DNA from: a virus
Taxonomy: Duplodnaviria > Heunggongvirae > Uroviricota > Caudoviricetes
Direction: 5' to 3' (one strand)
IMG/VR virus record: IMGVR_UViG_3300049003_000001
Coordinates: 13,660 to 77,659 of that record
DNA: 64,000 bases
Below are positions 1 through 64,000 of the stretch, in pieces. The position numbers were made by a program, and so were the translations under genes. A model generated the notes under the pieces. The model was given only the letters and a program-made list of their open reading frames with translations. It was not told the DNA's origin and searched no databases. The number at the start of each line of letters is the position of its first letter. Within the stretch, counting starts at the first letter, position 1.

Positions 1-67
1 CGGTCCACGACCCGTTCGGCAAGCACATTCGAAACACAACGGTTTTGAAGAAGGCCGAGGTTCAGTA

Positions 68-982
68 ATGGCGGGCGGGGCGGAATTTGGAATGGACGCC
101 TCCGGAGCAATGTCCGTCATGGGCACGCTGAACGGCTTTACCGCCAAGGTCAAGACTCCGTTCTACATCAATTCGGTGTTGCGCTACGCGCACGCGAGGT
201 TGTCTGATTTCTTCGACCTATGGCTGGACAACAAGGCGACGAATTCCCCGCACGAGTTCATGCACGTCTACGAGTGGCCTCAGCATTTCAGGGCGTACGA
301 AGAGACGGTAGGAAATAGCGCGTACCGCCTGTGGGCTCACAAGTTCACCGGAAAGTCCTCAGACGCATCGGCTGGATTCATTTTCCTGCCGTCCACCCGA
401 CCAACGCCGGTTGACCCTATTTTGTTGAAGCCGGGGCCGGGAGGTCGTGTGGTAAAGCATGGGGTTCATGTATTCCACTTCAAGGCGACGGTCATGGAGT
501 ACGGACTGCCTGTGGATATTACGCCAAAGCTTGCTCAGTACCTCGCCTACGTAATCTCTGCCAGCAAGGGCGGGGGTACGGACGGTGATCCGCTCCGTCG
601 TCCCAATATGCCGGAAGAGCAGGGTGGGGACGTGATGCTCAGCAAGGGGCCGGTCCACATCGATTCGGCCGGTGGCGGAAAGACCACCCACAAGTTCACC
701 ACCGCATTCAAGGAATTCTACGACTCCCTAGCGGCGGACCACATGCGTAACGACATTATGCCGAGGGTGGAGAAGGAACTAGCCGCTACGATGAAGTTGC
801 AGCTAGAGCAGAATGCCAAGGCGTCGATCAAATCAGGAAAGGTTGCCACGAAGAGCCTAGGGCTCACCGGAGGCGAGCATTTCGCAGAGGCTCAGCGCGA
901 GGTCGAGGCAGCGCTGGACGTACAGGCAAATAGGTTTATTGCAGAAGCAGCAGTAAGGAGGCGAGAACTATATGGTAGCTAA
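68..982 (+). CDS. virion structural protein, head-tail joining region (function unresolved)
   Basis: 304-aa ORF directly upstream of the tail module. It has an ATGA-type start overlap with the next gene. I recognised no enzymatic motifs. Confidence 0.3.
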   Translation: MAGGAEFGMDASGAMSVMGTLNGFTAKVKTPFYINSVLRYAHARLSDFFDLWLDNKATNSPHEFMHVYEWPQHFRAYEETVGNSAYRLWAHKFTGKSSDASAGFIFLPSTRPTPVDPILLKPGPGGRVVKHGVHVFHFKATVMEYGLPVDITPKLAQYLAYVISASKGGGTDGDPLRRPNMPEEQGGDVMLSKGPVHIDSAGGGKTTHKFTTAFKEFYDSLAADHMRNDIMPRVEKELAATMKLQLEQNAKASIKSGKVATKSLGLTGGEHFAEAQREVEAALDVQANRFIAEAAVRRRELYGS

Positions 983-1517
983 GCACATTCCATCAGTGTT
1001 CGCGGTGAACAAGTGGCTATGGTCACAGATTGAAAACACCGACGACCACGAGGGAATTCTAAACAAGGCCGATTACAACGGCCTCATTCCGATCATTCCG
1101 ATTCAGGAGTCGGCGCAGTTCGTTCAGGCAATGGACGCGACGGCCGGGGTGGGGGCGTACCCGTACATCGTTTATTCGTGGTATACGAATAGCATTGATG
1201 CGGACTCGTGGTACCAGCAGACCGACACGGTTATCTACACGATCTATTCGACGGATCAGACCAAGCTACGTCAGCTTGTGCTTCTATTCCTCAATCTGTT
1301 GAAGCGTTTCGACATGACAGCGGATAGGGTCAACGATTTCATCTACGACCCGGACAACGCGTTGGGCAGCGAGTACACGGCGTACAACTACAAGACAATT
1401 TGGGTTGCAGCGTCGAATGCTGGCACTCCGAGCGGTTACGAAAATGACCCGAATCAGGCAACCATCACCGTGCGCGTGAAGTACACGAATGATGGAAATG
1501 ACGAGCCATTGCCGTAA
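972..1517 (+). CDS. head-to-tail connector / tail terminator-like structural protein
   Basis: 181-aa ORF between a structural ORF and the major tail protein. The position is syntenic with siphophage head-tail genes. Confidence 0.3.
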   Translation: MVAKHIPSVFAVNKWLWSQIENTDDHEGILNKADYNGLIPIIPIQESAQFVQAMDATAGVGAYPYIVYSWYTNSIDADSWYQQTDTVIYTIYSTDQTKLRQLVLLFLNLLKRFDMTADRVNDFIYDPDNALGSEYTAYNYKTIWVAASNAGTPSGYENDPNQATITVRVKYTNDGNDEPLP

Positions 1518-1620
1518 TTTTGCATTTTGGAACGAAGCACTATACCATAACAATTAAGAAGCGCCTAGCCAGCGAATAGTTTTGAAATTTATTGAATTCA
1601 CTCGGGAGGTGAAAAATACT

Positions 1621-2247
1621 ATGCCATACAGTGTAGGTGATAGCAAGAAGGTTATTGTCGGTGCTGCCGCGTTCTTCGTAGCAGATGCCACTGCGGGTGC
1701 CGTACTTCCGTCCATCCTCGGAACCGATACCACGTCTCGTGCAGAGGATCTACTAGACGGCGCTGCGGCCTGGAAGAATGTTGGATTCACCGATGGTGGT
1801 GTTGAGGTCTCGTACGAGCCAACTTACGGAGACGTAACTGTTGACCAGCTACTTGACTCAGCGGTTATCTTCAAGTCTGGAATGAAGGTTATGGTCAACA
1901 CGACTTTCTCTGAGGCAACTCTAGAGAATCTAGTGATTGTTTGGGGTCAGGCAAGCGACACGCTTGATGACGTCAACCGCGTTCTAACGATTGAAGGTGG
2001 CTCGCTAGGCGAGGCTCCGAACGAGCGCGCACTTGCGTTCGTTGGTCCGGCTCCGCGCCAGACTGCAAGCGACAAGGTTCAGCGTCTATACCACGTAACT
2101 CGTGCAATTCAGACGCAGACCACGGCCCACAGCCTAAAGCGTGACGCCGCAACTGCTCTTCCGGTTTCCTTCCGCTGCCTTCCGGGTACCGCCGTTTCAG
2201 GTGGTACCGCGTACGGTACGGTTCGTGACCGTGCTTTCGGTGCCTGA
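1621..2247 (+). CDS. major tail protein (tail tube subunit)
   Basis: GGGAGG RBS 8 nt upstream of ATG 1621. It lies immediately upstream of the G/GT chaperones and the tape measure gene and is followed by a strong rho-independent terminator. The Thr/Gly/Val-rich ~208-aa composition is typical of tail tube proteins. Confidence 0.6.
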   Translation: MPYSVGDSKKVIVGAAAFFVADATAGAVLPSILGTDTTSRAEDLLDGAAAWKNVGFTDGGVEVSYEPTYGDVTVDQLLDSAVIFKSGMKVMVNTTFSEATLENLVIVWGQASDTLDDVNRVLTIEGGSLGEAPNERALAFVGPAPRQTASDKVQRLYHVTRAIQTQTTAHSLKRDAATALPVSFRCLPGTAVSGGTAYGTVRDRAFGA

Positions 2248-2270
2248 TAGGCCACTTTAAGCTTCGCAAA

Positions 2271-2300
2271 ACCCCCGCTTCGGCGGGGGTTTTGTTTTTG
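2271..2300 (+). terminator. rho-independent terminator after the major tail gene
   Basis: CCCCCGC-ttcg-GCGGGGG stem followed by TTTTGTTTTTG. Confidence 0.8.
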
Positions 2301-2356
2301 CTTATGAATCCCGAAACTGATAAAATCAAAGCAACCTAGAAAGAGGAGAAAATAAC

Positions 2357-2707
2357 ATGTCAGCACAGAACATCTACGAGGTAGTAATCGTTCCGCTACA
2401 GGACGACACGACTGTTGAGCTAAAGCCAGCCAGCATCAAGCTATTGAAGGCAGGAAACAAGGTTCTACAGCGTCTTGGCGAGGCTGAGGACACCGACCAG
2501 ACCCTAGACATTCTTTTGGAGACCTGCATCGTTCTTTTGAAGAAGCAGCGCCCGGCGCTCGCGGACCCGGAGACCGGCAAGGAGCTTGCGGAAGACCTAT
2601 TCGACCTAGAGACCGTATACAAGGTTATCGAGGTAATGCTGGGCGTGAAGCTGAATGACCCAAAATTGGTGGAAGCAGCGATGAGGGCTCAGCAGGAACA
2701 GAACTAA
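2357..2707 (+). CDS. tail assembly chaperone (gpG-like)
   Basis: 116-aa acidic ORF directly upstream of the tape measure gene. It contains the slippery heptamer C CCA AAA at 2659-2665 near its 3' end. Confidence 0.65.
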   Translation: MSAQNIYEVVIVPLQDDTTVELKPASIKLLKAGNKVLQRLGEAEDTDQTLDILLETCIVLLKKQRPALADPETGKELAEDLFDLETVYKVIEVMLGVKLNDPKLVEAAMRAQQEQN

Positions 2708-3015
2708 GCGAAATCAGCCTCGCTGATCTAGAGGCTGAGGTATTCGTTAAAGTCGGGGCTTGGAAGAGCTTTGACGAACTAGAAGAAAACATTAGCCTAA
2801 TCGAACTCGACTGGATGCTCAAAGCGATTAGGCAGGATCAGGAAGAAACGCGAGTCTTCCAGGCCGGAATTCAGGGCATCGACCTTACTAAGCACAAGGT
2901 TGACGCAATTGAAGAGAAGCGCCGAGAAATTGAGCGCCGTGCAAATGAGAAGATGCACGGTTTCGCAGCAGTCGAACGCCAGGAGTTTGAGGAATTCGGT
3001 ATCGTTTTCGAATAA
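2357..3015 (+). CDS. tail assembly chaperone GT fusion (-1 programmed frameshift product; shift at 2659-2665)
   Basis: The -1 frame opens exactly at 2659 (a TGA at 2656-2658 precedes it) and stays open to 3015. The X XXY YYZ motif CCCAAAA is in the G frame. This is the classic G/GT arrangement upstream of a tape measure gene. Confidence 0.55.
2659..2665 (+). other. -1 ribosomal frameshift slippery heptamer CCCAAAA
   Basis: It reads as D-P-K in the G frame (gaC CCA AAA). The -1 frame continues as P-K-I-G-G-S... with no stop until 3015. Confidence 0.55.
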
Positions 3016-3092
3016 CCCCTGAGCCCGAATCGGAGTGAAACAAAATCGAAAGCGTAGTAGTAAGGTTTAGCGGTAGCGCCGACTTCGGTCCG

Positions 3093-6000
3093 GTGAAGTC
3101 TGAGCTTGCAGCATTGCAGGCTCAGTTTGCCGCTCTCTCAAAGGAAATGGACGCGGCCCGTACCAAGGGTCCGCTTGTCAATAATGCACAGCAGTACGCT
3201 CAGCAGCTAGACAAGGTAAACGCGCTCCGCAACGGATTCACCTCAATGGTCCGCGAGGGCGAGAACGTCCACAAGGTACTCACCCCTGGCTTTAATCAGA
3301 TGATGCAGGCCACGGGTGCCTTTGAGGTACGCACGGTAAAGACCGTTAGCGCGTCTCAGCAGTTGACCAAGGCCATCATGGATCAGAAGGTCAGCGTTAC
3401 CGGCGCTATGCGTAACTTTGGAGAATTCCGCAAGACTCTACGCGACGTTTACACCGAGCAGGAGAAGCTACGTAAGGCTTCTGCTATTCAGTGGAAGACC
3501 GATTCGAATGGCAAGAACAACACCACCGATTTGTACCTGCCGAAGAACATTACTCCGGAACTGGTCTCAGCGCAGACCAAGTACGGCACAATGCTTTCCA
3601 CGTTGCAGGCAATGGGTACCGCAACGCAGAATTGGGGTAAGAACACGCAGTGGGCCGGTCGCCAGATCACGGCCGGTTTCACCATGCCTCTTCTACTCGC
3701 AGGCGCGGGGCTAGCAAAGCTAGCTTACACGGCTGACCAGCAGCTTACCCGTATTACCAAGGTTTACGACACGAACACAAAGGTAACCGGAAACGCTCTG
3801 GAAAAGCAGGCTTCCCAGGAGGCCGAGCTTGCTCAGGTCCGCGTTGACAGCCTTAACAATGCGACGAGGCTGGCACAGACCTACGGAGCATCTCTAAAGG
3901 ATACTCTGTCGGTAACGGCGGACCTTGCCGCTATTGGTAGGAAGGGTCACGACCTGTATGCGGACACCGCTCAGGTAACCCGTATTGCGACGCTAGGTGA
4001 ACTTGACCTACAGGACGCAATGTCCATGACTATCACGCTCATGAATACCTACAAGATGAGCACGAAGGAATTGGGAGATTCCTTCAACTACATGAACGAC
4101 CTTGAAAACGCTACGAGCCTTTCGACCCAGGACTTCGCGCAGGCGATTCCGCGTGCGGCTAGCTCGATGGCGTCTCTAGGCGTTTCATTCAAGGATTTCG
4201 GTGTCCTTATGGTTGCCATGAAGGAAGGTGGAGTTGACGCCGTTCAGGGCGCTAACGCGCTAAAGAGCGCGACCGGACGCTTGCTCAACCCGACTGCCGA
4301 GGCGAAGGCCGCATTCGATGCTATGCACATTTCCATTGAGCAGGTTGTCAAGTCTGCCGGTGGTAACCTATTCGAAACCCTAAAGGCCCTTGCTCCGCAG
4401 ATGGCCGGATTTGACGCGCTGACTCAGCAGGCCGCGATTAAGTCTCTATTCGGAACCTACCAGTTCAACCGCATGAACGTTGTTTTGCAGAACCTTGGCT
4501 CTGCCCTTGCGGGCACGAGCACGGAGTTCTCGCAGACCGCGAAGGCGATTGAGGAATCCAAGAAGAGCACGCAGGAATGGGCGCAGGTAGCCGACGCCGA
4601 AATTAAGCAGTTCCAGCAGTCGTCTTCCGGACGTATGAAGATTGCGATTGCGACTCTACAGGCCGACCTGACCAAGATGGGTGCCCCGATCCTAGAGGCG
4701 CTTATCCCGGTTGTTGGCGCTCTAGGCGATATCGTCAAGTTCCTTACCGACCTACCAGGCCCGATTAAGACTGCGGCCAAGTGGTTCGGAATTATCATGG
4801 GTGTCGCCGGTCCGTTGATGATGGTTGTCGGTATTTTCGCTAACTTCGCGGGTACGATTATGAAGGTTGCGGGAGCCACCGGACGCCTTCTAACCGGATT
4901 CAAGATGCTTAATGACGAAACAGCAGCGGACAACGCGCTGACGGCGACCTCTATCCAGACCAAGGACAAGGCCGCTCAGGCGACCGCCACCCTGGCCTTG
5001 CGTATGCAGGAATTGGTCAAGATCATGGAGCAGCGTCTTGCTCTACAGGAAGAAATCAACATTGCCGAAATGGGCGGGGTCAGGAACGCATCAAGCGCGA
5101 TGACCGCCACCACAGCGGCTAATTCTGGTGGAAATCTTTGGGGACCGGCTGCCGGACAGAAGGTAGCCCCGACTCAGACCAACCCGCTATTGTGGGGTAA
5201 GGAAGGTGCTGCCGAGGCGTCTGCAAAGGTAGCTGCCAACGCGGAGAAGACCGCAATTTCCTGGGGCAAGGTCGGTGCCAACGTCGGCGCGCTAGCAATT
5301 GGCGCAACGATGATGGGCAGCATGGTTGACGGCTCTGGTAGCATTGCAACAAATCTTATTCAGGGCTCAATCGCTTTCGCCATGCTTGCGCCGGTCATCG
5401 GACAGGTTGTCCAGAAGATCAAGGCAATTCGCGTGGCTCAGGCAGCGATGGCAACTGAGGGTGTAGCGGGAACCAGCCTAATCGGCGCGGGATTCGGCAA
5501 GGTGAAGAACCTTGGAAAGAGTGCGTTCAGCGCTGTCGCCTCCGGAGCTAAGTGGCTATTCACCACGGGTCCGGGACTCATGACCGCCGGACTTGTCGCG
5601 GCCGGAATCGCGTGGCTGGCAATCGATAATTACATGAACCGTGCCAGCCGTCGTCAGGATGAAATCAACAAGTCTACCGACACCTGGCGCTCAATCCTGG
5701 GGTACACCGGACAGTCTCTTGAAGATATCACCGGAAAGTTCGATCCGTCTAAGCGCTTCGGTGCTTTGAGCAAGGCCGCAACGCAGTTGTCGGACCAGAA
5801 TCAGGGATTGGTTGACGCTCTAGGCGAGGCCAAGGGGAACTTGAACAAGGTATATGGCCTTGCCATGAACGAGGCTTTGAAGGTCCGCGTGGACGGTGGA
5901 ACCGCAATTCAGGCCAAGATGGCATTTGACGTTGCGCTAAAGGCTGCCGGTATCGGTCAGTCTGATTTCGATAAGCTCAACATCAGGTTCGACAAGATTG

Positions 6001-8831
6001 ATCTTGAAGACCCGCAGGCGGTTGCTGACGCCATCAACAGCCAGATTCAGACCGCGCTCGACGCCTCAAAGAATCCTGATTTCCACCTAAGCGGTGGATG
6101 GACGGGCTCGCTGTGGAATAGCTTGACCACGCCGGGAAGCGCTCGCGGAACCGCCAACGGCCTTCTAGGTGACGACGCATCGGCCATGTTCAAGAATGTT
6201 GGAAACGACATTTACAACGCTATCGCTAACGCAATTCAGAGTGGAGACCCGACGCAGATCGACTCCGCGATGAAGTCGCTGACCTCTGGCTTGAACAACA
6301 CCTTCAAGGATTCATTCAACGACATTCGCTCGCAGGGTGACAACGCGAAGATTTTCAAGGAAATGGGCATCACGTCCATGACCCAGCTTCGTGACGCGAT
6401 GATTGCGGCCTCGTCGGCGGACAAGAAGGGCACCGCCACACAGATTCAGAAGAATCTTCTAGGCGCGGGCATCACGAACAATGACCAGTACAAGGAATAC
6501 TACCAGGCTTGGAAGACGATGCTTGACGCCATTGGCGCGGCGTCGGGTCTAAAGGGCAAGGCTCTAACTGACTTCCAGCAGAAGATTCTTACGATTGCCG
6601 GGCTAGGAAGCCACTTCAAGAGTTCTATGGACGGAAACGCCGATGGTGTCAAGAAGCTCGGTGACGCGGCTCAGACGGCTGCCGGGGACATTAGCAGTCT
6701 AGAGGACGCGATGAACACCACGGGCGCTATTGCCACGGGCTCGCAGTACGCGGACGAAATGAAGTCGGCTTACGGTGGAACAATCTCCACCTACGTAAGC
6801 CAGATTTCTGACGCCTACAGCAAGGCTGAGCAGGCAGCAGCGGACCGCATTCAGGCCGGTGGAGACAAGCGTCAGGCAGCTTTTGAGTCTCAGCTAAAGG
6901 GAATTGCCGCAAGGTACAAGGCCCTAGGCAAGACCTACGATAACGACATGGAGGCGGCGAAGACTGCTGCCGATGGAAAGATCGAGGCTATCAACGGTCA
7001 GATCGATGCGCTAAAGAAGGAGGACGACGTACGTCAGGAGCTATTCGACAACGAGAAGACTCGCATCTCTCGTCTAGCCGAATTGTCGAATGACAACACC
7101 GACTTCAACGCAGCGCTGAATTCTGGAAACTTGGACGAGGCTGCCAAGATTTACAACAACTCTACCGCCAAGGTTCAGGGTTGGAGGATGGACGATCAGG
7201 AAGCGGCAATGGCTAAGGCCAATGCCAAGAAGACTGAGCAGCTACAGGCGCAGATCAAGCAGATCGAGACAGATCGTGACGCTTATGTCAAGGCAATTCA
7301 GGACAAGAAGGACGCTCTATCTGATTTGCAGCAGGCCGAGGAAGACGCGGTAAACGCAGCAAAGGACGCTGACCAGAAGCGCACGCAGGCTTCTATCAAG
7401 GCGAGCAACGACCGTTACGAGGCCGACAAGAAGGCTATTCAGCTACAGCTTGACGCTATTACGGCATTCGTGCCGCAGTCGGTGGGTCAGGTGCAGACGC
7501 AGATCGGGCAGATTAACGCGGCCTACCAGGGCTACGGATACCAGCTACAGGGATACTCTAGCACGTGGTCGAAGGAAATTGGAAACGACCTTAACTGGAA
7601 TATCCAGAAGGCAGCTTCCGCATTGCAGTCTGATATTGGATGGAGCCAGATTGGTACGTTCATTCAGCAGCAGATCGACTCTGGCGCGGCGTTCACGCTA
7701 GAGCAGGCGCTTACCTTCCTAAAGACTGGCGTTTGGCCGAAGAACATTGGCGGCTCTAATGCGGGTGTGGGTGCGGGTGCTGCCGCGAAGTGGCTTCCGT
7801 CAACCCCCGCAAATATCCGCGAGACCGGAAATGGTCGCCAGGTCACCGGAGGTAAGGGTGGCATGGGCGGTAGCACGAGCTACGCGACGGGTGGTTACAC
7901 CGGCCACGGTGGAAAGTACGAGCCAGCCGGTATTGTCCACAAGGGTGAGTTCGTATTCCCACAGGAAGCCGTAGAGCGTATCGGTATCGATAAGCTAGGT
8001 ACGTGGGCCGGTCTTCCGGGATATTCTAGCGGTGGTCTCGTAGGCCAGGCCATCGGAATGCGTGAAATCCTTAACGCCGGTATTATGGCAAAGGCTGCCA
8101 AGGACGCCGCAAATGGCGCTTGGGCAGCGGCCAACGCCGGGCCGGTTGGTAAGGGTGCGGCTGACGCTCTCGGATACACCGGAGGCGTCGGAGGAAGCGT
8201 TGCAAAGGTATTGGCAGTAGCCCGCTCAATGATGGGTACTCCGTACATTTGGGGTGGCGCTGGCGCTGGCGGTGCGGACTGTTCCGGATTCATGAGCATC
8301 ATCGAGAACGCAGTTTTCGGAAAGGTTCCGCCGTACGGCCGCCGCTGGGCAACTGCTAGCTTCGCTGGTGGTAAGGAAATCGACGGTTGGAAGCGTGGCG
8401 GTTCTGCCGCAAACGTATTCCGTATCGGTGTCGATCCGGGTAGCCACGTCGCGGGTACCTTCGCTGGTCACTCTGTGGAATCGGGCTCAGGCCACGGACC
8501 ACGCGTTGACGGAAATGCTCTAAACGCTTCTTCCGGATTCAAGTACCAGTATTACCTACCGGCGGCTGACAGGATTCCTCAGCTATACAAGGGTGGAACA
8601 ATCAGGTACGACAACACCCTTGCCAATCTCCACAAGGGCGAGACGGTATTGACCGCTCCACTAACGGAGAAGTTGCAGGATAATGTTGCTTCCGGATTGG
8701 GTAACACATACAATGTAGATATTGATATGAGCAATTCCAGCTTTGACAGTCAGATTGACTTTGAGCGTGGCGTAAAGCGCGCGTTGGAGCAGATTGACGC
8801 AAAGACTGGTAGGACGAGGGTGATTAACTGA
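3093..8831 (+). CDS. tape measure protein with C-terminal NlpC/P60-like peptidase domain
   Basis: 1912-aa ORF with a long Ala/Gln/Lys-rich coiled-coil centre and hydrophobic segments. An NlpC/P60 signature YIWGGAGAGGADCSGF...H...H lies near aa 1700-1790. GTG start. It sits after G/GT. Confidence 0.9.
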   Translation: MKSELAALQAQFAALSKEMDAARTKGPLVNNAQQYAQQLDKVNALRNGFTSMVREGENVHKVLTPGFNQMMQATGAFEVRTVKTVSASQQLTKAIMDQKVSVTGAMRNFGEFRKTLRDVYTEQEKLRKASAIQWKTDSNGKNNTTDLYLPKNITPELVSAQTKYGTMLSTLQAMGTATQNWGKNTQWAGRQITAGFTMPLLLAGAGLAKLAYTADQQLTRITKVYDTNTKVTGNALEKQASQEAELAQVRVDSLNNATRLAQTYGASLKDTLSVTADLAAIGRKGHDLYADTAQVTRIATLGELDLQDAMSMTITLMNTYKMSTKELGDSFNYMNDLENATSLSTQDFAQAIPRAASSMASLGVSFKDFGVLMVAMKEGGVDAVQGANALKSATGRLLNPTAEAKAAFDAMHISIEQVVKSAGGNLFETLKALAPQMAGFDALTQQAAIKSLFGTYQFNRMNVVLQNLGSALAGTSTEFSQTAKAIEESKKSTQEWAQVADAEIKQFQQSSSGRMKIAIATLQADLTKMGAPILEALIPVVGALGDIVKFLTDLPGPIKTAAKWFGIIMGVAGPLMMVVGIFANFAGTIMKVAGATGRLLTGFKMLNDETAADNALTATSIQTKDKAAQATATLALRMQELVKIMEQRLALQEEINIAEMGGVRNASSAMTATTAANSGGNLWGPAAGQKVAPTQTNPLLWGKEGAAEASAKVAANAEKTAISWGKVGANVGALAIGATMMGSMVDGSGSIATNLIQGSIAFAMLAPVIGQVVQKIKAIRVAQAAMATEGVAGTSLIGAGFGKVKNLGKSAFSAVASGAKWLFTTGPGLMTAGLVAAGIAWLAIDNYMNRASRRQDEINKSTDTWRSILGYTGQSLEDITGKFDPSKRFGALSKAATQLSDQNQGLVDALGEAKGNLNKVYGLAMNEALKVRVDGGTAIQAKMAFDVALKAAGIGQSDFDKLNIRFDKIDLEDPQAVADAINSQIQTALDASKNPDFHLSGGWTGSLWNSLTTPGSARGTANGLLGDDASAMFKNVGNDIYNAIANAIQSGDPTQIDSAMKSLTSGLNNTFKDSFNDIRSQGDNAKIFKEMGITSMTQLRDAMIAASSADKKGTATQIQKNLLGAGITNNDQYKEYYQAWKTMLDAIGAASGLKGKALTDFQQKILTIAGLGSHFKSSMDGNADGVKKLGDAAQTAAGDISSLEDAMNTTGAIATGSQYADEMKSAYGGTISTYVSQISDAYSKAEQAAADRIQAGGDKRQAAFESQLKGIAARYKALGKTYDNDMEAAKTAADGKIEAINGQIDALKKEDDVRQELFDNEKTRISRLAELSNDNTDFNAALNSGNLDEAAKIYNNSTAKVQGWRMDDQEAAMAKANAKKTEQLQAQIKQIETDRDAYVKAIQDKKDALSDLQQAEEDAVNAAKDADQKRTQASIKASNDRYEADKKAIQLQLDAITAFVPQSVGQVQTQIGQINAAYQGYGYQLQGYSSTWSKEIGNDLNWNIQKAASALQSDIGWSQIGTFIQQQIDSGAAFTLEQALTFLKTGVWPKNIGGSNAGVGAGAAAKWLPSTPANIRETGNGRQVTGGKGGMGGSTSYATGGYTGHGGKYEPAGIVHKGEFVFPQEAVERIGIDKLGTWAGLPGYSSGGLVGQAIGMREILNAGIMAKAAKDAANGAWAAANAGPVGKGAADALGYTGGVGGSVAKVLAVARSMMGTPYIWGGAGAGGADCSGFMSIIENAVFGKVPPYGRRWATASFAGGKEIDGWKRGGSAANVFRIGVDPGSHVAGTFAGHSVESGSGHGPRVDGNALNASSGFKYQYYLPAADRIPQLYKGGTIRYDNTLANLHKGETVLTAPLTEKLQDNVASGLGNTYNVDIDMSNSSFDSQIDFERGVKRALEQIDAKTGRTRVIN

Positions 8832-9232
8832 TGGTAAGGACGTTCTTGAAGCCGTCCCTCATGACCTGGGGCGGCAACAAGATTACTGACCACAATAGGT
8901 CAGAATTGGCAATCAAGAATGATCGAATCGAGGAAAAGACCCGTATGGCTAACGGAACGATGCGTAAGTACATCGTTGCTGACAAGCGTACTTTCTCGTG
9001 TTCGTGGGCGGACTTGCCTCAGAGCGCTCTCTTCACAGTGGACGGCTTTTGGGGAAAGAACGAGATGCAGACTTGGTATAACACCAAGCCGGGCGCGTTT
9101 GATTTGAAGGTGTTCTACGGTGACGGCACGAATGAAACCGTGTCCGTCATGATGAGCAGCTTCGCCGCGACCCTCAGCAAGCGAGGCGCGTTCGATTTCT
9201 GGAATGTAGATGTGGAGCTAGAAGAAGTATGA
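8831..9232 (+). CDS. minor tail protein (distal tail-like)
   Basis: Its ATG overlaps the TMP stop (ATGA). It is the first gene after the tape measure gene. 133 aa. Confidence 0.45.
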   Translation: MVRTFLKPSLMTWGGNKITDHNRSELAIKNDRIEEKTRMANGTMRKYIVADKRTFSCSWADLPQSALFTVDGFWGKNEMQTWYNTKPGAFDLKVFYGDGTNETVSVMMSSFAATLSKRGAFDFWNVDVELEEV

Positions 9233-12200
9233 AGCCTGCGACAACAGCAGCAAAGAACACTATTCAGCGTGAGCACGCGGTTGCCGTCCAGCCGCGTCTC
9301 ACTGCTGAGTGGGAATACAACCGTTTCCGTGTACCGCAGGTCACGGTATTTCCGGCGCAGTTTGATCCCGACTGGATTGCAGCATTCGGTGACGTGCAGA
9401 GCGTTGCACAGCCGAATCGTCCGCGTACCGGAATTGCGAAGATTCGCCTTGACGCCGGGGTCAAGCCGCTGGGAGCCTCGCGTGACACTCCGCAGGCATC
9501 TCGCTTTTACCCGGCAGGCCCGACAGACCCGTACAAGTATTTCGGATCAGAGCAGGTTACCAAGCTTGTCCAGAATGCAGACGGCTCGTACGATTTCGAT
9601 GCCCCGATTCAGATTGCCGTCGTTTACGACGAGCCGGTAGTAACCAACAAGATCGTTTTGGGATTTGAGACCAGCTACGCCAAGCCGGTCGATTACACCG
9701 TTGAGTACACGCTTGACGGTAATTCGTGGTTCCCGGCGGCTACCAACGTGGCTCTGGAATCCGATGGCACCGCCACCCTCTACCGTGGACGCACCGGGTG
9801 GGATATTGCCCGTAACCTTGACTACCCGGCGGTAATTCAGGGTGTCAGGCTCAATGTATATTCCATGAACCAGCCGTACGCCCACGTGGACGTATTGCAG
9901 GTAGGCGCACGCCTAGAGAATGACCTAACACCTTACCTAATCTCCTACAGCGTGCAGATGGAGGTCGCGGACCGCTCGTTCCTTGCGCCTCTCGGCAAGG
10001 CTAGCGCGAACAAGGCCAAGGTCAAGCTGAGCAACATCGACGGTCGTTTCAATAACCACAATACTGCATCGCTATACAAGGGGATGATCGACAAGAAGAT
10101 CAAGTTTACGCTTGACCTGGGAATCGACGCGACTCCACAGAGCGGTTCGAAGTACGAATACGTTCGTGAATTCACCATGTGGACCGACACGTGGGGTGTT
10201 GAGGGTCAGACGACGGTTGACGTTGACCTACAGGACTCATCTATTTTCTTGCAGGAAGAGAACATGCCGGTCGTGTTTTATGAAAACACGGCGGCGGGTG
10301 CGGTGGTGTGGCAGATCATGGATTACCTAGGCCACACAAATTACGCATACTCCCGAGCAGCGCAGGACTACGGACAGATCATCCCGTTCTACTGGCCGGA
10401 AAAGGACAACACCGTTTGGAAGGAATTCGCTAGCATTGCGGAGGCCACTCAGACGGCCATCTTCTACGACGAGAACGACGTATTGCAGATTCGTGCTCGC
10501 GCTGCCATGTACTCCGACAAGGCGGTTGACTGGAACTTTGACGCGGTAAGCAACGGGCAGAAGCTTCCGGACGTTATTGACATGGAAATCGGGTACGACT
10601 TGGAGTCGAATTCGGTTGACGTGAAGTACCAGCCTGCCCATTACTCAGATTCCAGCAACGGTATTCCCAAGATGGAGACCGTATGGGACGCCGAGGAAGA
10701 GACCATCCTTCTCCGCGCCTCAACGATGAGCCAGAACCTACTAATCGGCGGGACCGACTTGTGGGTTGCTCAGGCGACCGCTAATTTCTGGCCGTACCAC
10801 TCTGATATCAATATCGAGGGTGAAATCCTGGCCTACATCGGAAAGGAATACGCCTACTACACGTTGCAGACCGGCAACTACATCATTGTCGGCGGGGACA
10901 TGGTTGTGCCAGGTCCGGATACCCACGTGCTCAACAAGAAGGTAATTTACTCCCTTGAAGAGCAGCAGCAGTTGGACAAGCTGGACGAATTCTACTCGTG
11001 GAAGAATTCCTACACAGGCCGCTTGGTCGTTACCGAGCGCGGAAAGTATGGGTCGTTGGAGGACAATCACTATTCACAGGTGACCTCTTACATGAGCTAC
11101 GTGGCTAACGGTGACCACCCAACGTATTACTACGATTGGAGCGCCGGGGGACAGTCTCAGCAGGACGGTTTCGTTCGCCTGACCAACAATTCAACCGCCG
11201 CGAATACGTACCACGTGCTAAAGCATCCGATGAAGCTCGACCTGTCCGCTAAGACGGCGTACTTCGGCACCCGTATGCGTTTCTCTAATGAGAGCGCTTG
11301 CTGGATTGCCGGATTGCACATCGCCGGTGACGACGGGCGCGGTGGATACAACTTCGAATTCTCTCCGACCACCACCGTTGAGGCCGAGAGCCGCACCCAC
11401 CACAATGAGGTCTCGCTTTCTCAGATGCCTACTGGTGGAACCTACAGTTGGGTTCCGGAATTCGACGCGACCGATGGCGTGGGATACCAGTTCGGAATGC
11501 TGACGCAGGAGTGGTACGACATTGACGCCAAGTGGGAGAAGTTGAGCAACGGCGACGTTAACATTAGCCTTTTCGTCAACAGCGTCTACACCGGCCGCTG
11601 GCTAATTCCGGCCGCTCAGGTGCTACCGACCACCGGGCGCTTCGGCATCTTTGTCCGTGGTACCGCTGAGGCCGATTTCGAATACCTCTACGGAGTGGTG
11701 GACGACGAGGCCAACCCGTTCCTTGACCCGGACGCAACCGGATTCCTTGACCTAGAGCGCGGGGGATACATGAGTGGTTTCGTGCAGAAGAACATTCGCT
11801 ACAACTTCGGAACCGTTACCCCGGCTTACCAGTGGGCAGCGGGTGGCACGTACTACCCTCAGCGCGTCCAGAACAATCGATTCGCATTCGATGAGTTCGG
11901 GCCGGTTGTTCACGAGGTCAGGAAGTTTGATGTTAAGTTCAAGGAAGAGAACGTCCCGGTGGCGCACTCCAATTTGTACTTCAACAACCCGGAGCAGATC
12001 GATGTGACCTACTACGAGTCTGACGCATTCGGTGCGAGCTTCCTTCTAGCTAATGCTGCCCGCCACGACGCCTTCGCCAAGGGAGATGACGGCATCACCT
12101 TCGGCAAGGATAATATCAAGACCCGCACGATGTTCATTTACGGCAGGTCGGTATATCAGGACGAAGAGCGCACGAAGACCACGGACGATGCGTCATCAAT

Positions 12201-12489
12201 TCGCCGTCGCGGAATGACCAAGACGGAATTCAGCAATCGTCTGGTACAGACCGAGGAAATGGCGGATGGCTTGGGTCAGTGGATTCTAGACCTGTGGGCG
12301 TCCGGAGTAGATGAGGTCACCCTGAATGTATTCGGTAACCCGTTCATTCAGCTAGGCGACCTCGTAACGATCAATTACCCGATCAAGGACATGTTCCCGA
12401 CCACTCACAAGTATTTCATCGTCTCTATCGACAATGAGTTTGATGGTGGATACAAGACGAAGGTCGTATTGCGCCGCGCTCGCGTCTGA
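9229..12489 (+). CDS. minor tail protein, large (baseplate/hub or tail-associated lysin-like position)
   Basis: 1086-aa ORF translationally coupled to the upstream gene. Its position after TMP/Dit is typical of a tail tip protein. Confidence 0.55.
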   Translation: MKPATTAAKNTIQREHAVAVQPRLTAEWEYNRFRVPQVTVFPAQFDPDWIAAFGDVQSVAQPNRPRTGIAKIRLDAGVKPLGASRDTPQASRFYPAGPTDPYKYFGSEQVTKLVQNADGSYDFDAPIQIAVVYDEPVVTNKIVLGFETSYAKPVDYTVEYTLDGNSWFPAATNVALESDGTATLYRGRTGWDIARNLDYPAVIQGVRLNVYSMNQPYAHVDVLQVGARLENDLTPYLISYSVQMEVADRSFLAPLGKASANKAKVKLSNIDGRFNNHNTASLYKGMIDKKIKFTLDLGIDATPQSGSKYEYVREFTMWTDTWGVEGQTTVDVDLQDSSIFLQEENMPVVFYENTAAGAVVWQIMDYLGHTNYAYSRAAQDYGQIIPFYWPEKDNTVWKEFASIAEATQTAIFYDENDVLQIRARAAMYSDKAVDWNFDAVSNGQKLPDVIDMEIGYDLESNSVDVKYQPAHYSDSSNGIPKMETVWDAEEETILLRASTMSQNLLIGGTDLWVAQATANFWPYHSDINIEGEILAYIGKEYAYYTLQTGNYIIVGGDMVVPGPDTHVLNKKVIYSLEEQQQLDKLDEFYSWKNSYTGRLVVTERGKYGSLEDNHYSQVTSYMSYVANGDHPTYYYDWSAGGQSQQDGFVRLTNNSTAANTYHVLKHPMKLDLSAKTAYFGTRMRFSNESACWIAGLHIAGDDGRGGYNFEFSPTTTVEAESRTHHNEVSLSQMPTGGTYSWVPEFDATDGVGYQFGMLTQEWYDIDAKWEKLSNGDVNISLFVNSVYTGRWLIPAAQVLPTTGRFGIFVRGTAEADFEYLYGVVDDEANPFLDPDATGFLDLERGGYMSGFVQKNIRYNFGTVTPAYQWAAGGTYYPQRVQNNRFAFDEFGPVVHEVRKFDVKFKEENVPVAHSNLYFNNPEQIDVTYYESDAFGASFLLANAARHDAFAKGDDGITFGKDNIKTRTMFIYGRSVYQDEERTKTTDDASSIRRRGMTKTEFSNRLVQTEEMADGLGQWILDLWASGVDEVTLNVFGNPFIQLGDLVTINYPIKDMFPTTHKYFIVSIDNEFDGGYKTKVVLRRARV

Positions 12490-12527
12490 TGTTTGCTTAC
12501 GAATAATCAGTCACATATAATTGTGGC

Positions 12528-12833
12528 ATGGCTAAGGAAACAAGCAAGCAGATTATTCTCGATAACGATTTCTTCGTTCCGCCGGGCCTCGTTGATGTTC
12601 GTGCGGCTGGGAAGGAAGACGGCGAGTTCTACTACGATGCAGCGACCCAGGCGGTCGAGGGGCCGACCCTAGAGACCCCTGTTTCGAAGATTCCTATGCC
12701 TCCGTCCAGCTACGAAGTTGTGGAGCAGCATGTCCGCATCTCGTCAGACGGCCGAGCGGTCGTTGACGTAATGGTGGAGTTCCCTGACATTTCGGGTGTT
12801 GAGTCTATTGATGTGAGGGTGACAAAGGCATGA
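12528..12833 (+). CDS. hypothetical protein (minor tail module)
   Basis: 101-aa ORF within the tail gene run. Confidence 0.3.
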   Translation: MAKETSKQIILDNDFFVPPGLVDVRAAGKEDGEFYYDAATQAVEGPTLETPVSKIPMPPSSYEVVEQHVRISSDGRAVVDVMVEFPDISGVESIDVRVTKA

Positions 12834-13186
12834 TTACTAACGATGGCAAGAGCGTCATCAAGGAATTCTTCGGCGGTCAGTTGAAGGAAATTGCGGACCA
12901 GATTGTCCTAGGCAGCGGAACCACGGCGGCATCCTTGACGGATACCGCTCTGGCGACGCTTATTTCCACGCTCGACGTAAAGAGCATCAACGCCGACCTG
13001 GCGAACGACCGTATCGTCTTCCGTGCCACTATTCCGGCGGGGGTATCCCTGACCATCAATGAAATTGGTTTGATCCGTCGTGGGACGACTGACAGGCTTG
13101 TCGCACGCTCTGTGCTCAGCACTCCGAACGTCACCGACGCCGACCTCCCAACCGATATCGAATACTCGTTGAGGATTACGGTATGA
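12830..13186 (+). CDS. minor tail protein
   Basis: 118-aa ORF with 4-nt overlap coupling to its neighbours. Confidence 0.3.
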   Translation: MITNDGKSVIKEFFGGQLKEIADQIVLGSGTTAASLTDTALATLISTLDVKSINADLANDRIVFRATIPAGVSLTINEIGLIRRGTTDRLVARSVLSTPNVTDADLPTDIEYSLRITV

Positions 13187-15651
13187 GGGTACTTCTACGC
13201 GACCTGTCGCCGGGACAGGCATACGCCATTCAGTTCCGCTCCAACGACGGCGACGGAAACGTTTCCGAGTGGAGTCAGGTTCAGCGATTCAATACGACCA
13301 ACGACACGATTCGTCCGGGTAACGTGGTCAACCTTTCATGGTATGACTCTGGCTCAGCATTCATCGGGCAGTGGGACAAGGTTGTCCTTGACGAGCAGGG
13401 AAACCCGCTCCGTGACTTCCGCGCATATCGTTGCAACGTCTCTTCCGGCGGCGGGGCGGGTGCCGACTTTTACGTCATCGGAGAGCGTTTCGAATTCACT
13501 AAGGCTCAGAACCTAGCCACATTCGGCACGGTTCAGACTTCGCTCACCCTAAAAGTATGGGCCGTTGACCTTACTTTCAACGAGTCAAATATCCCGGCTC
13601 AGGTCACGGTCAACCCATTGCAGCCACCGACTCCGAGCACGCCGACGATTAGCAGTTTCCTCGGCAGTGTCATGGTCACCTGGGACGGGCTCAATTCCGG
13701 CGGTACCGGCATGGGTTCAAACTTTAGCTATTGCGAGGTTCATGCCTCTACCGTTAGCCAGTTCACACCGACAGCTAACACGTTGGTCGGTCGCATGGTT
13801 GCCGATGGCAGCGGGTCTAAGTATGTGATTCAGGGATTGCCTTATGGCTCTCTTTACTACATTCGTTTGATTGCGGTCAATGAAATCGGCAAGAGGTCTC
13901 AGCCGTCCGCGCAGGCATCGGGTACGGCCACCCGCGTGAGCGGTCTCGATATCGCCAACGGCTCTCTGACCAAGGACCAGATTAACTTTACGGCTCTGGA
14001 TATCGGAGGTGCCAACGCTTTTTACCAGACCTCACAGCCGACCTCAGGCATGGTAACGGGCGACCTGTGGTACGACACCGACGACCAGTACGAGGTATAC
14101 CGATACAACGGAACCACGTGGGTGCTCGCGCCGGAAGTTGGATTGGTTTACAGCAAGAAGATTGTTGTCGGTGCCCTGACGGGTGACAAGATTGCGACCA
14201 ACTTCTTCGCTGCCGCTCTCGCGCGTATTGGTACGGCCTACATCGATGAGGCGTATATTCAGTCGGTTAATGCGGCATCGATTCGCACCGGCTCGATTTC
14301 TGCCGACCAGCGCATCATCGCGGGTCCGGAGCTAGAGAACCACGCGGAAATGACCAGCACTGGTTTCTACGTCAAGGGTCCACAGCCGGGAACGCCGGTA
14401 GGCCAGACACCGAATATCATTGACCGTATCCGCATGGGTACCGGAGTCAGTGACTTCTTCGCTATCCCGGACCCGGTTGACCCGGATTCCACCCTCGCTC
14501 AGATTGACGAGAACGGTAACGCTTCTTTCCAGGGATTGTACGTAGACACTGACCCGACTATTCAGGGAACCAAGCTCTCTACCATGATCGGTAAGAAGGC
14601 TAACATCGTAGGATACTCGTACCTTGGTCCGATTACCGACCTTGAACCGGCGGGGTCGGCTGGTATTCGTAGCGAATACGGAATCGGTCAGTTCAACTTC
14701 CCGGTTGTTGCCGGTCGATTCTACGAAATCAATGCAAGACTTGGTTTCTGGTATGTGACTAACGGCGGGGAGGCTTGGCACTACCTGCGCGTTCAGCAGG
14801 ACAACCGAACGGATACCGATATCGCTAATGGTATTGCTCCGACTCCGGTAACGAGCAGCAGCACGGCAATCTTCTCCGTTCCGGTCAACGGTCTTCTCAA
14901 CAATGCCTGGCAGTCATCGAATCATAAGACTACTTGGAAGGCTACCTTCACCGGACGAGCGAGTGTCGGATATTCCCTACACATGCCATACCCACCAGCG
15001 TCGGACTCTGTAATCAAGGTACCCAACCCTAGCTACCTGACGCTGAGCGCAGTCGATATGGGAGATACCCCGGCCGATTACAACAACGGTCGTAGGCACA
15101 ACCAGGGCGGCGCGCTGTATTCGTACACACCACCACCGCCACCGGCCGTCCAGCCGCAGAACTTCTATTGGGAGGGCCGATACAATTGGGCTCGTTCGTG
15201 GAAGGGAAATGGCGCATGGATGACCAACGATGGCGGAAAGGTATACCAGGGAACCGACCCGTCCGGCTACAACGGAAACCAGTACGGCGCATTCGGATTC
15301 AGCAATGCCGATTTTGCGTCGATGCTCTCCGGTGCCTACAACATCAGCGTTCACGTATACCTGTACTTCGCGCACTGGTATTACAACGCGGGTGGTACGG
15401 CTCGTGTTGGATACACAAGTCAGTGGGGAGACCCGGCGGGTGGAGGTCTCGGTGGTGGAATTGCCGGAACGTTCGATTCTTCCGGATGGCCGAAGCCGGG
15501 TGCTCGTGAGCTAGATATTTCCGGATGGGCCGGGGCATTCCAGAACGGCTCTGCCCGAGGAATCGTGCTTGGTCCGGGTAACAACGGATACCAGAATTAC
15601 GGTTACGCTACAGACTGTGTTCTAAAGTTTTGGTACACTAAGAACGTATAA
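13183..15651 (+). CDS. minor tail protein with fibronectin type III-like domain and Gly-rich C-terminus (fibre/receptor-binding-like)
   Basis: The N-terminal segment LSPGQAYAIQFRSNDGDGNVSEWS is FN3-like. The C-terminus is Gly/Tyr/Asn-rich and ends GGGLGGGIAG. 822 aa. Confidence 0.5.
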   Translation: MRVLLRDLSPGQAYAIQFRSNDGDGNVSEWSQVQRFNTTNDTIRPGNVVNLSWYDSGSAFIGQWDKVVLDEQGNPLRDFRAYRCNVSSGGGAGADFYVIGERFEFTKAQNLATFGTVQTSLTLKVWAVDLTFNESNIPAQVTVNPLQPPTPSTPTISSFLGSVMVTWDGLNSGGTGMGSNFSYCEVHASTVSQFTPTANTLVGRMVADGSGSKYVIQGLPYGSLYYIRLIAVNEIGKRSQPSAQASGTATRVSGLDIANGSLTKDQINFTALDIGGANAFYQTSQPTSGMVTGDLWYDTDDQYEVYRYNGTTWVLAPEVGLVYSKKIVVGALTGDKIATNFFAAALARIGTAYIDEAYIQSVNAASIRTGSISADQRIIAGPELENHAEMTSTGFYVKGPQPGTPVGQTPNIIDRIRMGTGVSDFFAIPDPVDPDSTLAQIDENGNASFQGLYVDTDPTIQGTKLSTMIGKKANIVGYSYLGPITDLEPAGSAGIRSEYGIGQFNFPVVAGRFYEINARLGFWYVTNGGEAWHYLRVQQDNRTDTDIANGIAPTPVTSSSTAIFSVPVNGLLNNAWQSSNHKTTWKATFTGRASVGYSLHMPYPPASDSVIKVPNPSYLTLSAVDMGDTPADYNNGRRHNQGGALYSYTPPPPPAVQPQNFYWEGRYNWARSWKGNGAWMTNDGGKVYQGTDPSGYNGNQYGAFGFSNADFASMLSGAYNISVHVYLYFAHWYYNAGGTARVGYTSQWGDPAGGGLGGGIAGTFDSSGWPKPGARELDISGWAGAFQNGSARGIVLGPGNNGYQNYGYATDCVLKFWYTKNV

Positions 15652-15656
15652 GGAGA

Positions 15657-15923
15657 ATGATGGAAGCGTATTTTTTGAGAGACCGTGACCCGCAGGGTGG
15701 CTACTACGAGATTTATCGTTCAAAGCCGACCGAGGAAACGATCCGTAAGACCGTCGTAGAAATCCGCAAGGGTGACTTCCCGGCGGAAACGTGGTTGCAG
15801 ATCAACTTTGCCGAGATTCAGCCGGACCCGCTCAACCATTGGGATGAGCTAATTCTTCCGTGCTGGGAGAAGGCCGAAGCATTTTGGACAAGGGAAGGAG
15901 GTTTTGTGAATGTCTCAGAATGA
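15657..15923 (+). CDS. hypothetical protein
   Basis: 88-aa ORF preceded by an AGGAGAA RBS. Confidence 0.3.
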   Translation: MMEAYFLRDRDPQGGYYEIYRSKPTEETIRKTVVEIRKGDFPAETWLQINFAEIQPDPLNHWDELILPCWEKAEAFWTREGGFVNVSE

Positions 15924-16341
15924 GTTTAATCCGACCAGCTTCAACGGAGAGCCACTGACGACGGCAAAGCTTAATCAGCTTTCCAACAACATTCAGTTCC
16001 TCTTTGAGCGTGGTGCCAAGATTCGTTACAAGAACGAGGACGCCAATCTCACCCGTGACGCATCGCTAAAGGTGCTCGCTGGTAAGACTGCATATCCGAT
16101 TGTATCGGCAAACTACATCTACCAGCCGGTATATTTCGGAAGCTATTTCTCCGCAGGATGCAAGCCGGTCGTCACTGCGACGGTCGAGGCTCCGAGTGGA
16201 GGACACCGAAATCGAGTTATGGTCTACGGACTCAGCGGCGGGGAGATTGACAATATTGGTTTCCAGGCAGTTGTCACAACGGAAGCTGTATCGACAATCG
16301 GTCCGTCCGGTTGGGTTCATTGGATTGCAGTAGGGTACTAA
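15910..16341 (+). CDS. hypothetical protein (possible minor tail)
   Basis: 143-aa ORF overlapping the upstream gene. Confidence 0.3.
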   Translation: MSQNEFNPTSFNGEPLTTAKLNQLSNNIQFLFERGAKIRYKNEDANLTRDASLKVLAGKTAYPIVSANYIYQPVYFGSYFSAGCKPVVTATVEAPSGGHRNRVMVYGLSGGEIDNIGFQAVVTTEAVSTIGPSGWVHWIAVGY

Positions 16342-16360
16342 TTCTTAATCCGGAGTAGAG

Positions 16361-16624
16361 ATGAAGAGGGGCTACTACTCTCCTAAGCGCCGAGCAATCA
16401 TGGCTAAGGGAGAAAAGATCAATCACACAGAAGTATTCGATGAACATGAGTGGGTTTGCCACTTGTGCGGATGTGAGATTGACCGCTATGCTGGACGCGA
16501 TGACTGGATGAGGGTCACGCTGGATCATGTTATCCCGCTGAGCAAGGGCGGGCAGCACGTACGGAGCAACGTAGCCCCGGCGCACTGGAAGTGTAACATG
16601 GAAAAAGGCGACCGGGTAGCCTGA
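16361..16624 (+). CDS. HNH endonuclease
   Basis: CxxC...DHVIPLSKGG...N...HWKCN His-Me finger motif. 87 aa. Confidence 0.7.
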   Translation: MKRGYYSPKRRAIMAKGEKINHTEVFDEHEWVCHLCGCEIDRYAGRDDWMRVTLDHVIPLSKGGQHVRSNVAPAHWKCNMEKGDRVA

Positions 16625-16652
16625 ATTCTTCAAAGTTTCTCGGAATTTCTTG

Positions 16653-16682
16653 TTGACAGCCGGTCTTCGGACCTGCTAGAAT
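16653..16682 (+). promoter_or_regulatory. sigma70-like promoter TTGACA-N18-TAGAAT (conserved phage promoter family)
   Basis: TTGACA at 16653-16658 and TAGAAT at 16677-16682. The flank ...ctgcTAGAATag matches the promoters in the tRNA region. Confidence 0.5.
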
Positions 16683-16710
16683 AGTTCTTAACAAATAAGA
16701 GCTTTTAGAT

Positions 16711-16745
16711 AACCCCCTAGTCGTTAGACTAGGGGTTGTCTTTAT
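16711..16745 (+). terminator. hairpin plus T-tract (terminator/attenuator) in the leader of the phosphoesterase gene
   Basis: AACCCCCTAGTC-gtta-GACTAGGGGTT followed by GTCTTTATT. Confidence 0.5.
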
Positions 16746-16785
16746 TACCTATAAGCTTTACTAGAGATAAGTAGATAATACTAAT

Positions 16786-17535
16786 ATGAGTAATGACACT
16801 AAGTGGCTGATGGCCTCCGATATTCATTTCCCTCTGCACGACCCGCGCAAGGTGGAGTTGTTCATGAAGGTGATGAAGTGGTTCAAGCCTGACGCGGTTG
16901 ATTACCTAGGCGATATCGATGACGCCGACAGCACCGGCCGGTGGGCCGTGGGTCCGGAGTTGATGGTCGGTATCGGTGAGGGTGGAGTCAAGGCAACAAC
17001 TCAGTTGTTTGCTGATACCCGTGCAACTCTGCCTAATGCGGATATCCACATGCACGATGGAAACCACGGCTGGACGAGGCACAACCAATACCTCATGAAG
17101 AACGCTCCGGCCTTGCTGGATATCCTAGATTCGGATACGCTATACCAGTACAGCAAATACGGGGTCAACTGGCACGATTACGACAAGCCTCCGGTCCACC
17201 GATTCGGTGACGTATACGGCCACCACGGCGAGAGCACGAGCAAGCACGCCGGGGAGTCGGTCCGAAACGATATTGGCAAGTGGGACGTATCGCTGGTACG
17301 CGGACACTCGCACCGGATGGGCGCTTATTTCCGCACCTACCCGCTGTCTAATCGGATGCTCCGAGGTTTCGAAATTGGTCACCTCTGCGACGAACGTAAG
17401 ATGGATTACGACACGGCCCCTGACTGGCAGGCAGGCTTTGCCATCGCCCACGTCGTTAACGATTGGCCGCACATTCAGCTAATTCAGATTAACGATTACA
17501 CGTGTGTAGTCGATGGGAAGGTATTCAAGAACTAA
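16786..17535 (+). CDS. calcineurin-like metallophosphoesterase
   Basis: Motifs DIHFP, GDIDD, GNHG, GHHG and GHSH are the DxH/GDxxD/GNH(D/E) phosphoesterase signature. Confidence 0.7.
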   Translation: MSNDTKWLMASDIHFPLHDPRKVELFMKVMKWFKPDAVDYLGDIDDADSTGRWAVGPELMVGIGEGGVKATTQLFADTRATLPNADIHMHDGNHGWTRHNQYLMKNAPALLDILDSDTLYQYSKYGVNWHDYDKPPVHRFGDVYGHHGESTSKHAGESVRNDIGKWDVSLVRGHSHRMGAYFRTYPLSNRMLRGFEIGHLCDERKMDYDTAPDWQAGFAIAHVVNDWPHIQLIQINDYTCVVDGKVFKN

Positions 17536-17750
17536 TGGGTGAGCACGCGAAAGCCGAGAAGGCTCCATCACGTATTCGCGGTTATGCGAAGTTCGTCGTC
17601 GCTCTTGGAGGCGCAGTTAGCGCCGGGGCGACCACATTGACTTTGAGCGACGGTCCGCTGACATGGCAGGACTGGCTCAACACAGCTATTGCATTCGGAA
17701 CCGCTCTCGGCGTGTTCGGAGTGTCTAATGAAGGAAAAGATAAGGGATGA
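17535..17750 (+). CDS. small membrane protein
   Basis: Its ATG overlaps the upstream TAA (TAATG). One predicted TM helix (FVVALGGAVSAGATTLTL). Confidence 0.35.
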   Translation: MGEHAKAEKAPSRIRGYAKFVVALGGAVSAGATTLTLSDGPLTWQDWLNTAIAFGTALGVFGVSNEGKDKG

Positions 17751-17914
17751 TGTTTTGTAGGAAGTGCTCGGGCCGGGTCTTTGTGGATCAGGTATTCAGC
17801 GAGAACAACCATCAGGAGCTATTCTGCATTCGATGCGGCAAGCGCTGGATGATTGACAAGACCAAGGGAGTATTCGGGGCATGGCTGACCTCAAAGGTAA
17901 GAAGTACGACGTAA
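17747..17914 (+). CDS. small zinc-ribbon protein
   Basis: 55-aa ORF with CRKCSG...CIRCGKRW (two CxxC pairs). ATGA overlap with the upstream gene. It falls below the ORF-track size cutoff. Confidence 0.3.
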   Translation: MMFCRKCSGRVFVDQVFSENNHQELFCIRCGKRWMIDKTKGVFGAWLTSKVRSTT

Positions 17915-18435
17915 ACCCTCCTAAGATCGGGCCTCTGGTCCGCACGGAAGCGGCTAAGAAGTATTTCTACACGGACAGCAAGCTCCACCGCACGATCCGG
18001 GGAGACCGTCCTAATGACCTGATGAGAGCGTGGTCATACGAGGATAACGCGGTCGTGGACTTCGTATGGTCTGACGTACGTCGCAGGATGCAGCAGGCTT
18101 TCGACACATATGAGGTCTGCACTCTGCTGAATCGAACTAAGAAGAATATTCTAGAACATATTGCGGCAGGGGCTATCAATCCTCCGTACAAGATCGGAGT
18201 GCAGGCCAACGGCTTCGGGCGCTACAAGTGGTCCGAGGACGATGTGTTGGCGATGCACGCGCATTACCTCACAGTGGGTTCCGGCCGACCGCGAAAGGAT
18301 GGTATGCTTTCTGCGGCGGCACGGATTCCTACAAAGTTGGAACTCGTCGCCATGATGAAGCAGCAGCGCATGATGTACGTGCGTGACGCTGACGGCAACT
18401 TTGTTCCAATCTTTGACGCACAGGATTGGACGTAA
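17881..18435 (+). CDS. hypothetical protein, possible HTH DNA-binding
   Basis: 184-aa ORF. The segment EVCTLLNRTKKNILEHIAAG looks like a helix-turn-helix. Confidence 0.35.
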   Translation: MADLKGKKYDVNPPKIGPLVRTEAAKKYFYTDSKLHRTIRGDRPNDLMRAWSYEDNAVVDFVWSDVRRRMQQAFDTYEVCTLLNRTKKNILEHIAAGAINPPYKIGVQANGFGRYKWSEDDVLAMHAHYLTVGSGRPRKDGMLSAAARIPTKLELVAMMKQQRMMYVRDADGNFVPIFDAQDWT

Positions 18436-18759
18436 GTGGAATACACGATTAACGGCGATGAGATTTCCGTTGAATCCTGCATCGTGCAGGCAACGGTAGC
18501 TCTGGACGCCACAGGGACGATGGCACAGCAGTCGCTAAATTCTGAGCGAATGCTAGAGGTCGCGGACGCTTGGGTCAAGCTGGCCGATTTCATGAATGTC
18601 GTGGAGCAGGCCCGCAACGAGGGTCACAAGCCGGACCGCAAGGTCTCGTTTGGCTTTAGCAAGGAAGAGACCGTCCACAATACGGACGGCGATTTTGAAC
18701 GATTTGAACAGCTAGAGATTGAGGAAGATGATGCACGAGACGACTGCGACGAAGACTGA
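18436..18759 (+). CDS. hypothetical acidic protein
   Basis: 107-aa ORF with an acidic C-terminus. Confidence 0.3.
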   Translation: MEYTINGDEISVESCIVQATVALDATGTMAQQSLNSERMLEVADAWVKLADFMNVVEQARNEGHKPDRKVSFGFSKEETVHNTDGDFERFEQLEIEEDDARDDCDED

Positions 18760-18964
18760 GGCTACGCGGGTCCGCGTCGGTATGGGGTTCACCCGCAATA
18801 TGGGTAACTTCGAATCCATGCGTATTGATGTGTCGGTCGAGGATTCGGCTCGCGCAGGTGAGAACGCCAACGACGCTTTCAACCGCGTTTACGCATTCAC
18901 TGAGAAGAAGCTTATTGAGAAGTTTGGCGAGACCGAGGCGGCATTGGAGTCGGCTAAGGCATGA
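18728..18964 (+). CDS. hypothetical protein
   Basis: About 78 aa. Start chosen at an internal ATG that minimises overlap. Confidence 0.3.
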   Translation: MMHETTATKTEATRVRVGMGFTRNMGNFESMRIDVSVEDSARAGENANDAFNRVYAFTEKKLIEKFGETEAALESAKA

Positions 18965-19329
18965 GTGATAGGTCGCTGGCTCAGCAGGCCAACGCCCTTA
19001 TCACAAAGTACGTCAAGCTCTACACGGAACGCTACGATGTTGCCCCGGTTATCAACCGATACCGCGATAAGTGGGGCTTCACCGATATGCTTAACGACTT
19101 GGGTAAGGCGGACTCCGGGAAGGTGCTAGAGTATTACTTTGGCCTCCGTGGTCCGCACACCCTTGTTGATTTGTTCCGCAGGTACGACGAACTTCACAAG
19201 TGGCGGCTTGCTGACGAGGAAGATAAGCGCCGAGTGGCGCAACTGCACAAAGACACAGCTAAGCGAGTGAAGGAGTATTTGGAACGCAATGGCGACGGCG
19301 GAACTGGAAGTTCTAGCAGCAGCGTGTAA
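18961..19329 (+). CDS. hypothetical protein
   Basis: 122-aa ORF with ATGA overlap coupling. Confidence 0.3.
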   Translation: MSDRSLAQQANALITKYVKLYTERYDVAPVINRYRDKWGFTDMLNDLGKADSGKVLEYYFGLRGPHTLVDLFRRYDELHKWRLADEEDKRRVAQLHKDTAKRVKEYLERNGDGGTGSSSSSV

Positions 19330-20518
19330 GAACGCTGAGGTATATCAGATTCTCTCGGAAGACCCGGAGATTTTCGGGGCACATGCAGATGTGTTCGGGA
19401 TTATCAAGGAATACTACCAGCAGTACCGGCAGGCTCCGACGTTCGATCAGATCAGGAAGAAGATTCCCGATTTGGAGGACGTTCACACGGACGCTCCGAC
19501 CGGGTATTACTTGGAGCAGTTGAAGGATTCATACCTTCGCTCCGAGATTGAGCGGATTATCCTCCGCACCTCCAAGGGTTTGAAGGCGGCAACCCCCAAC
19601 GAGGTTTTGGAGAAGATCAGCAAGGAATGGGCCAAGCTACAGCGAGTTGGCACGAACACGGTGGACGTGAATATCATGGACACCGACCTTGCCCGTGAGC
19701 ACTACCTAGAGGTCGCGTCGCGGGTTGACGAAAATGGTACGCTTGGTATTCCGACCGGGTTCACCGGAATGGATTCCTCGTACACCACCGGATTCGCGCC
19801 GGGACACCTGTGCTACGCTATGGGATTCTCTGGCAAGGGTAAGTCATGGTTCTCCCCGCTTATGGCGCTTAGGGCCTGGCAGCACGGCGTTAAGCCAATG
19901 ATTATCTCGCTAGAGATGACCCCTGAGGCGATGCGTGACCGTATCTACACGATGATGGCTAACGGTGTTCTAAAGAACGATGAATTGACCCGTGGTCAGA
20001 TCGACTTTGATACATACGACACCTGGGCAGCCAGCGTTAAGAAGCTGAATTTGCCTGAGTTCACCGTCGTATCGGGCACCACCGGCCAGGACGTGACGCC
20101 CAACTTCGTCCAGAGCAAGATCGAGCAGCACCGGCCGGGGTTTATTGTTATTGACTACCAGCAGCTACTCATGGATAATGAGAAGAGTCAGAACATGACG
20201 CAGCGCATGACCGCGCTGTCTCGTGAGATGAAGATTCTGGCCGTCAGCAACAACATTCCGATTCTAGTTATTTCGTCCGTCACCGACTCCGACCAGGGCC
20301 GTGACGTGGCTCCGACGATTGACCAGCTTGCCTGGGCTCGCGCGATGGAGTACAACGCCGACATGATCTTCGCGGTCCACCGTAAGGAAGAGACCGAGAA
20401 CATTCTGGAAATCATCGGACGTAAGAACCGATTCGGACCGTTGTGGGCGATGTACTTGGACATTGATTTCAACACGGGTAAGTTCGAAGAGAACTTCGAT
20501 TTGGCAGGTGCAATGTGA
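19289..20518 (+). CDS. DnaB-like replicative DNA helicase
   Basis: Walker A GFSGKGKS and the DnaB C-terminal RecA-fold motifs. 409 aa. It lies upstream of the primase. Confidence 0.75.
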   Translation: MATAELEVLAAACKNAEVYQILSEDPEIFGAHADVFGIIKEYYQQYRQAPTFDQIRKKIPDLEDVHTDAPTGYYLEQLKDSYLRSEIERIILRTSKGLKAATPNEVLEKISKEWAKLQRVGTNTVDVNIMDTDLAREHYLEVASRVDENGTLGIPTGFTGMDSSYTTGFAPGHLCYAMGFSGKGKSWFSPLMALRAWQHGVKPMIISLEMTPEAMRDRIYTMMANGVLKNDELTRGQIDFDTYDTWAASVKKLNLPEFTVVSGTTGQDVTPNFVQSKIEQHRPGFIVIDYQQLLMDNEKSQNMTQRMTALSREMKILAVSNNIPILVISSVTDSDQGRDVAPTIDQLAWARAMEYNADMIFAVHRKEETENILEIIGRKNRFGPLWAMYLDIDFNTGKFEENFDLAGAM

Positions 20519-20741
20519 CAGCACAGATGATCCGCCGGTTCTCTTTCGAGGGAGAGTACGCGGAGACAAAGCTAATCCAGACTCGCATGGAACTGAACAC
20601 GGCGATGATCGTGGAAATGCGGGATGAAGGATTCGTCCCTCTGCTGGACGTAAATCCAGTATGGGCAACGACGTACCTGGGCGGTGAACGGTTTGCATTC
20701 AAGTTCACCATGCAGGGCGTATATGTAGGAGAGGAAGTGGC

Positions 20742-21824
20742 TTGGCGTACAACAGGCGTGATGGACGGAAAACTGATTCCAAACCATCGTGGGAAGTAGA
20801 ATCCGTTTATTCGGAGGAACAAATTGAAGCCGTAATCGAAGAGTGCGGCGAGCGGGTAAACGACTACGAAGAGAGTCACTTTCGCCTGTACTGTCCTTTC
20901 CACGGTAATACCAATAGCCCGACCCTCGTCATCGACAGGGAATCGGGACTGTTCCATTGCTTCAACCCGGCCTGTGGCACCTCCGGGACGCTCATCGAAT
21001 TCGTGATGCGTTTGACCAAGGGAACCCCGTTCGCGGCAGCTAGGCTTATCGCCAAGCACAAGACCGCGACGGGGCTCACCCTGGACGAACGGCTAGCCCG
21101 TGAATTGGCCGTGGAGGAAGAATGGGTGCCTTTCCCGGTAGAGACCCTAGCCCGGTGCTACGATGAATTCTGGCAGACGCCTGCGGCGATTGAGTACATG
21201 CACGGTCGCCACTTTGAGGATGAGACGCTAGAGTATTTCCGTATCGGGTATTCCGCACGCCGTGATACCATCATGGTTCCGATGCACTCGCCGGACGGGT
21301 TGCCAGTTGGCGTCATCGGGCGTAGTATCAAGGGCAAGGATTTCAAGAACAGCAAGGAACTTCCGAAGAAGAAGGTTCCGTGGAATTACCACCGCGCTAA
21401 GCGCGAGGGCGACACAGTGATTATCTGTGAGGCGTCGTTCGATGCGATGCGAATTCACCAGGCGGGTTACCGCAACGTGGTCGCTCTATTGGGTGGTTCA
21501 TTGTCTCCGCAGTGTCAGCGCTTGCTGGCTCGGACATTCAACAATATCGTCATCATGACGGACAACGATGACCCTACGAAGCACGTTTACCCAGGTTGCC
21601 TCATTTGTAAGAAGGCCGGGTCGCTGTGCAAGGGTCACAATCCCGGTGAAGACCTGGGGCTTTCAATTGCCAATAAGATGCGCGACAAGCGTGTCCTGTG
21701 GGCACACTGTGGCGAGGCTACGAGATTCCCTAAGGGCATCAAGGACGCCGGGGATATGACGGACCAAATGATCCGGCATTGTATCTCAAACGCCATCAGT
21801 TCGCTAGAATACATGCTCGATTAA
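20742..21824 (+). CDS. DNA primase (CHC2 zinc finger + TOPRIM)
   Basis: CPFHGNTNSPTL...HCFNPACG zinc finger. TOPRIM-like VIICEASFDAMRI...IVIMTDNDDPT. The exact start is uncertain. Confidence 0.75.
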   Translation: MAYNRRDGRKTDSKPSWEVESVYSEEQIEAVIEECGERVNDYEESHFRLYCPFHGNTNSPTLVIDRESGLFHCFNPACGTSGTLIEFVMRLTKGTPFAAARLIAKHKTATGLTLDERLARELAVEEEWVPFPVETLARCYDEFWQTPAAIEYMHGRHFEDETLEYFRIGYSARRDTIMVPMHSPDGLPVGVIGRSIKGKDFKNSKELPKKKVPWNYHRAKREGDTVIICEASFDAMRIHQAGYRNVVALLGGSLSPQCQRLLARTFNNIVIMTDNDDPTKHVYPGCLICKKAGSLCKGHNPGEDLGLSIANKMRDKRVLWAHCGEATRFPKGIKDAGDMTDQMIRHCISNAISSLEYMLD

Positions 21825-21834
21825 ACAAGCTTTA

Positions 21835-21843
21835 TGGTATAAT
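21835..21843 (+). promoter_or_regulatory. extended -10 promoter element TGgTATAAT
   Basis: TGG at 21835-21837 and TATAAT at 21838-21843. A GAGGTCaaaGACCTC hairpin (21850-21864) follows. It sits upstream of the gene starting at 21896. Confidence 0.45.
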
Positions 21844-21895
21844 AAGTAGAGGTCAAAGACCTCAAACTATACTAAAATTAGGAGAAATAAACAAA

Positions 21896-22621
21896 ATGTC
21901 AGTTATTCAGGGACTCGCAGGTCTTCGCGCCAAGCAGGTTGAGCAGCAGGAAAAGGAAGCGGCTCGTAACCGCCCGAAGGCAGAGTATTTCACGTGGAAG
22001 GAAAACGCAAAGGCCACGAACCCGGACGCCGTTCTGGTTCAGTTTTTGCAGGAGCTTGACCCGTCCGCATCGGGTTACGATGAGGCGAAGGGTTTGGCTG
22101 TCGCCGCCGTAGAGCACGAGGCTCCGGGGCCGAAGGGCTACCTCGCTCGCGCACTTTGCACCATTGACTCTGAGGGTCAGTGCTACGCATGTGAGCGTCG
22201 TAAGGCCGATTATCAGGAGGGTTGGAAGACCAAGACCAACCTTTACATCAATGCGCTAGTCACGCTGCCGGGCCAGAAGGAGCCGGTCACGCGCGTTATT
22301 TCCCGTAACTTCAACCAGAGCTTCGCACAGCAGCTTATGGACGTTGCGGTTGAGGATGGGTCGATCACCGACACCGTTTTCAAGATTACGCGTCACGGTT
22401 CTGGTACGCAGACCGTATGGGTTCTTAGCGCGACTAAGACTCCGGTGGTTGACACCGCCGACGCTGAGGTCTTTGACCTAAAGGAGACCGTCCTGCGCGA
22501 CGTTTCCTACGAGAAGCAGCCGGAATACTTCGGCCGCGTGTGGGATGGCCCGGAGGGTGTCGCTGAGGATTCAGGTGCCGCCGCTGGTGGTTCCACCGCC
22601 TCTGCTGACGACGAGTGGTGA
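21896..22621 (+). CDS. hypothetical zinc-binding protein with acidic C-terminus (possible ssDNA-binding protein)
   Basis: AGGAGAAATAAACAAAATG RBS. CTIDSEGQCYAC cysteine cluster. The tail ends ...SADDEW. Placed between primase and polymerase. Confidence 0.3.
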   Translation: MSVIQGLAGLRAKQVEQQEKEAARNRPKAEYFTWKENAKATNPDAVLVQFLQELDPSASGYDEAKGLAVAAVEHEAPGPKGYLARALCTIDSEGQCYACERRKADYQEGWKTKTNLYINALVTLPGQKEPVTRVISRNFNQSFAQQLMDVAVEDGSITDTVFKITRHGSGTQTVWVLSATKTPVVDTADAEVFDLKETVLRDVSYEKQPEYFGRVWDGPEGVAEDSGAAAGGSTASADDEW

Positions 22622-22630
22622 TTTGAGATT

Positions 22631-22662
22631 GGGCCGGGGCGAAATGCCCCGGCCCTTTCGTC
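22631..22662 (+). terminator. rho-independent terminator
   Basis: GGGCCGGGGC-gaaat-GCCCCGGCCC followed by TTTCGTCGTT. Confidence 0.75.
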
Positions 22663-22665
22663 GTT

Positions 22666-22977
22666 ATGGACAGAACCTTCTACACGTGGTATCTTAAAAG
22701 TCCGAAGTGGGCGGCGAAGCGTGAAGTCTACTTCAACCTTTATGGAAAATATTGCCGGGCCTGTAGGACCACCTATGGGCCTATTCAGCTTCACCACCTG
22801 ACGTACGAGCGCTTGGGCCGGGAGTCCATGCGTGACCTCGTTGCGCTTTGTAGCAAATGCCACCGCGAGGTTGAGCAGCTATACCGCAGAAGCGGGCGGG
22901 GTGACCGGATGGCTATTACGCTAGCCTTCATCAAATCTAAGAGGAAACCCAATGGAAGAAATGGCAGAAGAGCGTAG
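22666..22977 (+). CDS. small HNH-family endonuclease
   Basis: CRAC...LHHLTYE...CSKCH motif. The TAG stop is followed 2 codons later by an in-frame TGA. Confidence 0.5.
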   Translation: MDRTFYTWYLKSPKWAAKREVYFNLYGKYCRACRTTYGPIQLHHLTYERLGRESMRDLVALCSKCHREVEQLYRRSGRGDRMAITLAFIKSKRKPNGRNGRRA

Positions 22978-23212
22978 CAATGAACTAGGGCTGTCTAACG
23001 ACGACCTAGAGAATATCAAGATGGTCATGACCGACCTAATCAACGTCGTAGCCACGTTCAACGGCTTCGATGAGCCGGGTGAGGACGACTGGTCCGAGCT
23101 AAAGGCCACCCTAGATTTCGCAAATTTCGTGGTCTCGGGAATTATCTACTCCAACGGGCTTGACTTGTGCGCCGGGCACGGGGATGATGATGAGGAAGAC
23201 GACGACGAGTGA
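22952..23212 (+). CDS. hypothetical highly acidic protein
   Basis: Poly-Asp/Glu C-terminus. 86 aa. Confidence 0.3.
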   Translation: MEEMAEERSNELGLSNDDLENIKMVMTDLINVVATFNGFDEPGEDDWSELKATLDFANFVVSGIIYSNGLDLCAGHGDDDEEDDDE

Positions 23213-23354
23213 ATATGTTAATCTGGCTCGTCGGCATGACCACAATCATCCTCCTGGCGGGTGTGGTGTGGGCTGTCGTCATGAGTCTGATTATCGATTT
23301 TTGTAATAAGTATTTCAAGTAACGGGTTCGCCCCCTTAGGCCAAGAGAGAGATA

Positions 23355-26300
23355 ATGAATTACACTGAGTTGCACCTGCACGACCACTACTCCGCGCTGG
23401 ATGGTTTGAATACCCCGGACGAGTACATGAAGCGCGCCAAGGAAATCGGGATGACCCACCTGGCGCAGACGAATCACGGAACCGGCGCTGGCTGGCGAGA
23501 CCACCAGACAGCCGCGAAGAATAACGGTATTGTCCCGATCCTTGGATTGGAGGCATACATCTCCGAGACCGACCGATTCGACAAGCGTGCGAAGGCTAGC
23601 CGTAAGGACGGCACTCAGGTCTATAACCACATTATCCTCCTGGCGCAGAACGAGGCCGGTCTAGGCAATCTCATGAAGCTCAACGAGATTGCTTGGGCCG
23701 AGGGTTTCTACCACAAGCCCCGTATCGATTTTGAGGTTTTGGGCGAGTACGCGGACGACCTGATTATTCTGTCGGGTTGCCTCAACTCCATTATCTGCAA
23801 GTCGCTAGAGGCCGGGGACGACCAGAAGGCTTTCGCCACGGCGAAGCGTCTCAACGACATTGCGCCGGGTCGTTTCTACATTGAGCTACAGGGGCACAAC
23901 CCGGCTCTCATCAATCACGGTCTCCTGTGGATTGCCGATTCTCTCGGTATCCCGGTGGTTGCCACGTCGGACTGCCACTACGCTAAGAAGGAAGACCTGT
24001 GGATTGAGGAAGCTATGCTTATCCTCTCCACGAACCCGAAGCCGAATAAGGACTTCGATTACTCAAAGTCTCAGAAGATGGATATGTTGGAGCGATTCAA
24101 CTACCTCTACCCTGACCGCACCATGAGTTTCGAGAAGTTTGAGCTTTTCCTGCACCGCAAGGAAGAGCACATGTCGGTTTTTCAGCGTCAGATGATCGAC
24201 CGCACCGACCTGTACCGGAACACGATGGAGATTGCAAACTCCATTGGGGAATATCCGTTCCACCAGGGCGTTGACCTCCTGCCGAAGCCGAAGAACGCCG
24301 ACCCCGACGTTATGCTGGAAGAGCAGGCGTGGGCCGGGTTGAAGAAGCGCGGTCTGTTCGGTAATCCGGAATACAAGGCTCGTCTCCGTGAAGAGCTTGA
24401 AATCATCAAGAGCAAGAATTTCTCGACGTACTTCATCATTGTGGCCGACGTAATTCAGTGGGCTAAGGATCAGGGAATTATGATGGGGCCGGGCCGTGGT
24501 TCGGCCGCTGGCTCTCTCCTGTGCTACGCTCTCAATATTACCGACGTTGATCCGATCAAGTACGGCCTCCTGTTCTTCCGATTCATTGACCCTGAGCGTG
24601 ACGACTACCCGGACGTTGACTTCGACTCCGCTGACAAGCGTCGCGGGGAAATCAAGGAATACCTCCGTCGTAAGTACGGCCACGTCGCCTCTATCGCTAC
24701 GTTCACGTTCTTTAGGGATAAGGGTGTCATCAAGGACGCTGCCCGCGTCTTCCGAGTTCCCTTCTCTGAGGTCAACCGTGCGCTAAAGGCGGTTGAGGCA
24801 CCCCCGGCGCTCGACTACTTCGATGTGTTCGTGGCCTCGCCCCAGGGCAAGGAATTCAACGACAAGTACCCTGAGGTCATTAAGCTGGCCTCAGAGCTTC
24901 GTGGGCGTATTCGTGGCGGCGGTATGCACGCTGCCGGTGTGGTGCTGGGAAACAAGCCGCTGTCCGACTACATGCCGATTGAGACGGCGACCAATACCGC
25001 TGACAAGAACGCACCTCGCATTCCGCTCATCGCGGCGGACATGAATCAGGTTGCCGAAATCGGCGGGATCAAGCTGGACGCGCTTGGCCTAAAGACGCTT
25101 TCCGTCATGGAGGACGCTCTGGTCATGATCGAGGACCGATATGGTAAGCGTATTGATCTGCTGAGCCTGCCGTTGGACGACGCCGGGGTGTTTCAGATGT
25201 TGTCCGATGGTCACACTAAGGGTGTATTCCAGTGTGAAGCCACGCCGTATACCAATCTACTAATTAAGATGCAGGTTAGTAGTTTCGATGACCTGTCGGT
25301 GTCCAACGCACTGATTCGTCCGGGTGCGATGAACGTGTTCGGAGACTCTTACCTGGCCCGTAAGGCTGGCAAGGAATTCTCTGAGCCGATCCACCCGGAC
25401 CTTGACAAGTATTTGGAGGATACGTACTTCCTCCCGATTTATCAGGAACAGTCGATGCGTCTGGTTTCTGACCTGGCGGGTCTCGGTATGTCGATGGCGA
25501 ATAAGGTCCGTAAGATTACGGCTAAGAAGCAGGACGTTACTCTGCTGGCCGAATACAAGGATTTGTTCATCGATGGCGCTGAGCCGAAGATCGGCCGGGG
25601 CAAGGCTGAGTGGCTGTGGGATTCTATTGAGGAAACCGCGTCCTACGCGTTCAACAAGTCTCACTCCGTGGCCTACTCCATGTTGTCCTATTGGACGGCT
25701 TGGTTGAAGTACCACTACCCGCGTGAGTTCATGGTCGCTATTCTCAACAACGAGGGCGACAAGGATGCGATGACCGATTACCTCATTGAGTGCAAGCGTC
25801 TCGGTATTCGCGTGATGCTGCCGCACGTCAACCGCTCAGGCGTTCATTTCCAGATTGAGGGTGGCGACGCTATCCGCATGGGGCTCTCCAACGTGAAGTT
25901 CCTTTCGGATATTACTGCTGCCCGAGTCCTTGAACGAGCGCCGTACAAGAGCTATACTGAGTTCTACGAGTACGTGATGGAGAAGGGCAACGGCCTGACC
26001 TCGCGCGTGCTACAGGGACTTAACGCAATCGGCGGGGCGTCCTTTGACGATAACCCGAAGACGGGTAACGAGCGAGACAATTTCTACGAGTTCCTGAGGA
26101 TTCCGGCATTCAACACGGGTGCCATCCCACCTCGTATTCGCGCTCAGTTCACCGAGCTTACGGATTATGTCGAAACTGGTTGCTTCATCGTCAGTGGCAT
26201 GGTCAAGAATATCAAGCGCGGCACCGGCTGGGCGCGGGCTGAGATTGTGGATGAGACTGGCACGGCAGGTATCTTCACCGATGAGAATACCCTGATTGAG

Positions 26301-26657
26301 CCCGGCAACCTCTACGTCTTCCTCGTGTCCGATAACCGGATTGCCCGATTCGCGTTGATTCAGGACGTGGTTGAGTTCGCCGGTAAGAACAGCTTCATTG
26401 ATTACCTCTACGCCAAGGATTTCGCGGACGTTCCGCCTCCGATGGTCAAGGTGATTAGCTGGAAGACGGTCGTGACCAAGGCCGGAAAGAAGATGGCTCG
26501 TGCGGTGGTTGCCGACGAGAATAAGACATTGAAGTCTGTCCTGATCTTCCCGCAGGATTTTGTAAAGGCATATAACAAGTTGAAGGAAGGTGCCGTGGTC
26601 GATATCGAGTACGGACGCCTAAAGGATGGGACGGAGATTTTCAGAAATGCAAGCTGA
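23355..26657 (+). CDS. dnaE: DNA polymerase III alpha subunit (DnaE-like, PHP + polymerase domains)
   Basis: N-terminal PHP motif LHLHDHYSALDG...HG. Core motifs GPGRGSAAGSL, FIDPER and PDVDFD. 1100 aa. Confidence 0.9.
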   Translation: MNYTELHLHDHYSALDGLNTPDEYMKRAKEIGMTHLAQTNHGTGAGWRDHQTAAKNNGIVPILGLEAYISETDRFDKRAKASRKDGTQVYNHIILLAQNEAGLGNLMKLNEIAWAEGFYHKPRIDFEVLGEYADDLIILSGCLNSIICKSLEAGDDQKAFATAKRLNDIAPGRFYIELQGHNPALINHGLLWIADSLGIPVVATSDCHYAKKEDLWIEEAMLILSTNPKPNKDFDYSKSQKMDMLERFNYLYPDRTMSFEKFELFLHRKEEHMSVFQRQMIDRTDLYRNTMEIANSIGEYPFHQGVDLLPKPKNADPDVMLEEQAWAGLKKRGLFGNPEYKARLREELEIIKSKNFSTYFIIVADVIQWAKDQGIMMGPGRGSAAGSLLCYALNITDVDPIKYGLLFFRFIDPERDDYPDVDFDSADKRRGEIKEYLRRKYGHVASIATFTFFRDKGVIKDAARVFRVPFSEVNRALKAVEAPPALDYFDVFVASPQGKEFNDKYPEVIKLASELRGRIRGGGMHAAGVVLGNKPLSDYMPIETATNTADKNAPRIPLIAADMNQVAEIGGIKLDALGLKTLSVMEDALVMIEDRYGKRIDLLSLPLDDAGVFQMLSDGHTKGVFQCEATPYTNLLIKMQVSSFDDLSVSNALIRPGAMNVFGDSYLARKAGKEFSEPIHPDLDKYLEDTYFLPIYQEQSMRLVSDLAGLGMSMANKVRKITAKKQDVTLLAEYKDLFIDGAEPKIGRGKAEWLWDSIEETASYAFNKSHSVAYSMLSYWTAWLKYHYPREFMVAILNNEGDKDAMTDYLIECKRLGIRVMLPHVNRSGVHFQIEGGDAIRMGLSNVKFLSDITAARVLERAPYKSYTEFYEYVMEKGNGLTSRVLQGLNAIGGASFDDNPKTGNERDNFYEFLRIPAFNTGAIPPRIRAQFTELTDYVETGCFIVSGMVKNIKRGTGWARAEIVDETGTAGIFTDENTLIEPGNLYVFLVSDNRIARFALIQDVVEFAGKNSFIDYLYAKDFADVPPPMVKVISWKTVVTKAGKKMARAVVADENKTLKSVLIFPQDFVKAYNKLKEGAVVDIEYGRLKDGTEIFRNAS

Positions 26658-26901
26658 ACTAGAGATGGCCGCTCTGCGAGAGCAGTTCGACCAGGCGGTA
26701 TACACCTTGAAGTGGTACCACGCAATTATTTCGATTCTCGTTGAGGAAGAGGGCGGCGTCGTCGCTCTCGACACCGAGACGGTGGAGAAGTACGACCTCA
26801 ACGGTCAGATTCAGATTACGCGGGACGAGGCGCGTGACCAGTACCTTGTCACGGCCAGCCCGGCAATCATCGAGGGGGATTTCGATGAGTCTGTCGTTTG
26901 A
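26626..26901 (+). CDS. hypothetical protein
   Basis: 91-aa ORF that overlaps the end of the polymerase gene. Confidence 0.25.
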   Translation: MGRRFSEMQAELEMAALREQFDQAVYTLKWYHAIISILVEEEGGVVALDTETVEKYDLNGQIQITRDEARDQYLVTASPAIIEGDFDESVV

Positions 26902-27232
26902 CAATTATCAGGACCAGGCCGCGACTACGGCGATTTACCCGCAGGCTCGCACGGGCAGTTTCAACGCCGTGAGCTATGCCCTCCTAGGTCTCGGCAACGA
27001 GGCCGGTGAGGTGCAGGGCAAGCTAAAGAAGGTCTGGCGGGACAACGAGGGCGTTATCGACCACGAGCGCGCTGAGGGAATTGCTGACGAGCTTGGCGAC
27101 GTGCTCTGGTACCTCGCCGCTGCCGCCACGGAGCTTGGCTACAGCCTGAGTGAGCTTGGCGAGCGCAATCTTGCAAAGCTCTTCTCTCGCAAGGAGCGCG
27201 GGGTCATTGGCGGGTCCGGCGACAACCGATGA
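26885..27232 (+). CDS. MazG-like nucleoside triphosphate pyrophosphohydrolase
   Basis: EAGEVQGKLKK...ADELGDVLWYL is the MazG EExx(E/D) all-alpha NTP-PPase signature. Confidence 0.65.
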   Translation: MSLSFDNYQDQAATTAIYPQARTGSFNAVSYALLGLGNEAGEVQGKLKKVWRDNEGVIDHERAEGIADELGDVLWYLAAAATELGYSLSELGERNLAKLFSRKERGVIGGSGDNR

Positions 27233-27465
27233 ACGCCGGTCTGTTCAAGGACGCCCAAGAGGTACGTATTTCGATCAAGGATGCGGACGGGAACCGATTC
27301 GAATACCGGATCGTTAAGGGAACTCGCCCCCTTAATCTGAACATCGGATACAATGTCGATTATGACGAAGCGTTCCCCGGATATCGGGGAGACTTCCACT
27401 ACGAGATTCCGGCCTACCTCACAGCCGCGCCTAAGCGCAAGCTAACCCTAGAGCTAGATCACTAA
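27229..27465 (+). CDS. hypothetical protein
   Basis: 78-aa ORF with an ATGA overlap. Confidence 0.3.
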   Translation: MNAGLFKDAQEVRISIKDADGNRFEYRIVKGTRPLNLNIGYNVDYDEAFPGYRGDFHYEIPAYLTAAPKRKLTLELDH

Positions 27466-27473
27466 GACCCGGT

Positions 27474-28088
27474 GTGCGAACCACGGGAGAGGCTGATAAG
27501 GTCTCTCCCGTGGCGACCAAGACTGAGTTCCGGTGTGATGAACGGTGTGGTGACAACGGTGGATACAACCGTCACCAGAGGGCAGGAGTGCCCGCGTGCG
27601 CTGACGCCAGGGCGGCGCACGCCCGGCAGATGGATGACTACCGCAGGCGTCGGTATCTCAACGCCGACCGGGGCATGAGTGTCGATATCACGGCCTCACG
27701 CCGCCGGTTGCAGGCGTTGGCTTATCTCGGGTATACGTCCCGCCAGATAGCGCAAATGTGCGGCAAGGACTACCTCAACATTGGTCATTTCTGCGACAGG
27801 CAGAAGACGGTTTGGAAAGACACCGCCGAGGCGCTTGAAAAGGCGTACGAGAAGTACAGCATGATTACCCCGGAACACAACCGGGCGACGACCTTCGCCA
27901 AGAACTACGCTCGCAGGCGCGGGTATGTGGGTCCGCTGGCGTGGGATGACGAAACGATTGACGACCCTCGCGCGCTGCCGCAGGGAGTCCGCCGGGACGA
28001 ATTCCAGAAGTGGCTGAACAACCAGGCCACGGACCTGCAAAAGCAGATATGGCAGGAACAGCAGCAGGCCGAGAAGCTGTCGGCATGA
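27474..28088 (+). CDS. hypothetical protein (Arg-rich, possible DNA-binding)
   Basis: 204-aa ORF followed by an overlapping pair of hairpins. Confidence 0.35.
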   Translation: MRTTGEADKVSPVATKTEFRCDERCGDNGGYNRHQRAGVPACADARAAHARQMDDYRRRRYLNADRGMSVDITASRRRLQALAYLGYTSRQIAQMCGKDYLNIGHFCDRQKTVWKDTAEALEKAYEKYSMITPEHNRATTFAKNYARRRGYVGPLAWDDETIDDPRALPQGVRRDEFQKWLNNQATDLQKQIWQEQQQAEKLSA

Positions 28089-28098
28089 TATAATTAGA

Positions 28099-28148
28099 AG
28101 CGCCGGACCCCCAGGGCGCTATACAAATGCTGGGGGTTAATTCATTTT
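28099..28148 (+). terminator. hairpin pair / putative terminator
   Basis: AGCGCC...GGCGCT overlapped by CCCCCAG-N15-CTGGGGG, followed by a TTAATTCATTTT stretch. Confidence 0.4.
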
Positions 28149-28166
28149 AAGGACAATTACTACTAC

Positions 28167-29186
28167 ATGACAATCAATAAGATCGATGAGCTACTTGCTC
28201 ACTTGCCGAAGGGCGTACGAAACGGAATTATCAAGGCCAGCGAGAGCGAGCGCGTGCTGTATCCGCTGGCGAGCCGGGGGCTCACGAGGGCTCTAGGCGG
28301 CGGTATTGGCAAGGGTCGCATGACCCTGCTGTACGGAAACACCTCATCCGGAAAGTCTCTGCTGATGTTGCAGAGTATCGGTGAGTGGCAGAAGAAGGGC
28401 ATGACCTGCGCCTACGTGGACGCAGAGGGCACGTTCAGCGAGGAATTCGCTCAGCGTCTAGGCGTGGACACCGAGAACCTTATTCTGATTCAGAAGAAGT
28501 CGTTCGGCGCGGTGACCGATGCGGTGGTGCCTTTGCTATCTGCCGGCCTTGACATTCTTGTTATTGACTCCATCTCGCTCATGCTTCCCGAGGTATTCGT
28601 GGATAGCGACGGCGGGGTTGCGGAATTCGATAAGATGAAGCAGATTGGAGCGCACGCGAAGAGTACGAGCATTATGATTAACGCTCTGCACTACTCCAAC
28701 GTGAAGACCTCCATCGTCGTCATTTCTCAGACGACTACCAAGATTGAGAACACATACACGAAACAGGTTCCGCACGGTGGCGTCAAGCTGCCATTCGCCT
28801 GTACTCAGATCATCAAGCTCACGTCGTCTGCGACGGACGCTAATCAGATCAAGGGCCAGACATTCATCGGGAACAAGATTGTCGAACTGCCAATTGGCCG
28901 TCCGGTCGATGCCGTGGTGGAGAAGAACAAGCTAGGCCCGCAGTCACGCACGGCGAGCTACAACCTGTATTACGACGGTCCGTCTCTCGGCGTGGACCGC
29001 TACGACGAGCTTGTGACGCTCGCTGTGGCGACCGGCGCTGTCGATAAGGCCGGGGCATGGTTCCGCTTCGACGGGCAGCAGTGGCAGGGCTCCAAGGCGC
29101 TCGTAAAGGCCGTCAAGGAAGACCAGGCCCTAGAGGATGCCATCGAGGCTGAGCTTGCTCTGGCGCTTAATGGCGGGGAGTTGTGA
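28167..29186 (+). CDS. recA: RecA-like recombinase
   Basis: Walker A YGNTSSGKS. RecA-fold length of 339 aa. An acidic/Ala-rich C-terminus. Confidence 0.8.
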   Translation: MTINKIDELLAHLPKGVRNGIIKASESERVLYPLASRGLTRALGGGIGKGRMTLLYGNTSSGKSLLMLQSIGEWQKKGMTCAYVDAEGTFSEEFAQRLGVDTENLILIQKKSFGAVTDAVVPLLSAGLDILVIDSISLMLPEVFVDSDGGVAEFDKMKQIGAHAKSTSIMINALHYSNVKTSIVVISQTTTKIENTYTKQVPHGGVKLPFACTQIIKLTSSATDANQIKGQTFIGNKIVELPIGRPVDAVVEKNKLGPQSRTASYNLYYDGPSLGVDRYDELVTLAVATGAVDKAGAWFRFDGQQWQGSKALVKAVKEDQALEDAIEAELALALNGGEL

Positions 29187-29389
29187 GCGGGAAGCTAGAG
29201 GAATTTCTGGCGAAGGCTGAGGCCCCCACACAGGCCAAGCCGGGGGGCGTCGAGTGGTTCGCCTCCGTGCAGTGTCAGACCTGCCAGGAAGACGTATTCG
29301 AACAGACGCTCTATCCGACTGACGCCATTCTCGTATGGGAATGTAGCGGCGGACACAAGAGCATGATTGAGAATTACCGCGCATTCTAA
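29183..29389 (+). CDS. small zinc-ribbon protein
   Basis: CQTCQ...CSGGH. 68 aa. Confidence 0.35.
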   Translation: MSGKLEEFLAKAEAPTQAKPGGVEWFASVQCQTCQEDVFEQTLYPTDAILVWECSGGHKSMIENYRAF

Positions 29390-29398
29390 GATGCGAAG
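29388..29398. repeat. direct repeat AAGATGCGAAG (left copy) flanking the reverse-gene cassette
   Basis: An identical 11-mer occurs at 30742-30752. The left copy overlaps the TAA stop of the upstream gene. Confidence 0.7.
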
Positions 29399-29400
29399 AA

Positions 29401-29449
29401 CCAAGATGGCAAGGTGAGTCGCACGCAGCTTCTCACCTTGCCATCTTGG
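29401..29449. terminator. perfect 18-bp inverted repeat hairpin (bidirectional terminator between convergent genes)
   Basis: CCAAGATGGCAAGGTGAG-(13 nt loop)-CTCACCTTGCCATCTTGG. It lies 9 nt past the stop of the minus-strand gene. Confidence 0.7.
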
Positions 29450-29458
29450 CATCTTGCC

Positions 29459-30673
29459 TCAGGTGTTCTTGCCACCCTTGATGACCGTCAGGTTGGACGG
29501 CTTTGCAGTGGTGCGGGTCTTGCGAGGACGGGGCTTCTTTCCGTCCAATTCCGCCTCCATCTGCCGCATTTCCTCTTCCTGCTGGTGCTTGGCAACCAGA
29601 GCCGCCGCCTCGCTGGCCGACAGATTCCGGATATCCGATTCCGGCATGCACCAGAACCAGAAGGCCCCGAGCTTGCGCGACCGGACGTTGAGCTTGCCCT
29701 TGGCCGTGCGGACCTGCGAGGTCGTGAATCCGGCTTCCTTGGCAAGCTGGAAAATGATGACCGGAGACTTGACGCCACCTTCCTCCATGAGCGTGTCGCG
29801 GAGGAATTCGACTGCCTCTTCCCGCTCGTTGCGCTGAGCGGAATCCACCTTGCGGTTCCGCATGAGGTCGTCCGCGTCGATGTTCTCGACCGGCTTGGAT
29901 TCCCACACGAGCTTCGGCTTGCCGCGCACCGTGTGAATTTCGTAGGCGAGCGACGCGGGCTCAGAGGTCACGTTCATCTTCGTGCAGGCGATGATGCGAC
30001 GCTTCGGCTTGTCCGGGTCCGGGCCGACGAGATATCCGAAACGGCACTGGCCGATAAGACCCATCGAACCGCCACCGGCCTGCTTGGCGTTCTTGCCGCC
30101 GCCCTTGGTCAAGTGGCGAACCATGATGACCGTGACGCCGGTTTCCTTCGCCATGTCCGCGAGAGGCGCGACCGCCTTGCGAATCTGCTGGTCGCTCCCG
30201 GAGTGGACTCCGAGGAAAACCATGATCGGGTCGATGATGACCAGACGAATGTTGTTTTCCCGGATGATATCCCGTATAGTGGGGATATCGCGGGGAAGTG
30301 AAGGCGTCTCCCCGCCGACGTTGCTCAACTGGATGATCTTGGAGAGGTCACCACCGGCAGCGTCACAGCGAGCGGCGATTTCCTCCGGGGAGTCCTCCGA
30401 GGCGATGAAGAGCACGCCCTGAGCGCCACCGTGAACGACGGAGTTGTCGGGCCACTTGCCGCCCTTGGAAACCCGAGCGGCGAAATCGGTGGTAACCATC
30501 GACTTCCCGAGACCGGGGTCGCCGTCCAGCACGCCGATGCCGCCGGGAACGAGGTGTCCGTCCCACAACCACGGGGTGCGGTTCTTGGTCCCGCCGACGC
30601 GCCGACGCGCAATTGCGTCGAGCCGGGTCACGGTATATCCCGCAGTGCGCGGGGACCGAGTACGAGTAGCCAC
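29459..30673 (-). CDS. AAA/RecA-superfamily ATPase (RepA/DnaB-C-terminal-like, AAA_25 type) with C-terminal HTH-like tail
   Basis: Walker A GDPGLGKS. Walker B-like LVIIDPIM. GTG start with a GGAGG RBS. It is the only minus-strand gene. The local GC content is visibly higher, with spurious ORFs in all six frames. Confidence 0.65.
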   Translation of the reverse strand: MATRTRSPRTAGYTVTRLDAIARRRVGGTKNRTPWLWDGHLVPGGIGVLDGDPGLGKSMVTTDFAARVSKGGKWPDNSVVHGGAQGVLFIASEDSPEEIAARCDAAGGDLSKIIQLSNVGGETPSLPRDIPTIRDIIRENNIRLVIIDPIMVFLGVHSGSDQQIRKAVAPLADMAKETGVTVIMVRHLTKGGGKNAKQAGGGSMGLIGQCRFGYLVGPDPDKPKRRIIACTKMNVTSEPASLAYEIHTVRGKPKLVWESKPVENIDADDLMRNRKVDSAQRNEREEAVEFLRDTLMEEGGVKSPVIIFQLAKEAGFTTSQVRTAKGKLNVRSRKLGAFWFWCMPESDIRNLSASEAAALVAKHQQEEEMRQMEAELDGKKPRPRKTRTTAKPSNLTVIKGGKNT

Positions 30674-30741
30674 TTGTCCTCCCTTCCTTGTCTGGTGTTG
30701 GGAGGGACGTTACACCCCTCAGACGAACATGTCAAGAGGTC

Positions 30742-30752
30742 AAGATGCGAAG
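30742..30752. repeat. direct repeat AAGATGCGAAG (right copy)
   Basis: Identical to 29388-29398. It is followed at 30764-30777 by CTCATCTTGCCATC, which matches the hairpin arm CTCACCTTGCCATC at 29432-29445. Confidence 0.7.
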
Positions 30753-30823
30753 TTGTACGGGACTCATCTTGCCATCATCCTCACGCTTAGTAGCGCTTAG
30801 ATATACAGGGAGTTAATAGGAAT

Positions 30824-31159
30824 ATGGCACGCAAGCATGGCACGGCTAAGTCCGAGGCCGCAGAGATTAAGCGCATGGGCGCGAAGGCTCAGGCAAATTC
30901 CGGCCGGGGGAAGGTCAAGAAGGGCGACGCCGTAATCGACGGCTACTGGCTCTGCGACGTGAAGGAATATCCGAAGGGATACACCGTCAGCCTAGAGACG
31001 TGGGCCAAGATTTGCACGGACGCCATGAAATCTGGTAATCTAGAGCCTACGCTGAACATCGTGTTGGGCGAGGCAGGCGGGCCGAGAGTCCGTCTTTTTG
31101 TTTTGTCCGAAGATGAATTTAATGAATACCGAGCCTTGCGCTCAGCAGCATATGAATGA
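30824..31159 (+). CDS. small PD-(D/E)XK-family nuclease (VRR-NUC/Hjc-like)
   Basis: GDAVIDGYWLCDVKEY carries the D...D-x-K catalytic motif. 111 aa. Confidence 0.4.
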   Translation: MARKHGTAKSEAAEIKRMGAKAQANSGRGKVKKGDAVIDGYWLCDVKEYPKGYTVSLETWAKICTDAMKSGNLEPTLNIVLGEAGGPRVRLFVLSEDEFNEYRALRSAAYE

Positions 31160-31176
31160 TATAATGGAGAAAGTAT

Positions 31177-31500
31177 ATGAGTGAAAAGGGACCGTACGAG
31201 TACATCGGCTCAGTCTACGAGCTTAACGAGATTGCCCGAGAGATGGGCGACGACGACCTAACCGACGCCCTCGACACCGTAATCAAGATTATTTCTAAGC
31301 CTGATATTCCACCGAAGGCCGCAACAGCAGCGGTCGTCAAGCTACAGGCGTACGCGGTGGCGTTCAAGATGAAGGCCAAGTATTACATGCTGATTAACAA
31401 GGAAGGCGAGGCAGCCAAGAAAAAGAATATCTACCTCTCAATGGCGGAAGCGTTGAAGGATTTGGTAGATAGCTTGAAGTATTTGGCTAAGAATTACTAA
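31177..31500 (+). CDS. hypothetical protein
   Basis: 107-aa helical ORF. Confidence 0.3.
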   Translation: MSEKGPYEYIGSVYELNEIAREMGDDDLTDALDTVIKIISKPDIPPKAATAAVVKLQAYAVAFKMKAKYYMLINKEGEAAKKKNIYLSMAEALKDLVDSLKYLAKNY

Positions 31501-31501
31501 T

Positions 31502-32296
31502 ATGAGTCGTGAAATCGTAAAGGGTTTGAAGTTCAAGCGTGGCGGTCTAGACCCACGCGCCATTGCCGACATTGTTGAGCAGGGCTATCTCAATAAGCGC
31601 CGCGAGTCGGGCTTTATCCAGAAGAAGACCTTCTCCCCGTCCACCGTTGGCTATGGTCACGGCACATGCCCTCGCTATTGGTTTCACGCCTTTACGGGGG
31701 CATGGTTCGATGAGAGCCGTACCGACGCACAGGGTGTCGCCAATATGGACACCGGAACCCACGAGCACGAGAATATGGAGCGCTTCTTTGAAGAGGCCGG
31801 AATTCTCGTCGCCAACGAGGTCGAAATCACAATTGAAAATCCGCCGGTCCGTGGCTTCGTTGACGCAATCATTGATTGGGAAGGCGAAGAGATTGTTGGA
31901 GAGTTCAAGACTACCCGACAGGAAGGCTTTGTATTCCGTGAGATTACCGGAAAGCCGACCAACTACCACCTGATCCAGCTACTTACCTACCTCCGTGCTT
32001 TGAATAAGAAGCGCGGATTTCTCTTGTACTTGAACAAGAATGACCAGACCGTGTGCGTCATCCCGGTCGAGCTAGACGAGACAAACGAAAAGATTATCGA
32101 AGAGGTTTTCGAATGGCTTCGTACCACGCGTGCCGCGTGGGAGGCCGGAACTCTCCCGATGCGTCCGTTCCGCAAGAATAAGGAAACGGGACTCCCGGAG
32201 AACAAGGTTTGTCGTGAATGCCCGGTTAAGCGTGATTGCTTTGCCGAAGGCGAAGGCGTCGTGAAGATTGCTCGTATGGAGCTTCCGACCCTATGA
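31502..32296 (+). CDS. Cas4-like / RecB-family PD-(D/E)XK exonuclease with Fe-S cysteine cluster
   Basis: N-terminal Cys (GTCPRYW). DAIIDWEGEEIVGEFK is a D...E-x-K motif. QLLTYL is a QxxxY motif. C-terminal CRECPVKRDC is C-x2-C-x5-C. Confidence 0.65.
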   Translation: MSREIVKGLKFKRGGLDPRAIADIVEQGYLNKRRESGFIQKKTFSPSTVGYGHGTCPRYWFHAFTGAWFDESRTDAQGVANMDTGTHEHENMERFFEEAGILVANEVEITIENPPVRGFVDAIIDWEGEEIVGEFKTTRQEGFVFREITGKPTNYHLIQLLTYLRALNKKRGFLLYLNKNDQTVCVIPVELDETNEKIIEEVFEWLRTTRAAWEAGTLPMRPFRKNKETGLPENKVCRECPVKRDCFAEGEGVVKIARMELPTL

Positions 32297-32604
32297 CGAT
32301 GGTGGACGAGGGGGTGATTAGTATGAGACTATGTGCTAATCCTAAGTGCATGGTGGGCTTCGTGCCCGCTCGCCACAACCAGAAGTATTGTAGTAAGGAT
32401 TGCTGCAAGGTAGTAACCAATAGCAAGATTATGCAGCAGTATTATGAAGAGAAGGACCGCAAGTCCGGAAAGCCGCGCACGTGCAAGCTGTGCAAGGAAT
32501 CCCGTTTGTCGCGCTACAACGCCGGAACAGTATGCGCCGCGTGTTCAGCCAAGCAGGAATCGGCTGACAGGCTTGCGCTATTGCAGGCATTGGGAGCCGC
32601 GTGA
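32293..32604 (+). CDS. cysteine-rich zinc-finger protein
   Basis: Multiple CxxC pairs (CANPKC, CSKDCC, CKLCK, CAAC). ATGA overlap start. Confidence 0.35.
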   Translation: MTMVDEGVISMRLCANPKCMVGFVPARHNQKYCSKDCCKVVTNSKIMQQYYEEKDRKSGKPRTCKLCKESRLSRYNAGTVCAACSAKQESADRLALLQALGAA

Positions 32605-33179
32605 GCATTACAAGTTTGCAGAAAACCCGAGCGTCACGGGTCATCGGAATTGACGCAAGCACAAAGTCGCTAGCGTTCTGTGTATTCTACAATCGCAGGC
32701 CGATCAAGTGGGGCAAAATCAACTTTGAGGGCGCTGACGTTTACGAGCGCATCAAGGATGCCCACCCGAAGGTGCTCGCTCTGGCAGGCGAATTCGACGC
32801 TGATTTCGTCTGCCTAGAGGGAGCCATCCTGGCGAATAACAAGAATGTTAAGGTCACGATTGACCTCTCCCTCATGTATGGGGCAATCCTCAGCGTGCTC
32901 TTGGCCGGGCGTGCGAAGGTTGTTCAGGTCACTCCGATGACTTGGCAGAATTTCATTGGGAATAAGGCATTCAGCCGTGAGGAAACTCTTAGGCTAAAGA
33001 ATGACTTCCCAGGGAAGTCCGCTAGCTGGTACACTAACAAGAAGCGAGAAATCCGAAAGCAGCGCACGATGGACTACTTCAATAAGAAGTGGCCGCACAT
33101 GAACCTCACTGACAACGACGTGGGAGATGCTGCCGGAATCGCGTACCACAGTTATTATGATTTGACCAGGAGAAAGTAA
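32601..33179 (+). CDS. ruvC: RuvC-like Holliday junction resolvase
   Basis: N-terminal VIGIDASTKSLAFCV. C-terminal DNDVGDAAGIA. Together these match the RuvC catalytic Asp/Glu layout. Confidence 0.7.
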   Translation: MSITSLQKTRASRVIGIDASTKSLAFCVFYNRRPIKWGKINFEGADVYERIKDAHPKVLALAGEFDADFVCLEGAILANNKNVKVTIDLSLMYGAILSVLLAGRAKVVQVTPMTWQNFIGNKAFSREETLRLKNDFPGKSASWYTNKKREIRKQRTMDYFNKKWPHMNLTDNDVGDAAGIAYHSYYDLTRRK

Positions 33180-33403
33180 TGGCAGGAGATACATTTTTCG
33201 GCGGGAGCCTCCCGTCAGGCAAGGTCCACATGGGACGCCGCTGGCACGGTCCGGACGATATTGAGGGTTACACCTGCGATTGTCCGAAGACCCCGTGTGG
33301 TCTCACTGAGTGGGGCAATTGGGCAAAGGATTGCCAGTTCCACGGACCGATGAAGACAATTCGTCAGTCCCACGCGGCAGAGAAGTGCCCCGGACCGCGA
33401 TGA
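33179..33403 (+). CDS. hypothetical Cys-rich protein
   Basis: 74-aa ORF containing CDCPKTPCG. Confidence 0.3.
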   Translation: MAGDTFFGGSLPSGKVHMGRRWHGPDDIEGYTCDCPKTPCGLTEWGNWAKDCQFHGPMKTIRQSHAAEKCPGPR

Positions 33404-33540
33404 AGCGGAAGCTCTACCACAGCAAGGCTTGGCTGAAACTACAGCGAAGCAAAGGTAAGTCCGTGACTGATATCGCCAAGGAATGCAATGTCAGCGCGCA
33501 GATCATCGACGTATATTTGAAGAAGTACGGTCTAAAGTGA
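33400..33540 (+). CDS. small HTH DNA-binding protein
   Basis: 46-aa ORF. KSVTDIAKECNVSAQIIDVYLKK is an HTH. ATGA overlap. Confidence 0.35.
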   Translation: MKRKLYHSKAWLKLQRSKGKSVTDIAKECNVSAQIIDVYLKKYGLK

Positions 33541-34304
33541 TTATTGATGGCTTCATTTTCTACAATGAGCTAGACCTTCTAGAGATGCGGTTGGAAGAGC
33601 TTTACCCGGTTGTGGATAAGTTCATGCTGGTTCAGGCCAGCATGACTTTCCGTGGCGCGTGGAAGGAAGCTCATTTCAACATTCATGACCCACGCTGGGA
33701 CAAGTACCGGGATAAGATTTGGGACAAGGAAATCATCTTCCCGCCCATCATCAATCACCGGAACGACCCGTGGGAGCGCGAGGAATACCAGCGCAACGAA
33801 GTCGGCCGGGCCATCAAGCGGTTCGCCAACTCCGGAGATAAGTTCATTCTCAGCGACGTGGACGAGATTCCTCGCCGGGAAGTCATTGCGGAATTGGCCG
33901 CGACGTGCGATACTGAGGTGGTTCGCCTAGAGACCCCGATGTACTACTACGGACTCAATGTCCGGCAGGGTGATTGGGGAGCTATTCGCTTCGCGCCGGT
34001 AACGATTCTCGATTACTGGACGTGCCAGCAGCTACGTGAGCGCGACCCGAAAGTTTCCGTACAGGACGCCGGGTGGCATTTCAGCTACCTAGGCGATGAC
34101 GAATTCGTTGGAAACAAGCTCCGGTCGTTCAGCCACTCAGAGCTAGACAGGCCGGACGTTCATGCAAACCTGGCGGCTAACCGTCAGGCACTACGTGATC
34201 CGTATGACCACGGACAGCAGCTACGAGTTGAGCAGTTCTTGTTCAGCAATATGCCGCATCACGTCAAGGAAAACCCTGAGTTTTGGAGAAAGTACATATG
34301 GTGA
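33537..34304 (+). CDS. glycosyltransferase (GT17-like, DxD)
   Basis: The N-terminus FIFYNELDLLEMRLEEL...FMLVQA resembles the Glyco_transf_17 family. DVDEIP is a DxD motif. GTGA overlap start. Confidence 0.5.
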   Translation: MIIDGFIFYNELDLLEMRLEELYPVVDKFMLVQASMTFRGAWKEAHFNIHDPRWDKYRDKIWDKEIIFPPIINHRNDPWEREEYQRNEVGRAIKRFANSGDKFILSDVDEIPRREVIAELAATCDTEVVRLETPMYYYGLNVRQGDWGAIRFAPVTILDYWTCQQLRERDPKVSVQDAGWHFSYLGDDEFVGNKLRSFSHSELDRPDVHANLAANRQALRDPYDHGQQLRVEQFLFSNMPHHVKENPEFWRKYIW

Positions 34305-34963
34305 AGGTGGGACTCGTTGTCCCTGTTCTGCACAACTTCAAGGGGCTCGCTGAGCTTTTGAAGTCGGTTGACGCACAGGTTCAGCCAATCATCATTCCGA
34401 ATTGGAATCACAACCTCGGCGTCAGTGCCGGGTGGAACGTCGGAATCGAGCAGTCGATCTACTACGCCTGCGACGTGACTATCGTAGCCAATGACGATAT
34501 CGTGTTTGATCCGAATACGATTCGCAAGCTCCGCGACGGCATCCGCTACGACGGATTCGATCTAGTTACGGCGGTCAACACCCGAGACGGAGCGCCTACA
34601 GCAAAGCGTGAGTATGGGGAAAACCCTGATTTCGCATGCTTCGCCATCGAGCCAGAGGGGTTCACCGAGAAGTTTGGTTCCTTTGATGAGAACTTCTCGC
34701 CTGCCTATTTCGAGGACAACGACATGCACTACCGCTTGAAGGTGGCCGGTGCAAAGGTCGGAGACCGTAGGGACGCTGGCATGTTCCACGCCGGGTCGGT
34801 CACGCAGAATTGGGGAGGCTGGCAGGTAGTCAGTGGCGAAATGTTTGAGTCGAACCGCAGGTATTACGCAAAGAAGTGGGGCGGCACGCCGGGTGAAGAG
34901 ACCTACACCTCCCCATATGGCAAGGACAATCTTCCTATTTCTTATTGGAGTCAGCAGTTTTGA
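34298..34963 (+). CDS. glycosyltransferase family 2-like (GT-A fold)
   Basis: VGLVVPV...SAGWN...ANDDIVFD carries DxD-type motifs. FEDND follows. Confidence 0.5.
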   Translation: MVKVGLVVPVLHNFKGLAELLKSVDAQVQPIIIPNWNHNLGVSAGWNVGIEQSIYYACDVTIVANDDIVFDPNTIRKLRDGIRYDGFDLVTAVNTRDGAPTAKREYGENPDFACFAIEPEGFTEKFGSFDENFSPAYFEDNDMHYRLKVAGAKVGDRRDAGMFHAGSVTQNWGGWQVVSGEMFESNRRYYAKKWGGTPGEETYTSPYGKDNLPISYWSQQF

Positions 34964-35514
34964 TTATTGGTCTAGCCGGGTACGCCCGGTCTGGCAAGGA
35001 CGAGTCCGCGAAGGCATTGGTCAGCCACGGGTTTGAGCGCGTGGCATTCGCAGACAAGATGCGCGAGTTCATCTATCGGCTAAACCCGATTGTGACAAGC
35101 CCGGTGTGGGGAGAGCACAGGCGTCTGGCCGACGTGATTGATGAATTCGGCTGGGATGGCTACAAGGAAACCCCGTACGGCAAGGAAATGCGTGAGCTTA
35201 TGCAGCGCCTAGGCACGGACTGTGGGCGTGAGCTAATCAGCGACAGCATTTGGGTCGATGCCGCTCTCGGCACCGGACTGGTGGCCCCACGAGACCTCGT
35301 GGTAACGGACGTGCGTTTCCCGAATGAGTTTGATGCAATCAAGGCTCGCGGCGGTTATGTGTTCCGAGTTGTTCGTCCGGGAGTGGGACCGGCCAACAGC
35401 CACCCGTCCGAGACAGCACTGGATAATGCCTCATTCGATGCGGTGATTGAGAATGACCGTAGCATCGGAGAGTTGCACGACCTAATGGCTGGCCTTGCCG
35501 CCGGACTCCGTTGA
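34945..35514 (+). CDS. deoxynucleoside monophosphate kinase
   Basis: P-loop GLAGYARSGKDE at the N-terminus. Of the phage dNMP kinase family size. Confidence 0.6.
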   Translation: MESAVLIIGLAGYARSGKDESAKALVSHGFERVAFADKMREFIYRLNPIVTSPVWGEHRRLADVIDEFGWDGYKETPYGKEMRELMQRLGTDCGRELISDSIWVDAALGTGLVAPRDLVVTDVRFPNEFDAIKARGGYVFRVVRPGVGPANSHPSETALDNASFDAVIENDRSIGELHDLMAGLAAGLR

Positions 35515-35545
35515 AATAATTCGAAATAAATGTTATCATAACTCT

Positions 35546-36097
35546 ATGAGTAATATTCAGAAGAGTATTGATGGCAATGAGCGTCTTTTCGAAGAGCGCG
35601 ATAAGGTCGTAGACCTCTACCTGAAAGGGCAGAGTGCTGCGGCCATTTCGCGTTCCACGGGTCTTGCCCGTAAGGACGTAAACGGCTATATCGAAGGGTT
35701 TAAGGCGTTTGCAAAGGACAATCTGCTTTTGCAGGAACGCGGGATGCAGGTCGTGCAGGAATTCGACCACCAGCAGGATTACATCATTCGTGAGTTGGTC
35801 AGCACGATTGCCGACGCGGACGACAACGGGGATTACAAGACCAAGGGCGTATTGCTAAAGACCCTCTCCGACGTACAGCGAGCACGCGTGGACACCATGC
35901 AGAAGGCCGGAATGCTTTCCGATGCCGCGATGGGTGACGAGCTTGCCGCGATGGAGGAAAAGCACGAAATCCTCATTGGGATTTTGAAGAAGGTTTCGGC
36001 CGGGTGCAATCGATGCAAGATGGAGGTTGCCCGAGAGCTAGCCAAGGTAACTGGAAAGCCCGAGCCGGTCGTGGTGGTTGAGTCCGATGAATTCTGA
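35546..36097 (+). CDS. terminase small subunit-like protein (HTH)
   Basis: HTH GQSAAAISRSTGLARKDV. It lies immediately upstream of the terminase large subunit. Confidence 0.4.
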   Translation: MSNIQKSIDGNERLFEERDKVVDLYLKGQSAAAISRSTGLARKDVNGYIEGFKAFAKDNLLLQERGMQVVQEFDHQQDYIIRELVSTIADADDNGDYKTKGVLLKTLSDVQRARVDTMQKAGMLSDAAMGDELAAMEEKHEILIGILKKVSAGCNRCKMEVARELAKVTGKPEPVVVVESDEF

Positions 36098-36173
36098 GTC
36101 CAGAGCCTACCGCATCTTTTTGATTGTCGCGTGGCTAGTCTTTATGTCGTTTGCCGTCTGGTCGTGGCTCTAA

Positions 36174-38033
36174 ATGTTTGATTTTGACGATTTCCTTTCG
36201 ATTGTAGAGGACGGCGATCTAGAAGAGATTCCCGTAGATATTGACACATTCATTCAGGACGAGCGCTACCTGAACCGTCCCGAGGTCACATTGTCGGACT
36301 ACCAGCGACAGTGTATCCTCGCGTCCACTCAGATTTACCGCAAGTCAACTCTGTTGCAGTTCCTCTCGGATAAGGAAGCCGAGAAGCGCTGGCAGCAGAC
36401 CTGCAATGAGGTAATCCTACAGCTAGGCAAGGGTTCGGGTAAGGACTTCATGTCCGCTATCTCGTGTGCCTACATGGTTTACCTATTGCTTTGTCTGAAA
36501 GACCCGGCCAGGTATTACAACAAGCCGTCCGGTGACACCATCGATATTCTGAACATCGCGCAGAACTCCGCACAGGCGTCTAACGTCTTCTTCGCCAACG
36601 TATCCCGATTGATCCAGAAGGCCCCGTGGTTCGTGGGCAGGTACGAGACCAAGGGCGGGTCGGCGGAACCGGCGAAGGCAAACCAGATCGACTTTGACAA
36701 GAATGTAACCCTGTACTCAGGCCACTCCGAGCGAGAGGCGTGGGAGGGCTATAACGTCATCATGGTTATCCTTGACGAGATTGACGGTTTTGCCAACGAC
36801 TCCGCATCCGGTGTTATGGGTAAGACCGCTGCCGGTATTTACGATATGTACCGCGCCTCCGTTGATTCCCGATTCGGTGAGTTTGGCAAGGTGCTCGCGC
36901 TGTCCTTCCCGCGTTACAAGGGCTCATGGATTCAGACGCGCTACGATCAGATCGTTGCCGCGAAGACCACGGTTGTCCGCACAGAAATCCTAAAGCTCGA
37001 CCCGGACCTCCCGGACGGCTTTGAGGGAAATGAAATCAAGATCGAGTGGGACGAGGACCACATCGAGCAGTACAAGTATCCGAAGATGTTCGCCTTGAAG
37101 CGTCCGACCTGGGACGTTAATCCACACAAGCACATCGAGGAATACGCTCGTGCATTCTTCGATAACTACATCGACACCCTCAGCCGTACCGCGTGTATGC
37201 CACCGGACGCCATCGACGCGTTCTTCAAGGACACGCAGAAGGTCAACGACGCATTCACTTCTACGAATATCGTGAGCAACGACGACGGCCGTTTTGATGA
37301 AAACCTTGCGCGACCGGACGACAGCAAGCTATACTTCGTCCATGTTGACCTCGCCCGCAAGCACGACCGCTGTGCGGTGGCGATGGGACACGTTGAGGGG
37401 TTCGTTCAGCGCAAAATTGGTCAGATTACTACCGAGCCTGCGCCGCTCATCAAGATCGATTCACTCAGGTATTGGATTCCTAAGAAGGACCAGCCGGTAG
37501 ACTTCACTGACGTTCGTCAGCATATTCTCGATTTGGCCCGCGCCGGGTACAATATCCGACTGGTCACGTTCGACCAGTGGGAGTCTGCTGACATGAGGAA
37601 ATACTTGGAGCAGGCCGGGCTAAGGACCGACAAGCTGTCGGTAGCAATCAAGCACTATACAGACTTCGCGGTTGCGGTGGCCGAGGGGCGTCTAGAGGGT
37701 CCGGACGAGCCACTATTGCGCGAAGAGCTTCTAGCGCTTAGAATTATGCAGAACGGAAAGATCGACCACATGCGCCAGGGATATAAGGACTTGTCCGACG
37801 CCACGTGTGGTGCTATCTTTAACGCAATTGCCCTGACGCCTCGTGAGCGAAACACCGAGGTCGAGGTCAGGACATATAAGGACGTAAAGAAGCAGGTCGT
37901 CAACGACACTGTGGCTAAGCAGCTTGCCGAGCAGGAAGCCCGCAAGGTAATCCGCGCCCCCTCGGCTAAGGCCACGGGTAAGCAGATGCCTAAGCAGCTA
38001 TTTGATTGGATTAACAGCGCCAAGGTGCTGTAA
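36174..38033 (+). CDS. terL: terminase large subunit
   Basis: Walker A QLGKGSGKD. Walker B VIMVILDEIDG. C-terminal RNaseH-like nuclease Asp cluster (VHVDLARKHDR...). Confidence 0.85.
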   Translation: MFDFDDFLSIVEDGDLEEIPVDIDTFIQDERYLNRPEVTLSDYQRQCILASTQIYRKSTLLQFLSDKEAEKRWQQTCNEVILQLGKGSGKDFMSAISCAYMVYLLLCLKDPARYYNKPSGDTIDILNIAQNSAQASNVFFANVSRLIQKAPWFVGRYETKGGSAEPAKANQIDFDKNVTLYSGHSEREAWEGYNVIMVILDEIDGFANDSASGVMGKTAAGIYDMYRASVDSRFGEFGKVLALSFPRYKGSWIQTRYDQIVAAKTTVVRTEILKLDPDLPDGFEGNEIKIEWDEDHIEQYKYPKMFALKRPTWDVNPHKHIEEYARAFFDNYIDTLSRTACMPPDAIDAFFKDTQKVNDAFTSTNIVSNDDGRFDENLARPDDSKLYFVHVDLARKHDRCAVAMGHVEGFVQRKIGQITTEPAPLIKIDSLRYWIPKKDQPVDFTDVRQHILDLARAGYNIRLVTFDQWESADMRKYLEQAGLRTDKLSVAIKHYTDFAVAVAEGRLEGPDEPLLREELLALRIMQNGKIDHMRQGYKDLSDATCGAIFNAIALTPRERNTEVEVRTYKDVKKQVVNDTVAKQLAEQEARKVIRAPSAKATGKQMPKQLFDWINSAKVL

Positions 38034-38091
38034 TTGACGATGACAAGGGAGAAATGTTAAAATGAGGAATACTTTTTACTAGGGGGAGACC

Positions 38092-38616
38092 ATGCAGCTA
38101 GAGTTGTCACGACAGGAAACGATTGAAATACTAACCATCCGCGACGGCTATACCTGCATGTTCCCGGACTGCACGGAGCCTTTGACGGATACCGGCAACC
38201 ACATGGTCACGCTTGACCATATTTACCCACAGGCGCTAGCGAAGCGCGACGGTTGGTCTATTGATAAGATCAACCATATCAACAACCTACAGTTGATGGG
38301 TAAGAACTGCAACGCTCGTAAGGGCCACCTAATTCCTGACGAAAACGGAAATTTGCCGTTGAAGGTCAAGGAGCCTCGCGCCCTAGCCAAGTCTGAGCGA
38401 CCAGTTATTTGCGAAACTTGCTACGCCGGAAGGTTGCTATTTCTCGGAGAGGAATGCTACGATTGCGGTAGCGGCCCGCAGCCAGCGATTGCCCCAAAGG
38501 CGACACAGAAGACGCCGAAGGAATGCACGCACGCGGGTCATGACCACTGTTGGATGTGCTACCTGGGATTTGTCGAGCGTTCATCCGCCCTGACCAACCT
38601 TGTGACTGGCAAATAG
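38092..38616 (+). CDS. HNH endonuclease with C-terminal zinc fingers
   Basis: DHIYPQA...N...NCNARKGH His-Me finger. TAG stop backed by an in-frame TAA 3 codons downstream. Confidence 0.7.
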   Translation: MQLELSRQETIEILTIRDGYTCMFPDCTEPLTDTGNHMVTLDHIYPQALAKRDGWSIDKINHINNLQLMGKNCNARKGHLIPDENGNLPLKVKEPRALAKSERPVICETCYAGRLLFLGEECYDCGSGPQPAIAPKATQKTPKECTHAGHDHCWMCYLGFVERSSALTNLVTGK

Positions 38617-38629
38617 ACAAAGGAATAAA

Positions 38630-39691
38630 GTGAACATCGCTGAATTGTTCGACAAGGAACTGTTTCAGCAGATGGTGGATGAGAAGATGGTGACCGTTCG
38701 AAATCACGACGGTCATCCTCTTCTCATTGCCAACTACTCAGACGCGGTTCAGTTCCGGAATTACTGGAACGAGGTCACGCTTAACTGCCGTGGTCTCATC
38801 TTTGATTGGGATGGGGAAATTCTCGCCCGTCCGTGGAAGAAGTTCTTCAATTTGGGGGACAGCAAGGCTCCGTGGATCGGCTTTGACGACCGCGTTGAGG
38901 TTACCGACAAGATGGATGGCAGTCTTGGCATTCTTTACATGTACGACGGCAAGCCGTCAATCTCCACTCGTGGCTCGTTCCACAGCACACAGGCCGGGTG
39001 GGCGACGAAGCACATTCGTAAGATTGAAGGACTCGATCTTCGATTTGCTCCGCATTTCACTTTCCTATTTGAGATTATCTACCCTACGAACCGAATTGTT
39101 GTTGATTACGGACGTTTCGAGGGTCTGGTTCTCCTGGGGGCGGTCGAGGTTGAGAACGGTCACGCAATTGGGCCGAATGAGGCAGCCGCTCTCCTGAATT
39201 GGCCGGGACTCACCACGGAGCTAATGCCGCATAAGTCGATCAACGATGTGCTGGCAGCGTCGGACCGTGAGAACACCGAGGGCTACGTCATCCGCCGGGG
39301 CGACGATATGGTCAAGTGGAAGCGTCCCGATTACATCAATCTCCACCGCCTTATCTCAAACCTTTCCGAGAAGTCGGTATGGAGCGGGCTAGAGGGCGGG
39401 AAGACGCCAGAGCAGTTGTGCGAAGACCTTCCGGACGAATTCCACGGATTCGTCAAGGAAACGTCATTCAAGCTAAAGCTGGCATTCCAGACCCGAATCA
39501 ACGAGGTGCAGCGGACATTCGGCAAGGTGATGTATGACCTGCCGGTTATGCCCCCGAGCCGCAAGGATTTCGCATGGGCCGTTCGGGACAATCCGGATAA
39601 GGCATACATGTTCGCTCTGCTAGACGACAAGGACATTGCTCCGATGGTCTGGCAGGAGCTAAAGCCAAAGGGCGAGCCAGAGGTCCGGTGA
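38630..39691 (+). CDS. RNA ligase (Rnl, KxDG nucleotidyltransferase)
   Basis: Motif I VTDKMDGSLG (KxDG). GTG start. Adjacent to Pnkp and the tRNA islands. Confidence 0.7.
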   Translation: MNIAELFDKELFQQMVDEKMVTVRNHDGHPLLIANYSDAVQFRNYWNEVTLNCRGLIFDWDGEILARPWKKFFNLGDSKAPWIGFDDRVEVTDKMDGSLGILYMYDGKPSISTRGSFHSTQAGWATKHIRKIEGLDLRFAPHFTFLFEIIYPTNRIVVDYGRFEGLVLLGAVEVENGHAIGPNEAAALLNWPGLTTELMPHKSINDVLAASDRENTEGYVIRRGDDMVKWKRPDYINLHRLISNLSEKSVWSGLEGGKTPEQLCEDLPDEFHGFVKETSFKLKLAFQTRINEVQRTFGKVMYDLPVMPPSRKDFAWAVRDNPDKAYMFALLDDKDIAPMVWQELKPKGEPEVR

Positions 39692-40647
39692 ATCAAATAC
39701 CGTACATGATGGCGAATACGCCAGAAGAGTTCTATAGAGTTAGGGATTTAGGTGTGAGTAATTTGCTGGCCCTCCGGGGCATCAGCGGGTCCGGGAAGAG
39801 CACCTACGCTCGTGAGCTAAAGGCTCAGGGCTGGGTGGTCGTATCCCGAGACGACATTAGAGAAACCATGTTCCGCGATTACCAGTCGGTAGACGAGGAC
39901 GTGGTAACCGTCGTGCAGGATGCCGCAATTCGGGCAGCCTTGAAGGCCGGACGCCGGGTCGTGGTTGATGACACGAATATCCGGGTGAAGTACCTAAAGC
40001 GATTCGTCAAGATTGCTCAGGACGCCGGGGCTCTGTTTGAGGTAAAGCAGTTCGATTGCGACGCTAACGAAGCAATCAAGCGAGTCGAGAAGCGTTTCAT
40101 GGACGGTGGCCGGAATGTCCCAGAAATGGTCATTCGCAAGCAGGCTCAGGGGCTAAAGTCTAGTAAGCTAGACTGGAATGAGCTTTACGACCAGGGTCCG
40201 ACCTTTGAGCCTTACGAGCGACCCGCAGGAAAGCCTTGGGCAATTCTGGTGGACGTGGATGGCACTCTGGCTCATAACGACGGCCACCGGGGCTGGTACG
40301 ATTACGAGAAGGTCTACGGCGATATCGTCAAGGAAGACATTGCGGAAATCGTCCGGACGTATGCCGAGGGCGGATATCATAAGGTAATCATCATGAGCGG
40401 CCGGGATGATGTATGCCAGGACGAGACTGCCAGGTGGTTGACGGATAACGGAATTCCGTTTGATGAAATCCACATGCGGAAGACCGGCGACCAGCGGAAG
40501 GATTCCATCGTTAAGATGGAGTTGTTCGATGAGTTTGTGCGGGACAACTACCGGGTGGAGTTCGTATTGGACGACCGTAATCAGGTTGTCGAGGCATGGC
40601 GTGGCATCGGTCTCACTTGCCTACAGGTTGCGCCGGGAGACTTCTAA
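39688..40647 (+). CDS. pnk: polynucleotide kinase-phosphatase (Pnkp)
   Basis: N-terminal P-loop GISGSGKST kinase. C-terminal HAD phosphatase motif VDVDGTL...MSGR...DD. Confidence 0.8.
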   Translation: MNQIPYMMANTPEEFYRVRDLGVSNLLALRGISGSGKSTYARELKAQGWVVVSRDDIRETMFRDYQSVDEDVVTVVQDAAIRAALKAGRRVVVDDTNIRVKYLKRFVKIAQDAGALFEVKQFDCDANEAIKRVEKRFMDGGRNVPEMVIRKQAQGLKSSKLDWNELYDQGPTFEPYERPAGKPWAILVDVDGTLAHNDGHRGWYDYEKVYGDIVKEDIAEIVRTYAEGGYHKVIIMSGRDDVCQDETARWLTDNGIPFDEIHMRKTGDQRKDSIVKMELFDEFVRDNYRVEFVLDDRNQVVEAWRGIGLTCLQVAPGDF

Positions 40648-40675
40648 GTCTTAGTCGCTCTGCTACTATCAACTC

Positions 40676-40936
40676 ATGCCGACAGATCATTGGGTGTTAG
40701 TAGCAGAGCGACGGGGCATCACTCCCCGGAAGCGCAAGCGCGAGGTCATCTACGCGACCGACGACGAATCTCGTGCTCGGCGCGACGCCGAGGACATGGG
40801 CAAGACCAATCGTCGCATGAGGTTCTATGTAATGCCCTACTCAGGTGCGGTTGAAGTGGCTCGTAGAGAGTTGAACGAGCTTGAAGCCGCATTAGAGTCG
40901 GCTAAGATCATGAAGGCCAAGATGCGGGGTGACTAA
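40676..40936 (+). CDS. hypothetical protein
   Basis: 86-aa ORF. Confidence 0.3.
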   Translation: MPTDHWVLVAERRGITPRKRKREVIYATDDESRARRDAEDMGKTNRRMRFYVMPYSGAVEVARRELNELEAALESAKIMKAKMRGD

Positions 40937-40939
40937 GGC

Positions 40940-41200
40940 GTGTGCTACGGTTGGCGATGTAATGCCACCGCCAGTCGATCCGAGGGGACGACGACCATGC
41001 AATTCGAATACGAGGCCATCCAGAAGGCACTGAACGGCCAGAAGGCGCACGGGACTGCCAAGGTCACGATCTATCTGACCAAGGGCGATTCGGCGTGGAA
41101 CCCGGCGAGTACCAAGAATCTGATTTACGGACCCGCCGAAGTCATGTACGAGGAAATGCCGGACGGCGCGATCAACGCCTACATCGACGGGGCTAGATAA
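40940..41200 (+). CDS. hypothetical protein
   Basis: 86-aa ORF. Confidence 0.3.
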   Translation: MCYGWRCNATASRSEGTTTMQFEYEAIQKALNGQKAHGTAKVTIYLTKGDSAWNPASTKNLIYGPAEVMYEEMPDGAINAYIDGAR

Positions 41201-41214
41201 TAGCCCGAAAGACC

Positions 41215-41285
41215 GCGCCTGTAGCTTAGCGGCAAAGCAGCCCTCTCTAAAAGGGTGTACGCCGGTTCGAATCCGGTCAGGCGCA
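41215..41285 (+). tRNA. tRNA with anticodon CUA (amber-suppressor-like, Sup)
   Basis: Acceptor GCGCCTG/CAGGCGC. D GCTT/AAGC. Anticodon stem GCCCT/AGGGT with loop CT-CTA-AA (U33, A37). T-arm GCCGG-TTCGAAT-CCGGT. 4-nt variable loop. Confidence 0.7.
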
Positions 41286-41728
41286 CGTGATTCAAGATAT
41301 CGTCATCCGTGGCACGTCCCGGTACATCTCTTACCGCCGTGCAGACGGGAGTCCGGCTTATGCCACTCTTTACAACGCCGACCTCTCGTGCGACCATGAC
41401 GTGCGAGCTAAGGAATTGTGGGAGGGCGGCGGGGTCACTTGCCGCAAATGCGAGGGGTGGTTCTGCTACTGATGATCTGGTATGACGCAGTGACGTACGA
41501 GCCGGTAGCGCCGGGTGAGGGCGAGGACGGTGGTCGCCCTTCTATGGAGTATTACTACTGCCCTCGGTGCAAGGTAGCACGGACGATGGTCGAGAAGATG
41601 CGGGCCATGATCTGTGAGGTCTGCCGGACTGTATTGCTGGTCCGATGAAGCAGCCAGAGGCATTCATCCTGTTTGCGGCGTTTTTAGTCCTCGTGATGGT
41701 GATGCTACATGCGGCGTAAAAGAAAAAT

Positions 41729-41758
41729 TTGACACGGCTGACGCGGGTCTGCTAGAAT
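41729..41758 (+). promoter_or_regulatory. promoter TTGACA-N18-TAGAAT for tRNA island 1
   Basis: gtctgcTAGAATagat matches the 16653 promoter almost exactly. Confidence 0.6.
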
Positions 41759-41831
41759 AGATTTATCAGGGAACGGGGAAGCCACACGCAAGCGCCTCAC
41801 GGTACGCAGCCTCTTTGAGCTTCCCCACACT

Positions 41832-41902
41832 GTCGATGTGGTTTAATGGTAGAACAAGACACTTCCAATGTTTTAGCGCCGGTTCGATTCCGGTCATCGG
41901 CT
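41832..41902 (+). tRNA. tRNA-Gly(UCC)
   Basis: Acceptor GTCGATG/CATCGGC. Anticodon loop CT-TCC-AA. T-loop TTCGATT. Confidence 0.75.
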
Positions 41903-41950
41903 CCGGGTTGGCAACTTACCTTATTGCCCTTTGGGGAGAAGTTGCACAAT

Positions 41951-42024
41951 GGTCCGTTGGTCTAGCGGTTAGGATTCCAGATTTTCACTCTGAGAGAACG
42001 TGGGTTCGAATCCCACACGGACTG
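41951..42024 (+). tRNA. tRNA-Glu(UUC)
   Basis: Acceptor GGTCCGT/ACGGACT. Loop TT-TTC-AC. T-arm GTGGG-TTCGAAT-CCCAC. One 27-43 mismatch and a 6-nt variable loop. Confidence 0.65.
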
Positions 42025-42088
42025 CGCTAGCCGGTAAAGAGGAATCTTTGCCGTAAACGAGGGGTGCGACTCGCAAAACGCACCACAT

Positions 42089-42159
42089 ATCCGCTAAGTG
42101 TTACGGTAGCACAGAAAGCTCCAACCTTTCTAGCGTGGGTTCGACTCCTACAGCGGGTG
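42089..42159 (+). tRNA. tRNA-Trp(CCA)
   Basis: Acceptor ATCCGCT/AGCGGGT with A1-U72. Anticodon stem GAAAG/CTTTC and loop CT-CCA-AC. Confidence 0.75.
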
Positions 42160-42226
42160 CAAACAGGTGACGACCTCCGGTTTAAGTCCGGCGTCTCCCC
42201 CGAGGGACGATAAGCCGAGGGACAAT

Positions 42227-42302
42227 CAGTCTGTAGGGCAGCCAGGCCAGCCCGCTTGATTTGGATTCAAGAGACTCGCAGGTTCGAATCCTGCCAGACT
42301 GA
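42227..42302 (+). tRNA. tRNA-Pro(UGG)
   Basis: Acceptor CAGTCTG/CAGACTG. Anticodon stem CTTGA/TCAAG and loop TT-TGG-AT. T-arm GCAGG-TTCGAAT-CCTGC. Confidence 0.7.
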
Positions 42303-42355
42303 CAGCCGCGATAGATGCAATCGGATAGGGTCCGACCAGAGCGAATCTATCACCT

Positions 42356-42429
42356 GGGGGATTAGCTTAATTGGTTAAAGCATTCGTCTGATACACGAAA
42401 GACTCTCGGTTCAAATCCGAGGTTCCCTA
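42356..42429 (+). tRNA. tRNA-Ile(GAU)
   Basis: Anticodon stem TTCGT/ACGAA and loop CT-GAT-AC. T-arm CTCGG-TTCAAAT-CCGAG. The acceptor stem has three G-U pairs. Confidence 0.6.
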
Positions 42430-42508
42430 CTCGCTCAGAAATGAGTCGAATCAATACCGGCCGGGTGCCAGCGGAGTTGATCGTCCGCCTAGAGAGTCCC
42501 GGCATCAT

Positions 42509-42581
42509 GGGTACTTACGTCAGCGGCCAGACTTCTTCCCTTACACGGAAGCGGACGGGGGTTCGAATCCCTCAGTACCTA
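42509..42581 (+). tRNA. tRNA-Val(UAC)
   Basis: Acceptor GGGTACT/AGTACCT. Anticodon stem CTTCC/GGAAG and loop CT-TAC-AC. Confidence 0.75.
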
Positions 42582-42592
42582 CGCAACATTTT

Positions 42593-42678
42593 GGAAGTGT
42601 GGCAATTGGCATAGCAAACTGTCTTGAAAACAGCTAAGGGTTGATAGCCCGATGCAGGTTCGACTCCTGTCGCTTCCG
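42593..42678 (+). tRNA. tRNA-Ser(UGA), long variable arm
   Basis: Acceptor GGAAGTG/CGCTTCC with G73, closely resembling the E. coli tRNA-Ser ends. Loop CT-TGA-AA. 86 nt. Confidence 0.8.
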
Positions 42679-42683
42679 CACCA

Positions 42684-42710
42684 CCCCTCGTCTCTGGCGA
42701 GGGGTTTTTC
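42684..42710 (+). terminator. rho-independent terminator closing tRNA island 1
   Basis: CCCCTCG-tctctgg-CGAGGGG followed by TTTTTC. Confidence 0.75.
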
Positions 42711-42731
42711 CATGTCTATAGGAGATTTAAG

Positions 42732-43010
42732 ATGGATTTTGCACAGGTGGCTGAGTCGGCGGGTAGCTGGGAAGACGCTCTTCACGAGTTTGACGTCAGG
42801 TGGGACGACGCCCTGGTCAATGAGATTTACGATCAGAGCCGTTGGTCTACGTTCACCCGCTACGTCTACCTCGTGGACGGCCGGTATTGGGAAATCATTG
42901 ACGAGCAGGGTTCCACGGAGTATCAGGAGGGCGGGGATTTCTCGTTCGAAATCAACGAAGTTACCCCGGTCACAGTCCAGAAGGTTGACTACGTACGCGT
43001 AGCCAAGTAA
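42732..43010 (+). CDS. hypothetical protein
   Basis: AGGAG RBS. 92 aa. Preferred over the overlapping alternative frame 42652..43002. Confidence 0.3.
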   Translation: MDFAQVAESAGSWEDALHEFDVRWDDALVNEIYDQSRWSTFTRYVYLVDGRYWEIIDEQGSTEYQEGGDFSFEINEVTPVTVQKVDYVRVAK

Positions 43011-43020
43011 TATCTATTTC

Positions 43021-43254
43021 GTGATTCCGATTGAGGACGCAGCAACCGTCGCCTACGTCGGCGTGATTCATGCAATCAGCGAGGTATACGAAGCTCTTAG
43101 CTACAAGCCCGCTGGTTTGATGATTAACCAGGCGTTGCAGGACGCGCTAGAGGATTTGGTCAACGTCCGGGATACTTTGAAACCGCACGTCAGGAAGGCA
43201 GACCCGCCTAAGAGCGAGACAATGCAGGAATACATGATTAGGATGGGCTGGTAA
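43021..43254 (+). CDS. hypothetical protein
   Basis: 77-aa ORF. Confidence 0.3.
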   Translation: MIPIEDAATVAYVGVIHAISEVYEALSYKPAGLMINQALQDALEDLVNVRDTLKPHVRKADPPKSETMQEYMIRMGW

Positions 43255-43646
43255 TGTCTAACTCATATTTCCACGCACAGTCGTCGGCTCGCAAGTGGGG
43301 CGGTACGCCTGAGGATTATATCCACATTCATGAATTCTTAGACGGCTCTAAGGTCACCTTCGGGGATATCCGGCACCGTGCGCTTCTTCACAATACGTGG
43401 GGAATCTGGCTTTGCCAGGAAGTGCATGGTAGAGTCGTTCATATCGAAAAGGCCGGTGGCGGGACCAAGGTGGTTGCCGTCCGCGAGGTAGCAGAAAACC
43501 ATATCCTAGAAGACCTCGGATTCATCCCCCAGGTTGGCGACTGGCTAGAGAATATGGATATCAAGGTCTGGATGGGCGGGAAGCAAAAGCAGATGATTTC
43601 CCGAGGCCACCTACTCAATGACACAGTGAAAGAAGGAAAGAAATGA
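43254..43646 (+). CDS. hypothetical protein
   Basis: 130-aa ORF. Confidence 0.3.
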   Translation: MSNSYFHAQSSARKWGGTPEDYIHIHEFLDGSKVTFGDIRHRALLHNTWGIWLCQEVHGRVVHIEKAGGGTKVVAVREVAENHILEDLGFIPQVGDWLENMDIKVWMGGKQKQMISRGHLLNDTVKEGKK

Positions 43647-44158
43647 CTGACATTCTAGGTCGCCCGATTACCGGCGACATTGACAAGGGCTACAAGCGCA
43701 AGGCAATCGAGCAGTGGGACGCGGCGCGTCTGGTTGCCGATATCGATGCGGTGTTCGCTGCCGACCCGGATATTGCGGCAATCAACTGGACTCAGTACAC
43801 CCCGTACTTCAACGACGGCGACCCGTGCGAGTTCCGTAGCTACCTCAATGACGATGCCGTCGTGGCAATCGGACAGGTTCCTTATTCGTGGTATTACGAC
43901 GAGGCTGAGGACGAAGAGGGTAAGCCGGTAGAGACCCGAAACACCAGCTACTACAGCACCCGTTCCTACGAGTACAACCCGGTCACGAAGAATTGGGACT
44001 ACCGGGACAAGGAGATTGCCGAGAAGGATCAGGCAATGGCTACCCTCATTGAGAATTGGCAGCACTACGAGGCCATCACCCGTGAGCACTTCGGGGAGCA
44101 CTCCCGCGTCATCGCCACGCGCGAGGGCTTTAACGTGGAGTATTACGAGCACGACTGA
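43643..44158 (+). CDS. hypothetical protein
   Basis: 171-aa ORF with ATGA coupling. Confidence 0.35.
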   Translation: MTDILGRPITGDIDKGYKRKAIEQWDAARLVADIDAVFAADPDIAAINWTQYTPYFNDGDPCEFRSYLNDDAVVAIGQVPYSWYYDEAEDEEGKPVETRNTSYYSTRSYEYNPVTKNWDYRDKEIAEKDQAMATLIENWQHYEAITREHFGEHSRVIATREGFNVEYYEHD

Positions 44159-44257
44159 TGCGCTACCGCAAGCAATGTGGTTTTTGCGGGGATTGGGTCA
44201 GCAAGCGCCGGGGTCGCAGGCCGGACACAGAAATATGTCTGGTTTGCGATAAGAATG

Positions 44258-44287
44258 TTGACAAGCTCGCCTAGGGTTTGTTACAAT
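44258..44287 (+). promoter_or_regulatory. promoter TTGACA-N18-TACAAT for tRNA island 2
   Basis: Same architecture as the other tRNA-island promoters. Confidence 0.55.
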
Positions 44288-44379
44288 ATTCCTGAGAGTT
44301 CTAGCTGATCGATTCTCCGTAGATGGTTTATGAGATGCTAGTCTCATGTGGTTCCCGGTCCACTCAAAACCGGGGTTAT

Positions 44380-44453
44380 GGCCCTGTGGAGTAACGGTTT
44401 ATCTCGTTTGCCTCTCACGCAAAAGAATGCGGGTTCGAATCCCGCCAGGGTCA
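44380..44453 (+). tRNA. tRNA-Glu(CUC)
   Basis: Acceptor GGCCCTG/CAGGGTC. Anticodon stem TTTGC/GCAAA and loop CT-CTC-AC. T-arm GCGGG-TTCGAAT-CCCGC. Confidence 0.7.
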
Positions 44454-44497
44454 CCAACCTAGGGAAAGCCTAGGAGCGCCCGGACCCGAGGCCGAAT

Positions 44498-44568
44498 ATC
44501 GGGCATAGTGGATGTAGTTTAGAGGTAAAATACTTGCTTGCCATGCAAGTGTCCGGGGTTCGATTCCC
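44498..44568 (+). tRNA. tRNA-Gly(GCC)
   Basis: Anticodon stem CTTGC/GCAAG and loop TT-GCC-AT. T-arm CGGGG-TTCGATT-CCCCG. Confidence 0.7.
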
Positions 44569-44570
44569 CG

Positions 44571-44642
44571 TATCCGCACCGGGTATGATCCGATTGGTCG
44601 AGGAAGTGGTTTGTGATACCACTACAAGCGGGTTCGATTCCC
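44571..44642 (+). tRNA. tRNA-His(GUG)
   Basis: Acceptor GGGTATG/CATACCC. Anticodon stem GTGGT/ACCAC and loop TT-GTG-AT. It lies 2 nt after tRNA-Gly. The G-1/C73 His features are not obvious. Confidence 0.6.
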
Positions 44643-44684
44643 GTCATACCCTCGTTAACGTTTCCTCCAATTTAAGGTAAACAC

Positions 44685-44915
44685 ATGTTCGACGTTGATT
44701 CGTTCTCTATGGCCGATGCTATGGCCGACTCTCCCGATTACAAGATCATTCGATCCGGGACCAACATCTACGTATTCCCCTCCGACGCCGATTTCGAGGC
44801 GCTAGCTGGCCGGGACCAGTTGGGTTACTGGCTGGACCGTGCCACCATCATGATTGACCATGATGGCATCGTGCGTACCAACCGATTCGGAATTAAGAGC
44901 CGAAATGCTGTTTGA
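44685..44915 (+). CDS. hypothetical protein
   Basis: 76-aa ORF. Confidence 0.3.
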   Translation: MFDVDSFSMADAMADSPDYKIIRSGTNIYVFPSDADFEALAGRDQLGYWLDRATIMIDHDGIVRTNRFGIKSRNAV

Positions 44916-45237
44916 TGCGCTTATTGCCGTTGACGCCAATGCGAATGACGCTTGGAAGAATGCCGCAGACCAAATCATCATCAATCTAGCCAAGCGAAAC
45001 CGAGTCTTCACCTCAGACGATATTTGGGAAGGCTTGTCTCTCGCTGGCGTCCACACGGCAGAGCACCGGGCGATGGGGCCTCGCATTATTGCGGCGGTCA
45101 AGGCCGGTGTCATCGAGTACCAGACGTGTGACCACTGCGAAACGACAAAGGTCGTCACGAAGTCTCGCCGCGAGGAATCCCACGGCAAGTTCACCACTGT
45201 TTACTCTTCTATTATTTATGGGCAGGTTATCGCATGA
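44905..45237 (+). CDS. hypothetical protein
   Basis: About 110 aa, with its start overlapping the upstream stop. Confidence 0.3.
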   Translation: MLFDALIAVDANANDAWKNAADQIIINLAKRNRVFTSDDIWEGLSLAGVHTAEHRAMGPRIIAAVKAGVIEYQTCDHCETTKVVTKSRREESHGKFTTVYSSIIYGQVIA

Positions 45238-45848
45238 CCAGGGCACTTATTGTCGTAGACGCACAGCGTGATTTCTGCGAAGGCGGGGCTCTCCCGGTGG
45301 AGGGTGGCAACGCGGTCTGTATCCGTATTGCCGACGCCATCCGTAGTCTCGGCAAGGGACAGAAGAAGCTCTACCAGTACATCGTCGGAACCAAGGATTT
45401 CCACATTCCCGGCGACAGCAACGGTGGGCACTTCTCCGATAACCCGGACTACGTGACCACCTGGCCCGAGCACTGTGTGCAGGGCACCGAGGGGTCGATG
45501 TTCCACCCGGAAATTGCTGACGCGGCCTGGGCGGGGTTTGACGCGGTGTTCTACAAGGGTGCTGGCCGACCAGACTATTCAGGTTTCCACGGGAAGGCTC
45601 CGTCCCTGTATCCGGATGGAGATATCTACCTTCTCGATTGGTTGCAGCGCCGCAACGTCACGGATTTGGACATTGTTGGTCTAGCCACGGACTACTGTGT
45701 CAAGGAGACCGCGATGGACGCAATTCAGAATGGATTCAACGTCCGAATCCCTCAGGCGCTCACGGCAGCAGTCGGCGGGCAGGAGGCTCGTGACCTTTGG
45801 ATCAAGACCGTTTACGCGGCTCAGGGGTCGAGCTTGCACCTCAACTGA
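45234..45848 (+). CDS. isochorismatase-family hydrolase (nicotinamidase/PncA-like)
   Basis: LIVVDAQRDF (catalytic Asp), a Lys, and GLATDYCV (catalytic Cys) give a PncA-type triad. 204 aa. Confidence 0.6.
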   Translation: MTRALIVVDAQRDFCEGGALPVEGGNAVCIRIADAIRSLGKGQKKLYQYIVGTKDFHIPGDSNGGHFSDNPDYVTTWPEHCVQGTEGSMFHPEIADAAWAGFDAVFYKGAGRPDYSGFHGKAPSLYPDGDIYLLDWLQRRNVTDLDIVGLATDYCVKETAMDAIQNGFNVRIPQALTAAVGGQEARDLWIKTVYAAQGSSLHLN

Positions 45849-45861
45849 GGTCTGCTAGAAT
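45834..45861 (+). promoter_or_regulatory. promoter TTGCAC-N16-TAGAAT
   Basis: gtctgcTAGAATc is the conserved -10 context. It lies upstream of a small zinc-ribbon gene. Confidence 0.45.
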
Positions 45862-45867
45862 CTCTGC

Positions 45868-46128
45868 ATGGACGTTGACGCAAAGGTTTGCCCGCACTGT
45901 GACACTGACCTGCGGGCGAGCCGGATTCCTCAGGACGCCATCGACCAGGGGCTTTACGGCCCTCCGACCACAGAGCCGAAGTATTACTACAACACCATCG
46001 GTCACGTGGAGCGCGGGGTCTACGATGGTGTGCTCTACTGGTCATGTCCGGCCTGCGGGGGCAAGTGGCATCGGTTCCCGGAAGGTCACTACCTGCGGAC
46101 CCGAGCGGAGAAGTTCGTCAATGCTTAA
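45868..46128 (+). CDS. zinc-ribbon protein
   Basis: CPHCDTD...CPACGGKWH. 86 aa. Confidence 0.3.
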   Translation: MDVDAKVCPHCDTDLRASRIPQDAIDQGLYGPPTTEPKYYYNTIGHVERGVYDGVLYWSCPACGGKWHRFPEGHYLRTRAEKFVNA

Positions 46129-46284
46129 AACGATGGTAGTTATCTGGTGCGACTACACCGACACTAGGTGCATCCGAAAGGTCACCGGGGACACGACGTT
46201 GCGCGCACTTGACTACGCCCGAATGAACGGCTGGTTTATTCAGGGGCATCGCCACCTCTGCCCGTACCACAAGCCGAAGGGGAA

Positions 46285-46470
46285 GTGATGGAGCCGGGGA
46301 TTGGCAGAAAGCGGCTGGCCGCACTTCAACTGATGAAGACGCGGTTGCCGACCGAAGAGTTCGCCGGGCTGACCGAGGCCATGATCGTCAACCACATGAC
46401 CGACGAGCAGTTAGAGGAATTCATTACCTTCATGGCAACCCGCCCGGCCAGAGTTAGGCCGCGAAGGTAA
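46285..46470 (+). CDS. hypothetical protein
   Basis: 61-aa ORF. Confidence 0.25.
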   Translation: MMEPGIGRKRLAALQLMKTRLPTEEFAGLTEAMIVNHMTDEQLEEFITFMATRPARVRPRR

Positions 46471-46673
46471 TGCCTGATCCGCAAATGATTATCCCGTTCA
46501 GCCTCCTGTGGCATGACGAACAGGATTTCCATTATGGTCACTGCCCAATGCCGTACAACGCGGCTGGCGAGGGTCCGGAGATGGATGAGTCCAAGGTCGT
46601 CAAGGTCGTCTGCTGGTGCTGGCGACGCGAGAACTGCCCTGTTATTCCACCGGAGTTGCGCGGCCCGGATTGA
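46470..46673 (+). CDS. hypothetical protein
   Basis: 67-aa ORF. Confidence 0.25.
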   Translation: MPDPQMIIPFSLLWHDEQDFHYGHCPMPYNAAGEGPEMDESKVVKVVCWCWRRENCPVIPPELRGPD

Positions 46674-46790
46674 CCTGTTATACTCATTATGCCCGGCCAG
46701 GAGAAGGCACAGTGGAGCGAGGGCTTTGAAGCTGTGTGATTGACTCAGGCACCGAGTGGGGAGAGTTCCCCCATCCGCCACCGGGCGCAT

Positions 46791-46863
46791 GTCTCTTTAG
46801 CTCAATTGGTAGAGCGGTTGATTGAAGCTCAACAGGTTGGCGGTTCGATTCCGTCAGGGGACA
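46791..46863 (+). tRNA. tRNA-Phe(GAA)
   Basis: Acceptor GTCTCTT/AGGGGAC. D GCTC/GAGC. Anticodon stem GTTGA/TCAAC and loop TT-GAA-GC. Confidence 0.8.
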
Positions 46864-46873
46864 CAGTAGATTA

Positions 46874-46900
46874 AGGGTTGCTATCAAGCAGCCCTTTTTC
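46874..46900 (+). terminator. rho-independent terminator after tRNA-Phe
   Basis: AGGGTTGC-tatcaa-GCAGCCCT followed by TTTTC. Confidence 0.7.
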
Positions 46901-46941
46901 TATGCCCAAAATCAATTACATAGAGACAGGACGTACATACG

Positions 46942-47748
46942 TTGGGTAAGTTCCTAGGCGGCCTTTTCGCCTTCTTTGCTTTTATTCTTGCAATTCTTCT
47001 TTTCATGTCGAGCACCACAATCGGTGCGCGGTCGGTCGGTATTCAGACCAGCTTTGGCAAGTACGTGAACACGCTGCCGTCAGGTCACCATTGGGCCAGC
47101 CCGTTCTCGTCTGTCGAGGAATTCAGCACTCTCACGCAGAACCTTCACCTCAATGGTGGAAATGGTGACGACGAGGGTCCGAAGACGCCGGTTGCCTTCA
47201 AGGGCGGGGCCTCGGGCAACGTCGATGCCACGATTCGTTGGAGGATCAGCGACGACGGCGCACAGAAGCTTTGGAGGGACTACAAGACCTTCGCCAACGT
47301 GCAGAACAACCTCGTCCGTGCCGATGCTCAGAACTCGCTCCGGATTGAGTTTTCCAATTTCACTCCGGTGGACGCTCGTGACGGCAATAACCTGAACACG
47401 ATTATGACGAACGTGCAGAAGTCGCTGGCCGGAAAGCTAAAGAGCTACGGCGTGTCGGTTGACTCCATTCAGATCACGAACGTGGAGCTTGGTCGGCAGG
47501 CTCAGTCGTCCATTGACCGAATTGTCGAGGCTAACGCCAACGTGCAGCGCGCGGAGGCTGAGCAGCAGAAGGCCACCATCGAGGCGCAGACTGCACAGAT
47601 TCGTCAGACCACGCAGACTCCGGAGACCTTGCAGCGCTATTGCCTAGAGGTCGTCAACGCCTGGGACGTGAGCAAGAATGGTCCGCTTCCGGCGACCTTC
47701 AACTGTGGGCTGTCTGAGAACAGCGGATCGGTTATCGTAGGTAAGTAA
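46942..47748 (+). CDS. SPFH/band-7 (HflK/C, prohibitin-like) membrane protein
   Basis: N-terminal TM helix. The central SPFH-like region and coiled-coil IQITNVELGRQAQSSIDRIVEANANVQRAEAEQQKATIEAQ are typical of the band-7 family. Confidence 0.55.
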   Translation: MGKFLGGLFAFFAFILAILLFMSSTTIGARSVGIQTSFGKYVNTLPSGHHWASPFSSVEEFSTLTQNLHLNGGNGDDEGPKTPVAFKGGASGNVDATIRWRISDDGAQKLWRDYKTFANVQNNLVRADAQNSLRIEFSNFTPVDARDGNNLNTIMTNVQKSLAGKLKSYGVSVDSIQITNVELGRQAQSSIDRIVEANANVQRAEAEQQKATIEAQTAQIRQTTQTPETLQRYCLEVVNAWDVSKNGPLPATFNCGLSENSGSVIVGK

Positions 47749-47987
47749 TGAGTAGCTTTAGCGAATCCTTGCTGGACGCTATTCTTGGTTATGTCCAGAA
47801 GCATGTTGACGAGGGCGCTCAGCGAATCGTTTCCTACGAAGAGGAAGAGCGCGCGGACGGTTATTGCGAGACCTGTTACTATGAGTGGACTATCTTTACC
47901 ATCACCTACCTCGGTGGGGATGGATTGCAGAGAGTCTACGAATACTACGGAGACTTCGCAGAATTCGTTCGTGAGTTGACAGACTGA
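47748..47987 (+). CDS. hypothetical protein
   Basis: 79-aa ORF. Confidence 0.3.
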   Translation: MSSFSESLLDAILGYVQKHVDEGAQRIVSYEEEERADGYCETCYYEWTIFTITYLGGDGLQRVYEYYGDFAEFVRELTD

Positions 47988-48005
47988 CCTCGGTTTTGTT
48001 AGAAT
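47976..48005 (+). promoter_or_regulatory. promoter TTGACA-N18-TAGAAT for tRNA island 3
   Basis: ttgtTAGAATagat is the conserved context. Confidence 0.55.
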
Positions 48006-48062
48006 AGATGAGCCGCCGCAAGTACAGGGAGTTTAATCCTTGTGGCTACGGCGGTTACATCT

Positions 48063-48135
48063 GGCCCTGTAGCTCAGTGGATAGAGCGTTTGACTACGAA
48101 TCAAAAGGTCGCAGGTTCGAATCCTGCTAGGGTCA
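48063..48135 (+). tRNA. tRNA-Arg(ACG)
   Basis: Anticodon stem TTTGA/TCAAA and loop CT-ACG-AA. T-arm GCAGG-TTCGAAT-CCTGC. Confidence 0.8.
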
Positions 48136-48436
48136 CTTGCATTAAATAATGCTTTTGTTAGAATTACGCTATGAATACATTCATGGTAAGCGTAATGCTA
48201 CAGGTTGAGGTAGAAGCGTTTGATGAGTCAGACGCGCGTGATGCGGTAATTGACTGCTTCGGAGAAGGTGACTTCTGCGGCGTCGAGGTCAAGGACTGTG
48301 AAGTAACCGATTTTGAATTGCTAGGCTGATGACCGTCACGATCTGGTGCTCCGGATGCTCTGCGGAGCCTGCGGTAGAGTTGTTCGAAATCGAATGGAAC
48401 AACGAATGGGTTTCTTTTCCCGTTGGGGAAGAGTGC

Positions 48437-48465
48437 TTGACACGCGCCCAGGAGAATGCTAGAAT
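48437..48465 (+). promoter_or_regulatory. promoter TTGACA-N17-TAGAAT
   Basis: aatgcTAGAATtg is the conserved context. Confidence 0.55.
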
Positions 48466-48481
48466 TGAAGAATAACAGAAT

Positions 48482-48554
48482 GGCCCTATAGCTCAGCGGT
48501 TAGAGCGTTCGCCTGTCACGCGAAAGGTCGCCGGTTCAAATCCGGTTGGGGTCG
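48482..48554 (+). tRNA. tRNA-Asp(GUC)
   Basis: Anticodon stem TTCGC/GCGAA and loop CT-GTC-AC. G73. Confidence 0.8.
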
Positions 48555-48711
48555 CTTTCTCGGCCAATTCACTACTCGCCATAGTGAACAAGCTCGGGAG
48601 AAATGAGAAAGAGGCTGGATGCGACAGCCGCTACGTTCGTAGCACAAACAGTGAAGATCAGAATTCCGGTGACGGTCTACTCCGGGGCGCTGAAAACCTT
48701 TCTCACATAAT

Positions 48712-48783
48712 GGGTGCGTAGCTCAGAGGCAGAGCAGTTGACTCTTAATCAACGGGTCGGGATTTCGAAATTCCCCGCACCTA
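48712..48783 (+). tRNA. tRNA-Lys(CUU), atypical T-arm
   Basis: Anticodon stem GTTGA/TCAAC and loop CT-CTT-AA. The T-arm is GGGAT-TTCGAAA-TTCCC with a 53·61 T·T mismatch and a near-palindromic GATTTCGAAATTC. Confidence 0.65.
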
Positions 48784-48881
48784 CTCATGGTTAATGTAAG
48801 TGTCCAAAGTACACGGGCATACTGCATTAGCTTCCGTGTACGGATTGGCACGGCGTCTACCTCGGACGATATCGGGGCCAC

Positions 48882-48953
48882 GGGCCTCTAGCTCAGAGGA
48901 AGAGCAGTGGACTTTTAATCCACGGGTCGAGATTTCGAAATTCTCGGGGCCTA
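48882..48953 (+). tRNA. tRNA-Lys(UUU), atypical T-arm
   Basis: Anticodon stem GTGGA/TCCAC and loop CT-TTT-AA. Its T-arm GAGAT-TTCGAAA-TTCTC is paralogous to the 48712 tRNA. Confidence 0.65.
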
Positions 48954-49034
48954 CGTTGCGTTTTTCAGGCGCGCAACTGGTGGAGGACAATCATTTGTCC
49001 CTAGGTTTGCAGATTGTCCTTAACAATCTGTCAT

Positions 49035-49117
49035 GTGTGAGTTGAGCAGGTGGTGCGCTCAGCGGGCTGTAACCCCGTCGTCTACGGACATTGAAGGTTC
49101 AATTCCTTTCTCACACA
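49035..49117 (+). tRNA. tRNA-Tyr(GUA), long variable arm
   Basis: Acceptor GTGTGAG/CTCACAC. Anticodon stem GCGGG/CCCGT and loop CT-GTA-AC. T-arm GAAGG-TTCAATT-CCTTT. Confidence 0.75.
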
Positions 49118-49120
49118 CTT

Positions 49121-49188
49121 GCGGGATAGTGAAATCGGTATCATAGAGGGCTCATAATCCTCAGTTGGCGTTCGAATCGCCTCCCGCC
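49121..49188 (+). tRNA. tRNA-like, anticodon CAU (Met/Ile2?), atypical or degenerate
   Basis: Anticodon stem GAGGG/TCCTC with loop CT-CAT-AA. 6-bp acceptor GCGGGA/TCCCGC. However, the variable-loop-plus-T-stem region is 2 nt too short for a canonical fold. Confidence 0.4.
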
Positions 49189-49204
49189 CCCATTTAGTAC
49201 ACCG

Positions 49205-49234
49205 CCCCAGGTCTCCGGCCTGGGGTTTTTCTTT
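49205..49234 (+). terminator. rho-independent terminator closing tRNA island 3
   Basis: CCCCAGG-tctccgg-CCTGGGG followed by TTTTTCTTT. Confidence 0.75.
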
Positions 49235-49243
49235 GGAGGAATA

Positions 49244-49558
49244 ATGATTGAACTAACTAATACATTTGACAATGAAGTAATTGCTGCCTCATACGCGGGC
49301 GTGACCGTGGCGTATTTCACGGCTCCGTGGTGCGGACCCTGCCGGATGCTAAAGCCCCGGCTGGAAGAGCTAGAAAACGAGAATCCGGGATTGACGGTTA
49401 TCCGTATCGACGCTAGTATTGAGACAGACCTTGCGATTGAGCACCGGGTGATGAGCGTTCCGACGCTTCTCGTCTACAGCGGCGGATATCAGGTGGCTCG
49501 TATCGAGGGAATCAAGCCGAAGAACGTCCTACAGGAGACGTTCGCCAAGTACCTCTGA
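49244..49558 (+). CDS. trx: thioredoxin
   Basis: WCGPC active site. GGAGGAATAATG RBS. 104 aa. Confidence 0.8.
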   Translation: MIELTNTFDNEVIAASYAGVTVAYFTAPWCGPCRMLKPRLEELENENPGLTVIRIDASIETDLAIEHRVMSVPTLLVYSGGYQVARIEGIKPKNVLQETFAKYL

Positions 49559-49566
49559 GGAATTAG

Positions 49567-49965
49567 ATGAATCTCCGTCAAGGGTTTAGAGCCCTCGCCA
49601 ATAACGGTCTGGCTATCGGATCAGTCCTACTTTGCACAAATATGATCGGTGCCTGGCTGTTCATGCTGGCTGAGCACCACTCTTGGCGGGATTCATTCTA
49701 TTGGGCGTGGATTACTTCTCTTTCAATCGGTTATGGGGATATTAGTCCCGAGACGTGGCCGGGAAAGATGATTGCCATGTGTCTCGGAGCTTTCGTCCTA
49801 TACGTGATGACGCCGCTGGTTGTCGGAAAATTTGTCATGGCAGCCCTTGCGAACCAGCACGAATTCACGCATACTGAACAAGAAGAAATCAAGGGGGCTC
49901 TCGCGGGAATCACCGAGAAGTTGACCCTCATGCAGCACGATATCAATATGATGGAGATGAAGTGA
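49567..49965 (+). CDS. minimal K+ channel-like protein (2TM/P-loop, Kcv/KcsA-like)
   Basis: TSLSIGYGD matches the K+ selectivity filter TxxTxGYGD. It is flanked by hydrophobic helices (LAIGSVLLCTNMIGAWLFMLA and MIAMCLGAFVLYVMTPLVVGKFV) with a pore-helix FYWAWIT. 132 aa. Confidence 0.65.
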   Translation: MNLRQGFRALANNGLAIGSVLLCTNMIGAWLFMLAEHHSWRDSFYWAWITSLSIGYGDISPETWPGKMIAMCLGAFVLYVMTPLVVGKFVMAALANQHEFTHTEQEEIKGALAGITEKLTLMQHDINMMEMK

Positions 49966-50474
49966 AGAAGAAGCTAGCCGCCCTGGCAATTGCCGCTCCG
50001 CTAATCGCGGGAGGGCTAAGCGGTTGTGGTGGCGGTCAGTACCACACCGTTGCCGCACAGCAGACCTATTGCGTCGATTCGGCCGGTCACGTGGTTGACC
50101 CGTCGTGGTGCAACGTCGGCAACGTGCATTACAACCCCTCGGTTTACGTTTTCTGGATGGGCGACTCACACGGCCACTCGTACCACCGGGGTTCTACTAT
50201 TCCCCGTAGCTACTACCGTTCGGGTAAGCGAATTAACCCGTCGTCTGCTAGCGCTCGCAAGGCCGCTGGCCTCCCGGCTACCGGCACCGTCCGCAGTGGC
50301 AGCAGCCCAGCTAAGTCGCAGACCGCGCCTTCGCGTAATTCCAGCACGAGCAAGACCAGCGTGGGTGGCTCCACCTCGCGTAGCAGCACGACCTCCCGTA
50401 CGAGCGTCGGTGGCAGCACGTCCCGTAGCTCCGGAGGTTTCAGCGGCAGCCGCTCATCCGGAGGTCGCCGGTAA
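49962..50474 (+). CDS. lipoprotein with Ser/Thr-rich repeat tail
   Basis: Signal peptide plus lipobox LSGC. C-terminal tandem repeat TSVGGSTSRSS(x2) within a low-complexity S/T/R region. Confidence 0.55.
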   Translation: MKKKLAALAIAAPLIAGGLSGCGGGQYHTVAAQQTYCVDSAGHVVDPSWCNVGNVHYNPSVYVFWMGDSHGHSYHRGSTIPRSYYRSGKRINPSSASARKAAGLPATGTVRSGSSPAKSQTAPSRNSSTSKTSVGGSTSRSSTTSRTSVGGSTSRSSGGFSGSRSSGGRR

Positions 50475-50683
50475 TGAATGTTGAATTGCAGACCATCGAT
50501 GGTCAGTTCTTTAGCTCTGATCCGTTCGACAACGAGTACGACGTGAATCTGACCAGCGTGGCCGACGAGCTACGCGGACTATTCACTAGCTGGCGGGAGA
50601 TGGATTACCTCTCGCTGGTCATCGGCGGGCGGGTCCGGTATTTCAACCCGGCCAACGTGCTGTGGGCGGAAATCGTTAACTGA
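50474..50683 (+). CDS. hypothetical protein
   Basis: 69-aa ORF. Confidence 0.3.
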   Translation: MNVELQTIDGQFFSSDPFDNEYDVNLTSVADELRGLFTSWREMDYLSLVIGGRVRYFNPANVLWAEIVN

Positions 50684-51000
50684 TGTTCAAGCATGTTGAC
50701 ACGACCCGTCCGTATCCCGCAACCGAAATGACGACGGCGAAGTGGAAGCAGGTTCCGTGTTTTTGGGTGGATATCAGTGACCTGATTGCTACCCAAGAGG
50801 GCGTGAATTTTCAGCCGCTTATCGTCATCGACCGGGCAATGCGGTACACCTCGCACAGTGGTGATATTCACCCGCACGTCGTGTCCTGGCGGGGTAACCT
50901 ATATCTGGAAGACGGCCATCACCGCACGGTCGGCAGACTGTTTGATGGAAAGAAGACAGTCTTCGCCCGAGTGTTGACCATCGTAGACCACGGAGAGTAG
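50683..51000 (+). CDS. ParB-like nuclease domain protein
   Basis: LYLEDGHHRTVG matches the ParB/Srx DGHHR motif. 105 aa. Confidence 0.5.
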   Translation: MFKHVDTTRPYPATEMTTAKWKQVPCFWVDISDLIATQEGVNFQPLIVIDRAMRYTSHSGDIHPHVVSWRGNLYLEDGHHRTVGRLFDGKKTVFARVLTIVDHGE

Positions 51001-51113
51001 AATGTTTTTCGTATATCTGGCGCTTGGCGTTCTGATTCTGCTCGCACTCTACGGATGGACGCTCCGAAAGAATGCGCCAAACAATAGTCTATTTGATGGT
51101 TGGGAGGATTAAA

Positions 51114-51278
51114 ATGGGATTTACTGAGATTCTTACCCTCATCTTCATCGTGCTAAAGCTGACGCATCAGATCGACTGGTCGTGGTGGTGGGTGCTCTCT
51201 CCGGAGCTTTTCGTCATCGTGCTCTACGTGGTGTTCGCCATCGTCGGCGCGAGCGTTTTTAAGCTTTTCCGCAGGTAA
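51114..51278 (+). CDS. small membrane protein
   Basis: 54-aa ORF with a GGGAGG RBS and two hydrophobic helices. A 36-aa membrane ORF at 51001..51111 precedes it. Confidence 0.3.
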   Translation: MGFTEILTLIFIVLKLTHQIDWSWWWVLSPELFVIVLYVVFAIVGASVFKLFRR

Positions 51279-51281
51279 TTC

Positions 51282-51310
51282 TTGCAAAGCAGTTTGTGGT
51301 CTGCTACAAT
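51282..51310 (+). promoter_or_regulatory. promoter TTGCAA-N17-TACAAT for tRNA island 4
   Basis: gtctgcTACAATt is the conserved context. Confidence 0.5.
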
Positions 51311-51322
51311 TAAAACCACGCT

Positions 51323-51394
51323 GGTTCCGTAGCGTAGGGGAAACGCGGTGGTCTTCTAAACCACTAAACGTTGGTTCGAATCCAACCGGAATCA
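51323..51394 (+). tRNA. tRNA-Arg(UCU)
   Basis: D GCGT/ACGC. Anticodon stem GTGGT/ACCAC and loop CT-TCT-AA. T-arm GTTGG-TTCGAAT-CCAAC. Confidence 0.8.
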
Positions 51395-51487
51395 CAAAGC
51401 GCAAACAGCCACAGCGGGTGACGGGTCATAACCGTAAATGAATGCGCCAGGAGTTAGGGTCGCCATGCCAAAACAAGACTCCGATTT

Positions 51488-51559
51488 ACTCTCGTAGTTC
51501 AGTGGAAGAATAGTCGCCTCCTAAGCGATTGGTCGCTGGTTCGAATCCAGTCGAGAGTA
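51488..51559 (+). tRNA. tRNA-Arg(CCU)
   Basis: Acceptor ACTCTCG/CGAGAGT. Anticodon stem GTCGC/GCGAT and loop CT-CCT-AA. Confidence 0.75.
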
Positions 51560-51742
51560 CGTGTACGTTCCAATCGCCTTTGCCGAGGCGGTTGGCGGGG
51601 ACTAAGAGGGACGGCAATCCTGACTGGTCAATGTGGGGTGCGGCTTGAAACCAAGCCTCTACGTACGTAAGCCGGGGGGTCAGGTGACCGGATAACACTC
51701 ATAACGTTGTCTAGCTCAGTTCGATACTGAGTCACGGTACAA

Positions 51743-51813
51743 GGCACTATGCGAGAAAGGTCATCGACTAGTCTGCAAAACTAGGAATGCGGGTTCGAAT
51801 CCCGTTAGTGCTT
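51743..51813 (+). tRNA. tRNA-Cys(GCA)
   Basis: Anticodon stem CTAGT/ACTAG and loop CT-GCA-AA. T-arm GCGGG-TTCGAAT-CCCGT. Confidence 0.75.
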
Positions 51814-51814
51814 C

Positions 51815-52114
51815 GTGAATAATGAAGGTATGGACGGCAATTTCATCGGCGGCGGGGGACTGTCGCACATCGTCTCCGGAGGTCGAATCTTTGTTGATTC
51901 CGAAGAGCTAACGACATTGTTCTTTATCACCGGGGCGCGGATGGCACGGAGGGCGCACGACACACAGAGCCGAGACCGTGCTATTATTGCAAGCGTCTTC
52001 TCCGATATTGCGGAGAAGTTCGATGAACTCCGCATGGAGCTTCTAAAGCGAGAAATCGAAGCGTCGTTCACTCCGGACGAGCTTACCACCTTGTTTGATC
52101 TAAAGGAAGACTAA
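51815..52114 (+). CDS. hypothetical protein
   Basis: 99-aa ORF starting 2 nt after tRNA-Cys. An internal ATG at 51833 is an alternative start. Confidence 0.3.
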   Translation: MNNEGMDGNFIGGGGLSHIVSGGRIFVDSEELTTLFFITGARMARRAHDTQSRDRAIIASVFSDIAEKFDELRMELLKREIEASFTPDELTTLFDLKED

Positions 52115-52115
52115 A

Positions 52116-52361
52116 ATGGCAAAGGTTACTCCCACCGAGGTTGAGGTTACGACCAAGGTTCCGGGTTACACGCTAGAATTGTCCGACGCCGAGGCGCAGA
52201 CACTCACCCTCGTGCTGGCGATGGTCGGCGGGGATGGGGATAGGTCGGCACGCAAGCACACGCAGTCCGTCTACGACGCGCTAGAGGCAGCCGGAATCGA
52301 CTACGAGTCGAACTTGGACTACCGGCGTATCGAGGGTTCCATCCGATTTAGCACCACCTGA
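52116..52361 (+). CDS. hypothetical protein
   Basis: 81-aa ORF. Confidence 0.3.
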   Translation: MAKVTPTEVEVTTKVPGYTLELSDAEAQTLTLVLAMVGGDGDRSARKHTQSVYDALEAAGIDYESNLDYRRIEGSIRFSTT

Positions 52362-52386
52362 TTTACCTGCCCGCAAGGGCACCTAA

Positions 52387-52719
52387 GGGCCTGACTTGGT
52401 TTCGACTCTTAGTGGACATTGTTAGACGCAGCCGGTCTTGGGTAGAGACCTTAAACAACTCAAAATAATAAATGCAGACTACGACATTGTAGCTGAGGCA
52501 GAGGCCATCACCCGTGAGGCCGCTGCCGCCCTTGTTTCTGCCTGATCTAAACCCTCAGGATTGACAAGCAGGGAACAGTGGACGCCCTGATAACCAAACG
52601 TCCCTAGCAACACCCTAGCACTGCCGTGAGAAATGCAAGACCCGCCGGGGATACGGATGGCTGTAATTCGGATTTCAAGATAAGCTAGGAACACGCGGGT
52701 TCGACTCCCGCCAGGTCCA
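52387..52719 (+). ncRNA. ssrA: tmRNA (SsrA)
   Basis: The 5' end GGGCCTGACTTGGTTTCGAC and 3' end GCGGGTTCGACTCCCGCCAGGTCCA parallel the E. coli tmRNA termini. The acceptor GGGCCTG/CAGGTCC has the G3·U70 Ala identity pair. A candidate tag frame GCA GAC TAC ... GCC TGA reads ADYDIVAEAEAITREAAAALVSA*. Confidence 0.7.
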
Positions 52720-52750
52720 CGTGAGGATTATTGAAAAGGGAATCCTAGAG

Positions 52751-53140
52751 ATGACCGGAGCGGAGACCGCTAAGTGCAAGTCGCTTAGTCTCCGCCATCA
52801 AGGTCTTATGTGCGAAGATTTGGTTGATTGGAAGGCTTACGAGCGTTCCGATAATAAGATGCGCCGTAGGTCGCGCGTCTGGATGATGTTTGATGACGAT
52901 GACCGTCTCCTGAGTTGGGCTCTGGTCACCCCTCGCTGGAAGGCAACGGGGTATGACGCGCAGCTTTATACCAGAATTTCGGAGCGCGGGAAGGGTTATG
53001 CTGGTATCCTCATGAAGAGGGTTCTGGAATACACTCCGACCCCACACGTGTTTCCTCACGACCGAACGAGCGGTGAATTCTTCAAGAAGCATCGTGACAG
53101 TATCCGATACGATAAGTGCAACAGAGGATGGATTGAATGA
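52751..53140 (+). CDS. GNAT-family acetyltransferase-like protein
   Basis: RGKGYAGILMKRVL resembles the acetyl-CoA-binding R-x-x-G-x-G/A motif. The start may be GTG 52721. Confidence 0.45.
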   Translation: MTGAETAKCKSLSLRHQGLMCEDLVDWKAYERSDNKMRRRSRVWMMFDDDDRLLSWALVTPRWKATGYDAQLYTRISERGKGYAGILMKRVLEYTPTPHVFPHDRTSGEFFKKHRDSIRYDKCNRGWIE

Positions 53141-53465
53141 AGCCTAAGAATTACTTTATTGATGGCGACGCAGAGAAGCTAGCTCGCCTAAAGGCTGAAC
53201 TAGACTTCATCGGGCGTGAGTGCGAGATTCGGGATGGCCGTCTAGTCGTATTCGCATTGCCGCAGAAGAAGGCTAAGCCGAAGGGCGGGGCTCGTGGAGC
53301 GCGCCGAGGCCGATAAGCTAGCCAGTTGGTTTGCCACATTCCGCAATAAGCTCCGTATGGAGTACGGTCAGGCGATGGCCCTAGAGGGATTCGACCCGGA
53401 CGTAATTGCCAATGTGCAGCAGCGAGTTGCCACAGAGATGTTGGAGTGGCTAGAAGGTCCGTCGT

Positions 53466-53772
53466 GAGGTGGGAGTGGTGGGCATACGCCGGAATCACTC
53501 TGGTGTGCCTCGCCATCGCCTTCATTGCCGACAGGTATTCACAGAAGAAGCCTGCCAAGCCGGGACGCCATGCGAACACCGGAGAAATTCCTACGGTCAC
53601 TCACAGGCTCGCAGACGACTGGTCGTTTAAGACCGCAGAGCAGCCGGTGGTCAAGCTGACCGAAAAGCCTCCGGTTCCGCCGTTCGCACCGCCTACGGTG
53701 GAGATGGAAGCTATCGATCCGGCCGACTACCCGGACTGGATTTCAGAAATGTTGAAGGAAGACCTTCGATAA
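53466..53772 (+). CDS. membrane protein
   Basis: GTG start. One TM helix (WWAYAGITLVCLAIAFIA). Pro-rich tail. Confidence 0.3.
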
Positions 53773-53774
53773 AT

Positions 53775-53803
53775 TTGACAGGCGTTTTTCGGAATGCTAA
53801 ACT
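53775..53803 (+). promoter_or_regulatory. promoter TTGACA-N17-TAAACT for tRNA island 5
   Basis: aatgcTAAACTagat. The 57102 promoter carries the same TAAACT variant. Confidence 0.5.
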
Positions 53804-53937
53804 AGATATGTAAGGCAGACGGACAAGGCTTTGGCCGGTGAGTCTGGGTGGAACGTGGGAGACGTAATAGTCGTTAGACCACTAAAGCGCAGGTAACAAA
53901 CGGGTGGGATGCGAGTGGTCTAGCTTTACATATTTAT

Positions 53938-54011
53938 TCCCCTGTAGCTCAATTGGCAGTAGCGGTCGGCTGTTAACCGACAGGTTCTAGGTTCGAGTCC
54001 TAGTGGGGGAG
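53938..54011 (+). tRNA. tRNA-Asn(GUU)
   Basis: Anticodon stem GTCGG/CCGAC and loop CT-GTT-AA. T-arm CTAGG-TTCGAGT-CCTAG. G73. Confidence 0.75.
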
Positions 54012-54088
54012 CTTGTGTCAGTAACTCAAATTGATGGATCAAAATACTCCATCTACACCATACCAAGCGGTGAGACTGACACTCATAA

Positions 54089-54160
54089 GCCCAACTCGTA
54101 TAACGGCTATTACTTTGCCTTTGTAACGCAATAATCTCGGTTCGACTCCGGGGTTGGGCT
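54089..54160 (+). tRNA. tRNA-Thr(UGU)
   Basis: Acceptor GCCCAAC/GTTGGGC (perfect). Loop TT-TGT-AA. A C·C mismatch at 31-39. Confidence 0.6.
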
Positions 54161-54240
54161 CCATGAACGCGAAGCACTGGTGCGTAACGTTCTACTTCGC
54201 ACTGGTGTGCGTTGTGTATTATCTGATCCTTTTTCATTAA

Positions 54241-54313
54241 GGGCTGTTAGCTCATTTGGTAGAGCGCTGCTTTTGCAAAGCAGAGGTACTCGGTTCGATC
54301 CCGTGACGGTCCA
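54241..54313 (+). tRNA. tRNA-Ala(UGC)
   Basis: Acceptor GGGCTGT/ACGGTCC with G3·U70. Anticodon stem CTGCT/AGCAG and loop TT-TGC-AA. Confidence 0.75.
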
Positions 54314-54385
54314 CAGCGCGTTGGTGTAATTTCTGCACGCCGGACTCATAATCCGGAGGTCAGGTGAAAGCCCTGGCAAGCTTAT

Positions 54386-54459
54386 TCTCCGGTAGCACAA
54401 TTGGCAGTTGCACTGCGCTCTGAACGCAGGGGTTGGTGGTTCGAATCCATCTCGGAGAG
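54386..54459 (+). tRNA. tRNA-Gln(CUG)
   Basis: U1-A72 acceptor TCTCCGG/TCGGAGA. Anticodon stem CTGCG/CGCAG and loop CT-CTG-AA. Confidence 0.75.
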
Positions 54460-54468
54460 CATAACCCA

Positions 54469-54496
54469 CCCCCGTCCTTGTGGCGGGGGTCTTTTG
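54469..54496 (+). terminator. rho-independent terminator closing tRNA island 5
   Basis: CCCCCG-tccttgtgg-CGGGGG followed by TCTTTTGT. Confidence 0.75.
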
Positions 54497-54525
54497 TAAT
54501 GTAAATCAATCCAAGGAAAAATACT

Positions 54526-55023
54526 GTGAAGAGCACGGCCAAGGTAGTTTACACACCACATGAGATTAAGGGCGGGGGTCGTCCGATCAATCGCCTAGAG
54601 TGCGATATGGAGGATACCCTGCTACACCTAGGCTACGGCCGGGTGGTCACGGACGGCAGGGCCGATAAGGCTCTCGTTCCATTCATGAAGGACAAGCGCG
54701 GGCTATTCAAGCGAGGGCTCCGCTGGGGCACCACAATCGCCGGGCGTCCGAAAATTACCGACTTCGTTATTTCCTCACGAGCCGGTGACCCGATTCTCGT
54801 AGAGGCGAAGATGCAGGACTCACGCGGTACTGCCTACGAGAAGATTCCGTATTCCGTGCTGAATCTACAGAGCACCGGACTACCGTGGGCACTGGTCTAC
54901 GATGGCGAGTACATTCCGGAAATCCTCATGGACGACATGCGGAAGATGAGCAAGGAAGACCTCAACTGCTACGGAATCTATCGCTACGAGCACTTTGAGA
55001 ATTTCGTCCGGTCCCTGGGGTGA
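54526..55023 (+). CDS. PD-(D/E)XK-type nuclease-like protein
   Basis: DFVISSRAGDPILVEAK carries a D...E-x-K motif. 165 aa. Confidence 0.4.
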   Translation: MKSTAKVVYTPHEIKGGGRPINRLECDMEDTLLHLGYGRVVTDGRADKALVPFMKDKRGLFKRGLRWGTTIAGRPKITDFVISSRAGDPILVEAKMQDSRGTAYEKIPYSVLNLQSTGLPWALVYDGEYIPEILMDDMRKMSKEDLNCYGIYRYEHFENFVRSLG

Positions 55024-55268
55024 CGGAGTTCGATTGCGCCGACTGCGGTGTTGACACAAACCTCAATGGCGAATACTATATGGTGAACGACGATATGTGG
55101 GAAACCGCCGCAGAAGATGTGGTGGACGGCATGTTGTGCATCGGGTGCCTAGAGGATAGAATTGGCCGTGAGCTTGAATTGAAAGACTTCGCGGACGTTC
55201 TGCTCAACAACATCGACATGGGTTGGCGCAAGTCTGACCGATTGATTGAAAGGCTTCTAAGAGGATGA
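55020..55268 (+). CDS. zinc-finger protein
   Basis: CADCG...CIGC. 82 aa. Confidence 0.3.
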   Translation: MTEFDCADCGVDTNLNGEYYMVNDDMWETAAEDVVDGMLCIGCLEDRIGRELELKDFADVLLNNIDMGWRKSDRLIERLLRG

Positions 55269-55434
55269 AGGTCGTCCCAAAGCTCACCACGACCAATGTG
55301 ACAAAGCCGCTGGTCAACGGTGTGGGCGAGGTCATAGGTTTCCACGCCGGGGAGGCGGGTGTGTTTTTCCGCGTTATCTGGTATGGTCGTCCGGGCGTAC
55401 ACACGGTACATCATTCTGAGTTGGAGGTAGCGAA

Positions 55435-55722
55435 GTGAATTTCTGGATCATCGCAGTGATTTTTCTGGTCGGTGCCCTGGTAGTTCTCCTGCACCTGATC
55501 GGCAAGCGTCACAACAAGCGCGAGGCGGCAGCGGAGCAGGCGGCGAAGCAAATTGCCACCGGGCATATGGCCTTCGTTCCCGAGGGGCGGACAGAATTCC
55601 TGGGAATTCAGGTCTCCAAGAACCGGCCGGGGAGCCCGAACCCGCTGTACGTCGCGGTGCCCACTCTCCGGACTGACACGGTAATGATGCAGGCAATTCC
55701 GGCGGACTCTCGTCCGTGGTGA
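55435..55722 (+). CDS. membrane protein
   Basis: N-terminal TM helix FWIIAVIFLVGALVVLL. 95 aa. Confidence 0.3.
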   Translation: MNFWIIAVIFLVGALVVLLHLIGKRHNKREAAAEQAAKQIATGHMAFVPEGRTEFLGIQVSKNRPGSPNPLYVAVPTLRTDTVMMQAIPADSRPW

Positions 55723-55822
55723 CCGAGACCCCGTGTGATTACGGGATTCACGTCCTCTGCTGCCACGACTGTCCGTGTGAGTGCCATTCGCCGGATCAGC
55801 CCGAATAGGGTATAATTGAATA

Positions 55823-55907
55823 GGAAGCGTCGCATAGAGGCTTATTGCGGTCGGTTGCTAACCGACTGAGGGTCACACCTCCGCAGGTTCGAATCCTGTC
55901 GCTTCCG
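55823..55907 (+). tRNA. tRNA-Ser(GCU), long variable arm
   Basis: Acceptor GGAAGCG/CGCTTCC (perfect) with G73. Anticodon stem GTCGG/CCGAC and loop TT-GCT-AA. It is preceded by a TATAAT at 55811-55816. Confidence 0.8.
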
Positions 55908-55953
55908 CTTTAGAGTGTCTGCTTTTAAACATTCATGATGTTACAATTACGTC

Positions 55954-56409
55954 ATGACTAAAGCAGCTAAGGAGGTCGCGTACTTCCTAAACAACAGGCC
56001 ACTGTGCTTCCTTAGCACGGTATTCTCGTTCCGAGATGCCTTGCTTGGTTTCGGTCTATTGTTTGGTCGTCCCGACTTCACACGAACCCTCCTGCACCAT
56101 AACCTAGATCAGCTAGGCGGCGCATGGATTTACGGCCTCTTGATTATGATTATTGCTATTTTCACGGGATTTACGGCCGTCCGTGATTACACGAAGTTGA
56201 CTCAGCTTGGCCTCCGCGTGCAGTCGTGGTTCTGGCTATTCGCATGCGTCAGTTACCTCATCAACGGTAATTATCTCCTGGCGTCGGTCTGGTTCTTTAT
56301 GGCTAGCCTGCCCTCCGGATACATTGCCTTTTACTACAAGTACACCCCCATTTGGGAATCACCTAAGCGCGAGTGGCGTGCAAGGTATGGATTGGAAGAA
56401 ATTAGATGA
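55954..56409 (+). CDS. multi-pass membrane protein (4 TM)
   Basis: Four hydrophobic helices. 151 aa. Confidence 0.35.
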   Translation: MTKAAKEVAYFLNNRPLCFLSTVFSFRDALLGFGLLFGRPDFTRTLLHHNLDQLGGAWIYGLLIMIIAIFTGFTAVRDYTKLTQLGLRVQSWFWLFACVSYLINGNYLLASVWFFMASLPSGYIAFYYKYTPIWESPKREWRARYGLEEIR

Positions 56410-57104
56410 CTACCCCGACCCCAGGTCCGTTCATTACCTCGCAGGATCAGTACGACGCCAAGAGTGAGCACCCGTTTGATATTGGTCAGATGAAGTTGGC
56501 TAACCTCAACTTCAATATGAATATGACCGACGCCGAGTTGCGTGCGCTTGCTGAGCAGGCAATTGTTCTGCGGGACAGGTACAAGGCGTGGGAGGAATTC
56601 TACACAGACTTCACCTTCCGCAAGGCGCGTCTATTCGGCTTTGACGCCGTTATGAGCAACTTGGACGTGGTTCAGGTGGCAGCAGAGCTTGGCACGACAG
56701 TGGCAAAGCTGGCAGCGTCGATGGGTGGCCGTGCGAGCGCTGAGCGTGCCCGTATTGCTGTATTGCAGCAGTATTGGGACACCGGGCAGCTTCCGGTGGG
56801 TGACGTGCTCACCGAGACGGTTATTCCGTCCGCCGGATTCACGATGCAGCCGAACGCTACGTTCGCCCCGGCCTACGTCATCTTCACGAATAAGTCAACC
56901 AACGGTTCGTCTCAGTTCTTGTGGGATTTCGGAGACGGGCAGACCTCTACCGAGGCCAACCCGATTCACACCTACAATGACAACGGCACGTATACTATTA
57001 CGTTGAAGGCTCGCAACACGGCGGGGTGGAGTTCGGTTGTTTCAAAGGTTCTCACCCTAGCGCCGCTGGTGGTTCCTCCGGATTCGCCACCGATCATGGC
57101 TTGA
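56406..57104 (+). CDS. PKD-domain protein
   Basis: The C-terminal segment WDFGDGQTSTEANPIHTYNDNGTYTITLKARN is a PKD consensus. Confidence 0.6.
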   Translation: MTTPTPGPFITSQDQYDAKSEHPFDIGQMKLANLNFNMNMTDAELRALAEQAIVLRDRYKAWEEFYTDFTFRKARLFGFDAVMSNLDVVQVAAELGTTVAKLAASMGGRASAERARIAVLQQYWDTGQLPVGDVLTETVIPSAGFTMQPNATFAPAYVIFTNKSTNGSSQFLWDFGDGQTSTEANPIHTYNDNGTYTITLKARNTAGWSSVVSKVLTLAPLVVPPDSPPIMA

Positions 57105-57129
57105 CGAATTCCGCGAAGCTGTGCTAAAC
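57102..57129 (+). promoter_or_regulatory. promoter TTGACG-N16-TAAACT
   Basis: gtgcTAAACTagatttatc is nearly identical to the 53791-53810 and 41751-41765 contexts. Confidence 0.5.
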
Positions 57130-57165
57130 TAGATTTATCAACGGGGAGACAACGAAGTCTCCTTA

Positions 57166-57238
57166 TGGCCCTGTATTCCAACGGTAGAGAAAGTGGATTC
57201 AAAACCCATACAGTGTCGGTTCGAATCCGACTAGGGCT
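57166..57238 (+). tRNA. tRNA with anticodon CAA (Leu anticodon on a class-I short-variable-arm body)
   Basis: Acceptor GGCCCTG/TAGGGCT. Anticodon arm GTGGA-TT-CAA-AA-CCCAT with an A·C at 31-39. T-arm GTCGG-TTCGAAT-CCGAC. A73. Confidence 0.55.
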
Positions 57239-57348
57239 ACGTGGATAGTTGCAACTGTCCAAAGAAGTGTTGGGGTGCGATACCCAATCGAGTAAACAAC
57301 ACTTTCCAATGAAAGGTGCAGTCATCCGGGGACTGCATGCTTTCACAT

Positions 57349-57429
57349 GCCCGTGTGGTGGAATGGCAGACACGCGTGCCTTAGGAGCACGTACCGCAAG
57401 GTGTGCAGGTTCAAGTCCTGTCACGGGTA
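57349..57429 (+). tRNA. tRNA-Leu(UAG), long variable arm
   Basis: Acceptor GCCCGTG/CACGGGT. Anticodon stem CGTGC/GCACG and loop CT-TAG-GA. A 13-nt variable arm. T-arm GCAGG-TTCAAGT-CCTGT. Confidence 0.75.
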
Positions 57430-57430
57430 C

Positions 57431-57847
57431 ATGGCGTATACCTCGAAAGAGCAATACGAAAGAGTTTACTACGGTAGAAAGAACGGTTATCTACAGTATC
57501 TAGGTGGCAAGTGTGCAGTCTGTGGGTCGTCCGACGATCTAGAGTTTGACCACATTGACTGGCGGACTAAAGACTTTGGTATTATGAGAAAGTGGTCCGC
57601 CGCAGATCAGGCCCAGGTGTATAGAGAGCTTGACAAGTGTCAGTTGCTTTGTGTTGAGCACCACGCCGAGAAGACCAGCAAGGACATTAGCCAGCAGAGG
57701 TCGGAGCAAATCAAGCCGATCAATCACGGCAAGATGTACGCATGGCAAAAGCGCAAGTGTCGCTGTGACATTTGCTCCGAGGCGCGTCAGGCATTCTATG
57801 ACGCCAGAAACGAAAGGCGCAGAAATGGCAATGTTGTTTCGCGTTGA
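57431..57847 (+). CDS. HNH endonuclease
   Basis: CAVCG...EFDHIDW...N...LLCVEHHAEKT. Its ATG is 2 nt after tRNA-Leu. Confidence 0.65.
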   Translation: MAYTSKEQYERVYYGRKNGYLQYLGGKCAVCGSSDDLEFDHIDWRTKDFGIMRKWSAADQAQVYRELDKCQLLCVEHHAEKTSKDISQQRSEQIKPINHGKMYAWQKRKCRCDICSEARQAFYDARNERRRNGNVVSR

Positions 57848-58190
57848 GAACCCGTTCACTAAGGCCGGGCTCTGGTACAGCGAGACCGGGAAGTACACCG
57901 GAATCGTGACCAAGATGGAGAATTACCGAAACAAAGACCTTCCGATGGCCCACGAGGACTGCATGGCCGGTGGCTGGCACTCCGCTGTGGATAACTTGGA
58001 CGACTTGAAGCAGTGGTTCAACTTTGAGGAAATGACGGAGCTAGAGCGAACGGGCTACGGCATTTACGCATTCAACGTGGACAGCTATCGGATTGGCCGG
58101 TCGGAGACGGGCATCGAGCACGCAGTGTTTCAGCGAGACGCGGTGGTCGGTGGCAAGTACCTCCGGTTGGACCGAGGGGTTCTACTCTAG
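57825..58190 (+). CDS. hypothetical protein
   Basis: 121-aa ORF whose start overlaps the end of the HNH gene. Confidence 0.3.
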   Translation: MAMLFRVENPFTKAGLWYSETGKYTGIVTKMENYRNKDLPMAHEDCMAGGWHSAVDNLDDLKQWFNFEEMTELERTGYGIYAFNVDSYRIGRSETGIEHAVFQRDAVVGGKYLRLDRGVLL

Positions 58191-58269
58191 TTTTACAGCC
58201 GGGTTATCCGTAAACCTGGCTTTGCTTCCCAAAGGAAAACGGTTCTCAACAAAATACCGGGAAGCACCT

Positions 58270-58343
58270 GGCCGTATAGCCCAATTGGCAGAGGCGTTGC
58301 GCTTAGAACGCAAAGGTTGGGGGTTCGAATCCCTCTACGGCTA
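58270..58343 (+). tRNA. tRNA with anticodon UAG (Leu anticodon) on a class-I body
   Basis: Acceptor GGCCGTA/TACGGCT. D GCC/GGC. Anticodon stem TTGCG/CGCAA and loop CT-TAG-AA. 5-nt variable loop. T-arm GGGGG-TTCGAAT-CCCTC. A73. Confidence 0.6.
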
Positions 58344-58347
58344 CCTA

Positions 58348-58390
58348 GACCCACTGTGCATACTACCATGATGCACAGCGGGTCTTTTTA
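58348..58390 (+). terminator. rho-independent terminator (14-bp stem, one mismatch)
   Basis: GACCCACTGTGCAT-loop-ATGCACAGCGGGTC followed by TTTTTA. Confidence 0.7.
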
Positions 58391-58406
58391 TTGTTTAAGG
58401 ACCGCT

Positions 58407-59069
58407 ATGAAATTGCTAGATTTGTTCTGTTGCGCGGGAGGCGCAAGCGTCGGCTACAAGCTCGCCGGATTCACGGATATTACGGGTGTGGATATCGAGC
58501 ACCAGAAGAATTATCCATACCGTTTCGTGCAGGCTGACGCCCTAGAATACGTACGTGAGCACGGGCATGAATACGACTTCATCCACGCCAGTCCGCCATG
58601 CCAGGCATCCTCCCTCATTTCTAAGGGAACTAATGCTGGTAAGTTTGAGTATGAACAGCTAATTCCCGATACAAGAGCCGCCTTAGAGGCGACGGGCAAG
58701 CCTTATTGCATTGAAAACGTGGCTGGTGCCGAGATGAGACGCGACCTAACTCTGTGTGGAGAATACTTCGGCCTCGGCGTCATCCGTCACCGCTGGTTTG
58801 AGTTGAACTGGTCGTGCGAGCAGCCGCCCCACATCAAGCACAGAGGCCGGGTGGCCGGATTCCGGCACGGAGTTTGGTACGAAGGCCCGTACTTCGCCGT
58901 ATACGGACGTGGGGGCGGCAAGGGCAGCCCTCAGCAGTGGCAGAAGGCTATGGGGATTTACTGGACCCACCTACAGCGGGAGCTAGCCGAGATGCTTCCC
59001 CCGGCGTACTGCGAGTACATCGGCGGACAGTTTCTAAAAAACCTTGAAACAGGGCTTGACGGAGCGTAG
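58407..59069 (+). CDS. DNA (cytosine-5)-methyltransferase
   Basis: Motif I LFCCAGGAS (FxGxGG). Motif IV SPPCQ (PCQ). ENV motif CIENVAG. Confidence 0.75.
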   Translation: MKLLDLFCCAGGASVGYKLAGFTDITGVDIEHQKNYPYRFVQADALEYVREHGHEYDFIHASPPCQASSLISKGTNAGKFEYEQLIPDTRAALEATGKPYCIENVAGAEMRRDLTLCGEYFGLGVIRHRWFELNWSCEQPPHIKHRGRVAGFRHGVWYEGPYFAVYGRGGGKGSPQQWQKAMGIYWTHLQRELAEMLPPAYCEYIGGQFLKNLETGLDGA

Positions 59070-59304
59070 CCGCTCGTTTACTGTTATTCCTGTGAGCACG
59101 ACGCAGCTTCCTTCACTCCCCGCCGGTTTCCGGTTCCGCCGAATCAACAAGCGGGCCTGGGTTTTCATGGCTTTGCAGAAAGAGACGTGGTACGGTTGGA
59201 AGACGATTTCCAAGGCGTCGGTTGACCCGATTGGGTTGACGCTACAGCAGGCGCTAATTAGCACCGCCTACGACCTGGCGGATGCACAGTGGGGATATCA
59301 GTGA
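59044..59304 (+). CDS. hypothetical protein
   Basis: 86-aa ORF. The start is uncertain. Confidence 0.25.
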   Translation: MKQGLTERSRSFTVIPVSTTQLPSLPAGFRFRRINKRAWVFMALQKETWYGWKTISKASVDPIGLTLQQALISTAYDLADAQWGYQ

Positions 59305-59610
59305 GCAAGGGTAAGACCGAAAAGCCCTGCCCCCGATGCGGAGAGGGAAAGATTCTCACCGGGGAGCGGTCGCAATACAACGGCAGAGATAAGTCCGGCA
59401 AGCAAGTCTGCGCCTCGTGCATCATGGAAGACTTGCTTGCCCCATTCGTTACGAGGATTTAATGGCAAAGCACTTTTACCAGATCGACATTATCGCCACG
59501 GAGATGCCGGACGAGGATGAACTGGAAAACCTGCAAGAAGAGCTAGAGGCCGTGTTCGGTCTCGGCACCCGAATTCGAATTGACTACGTAGATAGCGAAG
59601 GCTGAAAAAT

Positions 59611-60030
59611 ATGACCGAGACCACTGTTACTGCCGCTGGAATTCTCACGAAGGCTCGTGATATTCTCATTGAGCGCGGGGTTGAGCGCGGCGGATGGTTC
59701 ATCAACGAAGACACCGAGTGCCAGGTGTGCAGTATGGGTGCGATTTACCTAGCTGCCGGTGGCGAGGTCGTGGTGAGCACTTACATGGATTCCGAGTGGG
59801 ACGAAGAGACTTCCGAATATATCGGGGAGGTTGAGCGCAAGTCCGTCAGCATTGGCGGATACACCAGCGACGCGGCCATGTCTCAGGCCACGGATATCCT
59901 CACGCAGACCACCCGCGCAGACCACCCCGAGGTCGAGTATTTCACCGTTCCGCTGTGGAACGACCGCACCACCACCGACGCTGAGGTCATCGAGGCGTTC
60001 AACAAGGCAATTGCTGCCGCAACTAACTGA
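59611..60030 (+). CDS. hypothetical protein
   Basis: 139-aa ORF. Confidence 0.3.
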   Translation: MTETTVTAAGILTKARDILIERGVERGGWFINEDTECQVCSMGAIYLAAGGEVVVSTYMDSEWDEETSEYIGEVERKSVSIGGYTSDAAMSQATDILTQTTRADHPEVEYFTVPLWNDRTTTDAEVIEAFNKAIAAATN

Positions 60031-60048
60031 TTAGGAATATAGATTAAA

Positions 60049-60324
60049 ATGGGTTTCTTCAAGAACGAGGTCGCTGTTCTCCGCGAGGTTCTGCCTCCGT
60101 CGCTGGACGAGCGTCTTTCTCAGGCGGCAGACGCCGCTGACCTGGCCGTCTCCCTGTTCACCCGCGCAGCGGACAATCTGGAATTCGCTGCCGAGGCAGC
60201 CGTGGCCGTGGCCGAAGAGTCCGCTGCCAAGGCGGCAATTCACGCCAAGCGCGAGGCTACTGCCCGCTCCGCTGCCGCAAAGAACCGCGCACAGGCTGAG
60301 AAGATTCGCAACCTTCTCGGCTGA
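60049..60324 (+). CDS. hypothetical Ala-rich protein
   Basis: 91-aa ORF. Confidence 0.3.
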   Translation: MGFFKNEVAVLREVLPPSLDERLSQAADAADLAVSLFTRAADNLEFAAEAAVAVAEESAAKAAIHAKREATARSAAAKNRAQAEKIRNLLG

Positions 60325-60345
60325 TAAGTAGCACACAACACAGTG

Positions 60346-60381
60346 TCAAGGGCAACAAGATCAAACTTAGCCCTTGACAAC
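60346..60381. promoter_or_regulatory. 9-bp inverted repeat GTCAAGGGC-N17-GCCCTTGAC overlapping a TTGACA hexamer (operator-like)
   Basis: Perfect IR arms. TTGACA at 60374-60379 lies in the right arm. It is upstream of the gene starting at 60449. Confidence 0.4.
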
Positions 60382-60448
60382 CCCGTCTTACACCCGTGTT
60401 AGAGTGGTTGAGCACCGCGAACCACCGCCAAGAGAGGCTGTATCTGCA

Positions 60449-60757
60449 ATGGCTCGTACCCTGGACGCTTTCCCGCAAGAGGCCACCATCCGTGCTGGCC
60501 GATACCCCTGGGGAACCTGGCTCAACGGCAAGGTCTGGCATCTGGAACACGGCACGAAGGAAGAGGTGGACCGTGGCGAAAAGGATTACCACATCTCCAC
60601 GAAGAGCTTCCGCAGCGCCGTCACGCAGGCACAGAAGGCCCTGAATCGCAAGGGCACGGCAGGCAAGGCTCGTACCGCCGTGGTGAAGGAAGGCAAGGAA
60701 GAGGTCGGCCTGATTGTGCATTGGGTCGCACCGGGTGACGAGGATTCCGGAGAGTAA
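60449..60757 (+). CDS. hypothetical protein
   Basis: 103-aa ORF with an AGAGAGG RBS. Confidence 0.3.
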   Translation: MARTLDAFPQEATIRAGRYPWGTWLNGKVWHLEHGTKEEVDRGEKDYHISTKSFRSAVTQAQKALNRKGTAGKARTAVVKEGKEEVGLIVHWVAPGDEDSGE

Positions 60758-60759
60758 TC

Positions 60760-61071
60760 ATGGAATGGGAACGCCGTAGTAAGCGGTTGTGGGTCGCTGA
60801 GCACGAGGGACGGCGTTTCCGAATTGAACGCGCGGGGGTGTCTAGAGATTCCGGTACAGTGGTCCTCAGCGAGACGGACGGCCTCCACCGGGTGATCCGC
60901 AAAGAGCCGGTAGACACTCCCACGAAGGCCAAGATAATCGCGGAGAGATGGGCAATCGAAAACCCGGATGCCAGCACAGAGTCGGCGGCTAGAACAAGCC
61001 GCCCGCCAGCTACAAACCGCGCAACACCTATTCGAAGGTTCGGTACGGGAATGCAGGGACGCCGGGTTTGA
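60760..61071 (+). CDS. hypothetical protein (3' part overlaps an alternative-frame ORF 60968..61150)
   Basis: Plausible N-terminal 70 aa, then a low-complexity tail. See the finding for this region. Confidence 0.25.
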   Translation: MEWERRSKRLWVAEHEGRRFRIERAGVSRDSGTVVLSETDGLHRVIRKEPVDTPTKAKIIAERWAIENPDASTESAARTSRPPATNRATPIRRFGTGMQGRRV

Positions 61072-61150
61072 GGTTGACGAAATCGCCTTGATTGCCCGGC
61101 TCTCTGTGGAGCAGGTACGAGAAGTGCTGGATAACCCACGCACTTTGTAA
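60968..61150 (+). CDS. hypothetical HTH-containing protein
   Basis: DEIALIARLSVEQVREVL is HTH-like. 60 aa. It overlaps the previous ORF by 104 nt in another frame. Confidence 0.25.
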   Translation: MPAQSRRLEQAARQLQTAQHLFEGSVRECRDAGFEVDEIALIARLSVEQVREVLDNPRTL

Positions 61151-61449
61151 GATGGAACACCCCGCTAGCTATTCACGTTGGCGGGGTGTTCTCGTATACT
61201 GGAAAAGACAATGAAGCGCAAACTACTCTACGCGGCACTGATGGCCTACTGTATCGCAGTATGGTCCCTTCTCGGATTCGGAATTTGGACGGTATGGACA
61301 TGAGCCCCAACATCTTTGACGGTCTCTTTTACCTGATGATTCTCACCTTCATCCTCCTGATGCTCCGGGCGAAGTTCCGGCGGAAGTAGCCATTTGCTTT
61401 TGAATTTGGGAAAGCGTACAATAACGATATAAACCCGTTAGGAGGTGTT

Positions 61450-61776
61450 TTGATAATGAGTTTCAATTTTGGTGGACCGGCTTCCGGTCCGGATCGCGGT
61501 GTTGAAGAGGCCGATGGCCGCTACGCGCGTGACCACGAGGCCCGTGGTGGCGACCAGAAGTACACCTACGATGGTGCGAAGAAGCCGGTTCTAGCGACCG
61601 TAGCGGCCGACGCCGCAGGCGGACGTAACGACCGCGACCTCCTAGAGCAGACCGTAGACCGTCAGGAGCATCTTTACGTCGATGGTGAGACGGGCATTTC
61701 TGCCGTTACCGGCGCGAAGGGTGCTGACTTTGACGAGCTAAAGGCTGGCCCGCCAGCACAGGTTGCAGGTCAGTGA
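61450..61776 (+). CDS. hypothetical protein
   Basis: AGGAGG RBS. 108 aa. Followed by a terminator. Confidence 0.3.
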   Translation: MIMSFNFGGPASGPDRGVEEADGRYARDHEARGGDQKYTYDGAKKPVLATVAADAAGGRNDRDLLEQTVDRQEHLYVDGETGISAVTGAKGADFDELKAGPPAQVAGQ

Positions 61777-61801
61777 TTTAAGCTTTAAAACAATAGAAGG
61801 G

Positions 61802-61832
61802 CCGGGGAGGGTTGACTTCCCCGGTCTTTTTA
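61802..61832 (+). terminator. rho-independent terminator
   Basis: CCGGGGA-gggttgact-TCCCCGG followed by TCTTTTTA. Confidence 0.7.
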
Positions 61833-61861
61833 TGTTATGATAAATGAGCAACGTCGCATTA

Positions 61862-61935
61862 GTTTCAGTTGGTAGAACATTCCCTTGGTACGGGAAAGGT
61901 CGTCGGTTCGACTCCGACATGCGGCTCAATGACAA
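61862..61935 (+). tRNA. tRNA-Thr(GGU)
   Basis: Acceptor GTCGCAT/ATGCGGC. Anticodon stem TTCCC/GGGAA and loop TT-GGT-AC. T-arm GTCGG-TTCGACT-CCGAC. Confidence 0.75.
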
Positions 61936-62037
61936 GGATTGGTACCTTGTCTGTCGGTGGGGCACGAATCCACGTCCAAAGTCCGCGACCGACGATAAAT
62001 AAGGTCGGTGTCGCAGCCAGAGAAACGGGCACCTACT

Positions 62038-62109
62038 CGTCGCATTAGTGGTAGTGGTAGCACATTCCTCTCGTAAGGGAATAGCGACAGTTCGATTCTG
62101 TCATGCGGC
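62038..62109 (+). tRNA. tRNA-Thr(CGU)
   Basis: Same acceptor GTCGCAT/ATGCGGC. Anticodon stem TTCCT/GGGAA and loop CT-CGT-AA. T-arm GACAG-TTCGATT-CTGTC. Confidence 0.75.
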
Positions 62110-62113
62110 TCGC

Positions 62114-62141
62114 TCGGCTGGGAAAAGACCCGGCCGTTTTT
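62114..62141 (+). terminator. rho-independent terminator after the Thr tRNA pair
   Basis: CGGCTGGG-aaaaga-CCCGGCCG followed by TTTTTG. Confidence 0.7.
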
Positions 62142-62158
62142 GTATCTAAGGAACAATA

Positions 62159-62362
62159 ATGCTAAAGCTGAACTACGATGCTGTCCACCGTTTCGTTGAC
62201 GGATTCCCCAACGCTTCCTGGGACGGCTACACGCTAGAGCTTTTCAAGCCGACTCCGCGTGGTTTCACGAACAAGAATGGCGCATTCCGCAACGGTCAGT
62301 GGGGCCTGCTTGACCGCATCGCGCCGGACGACAAGGGAATCTGGACCTTCCGGGTTCGATGA
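62159..62362 (+). CDS. hypothetical protein
   Basis: 67-aa ORF. Confidence 0.3.
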   Translation: MLKLNYDAVHRFVDGFPNASWDGYTLELFKPTPRGFTNKNGAFRNGQWGLLDRIAPDDKGIWTFRVR

Positions 62363-62664
62363 ATCTTCTAGACCAGCTTGGCCTTGACCCGGAGCACTTG
62401 GAGTGGCAGCAGCTAGCCTTGTGCTCTGGCACAGAAATTAACTGGTTTTACGACAACTACGAGTCGGATCAGGAATTCGCCAAGGCCATCGATTCGACCT
62501 GTCTCACCTGTCCGGTAATCAAGGAATGCGGATTGCAGGGCCTAGAGGGTGAGTTCGGTGTTTGGGGCGGGATCTATTGGGCTGGCAACAAGAAGCCCGA
62601 TAAGGCCAAGAACGCTCATAAGACGCCGGAGGTCTGGAAGGAAATTTACCAAAAGTACCTATGA
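62359..62664 (+). CDS. whiB: WhiB-family (Wbl) transcription factor
   Basis: Four Cys (C22, C48, C51, C57 as C-x25-C-x2-C-x5-C) and a GVWGG turn motif. 101 aa. Confidence 0.7.
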   Translation: MNLLDQLGLDPEHLEWQQLALCSGTEINWFYDNYESDQEFAKAIDSTCLTCPVIKECGLQGLEGEFGVWGGIYWAGNKKPDKAKNAHKTPEVWKEIYQKYL

Positions 62665-62921
62665 TTGCTTATGAAGAGGTAGCCGCACTTTTCCACCATA
62701 AGCCGATCCCGCACGGGGCATTGGTTCATTTGGTGGAGTACCCCGGAGGCGACCAGCCACCGGAGTATTACGGAGTCCGTTTTTATCGGAGCAATTTCGA
62801 TAAGCTGACACCGATCAACCGATGGGCGGTCATGGATTGGGGCAACGCGACCCTAGCCCTGATGAACACGCTCATCCCCACGTATATCGAAATTTGGCGA
62901 GCACCAGGAGTTCCAGAGTAA
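62661..62921 (+). CDS. hypothetical protein
   Basis: 86-aa ORF. Confidence 0.3.
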   Translation: MIAYEEVAALFHHKPIPHGALVHLVEYPGGDQPPEYYGVRFYRSNFDKLTPINRWAVMDWGNATLALMNTLIPTYIEIWRAPGVPE

Positions 62922-63067
62922 AATGCAGGTATGGATTCCCACCGAACTGCGGGTAGGGGTTGTGGAAAGCCAAATGGCCTATGGGGCTATCGTTCGATAC
63001 AAAAAGGGTGGAATCGTATACCACGAGCTATTGACAGACGAAGACTACGAGCCGCTATACGCGCTCG

Positions 63068-63352
63068 ATGAAATTTTGGAGGAAATGTACTGTGACTGAT
63101 AACAACGAGAGGGTGGTATGCTCGGTTTGTAGTGGTCAGCGTGAACAGCTAACTCCAAAGAAGTCCAAGCTGCTAAAGTCGATGACCCTATTCCTGTGCA
63201 ACGACTGCCTAAAGGGCAACAAGGAGCCGCGATTCCTGATTATCCTAGTCGGTCGGACCAAGGGAACTCAGGCGGTTCTGGATTACGTGAAGAACCACCG
63301 ATACCACGGCGAGCCGATCCTGGCCTCGGAATTGCTCTCCAAGAATAATTGA
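63068..63352 (+). CDS. zinc-ribbon protein
   Basis: CSVCSG...CNDC. The start is possibly GTG 63091. Confidence 0.3.
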   Translation: MKFWRKCTVTDNNERVVCSVCSGQREQLTPKKSKLLKSMTLFLCNDCLKGNKEPRFLIILVGRTKGTQAVLDYVKNHRYHGEPILASELLSKNN

Positions 63353-63403
63353 CAGCAATTTACTAAGTTCGCGTTTAAAACGGGTTTAGCTTATACTATC
63401 TGT

Positions 63404-63811
63404 ATGAAAAACAGGTGGGTAAGCGTCTCCCGACGCCTTGCAGCAATTCCAGCGCCAGCGACATTGTTCGTCCTGGCGCTGGTTTTGTTTGTTTGGGGTG
63501 CGCTTGTTCTCACCCCTTGGTTCAGCGCCCCGGCCGTGACGGCAGCCTTCGCAGGTAATCACATCTACGAGGGTGTCATCGGCGGGATTTACATGCTTAT
63601 CGGCGGTACGAGGTTGCTCGGGGTCATCTTCAAAAACAAGGGGATGATGCTCGTAGCACCGTACGGCCTCATGATGGGCTATTTGTTCCTCGCGCTCGTG
63701 CGAATTGAAGTGGTAGGCTTCTTCCCGCTTACTTGGGTTCCCATCGCCGCATGCGCTATTATTTCAGGGATTTGCCGATTGGCAATCCTTTACGGTGGTC
63801 AGGTAGAATGA
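63404..63811 (+). CDS. multi-pass membrane protein
   Basis: Four hydrophobic helices. 135 aa. Confidence 0.35.
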   Translation: MKNRWVSVSRRLAAIPAPATLFVLALVLFVWGALVLTPWFSAPAVTAAFAGNHIYEGVIGGIYMLIGGTRLLGVIFKNKGMMLVAPYGLMMGYLFLALVRIEVVGFFPLTWVPIAACAIISGICRLAILYGGQVE

Positions 63812-64000
63812 GCGAAGCCTACCTAGCACTAGCGGGAACCTTGTTCGGCGGGGCCGGGTTCAAGATTATCGAGCACTTTCTAGGTCGTTCGAAGAATAAG
63901 AACGACACAGCGACAGCCCTCAGGGACGAGCTACGCAAGGAGTTGACGGAACTCCGCAAGGAAGCCGACGAATTGCGTGACGAGCTTGACCTGTGGCGCG
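63808..64000 (+). CDS. hypothetical protein (5' partial in window; N-terminal TM then charged coiled-coil)
   Basis: The ORF runs off the window end. ATGA overlap start. Confidence 0.3.
   Translation, partial: MSEAYLALAGTLFGGAGFKIIEHFLGRSKNKNDTATALRDELRKELTELRKEADELRDELDLWR

Follow-up and report, generated by a model that had tools for sequence, protein, structure and literature searches.

A RepA-like ATPase gene flanked by short opposed repeats as a candidate initiator-helicase module in an uncultured phage clade related to Stanwilliamsviridae

The Rep helicases of SaPI satellites carry a C-terminal winged-helix (WH) domain that binds iterons located directly downstream of rep in opposite orientations (PMC9371898). 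These helicases are AAA+ proteins of the SF3 or MCM type with 3'-5' polarity, and their origins contain repeats of 5-8 bp, at least two on each side and pointing in opposite directions, around an AT-rich centre. The origin of the archaeal plasmid pRN1 is a stem-loop just downstream of the replication gene, and the upstream promoter region is also required for replication (PMC4234260). Its protein ORF904 unites a prim-pol with an SF3 helicase and winged-helix domains, and the essential stem-loop is about 100 nt long. In RSF1010, a separate protein recognises the origin, RepC, whose binding sites are 20-bp iterons (as cited in PMC8965321), and the helicase RepA (PDB 1g8y, 1nlf, 1olo) has no DNA-binding tail. 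Lactococcus phage F13 encodes in its early region gp46, a stand-alone AAA_25 protein demonstrated by experiment to be an ATP-dependent 5'-3' helicase (PMC8965321); this phage is small and virulent, and neither a fused winged helix nor cognate repeats have been reported for gp46.

We analysed a stretch of 64,000 nt (hereafter, the window) from IMG/VR record IMGVR_UViG_3300049003_000001 (Caudoviricetes; positions 13,660 to 77,659), the source phage of which belongs to an uncultured clade related to Stanwilliamsviridae. A replication set of DnaB, DnaG and DnaE is encoded by the phage itself, and the window carries 31 tRNAs and a tmRNA, all of them on the plus strand. On the minus strand, a gene at 29459..30673 encodes an AAA_25/RepA-like ATPase with RecA fold (404 aa), a putative hexameric helicase. 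The preliminary description had singled it out as the lone reverse-strand gene, and among the minus-strand ORFs tested it was indeed the only one with family support. It sits within a recombination cluster (RecA, Holliday-junction resolvase, Cas4 nuclease and RuvC), and a WhiB-like protein is encoded in its neighbourhood. The left edge of the module is marked by a conserved gene for a protein of 68 aa (29183..29389, plus strand; PHROG 10952, E = 2e-13), which lies directly downstream of RecA and converges on the ATPase gene; the right edge is the resolvase gene (30824..31159, plus strand; PHROG 2002, E = 5e-20). Both edges were placed by synteny with the phages Circinus and Annadreamy and with the clade relatives (designated below by locus numbers), all of which have a homologue of the 68-aa gene. 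Megablast of the 27-33 kb region against deposited phages gave no match. The cumulative GC skew had no inflection at the ATPase locus, where, since the genes are all on a single strand, it carries no information. A reading of the locus as a defence system was dropped, PADLOC having returned a single partial match (0.0058).

The protein, described earlier as an AAA/RepA-like ATPase with the Walker A motif GDPGLGKS, matches PF13481 (AAA_25) with 104.7 bits, where the cut-off is 27 (E = 6e-30, residues 26-192). The RecA core spans residues ~30-260 and is followed by a winged helix (278-342; nt 29648-29842) and by a long helix with a basic disordered tail (353-404). The residues K57, S58, E93, D148, H187, R211 and K232 are invariant in an alignment of 48 homologous sequences; Walker A, Walker B, the catalytic Glu, the sensor His and the trans-acting Arg/Lys are thus all intact, their roles being assigned by analogy with F13 gp46 and RepA (PMC8965321). 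The AF2 model (pLDDT 89) resembles RadA, RSF1010 RepA and DnaB, and Foldseek retrieved RepA structures 1nlf and 1olo at ~1e-11 with target-normalised TM of 0.67-0.70, along with DnaB (4esv) and RadA (8rxc). RSF1010 RepA, with which the conserved Walker A, Walker B, Glu, His and Arg/Lys are shared, is the closest solved replicative helicase both by profile (3e-8) and by fold (TM 0.69 over RepA). The segment K232-M-N234 stands where the KNRFG motif of RadA/Sms would lie. Foldseek matches of the winged helix were generic (E 0.05-0.4), Pfam found no match in the C-terminal 140 aa, and the C-terminal alignment had no significant match in a PDB profile search. Although RadA/Sms was the top match of the ATPase in sequence and structure alike, orthology with bacterial RadA/Sms was rejected: TIGR00416 gave 40.4 bits against a cut-off of 403 with the ATPase core alone matched, and the hallmarks of that family are absent, there being no zinc finger, no Lon domain and a winged helix at the C-terminus.

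The best matches among deposited phages were primase/polymerase-helicases of Microbacterium and Mycobacterium phages, with 23-29% identity over ~75% of the ATPase. The likeness is with the helicase portions of these genes, which are annotated as DNA primase/helicase and the products of which carry a primase or prim-pol domain at the N-terminus and serve as the main replication proteins of their phages, whereas the present ATPase has the helicase and winged helix only and occurs alongside DnaB and DnaG. By description, it can also be set beside F13 gp46 as a stand-alone AAA_25/RepA-like phage protein. By analogy with its RecA-fold AAA_25/RepA-like type we predict 5'-3' movement, and it probably forms hexamers and acts as a helicase.

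Past the stop codon of the ATPase gene lies a 3'-proximal array (29401..29457) of five NCAAGRTG octamers, which start at 29402 and 29410 on the plus strand and at 29434, 29442 and 29450 on the complement; in the orientation of the ATPase these are three tandem and two inverted units, the first of them 1 nt past the stop. The inner four build the 18-bp palindrome that had already been noticed, i.e. a perfect 18-nt inverted repeat whose arms, 29401-29418 and 29432-29449, enclose a 13-nt loop. It lies 9 nt from the stop codon of the minus-strand gene, and every other perfect inverted repeat in the 64 kb is shorter. Of 31 copies of CAAGRTG in the window, five fall within 55 bp past the ATPase stop and two in the promoter region, and tandem copies occur at the ATPase locus only; the unit is absent from other long inverted repeats (40654-40712, 59397-59441). 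The innermost opposed units are 17 nt apart at both the 3' and the 5' sites. The 3' central spacer (AGAAGCTGCGTGCGACT, 17 nt) has ~59% GC and the spacers of the two sites 53-59% GC, so that the window's array has no AT-rich centre between its opposed units. In relatives, the unit changes alongside the recognition helix, to CAAGGGAG in L015, CAAGAGTAG in L007 and CCCAAGATG in L006. Rfam gave only sub-threshold matches of the hairpin to eukaryotic miRNA precursors, which we take as chance likeness of shape. The sole call of the signal scanner, TTGCCA-18-TAGAAT on the minus strand, falls inside the palindrome and is left uninterpreted.

The 5'-proximal repeat site (30736..30777) consists of an inverted pair, CAAGATG at 30741-30747 and CATCTTG at 30765-30771. 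It is kept in L003 and L004 (identical TCAAGATGCGAAGTTG) and in L005 (as TCAAGATGAGAAG), and the promoter regions of L006 and L007 had no obvious repeat units. Adjacent to it is the predicted ATPase promoter (30707..30735, minus strand), with -35 TTGACA at 30730-30735, a 17-nt spacer and -10 TAACGT at 30707-30712; L003, L004, L005, L010 and L011 have TTGACA and either TAGCGT or TAGGTT at the same spacing. It escaped the generic promoter scanner owing to a -10 that agrees with TATAAT at just three of six positions. A ribosome-binding site, GGGAGG (30678..30683, minus strand), was read from the sequence 4 nt upstream of the start codon and has equivalents in L003 and L004 (GGAGG) and in L005 and L010 (GGAGA). 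The GTG start itself holds, as homologues share this start position, using ATG in L003 and GTG in L005. The inverted repeat reported around the ribosome-binding site does exist, but not at the claimed 8 bp: 6 bp are perfect (CCTCCC at 30678-30683, GGGAGG at 30700-30705), a search at minimum length 7 did not find it, and any longer pairing requires a 1-nt bulge. A hairpin sequestering the ribosome-binding site was therefore rejected as a conserved feature, the repeat not being kept in relatives. We propose the 5' site as an autoregulatory operator or a second binding site. Its TTGAC-bearing tandem copies overlap the -35, and part of the likeness between the two sites could reflect -35 hexamers, as the promoter copies contain TTGAC.

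The 11-bp direct repeat AAGATGCGAAG, by which the gene had first been seen to be bracketed, is present at 29388-29398, where it overlaps the TAA stop of the 68-aa gene, and at 30742-30752, within the 5' site; these are its only exact copies in the window. Each copy is followed, as described earlier, by a related motif, CTCACCTTGCCATC at 29432-29445 and CTCATCTTGCCATC at 30764-30777, the latter again part of the 5' site. The sequence CTTGCCATC has four copies in the window against 0.54 expected, three of them at the ATPase locus. With one mismatch allowed, the 11-mer is not enriched window-wide: it was found three times against 1.34 expected, a count reached by 16 of 100 shuffles. The left copy is 82% identical to the adjoining AAGATGGCAAG at 29403 and is a degenerate outer copy of the octamer NCAAGRTG. 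It is missing from L003, L004 and L005, which nevertheless keep the ATPase gene. This speaks against att sites or a target-site duplication; most likely, the bracketing repeats are the ATPase's own short binding sites and not insertion scars.

Repeats of this kind are not peculiar to the clade. We surveyed 67 non-redundant IMG/VR loci with 24-45% identity to the ATPase, scoring the strongest direct-plus-inverted 8-mer array within +/-3 kb and defining the 3' zone as -250 to +200 of the stop codon. The strongest array fell in the 3' zone at 25 of 67 loci (4.9 expected, p = 3e-12), by a score that is crude, since in the window its top-scoring 140-bp stretch lies inside the gene and not on the palindrome. 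Both orientations were represented in 22 of these 25 arrays. Unit sequences differ between lineages, and the arrays accompany the gene into unrelated genomic contexts, changing with it. Several flank AT-rich spacers (AT-rich centres were seen in L049, L036 and L013), and those of L013 and L014 lie inside the coding 3' end.

With modest confidence, we lean towards a compact initiator-helicase module with cognate iterons that was captured from a mobile-element replicon and has since been retained. A RepA/DnaB-type ring-helicase ATPase would be fused to a C-terminal winged helix that probably binds DNA, and the NCAAGRTG units on both sides of the gene would be the binding sites of this domain. 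Two oppositely oriented protein assemblies would bind at the 3' array, which we propose as a candidate origin or cognate binding or loading site; most likely it would serve as a replication origin or for helicase loading and also end two converging transcripts. At the 5' site, the protein would repress its own promoter and possibly bridge both sites. The resemblance to SaPI Rep lies in a helicase ATPase fused to a C-terminal winged helix, in opposed short repeats of the same layout directly downstream of the ORF, and in the lack of a separate loader encoded nearby. The present ATPase differs in being a RecA-fold AAA_25 protein with predicted 5'-3' polarity; because it is not AAA+, the module would function like the SaPI Rep type without being homologous to it. 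Further differences from SaPI are the 17-nt spacer that is not AT-rich, the perfect hairpin formed by the units and the setting in a large phage that encodes DnaB, DnaG and DnaE itself, in place of a satellite. The combination of helicase and winged-helix domains with a stem-loop directly downstream recalls pRN1; unlike in RSF1010, the winged helix is fused to the helicase.

Some, though low, probability has to be given to the repeats being ordinary transcription signals, namely an actinobacterial-style bidirectional terminator without T-run and the -35 region of divergent promoters, with no dedicated binding protein. The palindrome separates the stop codons of two convergent genes, which is precisely the place that calls for a bidirectional terminator; its fold is very stable (-46.7 kcal/mol, z = -8.4), and the right tandem copies hold TTGACA and TTGACC, overlapping the conserved -35. 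It was seen in every clade relative examined, with 96.7% of cells paired and four of 18 pairs changed on both sides, a level that none of 500 shuffles reached; the double-sided changes are G:C, C:G and T:A at the variable eighth position of the octamer. A terminator would show perfect compensation too, and placement and compensation alike therefore count against the iteron reading. However, no T tract follows the stem and the terminator scan made no call. Terminators without a T tract have been reported in Actinobacteria. The palindrome of L015 is not merely a terminator, because a separate canonical one comes right after it, and that of L004 precedes two co-oriented genes. Nor would termination account for the same 7-mer and 17-nt spacing at both ends of the gene, for multiple tandem units in both orientations, for arrays in coding sequence or around AT-rich spacers, or for a 3'-end enrichment that, in the 67 loci, covers tandem as well as inverted units. 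A termination role fits the initiator-helicase reading as well, dual use being possible, and the palindrome very probably also acts as a bidirectional terminator.

Rather improbable, in our view, are octamers that serve as operators for another phage or host regulator, such as the WhiB-like neighbour or an HTH protein, and time the expression of an accessory recombination helicase (RadA/Sms-like branch migration) with no part in initiation. The position inside the recombination cluster, the RadA/Sms match and the phage's possession of DnaB would fit such a role. On the other hand, the ATPase has a winged helix of its own and, as shown above, not the RadA/Sms domains; the arrays move with the gene and change with it, and no tandem units occur elsewhere in the window.

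In the Streptomyces BE-cluster phages Circinus and Annadreamy, downstream of RecA come the small gene, the resolvase gene and, further along, Cas4 and RuvC. An overlap of 4 bp joins the small gene to the resolvase gene in Circinus, with no ATPase between them, and no ATPase homologue was found in Streptomyces phage records. Because the gene is missing from BE-cluster phages, where the flanking genes overlap, we consider it acquired, and the earlier proposal of a laterally inserted cassette stands to that extent. The compositional shift stands too: the ATPase gene has 63.0% GC and 80% GC3, against 55.0 +/- 3.2% GC and 65.4 +/- 5.8% GC3 in the other 77 ORFs, and is the GC-richest 1215-bp stretch of the window. 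This excess is equally strong across the clade relatives with a readable locus (L003-L011, L015; 42-80% aa identity), in all of which the ATPase occupies the same junction with its orientation unchanged. Since the excess persists and site and orientation are fixed, the acquisition is old, and nothing points to mobility at present; an empty site was found in the distant BE-cluster phages and in none of the close relatives with a readable locus. The contig of L096 ends before the ATPase site can be judged; it has other reverse-strand cargo at the same locus, where L004 has extra small ORFs. The L007 values (Cas4 86%, RuvC 90%, ATPase 49%), with ATPase identity not ranking with backbone identity, hint at allele exchange. 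Single-protein IMG/VR scans with the ATPase and with RecA gave no close relatives, and when metagenomes were scanned with RecA, L096 and one unrelated RecA were the only matches. A cassette that is a recent insertion or still mobile, att-bounded or of homing type and delimited by the 11-bp repeat, could claim the gene's absence from BE-cluster phages, its elevated GC and solitary orientation, the variable cargo and the L007 allele, but is very improbable given that Pfam and PHROG profile searches found no integrase, transposase or homing nuclease at the locus, the left repeat is not conserved, the readable clade sites are all filled alike down to 42% identity, and a clade-wide GC excess is no mark of recent arrival. 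Distant homologues of the ATPase reside in integrase-bearing and small phage-like elements, and in one of each kind the ATPase relative is the only recognisable replication gene called nearby. It is therefore plausible that the gene was acquired 'as a unit' from a mobile-element replicon; in the initiator-helicase reading, an ancestor of the phage clade would have taken up the module and kept it.

It should be noted that the BE-cluster phages share the replication genes yet lack the ATPase gene, which counts against an initiator role; given this and the phage's DnaB, DnaG and DnaE, the ATPase may not be the main initiator. More tentatively, AAA_25 plus winged-helix proteins with 3'-adjacent opposed iterons might be a widespread class of self-loading initiator-helicases with RecA fold (SF4-like, 5'-3'), convergent with the AAA+ initiators of SaPI, pRN1 and P4 type, one member of which would have been domesticated by large tRNA-rich actinophage-like viruses and would define an origin at 29.4 kb despite a full DnaB/DnaG/DnaE set.

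We found no description of a replication origin for Stanwilliamsviridae in the literature; for the present clade, uncultured but related to that family, the locus provides a candidate origin or loading site together with a candidate initiator. An initiator architecture so far established experimentally for AAA+ proteins may, as the locus suggests, have arisen on a RecA-fold helicase too. The 3'-end arrays of the 67-locus survey offer a simple rule for predicting origins beside phage and integrative-element genes for AAA_25 helicases and primase-helicases. They also call for caution, as short direct repeats around an odd gene may be arrays of binding sites and not the scars of an insertion.

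When the flanks of the ATPase gene (29459-30673, minus strand; 404 aa) were lined up across all relatives, the true repeat unit was found to be an octamer, NCAAGRTG. The window has 31 copies of CAAGRTG, five of them within 55 bp at the 3' site (29401-29457) and two in the promoter region, and tandem copies are found only at this locus. Read in the orientation of the ATPase gene, the array after the stop codon runs GCAAGATG CCAAGATG GCAAGGTG, a 17-nt spacer, CACCTTGC CATCTTGG and then a degenerate copy, CATCTTAG. The 5' site (30736-30777) has the same geometry, with GCAAGATG, 17 nt and CATCTTGA. A reading of 29200-31000 bears out the coordinates of the preliminary description: its motif is present at both sites (CTCACCTTGCCATC, 29432-29445; CTCATCTTGCCATC, 30764-30777), and the 11-bp direct repeat, AAGATGCGAAG, has its sole exact copies in the window at 29388-29398 and 30742-30752; the left one is overlapped by the degenerate unit, and the right one is where, at the 5' site, the spacer meets its first reverse unit. 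The predicted ATPase promoter (30707-30735, minus strand) consists of a -35 TTGACA, a 17-nt spacer and a -10 TAACGT, is overlapped by further, TTGAC-containing copies, and has its hexamers and spacing kept in the relatives' loci L003, L004, L005, L010 and L011. The 8-bp inverted repeat proposed around the ribosome-binding site shrinks to 6 perfect bp (CCTCCC, 30678-30683; GGGAGG, 30700-30705) and is not kept in relatives. The only promoter-like call of a generic scanner in the region lies elsewhere (TTGCCA, 18 nt, TAGAAT; 10/12 matches; 29383-29412, minus strand); its -35 falls within the palindrome's left arm, its spacer contains the left 11-mer, and transcription from it would run antisense into the RecA and 68-aa genes.

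The 18-bp perfect palindrome of the preliminary description was verified; it is an 18-nt perfect inverted repeat, 29401-29418 and 29432-29449 (13-nt loop), which finishes 9 nt short of the stop codon of the minus-strand gene and is the longest of the whole 64 kb. Two other long perfect inverted repeats, at 40654-40712 (15 bp, 29-nt loop) and 59397-59441 (13 bp, GGCAAGCAAGTCT, 19-nt loop), do not contain the CAAGRTG unit. A stem of 13-20 bp is present in all relatives, with fold z-scores of -5.6 to -8.4, and 96.7% of cells are paired in an alignment of the palindrome from five relatives. Four of the 18 pairs are altered on both sides, with G:C, C:G and T:A at the variable eighth position of the unit, a covariation reached by 0 of 500 shuffles. 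Judged from this pattern, selection maintains the palindromic form itself, and the covariation fits a hairpin or cruciform function. The convergence of two transcription units makes a role in termination plausible, though the palindrome has no T tract and a signal scan called no terminator. However, in L015 a palindrome built from 2 x CAAGGGAG is followed by a separate classical terminator, and in L004 two co-oriented genes follow the palindrome, so termination alone would be insufficient. That the repeats are purely promoter and terminator elements seems to us improbable.

The ATPase ORF has a GC content of 63.0% (GC3 80%), compared with 55.0 +/- 3.2% (GC3 65.4 +/- 5.8%) for the other 77 ORFs, and is the GC-richest 1215-bp stretch of the window, equalled nowhere else in it. 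Its GC richness thus stands as first described, and it is the sole reverse-strand gene with family support: other long minus-strand ORFs tested gave no PHROG match, and 41215-62111 carries 31 tRNA genes plus a tmRNA (52387-52720), every one on the plus strand, as is the case in Streptomyces phages of the BE cluster. Among these tRNAs, one (41215-41286, anticodon CTA, labelled 'Pyl' by ARAGORN) is of the amber-suppressor type. With 27-33 kb as the query, deposited phages gave zero nucleotide matches; at the protein level the nearest cultured relatives are the BE-cluster phages (Stanwilliamsviridae, Loccivirinae; RecA 57%, Cas4-type nuclease 51%). The window, Circinus and Annadreamy share the order DnaB, DnaG, then DnaE, RecA, small gene (the 68-aa gene, 29183-29389), Holliday-junction resolvase (30824-31159 in the window) and, further on, Cas4 and RuvC. 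In Circinus the small gene overlaps the resolvase gene by 4 bp with no ATPase gene between them, and no Streptomyces phage record has a homologue, which argues that the ATPase gene was inserted at a gene junction of the family backbone. A second GC-rich deviation from BE-cluster gene order is a 204-aa gene (27474-28088, 61% GC) that matches phrog_1590 and, at its N-terminus, the WhiB-like phrog_12112; it separates the MazG-like gene from RecA, a position occupied in Circinus and Annadreamy by a small hypothetical gene alone.

Besides an identical protein (P0001, 77.7-kb JGI contig), the protein database contains graded relatives, with readable ATPase loci in L003, L004, L005, L006, L007-L009, L010, L011 and L015. 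Junction and inverted orientation are the same in every readable contig, at 42% to 80% identity, and the GC excess is equally strong (61-65%, vs 51-58% elsewhere in each locus), and is therefore a stable property rather than a signature of recent arrival. In L003 and L004 (JGI contigs Ga0642623_11030 and Ga0642624_28712) the genes for DnaE, RecA and the ATPase are each broken into several called ORFs, which suggests assembly frameshift errors or pseudogenes. Of the proposed mobile cassette, acquisition holds, given the Circinus junction, but by these comparisons the gene was acquired long ago and its repeats are not insertion scars. A weaker idea, that of a variable locus, stays alive because ranks by ATPase and by backbone identity disagree (L007: Cas4 86%, RuvC 90%, ATPase 49%; L003: Cas4 80%, ATPase 78%) and because other cargo is found here. 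L004 carries two extra 56-aa ORFs between palindrome and small gene (2150-2480), one a Phage_zn_bind_8 zinc finger, and the related locus L096 has another reverse-strand gene downstream of the 68-aa gene (1188-1880; 170 aa, no match in a Pfam search), followed by a canonical GC-stem/T-run terminator. The junction downstream of the 68-aa gene thus resembles a hotspot for genes in reverse orientation. An att site or target-site duplication fails as an explanation of the 11-mers, since the left copy is missing in L003, L004 and L005, where the right one is kept, and the interval has no recombinase or nuclease gene.

The protein matches Pfam AAA_25 (6e-30), its PHROG matches are helicase portions of primase-helicases, and its closest solved structures by sequence are RadA/Sms and RSF1010 RepA. 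An AF2 model (pLDDT 89) matches RadA, RepA (TM 0.69), DnaB and KaiC, and the catalytic residues are invariant across 48 homologues. Orthology with RadA/Sms was rejected, the RadA hallmarks being absent, and no defence-system signal was found for the ATPase. The recognition helix varies between groups of relatives whose repeat units vary too: TTSQVRTAKGKL occurs with CAAGRTG, TYTMLRTAKKKN with CAAGAGTAG, and SRDQIKRAKARV with CAAGGGAG. Residues 353-404 (29462-29617) add a helix at the C-terminus and a disordered tail rich in Lys and Arg, about 50 aa in all, present in the window allele and its closest relatives (proteins P0002-P0006) and absent from the 343-353-aa alleles of L006, L007, L010 and L011.

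Elsewhere, the gene for a distant homologue likewise has tandem-plus-inverted repeats, particular to the lineage, at its 3' end; examples are L013, an integrase-bearing element, and L014, a small phage-like element whose genes include those for a serine recombinase, a terminase and a portal. We surveyed 80 IMG/VR loci and gave each 140-bp window a score for 8-mers that recur in direct or inverted orientation. Of 67 non-redundant loci lying outside the clade of our phage, 25 had their top-scoring window within -250 to +200 of the stop codon of the ATPase homologue, vs 4.9 expected by uniform placement (binomial p = 3e-12), with both orientations in 22 of these; the stop-proximal window reached at least the locus's 95th percentile in 22 of the remaining 42. 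The score is crude, an internal stretch outranking the palindrome in our own 64-kb window owing to variation at the octamers' eighth base; despite this, the positional enrichment of repeat arrays at the 3' end is clear. The arrays inspected consist of two sets in opposed orientation, each of 2-4 units repeating every 8-11 bp; in several loci (L049, L036, L013, L027) they flank AT-rich spacers, and many of their units share an AGATG core with that of the window. In the stretch of L014 analysed, one and the same 290-aa capsid gene lies at either end (973-1845 and 11325-11332, about 10.3 kb apart), which suggests that the element measures about 10 kb, is in tandem or was assembled as a circle, and carries serine recombinase, AAA_25 protein, TerL, portal and capsid genes.

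The self-loading Rep helicases of SaPIs combine a helicase ATPase and a C-terminal winged helix with origins of short repeats right downstream of the ORF, at least two units per side in opposite orientation (PMC9371898); the module described here has the same components and arrangement, but its ATPase has a RecA fold instead of an AAA+ one, and its repeats lack the AT-rich centre. The pRN1 origin is a stem-loop just 3' of the replication gene (PMC4234260), as our palindrome is just 3' of a putative helicase gene, and a stand-alone AAA_25 phage protein is a demonstrated 5'-3' helicase (PMC8965321). By analogy, the module would work like the SaPI and pRN1 systems without being homologous to them, and on these precedents we read the interval as, most likely, an initiator-helicase with its cognate iterons. 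As caveats, the phage encodes its own DnaB, DnaG and DnaE, BE-cluster phages manage without the ATPase gene, and GC skew gives no signal at the locus. As an initiator-helicase module, it may have been captured by the clade ancestor from a mobile-element replicon, with the 3' palindrome as a candidate loading or origin-like site, probably a terminator too, and the 5' site as a candidate autoregulatory operator. The module provides a testable prediction of an origin and its initiator, and may point to a general rule for AAA_25 helicase genes.

Follow-up and report, generated by a model that had tools for sequence, protein, structure and literature searches.

A conserved tRNA gene with anticodon CUA in an actinophage whose visible genome uses the ordinary genetic code

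The window, by which we designate the whole 64-kb stretch of viral DNA analyzed in this work, carries a tRNA gene with anticodon CUA. It is probably a genuine, selectively maintained phage gene which decodes UAG in a phage otherwise using the standard code. The features on which the analysis relies are collected in Table 1.

The terminase of the window is 52-57% identical to those of the Streptomyces BE-cluster (Stanwilliamsviridae) phages over 99-100% of its length, and the layout (terminase, HNH, tRNA islands, tmRNA and Rnl/Pnkp) is syntenic with that of Stanwilliamsviridae according to the annotation of Gilson and Jay2Jay. The window makes up roughly half the genome of a Stanwilliamsviridae-like actinophage. 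Tail genes (tail tube, a 1912-aa tape measure and proteins of 1086 and 822 aa), replication genes, the terminase and the tRNA region are located inside it and the capsid and portal region is located upstream. Thirty tRNAs besides the CUA tRNA and one tmRNA are encoded in the window, a WhiB gene is present in the phage and the GC content of the window is 55%. Logan fragments of 6-17 kb extended the view by 1.1 kb upstream. No match was obtained when the 3 kb surrounding the CUA tRNA were compared to 50,697 phage records using megablast, and a sensitive blastn search of the same records with the tRNA and its flanks returned only the tRNA-Met of Salicola phage SCTP-2, which is a generic tRNA similarity. 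As no nucleotide-level match to phage records was found, the window is at most a distant, unclassified relative. A metagenome scan with a single terminase sequence as query returned no relatives and an alignment query was needed; 166 related loci were gathered by scanning with a terminase alignment. Direct observation in this material extends to the gene with its fold, anticodon and conservation, and to the standard-code usage of the window.

The tRNA gene was detected at 41215-41285/6 of the plus strand by ARAGORN as well as by Rfam, with an RF00005 score of 66.5 bits (gathering score, 29), one of the highest among the 31 tRNAs of the window. The canonical cloverleaf of the original prediction was recovered, ARAGORN, Rfam and the sequence with its bracket structure being in agreement. 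The gene displays a 7-bp acceptor stem, U8 and A9, a 4-bp D stem with a D loop (AGCGGCA) which contains G18G19 and lacks A20, a 5-bp anticodon stem (one G-U, three C-G and one U-A pair), a 4-nt variable loop and the T loop TTCGAAT. The conserved tertiary positions (U8, A14, G18G19, G53, T54-Psi55-C56 and A58) are all present. The predicted anticodon 5'-CUA-3', flanked by U33 and A37, was borne out by the ARAGORN call and by the 7-nt loop C32-U33-C34-U35-A36-A37-A38 (CUCUAAA) carried on the 5-bp stem, as the alternative registers, which would have placed another anticodon, give at most 2 bp. The acceptor end also agrees with the prediction, with G1-C72, C2-G71 and the discriminator A73; CCA is not encoded.

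Table 1. Location of the CUA tRNA gene, of its neighbors and of the TAG-ended ORFs in the window
Feature	Position	Strand	Evidence
Small ORF, TAG-ended, weak coding score, next stop 12 codons on	20527..20799	+	
HNH-endonuclease-like ORF, TAG-ended, next stop 2 codons on	22666..22977	+	HNH motifs in translation
Terminase-associated HNH endonuclease, TAG-ended, next stop 4 codons on	38092..38616	+	phrog_9645 E = 2e-50
T4 Rnl1-like RNA ligase, upstream neighbor	38630..39691	+	PF09511 E = 1.2e-13; phrog_562 E = 3e-69
Pnkp, polynucleotide kinase-phosphatase	39688..40647	+	PF25109 HAD_PNKP E = 1.5e-49; AAA_33; phrog_505 E = 1e-94
Small ORF ending TAA then TAG, 14 nt before the CUA tRNA	40940..41200	+	ORF list, sequence
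tRNA, anticodon CUA, amber-suppressor type	41215..41285	+	ARAGORN; Rfam 66.5 bits; sequence; bracket structure
Small Cys-rich ORF, start 1 nt past the CUA tRNA	41287..41472	+	ORF list
Small zinc-ribbon-like ORF	41418..41648	+	tblastn 65% identity, E = 3e-9, to L087 homolog
Promoter-like site TTGACA-18-TAGAAT, TG-extended, 11/12 matches	41729..41758	+	Ahead of tRNA island 1
Terminator-like hairpin closing tRNA island 1	42683..42705	+	
VapB-like antitoxin gene, TAG-ended, next stop 29 codons on	50683..51000	+	PF23719, 85 bits
TAG-ended ORF, next in-frame stop 293 codons on	57825..58190	+	
Small C5-cytosine-methylase-like gene, TAG-ended, next stop 52 codons on	58413..59069	+	PF00145, translation
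Doubtful TAG-ended ORF, low coding score, next stop 129 codons on	61261..61389	+	

ARAGORN labels every CUA tRNA 'Pyl', and the anticodon is indeed the one feature that the window tRNA has in common with pyrrolysine tRNA. The latter is characterized by a 6-bp anticodon stem, a 3-nt variable loop, a single base between the acceptor and D stems, a short D loop without G18G19 and no T-Psi-C sequence. None of these hallmarks is found in the window tRNA, where canonical G18G19, TTCGAAT, a 5-bp anticodon stem, both U8 and A9 and a 4-nt variable loop are present instead. A pyrrolysine identity was rejected on this structure and is exceedingly improbable; no Pfam match to a Pyl family (pylS, pylBCD) was obtained among about 30 window proteins scanned. 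The program also mis-registers a neighboring Arg(UCU) tRNA as CUA: its CUA call in L011/L096 was reassigned to Arg(UCU), the anticodon given by the canonical register. Both behaviors should be kept in mind by annotators.

A CUA tRNA is carried by six uncultivated soil relatives (L001, L009, L017, L087, L089 and L095), 1.1-3.7 kb downstream of the terminase. An exact search of IMG/VR with a 40-mer of the window CUA tRNA returned no match; a degenerate pattern of its anticodon arm was absent from 185,579 bacterial genomes and matched in IMG/VR only the contig of L087. A degenerate D-arm/anticodon-arm pattern led to a further contig (L004), which is unrelated and low in GC. Its CUA tRNA, with U73 and an encoded CCA, was judged non-homologous. 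Across the seven CUA tRNAs, 146 of the 147 stem cells are paired, a count which relies for the acceptor and T stems on a hand-segmented alignment and in which good pairing is partly built in by the ARAGORN selection of the genes. Seventeen of the 21 pairs vary and compensatory changes are common. The D stem is 100% paired and the anticodon stem 94%, with two-sided changes in 7 of their 9 pairs. U33-CUA-A37, G1-C72, C2-G71 and A73 are invariant in all seven sequences and A38 is kept in six. As CUA, A37, G1-C72, C2-G71 and A73 stay constant while the stems vary with compensation, the anticodon appears to be under selection. The pairwise identity of the CUA tRNAs (58-71%, with 90% for the close pair L089/L095) is comparable to that of syntenic sense-tRNA orthologs (62-89%), and the anticodon was therefore kept while the body diverged. 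The amber-suppressor-like designation originally proposed is thus strengthened by the retention of CUA in six relatives with diverged tRNA bodies.

The distribution and ancestry of these genes must nevertheless be weighed against selection. The presence of the CUA tRNA is patchy even among close relatives, being absent for example from L088 and present in L089. No CUA tRNA was found in the cultured relatives examined, either in the 20 kb downstream of the terminase of Gilson or in the whole tRNA region of Jay2Jay. The gene is dispensable, and it is an accessory gene within a soil clade of Stanwilliamsviridae-like phages. Compared to Arg(UCU) tRNAs, the CUA tRNA bodies of L001 and L017 reach identities of 89% and 80%, and at least these copies arose from a tRNA-Arg(UCU)-type gene by remodeling of its anticodon arm. 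As in tRNA remolding or alloacceptor shift, the acceptor, D and T arms are shared with tRNA-Arg(UCU) (80-89%), the anticodon arm is changed and A20 is mostly lost. The window copy departs from this scheme in that its ancestry is ambiguous, its body being 78% identical to each of the Arg(UCU), Lys(CUU) and Asp(GUC) tRNAs. A neutral or decaying by-product of tRNA turnover, namely a gene of Arg(UCU) or Lys(CUU) type left by duplication, with a mutated anticodon loop and little or no function, would be in keeping with the clear Arg(UCU) origin of these two copies, with the patchy presence and with the rapid gain, loss and remodeling of tRNA genes in these phages, evident in the identity range of their syntenic orthologs. 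The C31-A39 mismatch and unusual A8 of the L017 copy, as well as a genome devoid of adaptation to suppression, point in the same direction. A drifting pseudogene would however not hold its anticodon across 30-40% body divergence, whereas CUA, U33 and A37 are exact in seven diverged copies and A38 in six, the stems are maintained by compensatory changes and the window copy scores among the best tRNAs of its genome. This explanation is consequently considered unlikely.

The visible genome uses the ordinary genetic code. When coding potential was scanned on both sides of every TAG of the window, no genuine in-frame TAG was found. The same result was obtained when the window proteins were compared using tblastn to the 166 related loci and when 2232 proteins were compared to the loci of the six CUA-bearing relatives. 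Among the tblastn candidates, L009 1216 proved to be a terminal stop, and L009 3288, L009 11739, L089 13643 and L095 1755 were dismissed as an antisense ORF (with stops in CUA-less phages too), as lying upstream of the true start of the small-terminase-like gene, or as a pseudogene, the latter being disrupted by several stop types. Coding density, computed with our own crude gene caller rather than Prodigal, increased from 85.3% with the standard code to 86.0% with TAG as sense (+0.7 points), and most of this gain runs through a tRNA-Leu gene. In recoded phages the criterion is a coding density more than 5-10% higher with TAG as sense (Borges et al., bioRxiv 10.1101/2021.08.26.457843). The proposal that the tRNA might be a relic of code flexibility accordingly received no support from the in-frame TAG and coding-density scans within the 64-kb window.

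The tRNA could still serve a partly recoded phage whose in-frame TAG codons are confined to genes outside the window, for instance capsid, portal or further late genes, and would then switch these genes on late in infection, as in crAss-like, Lak and other TAG-recoded phages. Phage CUA tRNAs are strongly tied to TAG recoding, and recoding concentrates in structural and lysis genes (Borges et al., bioRxiv 10.1101/2021.08.26.457843). Furthermore, the 64 kb visible belong to a contig of at least 77.7 kb and a genome of probably about 130 kb, with the capsid/portal region upstream of the window. Against such partial recoding stand the tail, replication, terminase and tRNA-region genes of the window, all without in-frame TAG, the negative comparison of the 2232 proteins to the six CUA-bearing relatives and the small gain in coding density compared to the published threshold. 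In addition, TAG acts as a real stop as often as in CUA-less relatives, the GC content is not the low one linked to recoding and the CUA tRNA is not Gln-like. We regard partial recoding as improbable.

The use of TAG as a stop was then considered. In our own gene set, 6-7 of about 100 ORFs end in TAG. The predicted rarity of TAG holds insofar as it is the rarest stop (6-7%), but it is no rarer than in CUA-less relatives (10.8%; Fisher p = 0.29), and its share in CUA-bearing relatives is 10.6%. The three TAG stops and second stops on which the prediction was built do exist: TGA is the second codon after the TAG at 22975-77, TAA the 12th after that at 20797-99 and, with three sense codons between, TAA the fourth after that at 38614-16. 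A nearby backup stop is nevertheless not general, as four TAG-ended ORFs not listed originally (50683-51000, 57825-58190, 58413-59069 and 61261-61389) are followed by their next stop only after 29, 293, 52 and 129 codons. Nor is the spacing remarkable: a further in-frame stop follows at a median of 11 codons for TGA and likewise for TAA, and a second stop occurs within 12 codons in approximately 52-54% of TGA/TAA genes versus 43% of TAG genes. Next stops are no tighter after TAG than after TGA/TAA (Mann-Whitney p = 0.45), nor than after TAG in CUA-less relatives (p = 0.89). Second stops after TAG are what chance would produce. With both spacing and TAG usage ordinary, the idea of a genome adapted to readthrough had to be abandoned.

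Regulated C-terminal extensions, also suggested originally, received no support from the TAG-ended genes with Pfam or PHROG matches, which are complete at TAG. The phrog_9645 match of the terminase-associated HNH endonuclease runs to the last residue before TAG and the antitoxin covers PF23719 profile positions 2-96 of 97. Motifs I, IV and VI and the C-terminal PP motif of the methylase-like protein all precede TAG; readthrough completing a truncated methylase was rejected, the protein already ending after its C-terminal motif. The small ORF at 20527 overlaps the start of the primase gene. Two readthrough fusions were also discarded. The stretch from the TAG of 57825-58190 to its next in-frame stop, which would lead into the methylase-like gene, crosses the tRNA-Leu gene 58270-58345. 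The doubtful ORF at 61261 is in frame with the gene 61456-61776, from which a promoter-like TTGCTT-17-TACAAT separates it. Suppression of host amber codons is a possible role of the CUA tRNA. In high-GC actinobacterial hosts, far more genes end in TAG than in TAA.

The surroundings of the gene are as first described: it follows the Rnl1-like ligase, Pnkp and two small ORFs, and the strong promoter-like site of tRNA island 1 is located downstream. On the basis of their profile matches, the ligase and Pnkp make up a T4-type tRNA repair pair. No promoter-like site was found between 40500 and 41215 and the ligase is probably part of the same transcription unit as the CUA tRNA, which is embedded between ORFs, the next one starting 1 nt after it. 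The homolog of the zinc-ribbon-like ORF in L087 is located 0.66 kb upstream of the CUA tRNA of that relative. The vicinity of the repair pair evokes a non-decoding role, for example as a decoy or inhibitor of a host anticodon nuclease acting together with Rnl1/Pnkp. Apart from a single base, the loop CUCUAAA is identical to that of the phage's own tRNA-Lys(CUU), CUCUUAA, and a loop so similar to that of Lys could help in this role. Moreover, the tRNA islands include a gene for a VapB-like antitoxin, and phage tRNAs neutralizing tRNA-cleaving defenses are known (PARIS). The adjacency is however absent from all six CUA-bearing relatives, Rnl/Pnkp is situated about 30 kb (Jay2Jay) and about 18-20 kb (Gilson) downstream of the terminase, and the strict conservation of CUA and A36-A37-A38 suits decoding better than mimicry. 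A decoy is for these reasons very improbable.

The synthetase most apt to charge the tRNA was sought among its identity elements. U35 is strongly recognized by LysRS as well as by GlnRS, and CUA suppressors are mischarged by both enzymes. ArgRS needs A20 and C35. To our knowledge, Actinobacteria generally lack GlnRS, so that the usual competitor of LysRS would be absent. The window CUA tRNA possesses U35 and A73 and is devoid of A20, C35, G73 and U1-A72. Within the family, all Arg tRNAs keep A20, which most CUA tRNAs lack; A73 is found in 18 of 18 Lys tRNAs, where position 20 is mostly C or U; nearly all of the 30 Gln tRNAs have U1 and G73, and the Trp tRNAs have G73. The published identity sets comprise U34, U35, U36 and A73 for Lys, and elements from U1-A72 to G73 for Gln (PMC1483225). 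With G1-C72 and A73 in place of U1-A72 and G73, the window tRNA does not resemble a Gln suppressor. Given the presence of U35 and A73 and the lack of A20, LysRS is our leading guess for the charging enzyme, an assignment based on E. coli identity rules. LysRS recognition is weakened when U36 is replaced by A36, and the U31-A39 pair causes a moderate loss of Lys acceptance. LeuRS is another possible charger, as class-I-shaped 'Leu' tRNAs occur in the same genome.

We infer the expression and charging of the tRNA, and the amino acid inserted, as follows. The CUA tRNA probably shares a transcript with the RNA ligase/Pnkp gene block, as it is located 14 nt after one ORF and 1 nt before the next with no promoter of its own detected. 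It would be released from this transcript by RNase P and 3' processing, and its CCA, being absent from the gene, would be added by host enzymes. A host aminoacyl-tRNA synthetase tolerant of CUA, most likely LysRS, would then charge the tRNA and allow it to compete for UAG with release factor 1. Efficient readers of UAG and UNN codons have their anticodon in such an A36-A37-A38 loop. As a result, host and phage ORFs ending in UAG would be read through in part, and the decoding of recoded genes would not be involved. The phage might benefit by disturbing host translation as it takes over, or the tRNA might represent a stage preceding recoding as proposed for other phages. No window gene needs UAG decoding, and TAG stops are neither reduced in number nor provided with special second stops. 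As the genome thus bears no mark of adaptation to a strong suppressor, the tRNA may suppress weakly or serve a different purpose.

Suppressor tRNAs of TAG-recoded phages were reportedly described in 2014 by Ivanova, and the Normanly/Abelson/Miller series of E. coli laboratory amber suppressors is said to have revealed mischarging by LysRS and GlnRS. With the Sup-CUA of TAG-recoded phages (crAss-like, Lak, Garnet/Amethyst and others; Borges et al., bioRxiv 10.1101/2021.08.26.457843) the window tRNA shares a canonical fold, the CUA anticodon, a host using the standard code and a location in a standard-code part of the genome. Those phages are however low-GC gut phages in which a Gln tRNA is expected (TAG-to-Gln), whereas the window phage has 55% GC, an actinobacterial host, a tRNA with G1-C72 and A73, no in-frame TAG in the window and no coding-density gain of the recoded kind. 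Another parallel is offered by the Agate clade, whose standard-code phages with an acquired suppressor tRNA were proposed to represent a pre-recoding step (Borges et al., bioRxiv 10.1101/2021.08.26.457843). There too, the suppressor tRNA resides in a standard-code genome and is patchy among close relatives, but the Agate example is a TGA suppressor of a low-GC gut phage with recoded sister genomes; among the 166 related loci no recoded relative of the window phage was found, and TAG is not depleted. The laboratory amber suppressors of E. coli (Fukunaga et al. 2006, PMC1483225) have in common with the window tRNA a CUA anticodon in a CUCUAAA-type loop. The window tRNA possesses U35 and A73, the elements by which LysRS charges foreign CUA tRNAs (PMC1483225). 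Unlike the laboratory suppressors, it is a natural phage gene.

In a bolder and unlikely scenario, this soil actinophage clade would have repeatedly made or kept amber suppressors from sense tRNAs (Arg-UCU or Lys-CUU type) as a weapon or switch, either for host-wide readthrough of UAG, perhaps with Lys, during takeover or for decoding a small set of late genes with internal TAG codons, located in the half of the genome outside the window. Suppressor tRNAs in phages have so far been discussed almost only as recoding tools of low-GC gut phages and a literature search returned nothing specific on those of actinophages. Here, a conserved CUA tRNA is found in a standard-code actinophage lineage of 55% GC with neither recoding nor TAG avoidance. 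Should late genes be decoded via TAG, actinophages would gain their first reported case of TAG recoding, and the amino acid inserted would not be glutamine. If active, the tRNA would show which synthetase charges a CUA tRNA in hosts without GlnRS and would constitute a natural system for what a suppressor does for a virus before or without recoding.

The tRNA gene with the CUA anticodon is the first of 31 tRNAs that ARAGORN places in the window, together with one tmRNA and all on the plus strand, and is labeled 'Pyl' by that program. The Rfam tRNA model gives it 66.5 bits (gathering score, 29), among the top values of the window tRNAs. Its sequence (GCGCCUG-UA-GCUU-AGCGGCA-AAGC-A-GCCCU-CUCUAAA-AGGGU-GUAC-GCCGG-UUCGAAU-CCGGU-CAGGCGC-A) forms a textbook class I cloverleaf, recovered by minimum free energy folding, displaying U8, A14, G18G19, A21 and G53, a 5-bp anticodon stem with a 7-nt loop carrying U33 and A37, the T loop UUCGAAU and the discriminator A73; CCA is not encoded. 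The canonical fold and the CUA anticodon put forward in the original prediction are thereby borne out, and no alternative register of the anticodon stem pairs. A pyrrolysine tRNA was excluded on structure, as none of its peculiarities (6-bp anticodon stem, 3-nt variable loop, tiny D loop without GG, lack of T-Psi-C) is present.

No nucleotide-level match to the window was found among 50,697 phage records. Across its full length, the terminase shares 52-57% identity with those of Streptomyces BE-cluster phages (Gilson, Jay2Jay, Coruscant and others; family Stanwilliamsviridae); identity with the terminase of Rhodococcus phage Trina is 41%. The gene layout agrees with BE-cluster genomes of 125-134 kb, the shared elements being the tail genes (including a 1912-aa tape measure), replication genes, terminase and HNH endonuclease, tRNA islands with small ORFs in between, tmRNA, and a T4-type RNA ligase with Pnkp. 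GC content is 54-57% along the whole length, and a WhiB gene points to an actinobacterial host. The location of the tRNA after Pnkp and ahead of a promoter-driven tRNA island, as originally described, holds as well. No promoter-like site was seen between 40500 and the CUA tRNA, and the promoter-like site and terminator listed in the table flank the seven tRNAs downstream of it; the gene is most simply read as a member of the ligase/Pnkp transcription unit.

Features of the window and their coordinates
Position	Strand	Feature	Remarks
22666-22977		HNH endonuclease	TAG-ended; missed by gene caller
29414-30301	+	long ORF	no Pfam match
29459-30673	-	AAA_25/KaiC-like ATPase (RecA superfamily)	404 aa; 104.7 bits; overlaps both long ORFs
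30431-30790	+	long ORF	no Pfam match
36174-38033		terminase	
38092-38616	+	HNH endonuclease	upstream of CUA tRNA
38630-39691	+	Rnl1-like RNA ligase	upstream of CUA tRNA
39688-40647	+	Pnkp	upstream of CUA tRNA; followed by two small ORFs
40940-41200		ORF	stop 14 nt before CUA tRNA
41215-41285	+	CUA tRNA	41215-41286 in ARAGORN
41287-41472		ORF	begins 1 nt past CUA tRNA
41729-41758		strong promoter-like site, TTGACA-18-TAGAAT	before next seven tRNAs
42683-42705		terminator	after next seven tRNAs
50683-51000	+	VapB-like gene (PF23719, 85 bits, full length)	complete at TAG; next in-frame stop 29 codons
52387-52720	+	tmRNA	Rfam 69.5 bits
57167-57240	+	'Leu' tRNA, class I shape	
57349-57430	+	tRNA-Leu(UAG), normal class II	82 nt
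57431-57847		HNH endonuclease	
57825-58190		TAG-ended ORF	next in-frame stop 293 codons; extension crosses tRNA-Leu gene
58270-58345	+	'Leu' tRNA, class I shape	
58413-59069		small C5-methylase-like gene	complete before TAG; next in-frame stop 52 codons
61261-61389		TAG-ended ORF, doubtful	next in-frame stop 129 codons

Several neighboring features deserve mention in their own right. The tRNA repair pair (38630-40647) lies directly past the terminase and HNH genes in the window, about 18-20 kb downstream of the terminase in Gilson and about 30 kb in Jay2Jay; the module has therefore moved. The KaiC-like ATPase is encoded by a lone minus-strand gene among plus-strand ones. The tmRNA carries a long, atypical tag peptide, ADYDIVAEAEAITREAAAALVSA, compared with ANSNFALAA in Gilson. 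The VapB-like gene, located among the tRNA islands and with no adjoining VapC partner, may act against host VapC tRNases as an anti-toxin or anti-defence factor.

Searching JGI metagenomes and IMG/VR with an alignment of four terminases yielded 160 related loci, and ARAGORN identified 598 tRNAs over all loci. CUA tRNAs are carried by six uncultivated soil relatives, L001 (79% terminase identity), L087, L089, L095, L009 and L017. All six genes lie 1.1-3.7 kb downstream of the terminase, usually with Pro tRNAs or an HNH gene on one side and Gln/Trp or Gly/Glu/Trp tRNAs on the other. That the tRNA acts as a decoy linked to the adjoining repair enzymes is very unlikely, since this adjacency is not conserved. 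The gene is missing from about 16 other soil-clade loci of comparable coverage, from the low-GC freshwater clade and from Gilson and Jay2Jay, the cultured phages that were checked, and close relatives of carriers can lack it (L088 versus L089). An ARAGORN 'Pyl (cta)' call at 13277-13350 of L011 and L096 was rejected: its stem is mismatched, the canonical register gives the loop CUUCUAA of Arg(UCU), and the body is 92% identical to Arg(UCU) of L097, a mis-registration that constitutes an annotation pitfall for counts of suppressor tRNAs. A lone CUA tRNA with U73 and encoded CCA was also observed on an unrelated viral contig of 34-38% GC (L004, 4541-4616, minus strand).

The seven CUA tRNAs, counting that of the window, show standard pairs at 146 of 147 stem positions, a figure obtained partly by construction as the genes were picked by a tRNA finder. 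Pairing reaches 100% in the D stem and 94% in the anticodon stem, and 7 of their 9 pairs have changed on both sides; overall, 17 of 21 pairs vary, many of them likewise on both sides. Invariant are U33-C34-U35-A36-A37, G1-C72, C2-G71, G10-C25 and A73, and the constancy of acceptor end, discriminator and anticodon is not due to tRNA-finder selection. Pairwise identity is 58-71% (90% for the close pair L089/L095), matching the 62-89% seen when syntenic sense tRNAs of the window are compared with their orthologues in L001 or L087; the anticodon has thus been held at CUA as far as essential sense tRNAs diverge. The case for a functional tRNA rests mainly on this conservation, which also speaks against a drifting by-product of tRNA turnover, a reading considered unlikely. 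Syntenic same-anticodon tRNAs (Gly, Glu, Trp, Pro, Ile, Val) of the window and L001/L087 are only 62-78% identical, the terminases of these phages being 60-79% identical; tRNA genes diverge unusually fast in this family.

Stop usage was tabulated on about 100 genes, all except two on the plus strand, predicted by a codon-usage and dynamic-programming caller: 60 end in TGA, 34 in TAA and 6 in TAG, to which the missed HNH gene is to be added. The original prediction held that TAG stops are rare and each backed up by a nearby second stop. This is correct for the three TAGs it quoted, with in-frame stops 2, 4 and 12 codons downstream, but not for the four others (29-293 codons). The spacing is not unusual either: genes ending in TGA and genes ending in TAA both have a median of 11 codons to the next in-frame stop, and a second stop occurs within 12 codons in 52-54% of TGA/TAA genes versus 43% of TAG genes. 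When the window and the six carriers are pooled, TAG does not differ from other stops (Mann-Whitney p = 0.45), nor does spacing after TAG differ between loci with and without the CUA tRNA (p = 0.89). The TAG share is much the same in CUA-bearing loci (10.6%, 20/188) and CUA-less soil relatives (10.8%, 67/622), and the window, with 7 TAG stops in about 100, does not fall significantly below the latter (p = 0.29). The tRNA identification was right, but a genomic adaptation to readthrough through rare, backed-up TAG stops is not supported. Several of the genes that end in TAG (two HNH endonucleases, the methylase and the VapB-like gene) belong to mobile or accessory classes, and this offers a commonplace explanation for their atypical stop usage. 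At least three HNH-type genes, two of them TAG-ended, are dispersed in the window; they fit the picture of mobile homing genes that differ from the rest of the genome in codon and stop usage. The TAG-ended genes at 57825-58190 and 58413-59069 share a frame on the plus strand, and the 73 codons between them, which hold a tRNA-Leu gene, contain no stop, probably by chance.

No TAG with coding potential on both sides was found on the plus strand of the window, and none aligned inside a homologue when the window proteins were compared to 166 related loci using TBLASTN. Comparison of 2232 proteins from all loci to the seven CUA-bearing sequences produced a handful of in-frame candidates, all rejected: they lie in an antisense ORF that has stops in CUA-less phages too, upstream of the true start of a small-terminase-like gene, at the end of a gene as its regular stop, or in a pseudogene where stops of different types are mixed. 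Coding density is 85.3% under the standard code (89.5% including RNA genes) and 86.0% with TAG as sense, the gain arising mostly through the tRNA-Leu gene; in published work, phages count as recoded when the gain exceeds 5-10% (Borges et al., bioRxiv 10.1101/2021.08.26.457843). The visible half of the genome, comprising tail, replication, packaging and tRNA regions, uses the standard code, and recoding limited to the unseen half is quite unlikely.

Comparison of tRNA bodies, comprising acceptor, D and T arms, gives 89% identity to tRNA-Arg(UCU) of the family for the CUA tRNA of L001 and 80% for that of L017. The L001 acceptor stem is the same as in Arg(UCU) of L058, and the anticodon arms of both CUA tRNAs are unlike Arg(UCU); judged from these comparisons, both are remodelled Arg genes. 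The ancestry of the window tRNA is ambiguous, its body being 78% identical to Arg(UCU), Lys(CUU) and Asp(GUC) tRNAs alike. The tRNA-Lys(CUU) of the phage has the anticodon loop CUCUUAA, one base away from that of the CUA tRNA, and the Lys D loop, AGAGGCA, is similar to the AGCGGCA of the CUA tRNA.

In E. coli, the identity set is U34, U35, U36 and A73 for Lys and includes U1-A72, G2-C71, G3-C70, U35, G36 and G73 for Gln; LysRS and GlnRS are strong readers of U35 and the usual mischargers of CUA suppressors (PMC1483225). Within the phage family, A20 is kept in all Arg tRNAs; it is lacking in all CUA tRNAs except that of L017, and U35 replaces C35 in all of them, which suggests that ArgRS recognition has been lost. 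Gln tRNAs have U1 and G73, Trp tRNAs G73, and Lys tRNAs A73 (18/18) and, in most cases, C or U at position 20; the CUA tRNAs agree with the Lys pattern. GlnRS is generally missing from Actinobacteria. Given this agreement and the reading of U35 by LysRS, lysine is the best guess for the amino acid carried. Confidence is only moderate because A36 and U31-A39 weaken LysRS recognition, the identity rules come from E. coli, and the genome holds class-I-shaped 'Leu' tRNAs with A73; charging by LeuRS is possible. With A36-A37-A38, the loop has the context known from natural UNN readers and efficient amber suppressors. The two 'Leu' tRNAs (anticodons CAA and UAG, 74-76 nt, short variable arm) lie next to the normal class II tRNA-Leu(UAG) and may be further remodelled tRNAs; Jay2Jay has tRNAs annotated alike (18589-18664, 18823-18897, 37383-37459) and a 72-nt 'Tyr' (26285-26356).

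Phage-encoded CUA suppressor tRNAs are already known, best from TAG-recoded gut phages, and standard-code relatives carrying a suppressor tRNA have been described (Borges et al., bioRxiv 10.1101/2021.08.26.457843). The present case differs in that the carrier is an actinophage of 55% GC, the tRNA is not Gln-like and recoding was found in none of the relatives sampled: a known kind of tRNA in an unusual setting. It is a well-formed, conserved, accessory gene in a standard-code phage. The tRNA would be transcribed along with its neighbors, processed, CCA-tailed and charged by a host synthetase, probably LysRS; it would then compete against RF1 at UAG, resulting in partial readthrough of UAG-ended ORFs of host and phage. 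As no genomic adaptation to strong suppression is apparent, either suppression is mild, or the host is the target, or the gene represents an early step to recoding, as proposed for gut phages (Borges et al., bioRxiv 10.1101/2021.08.26.457843).
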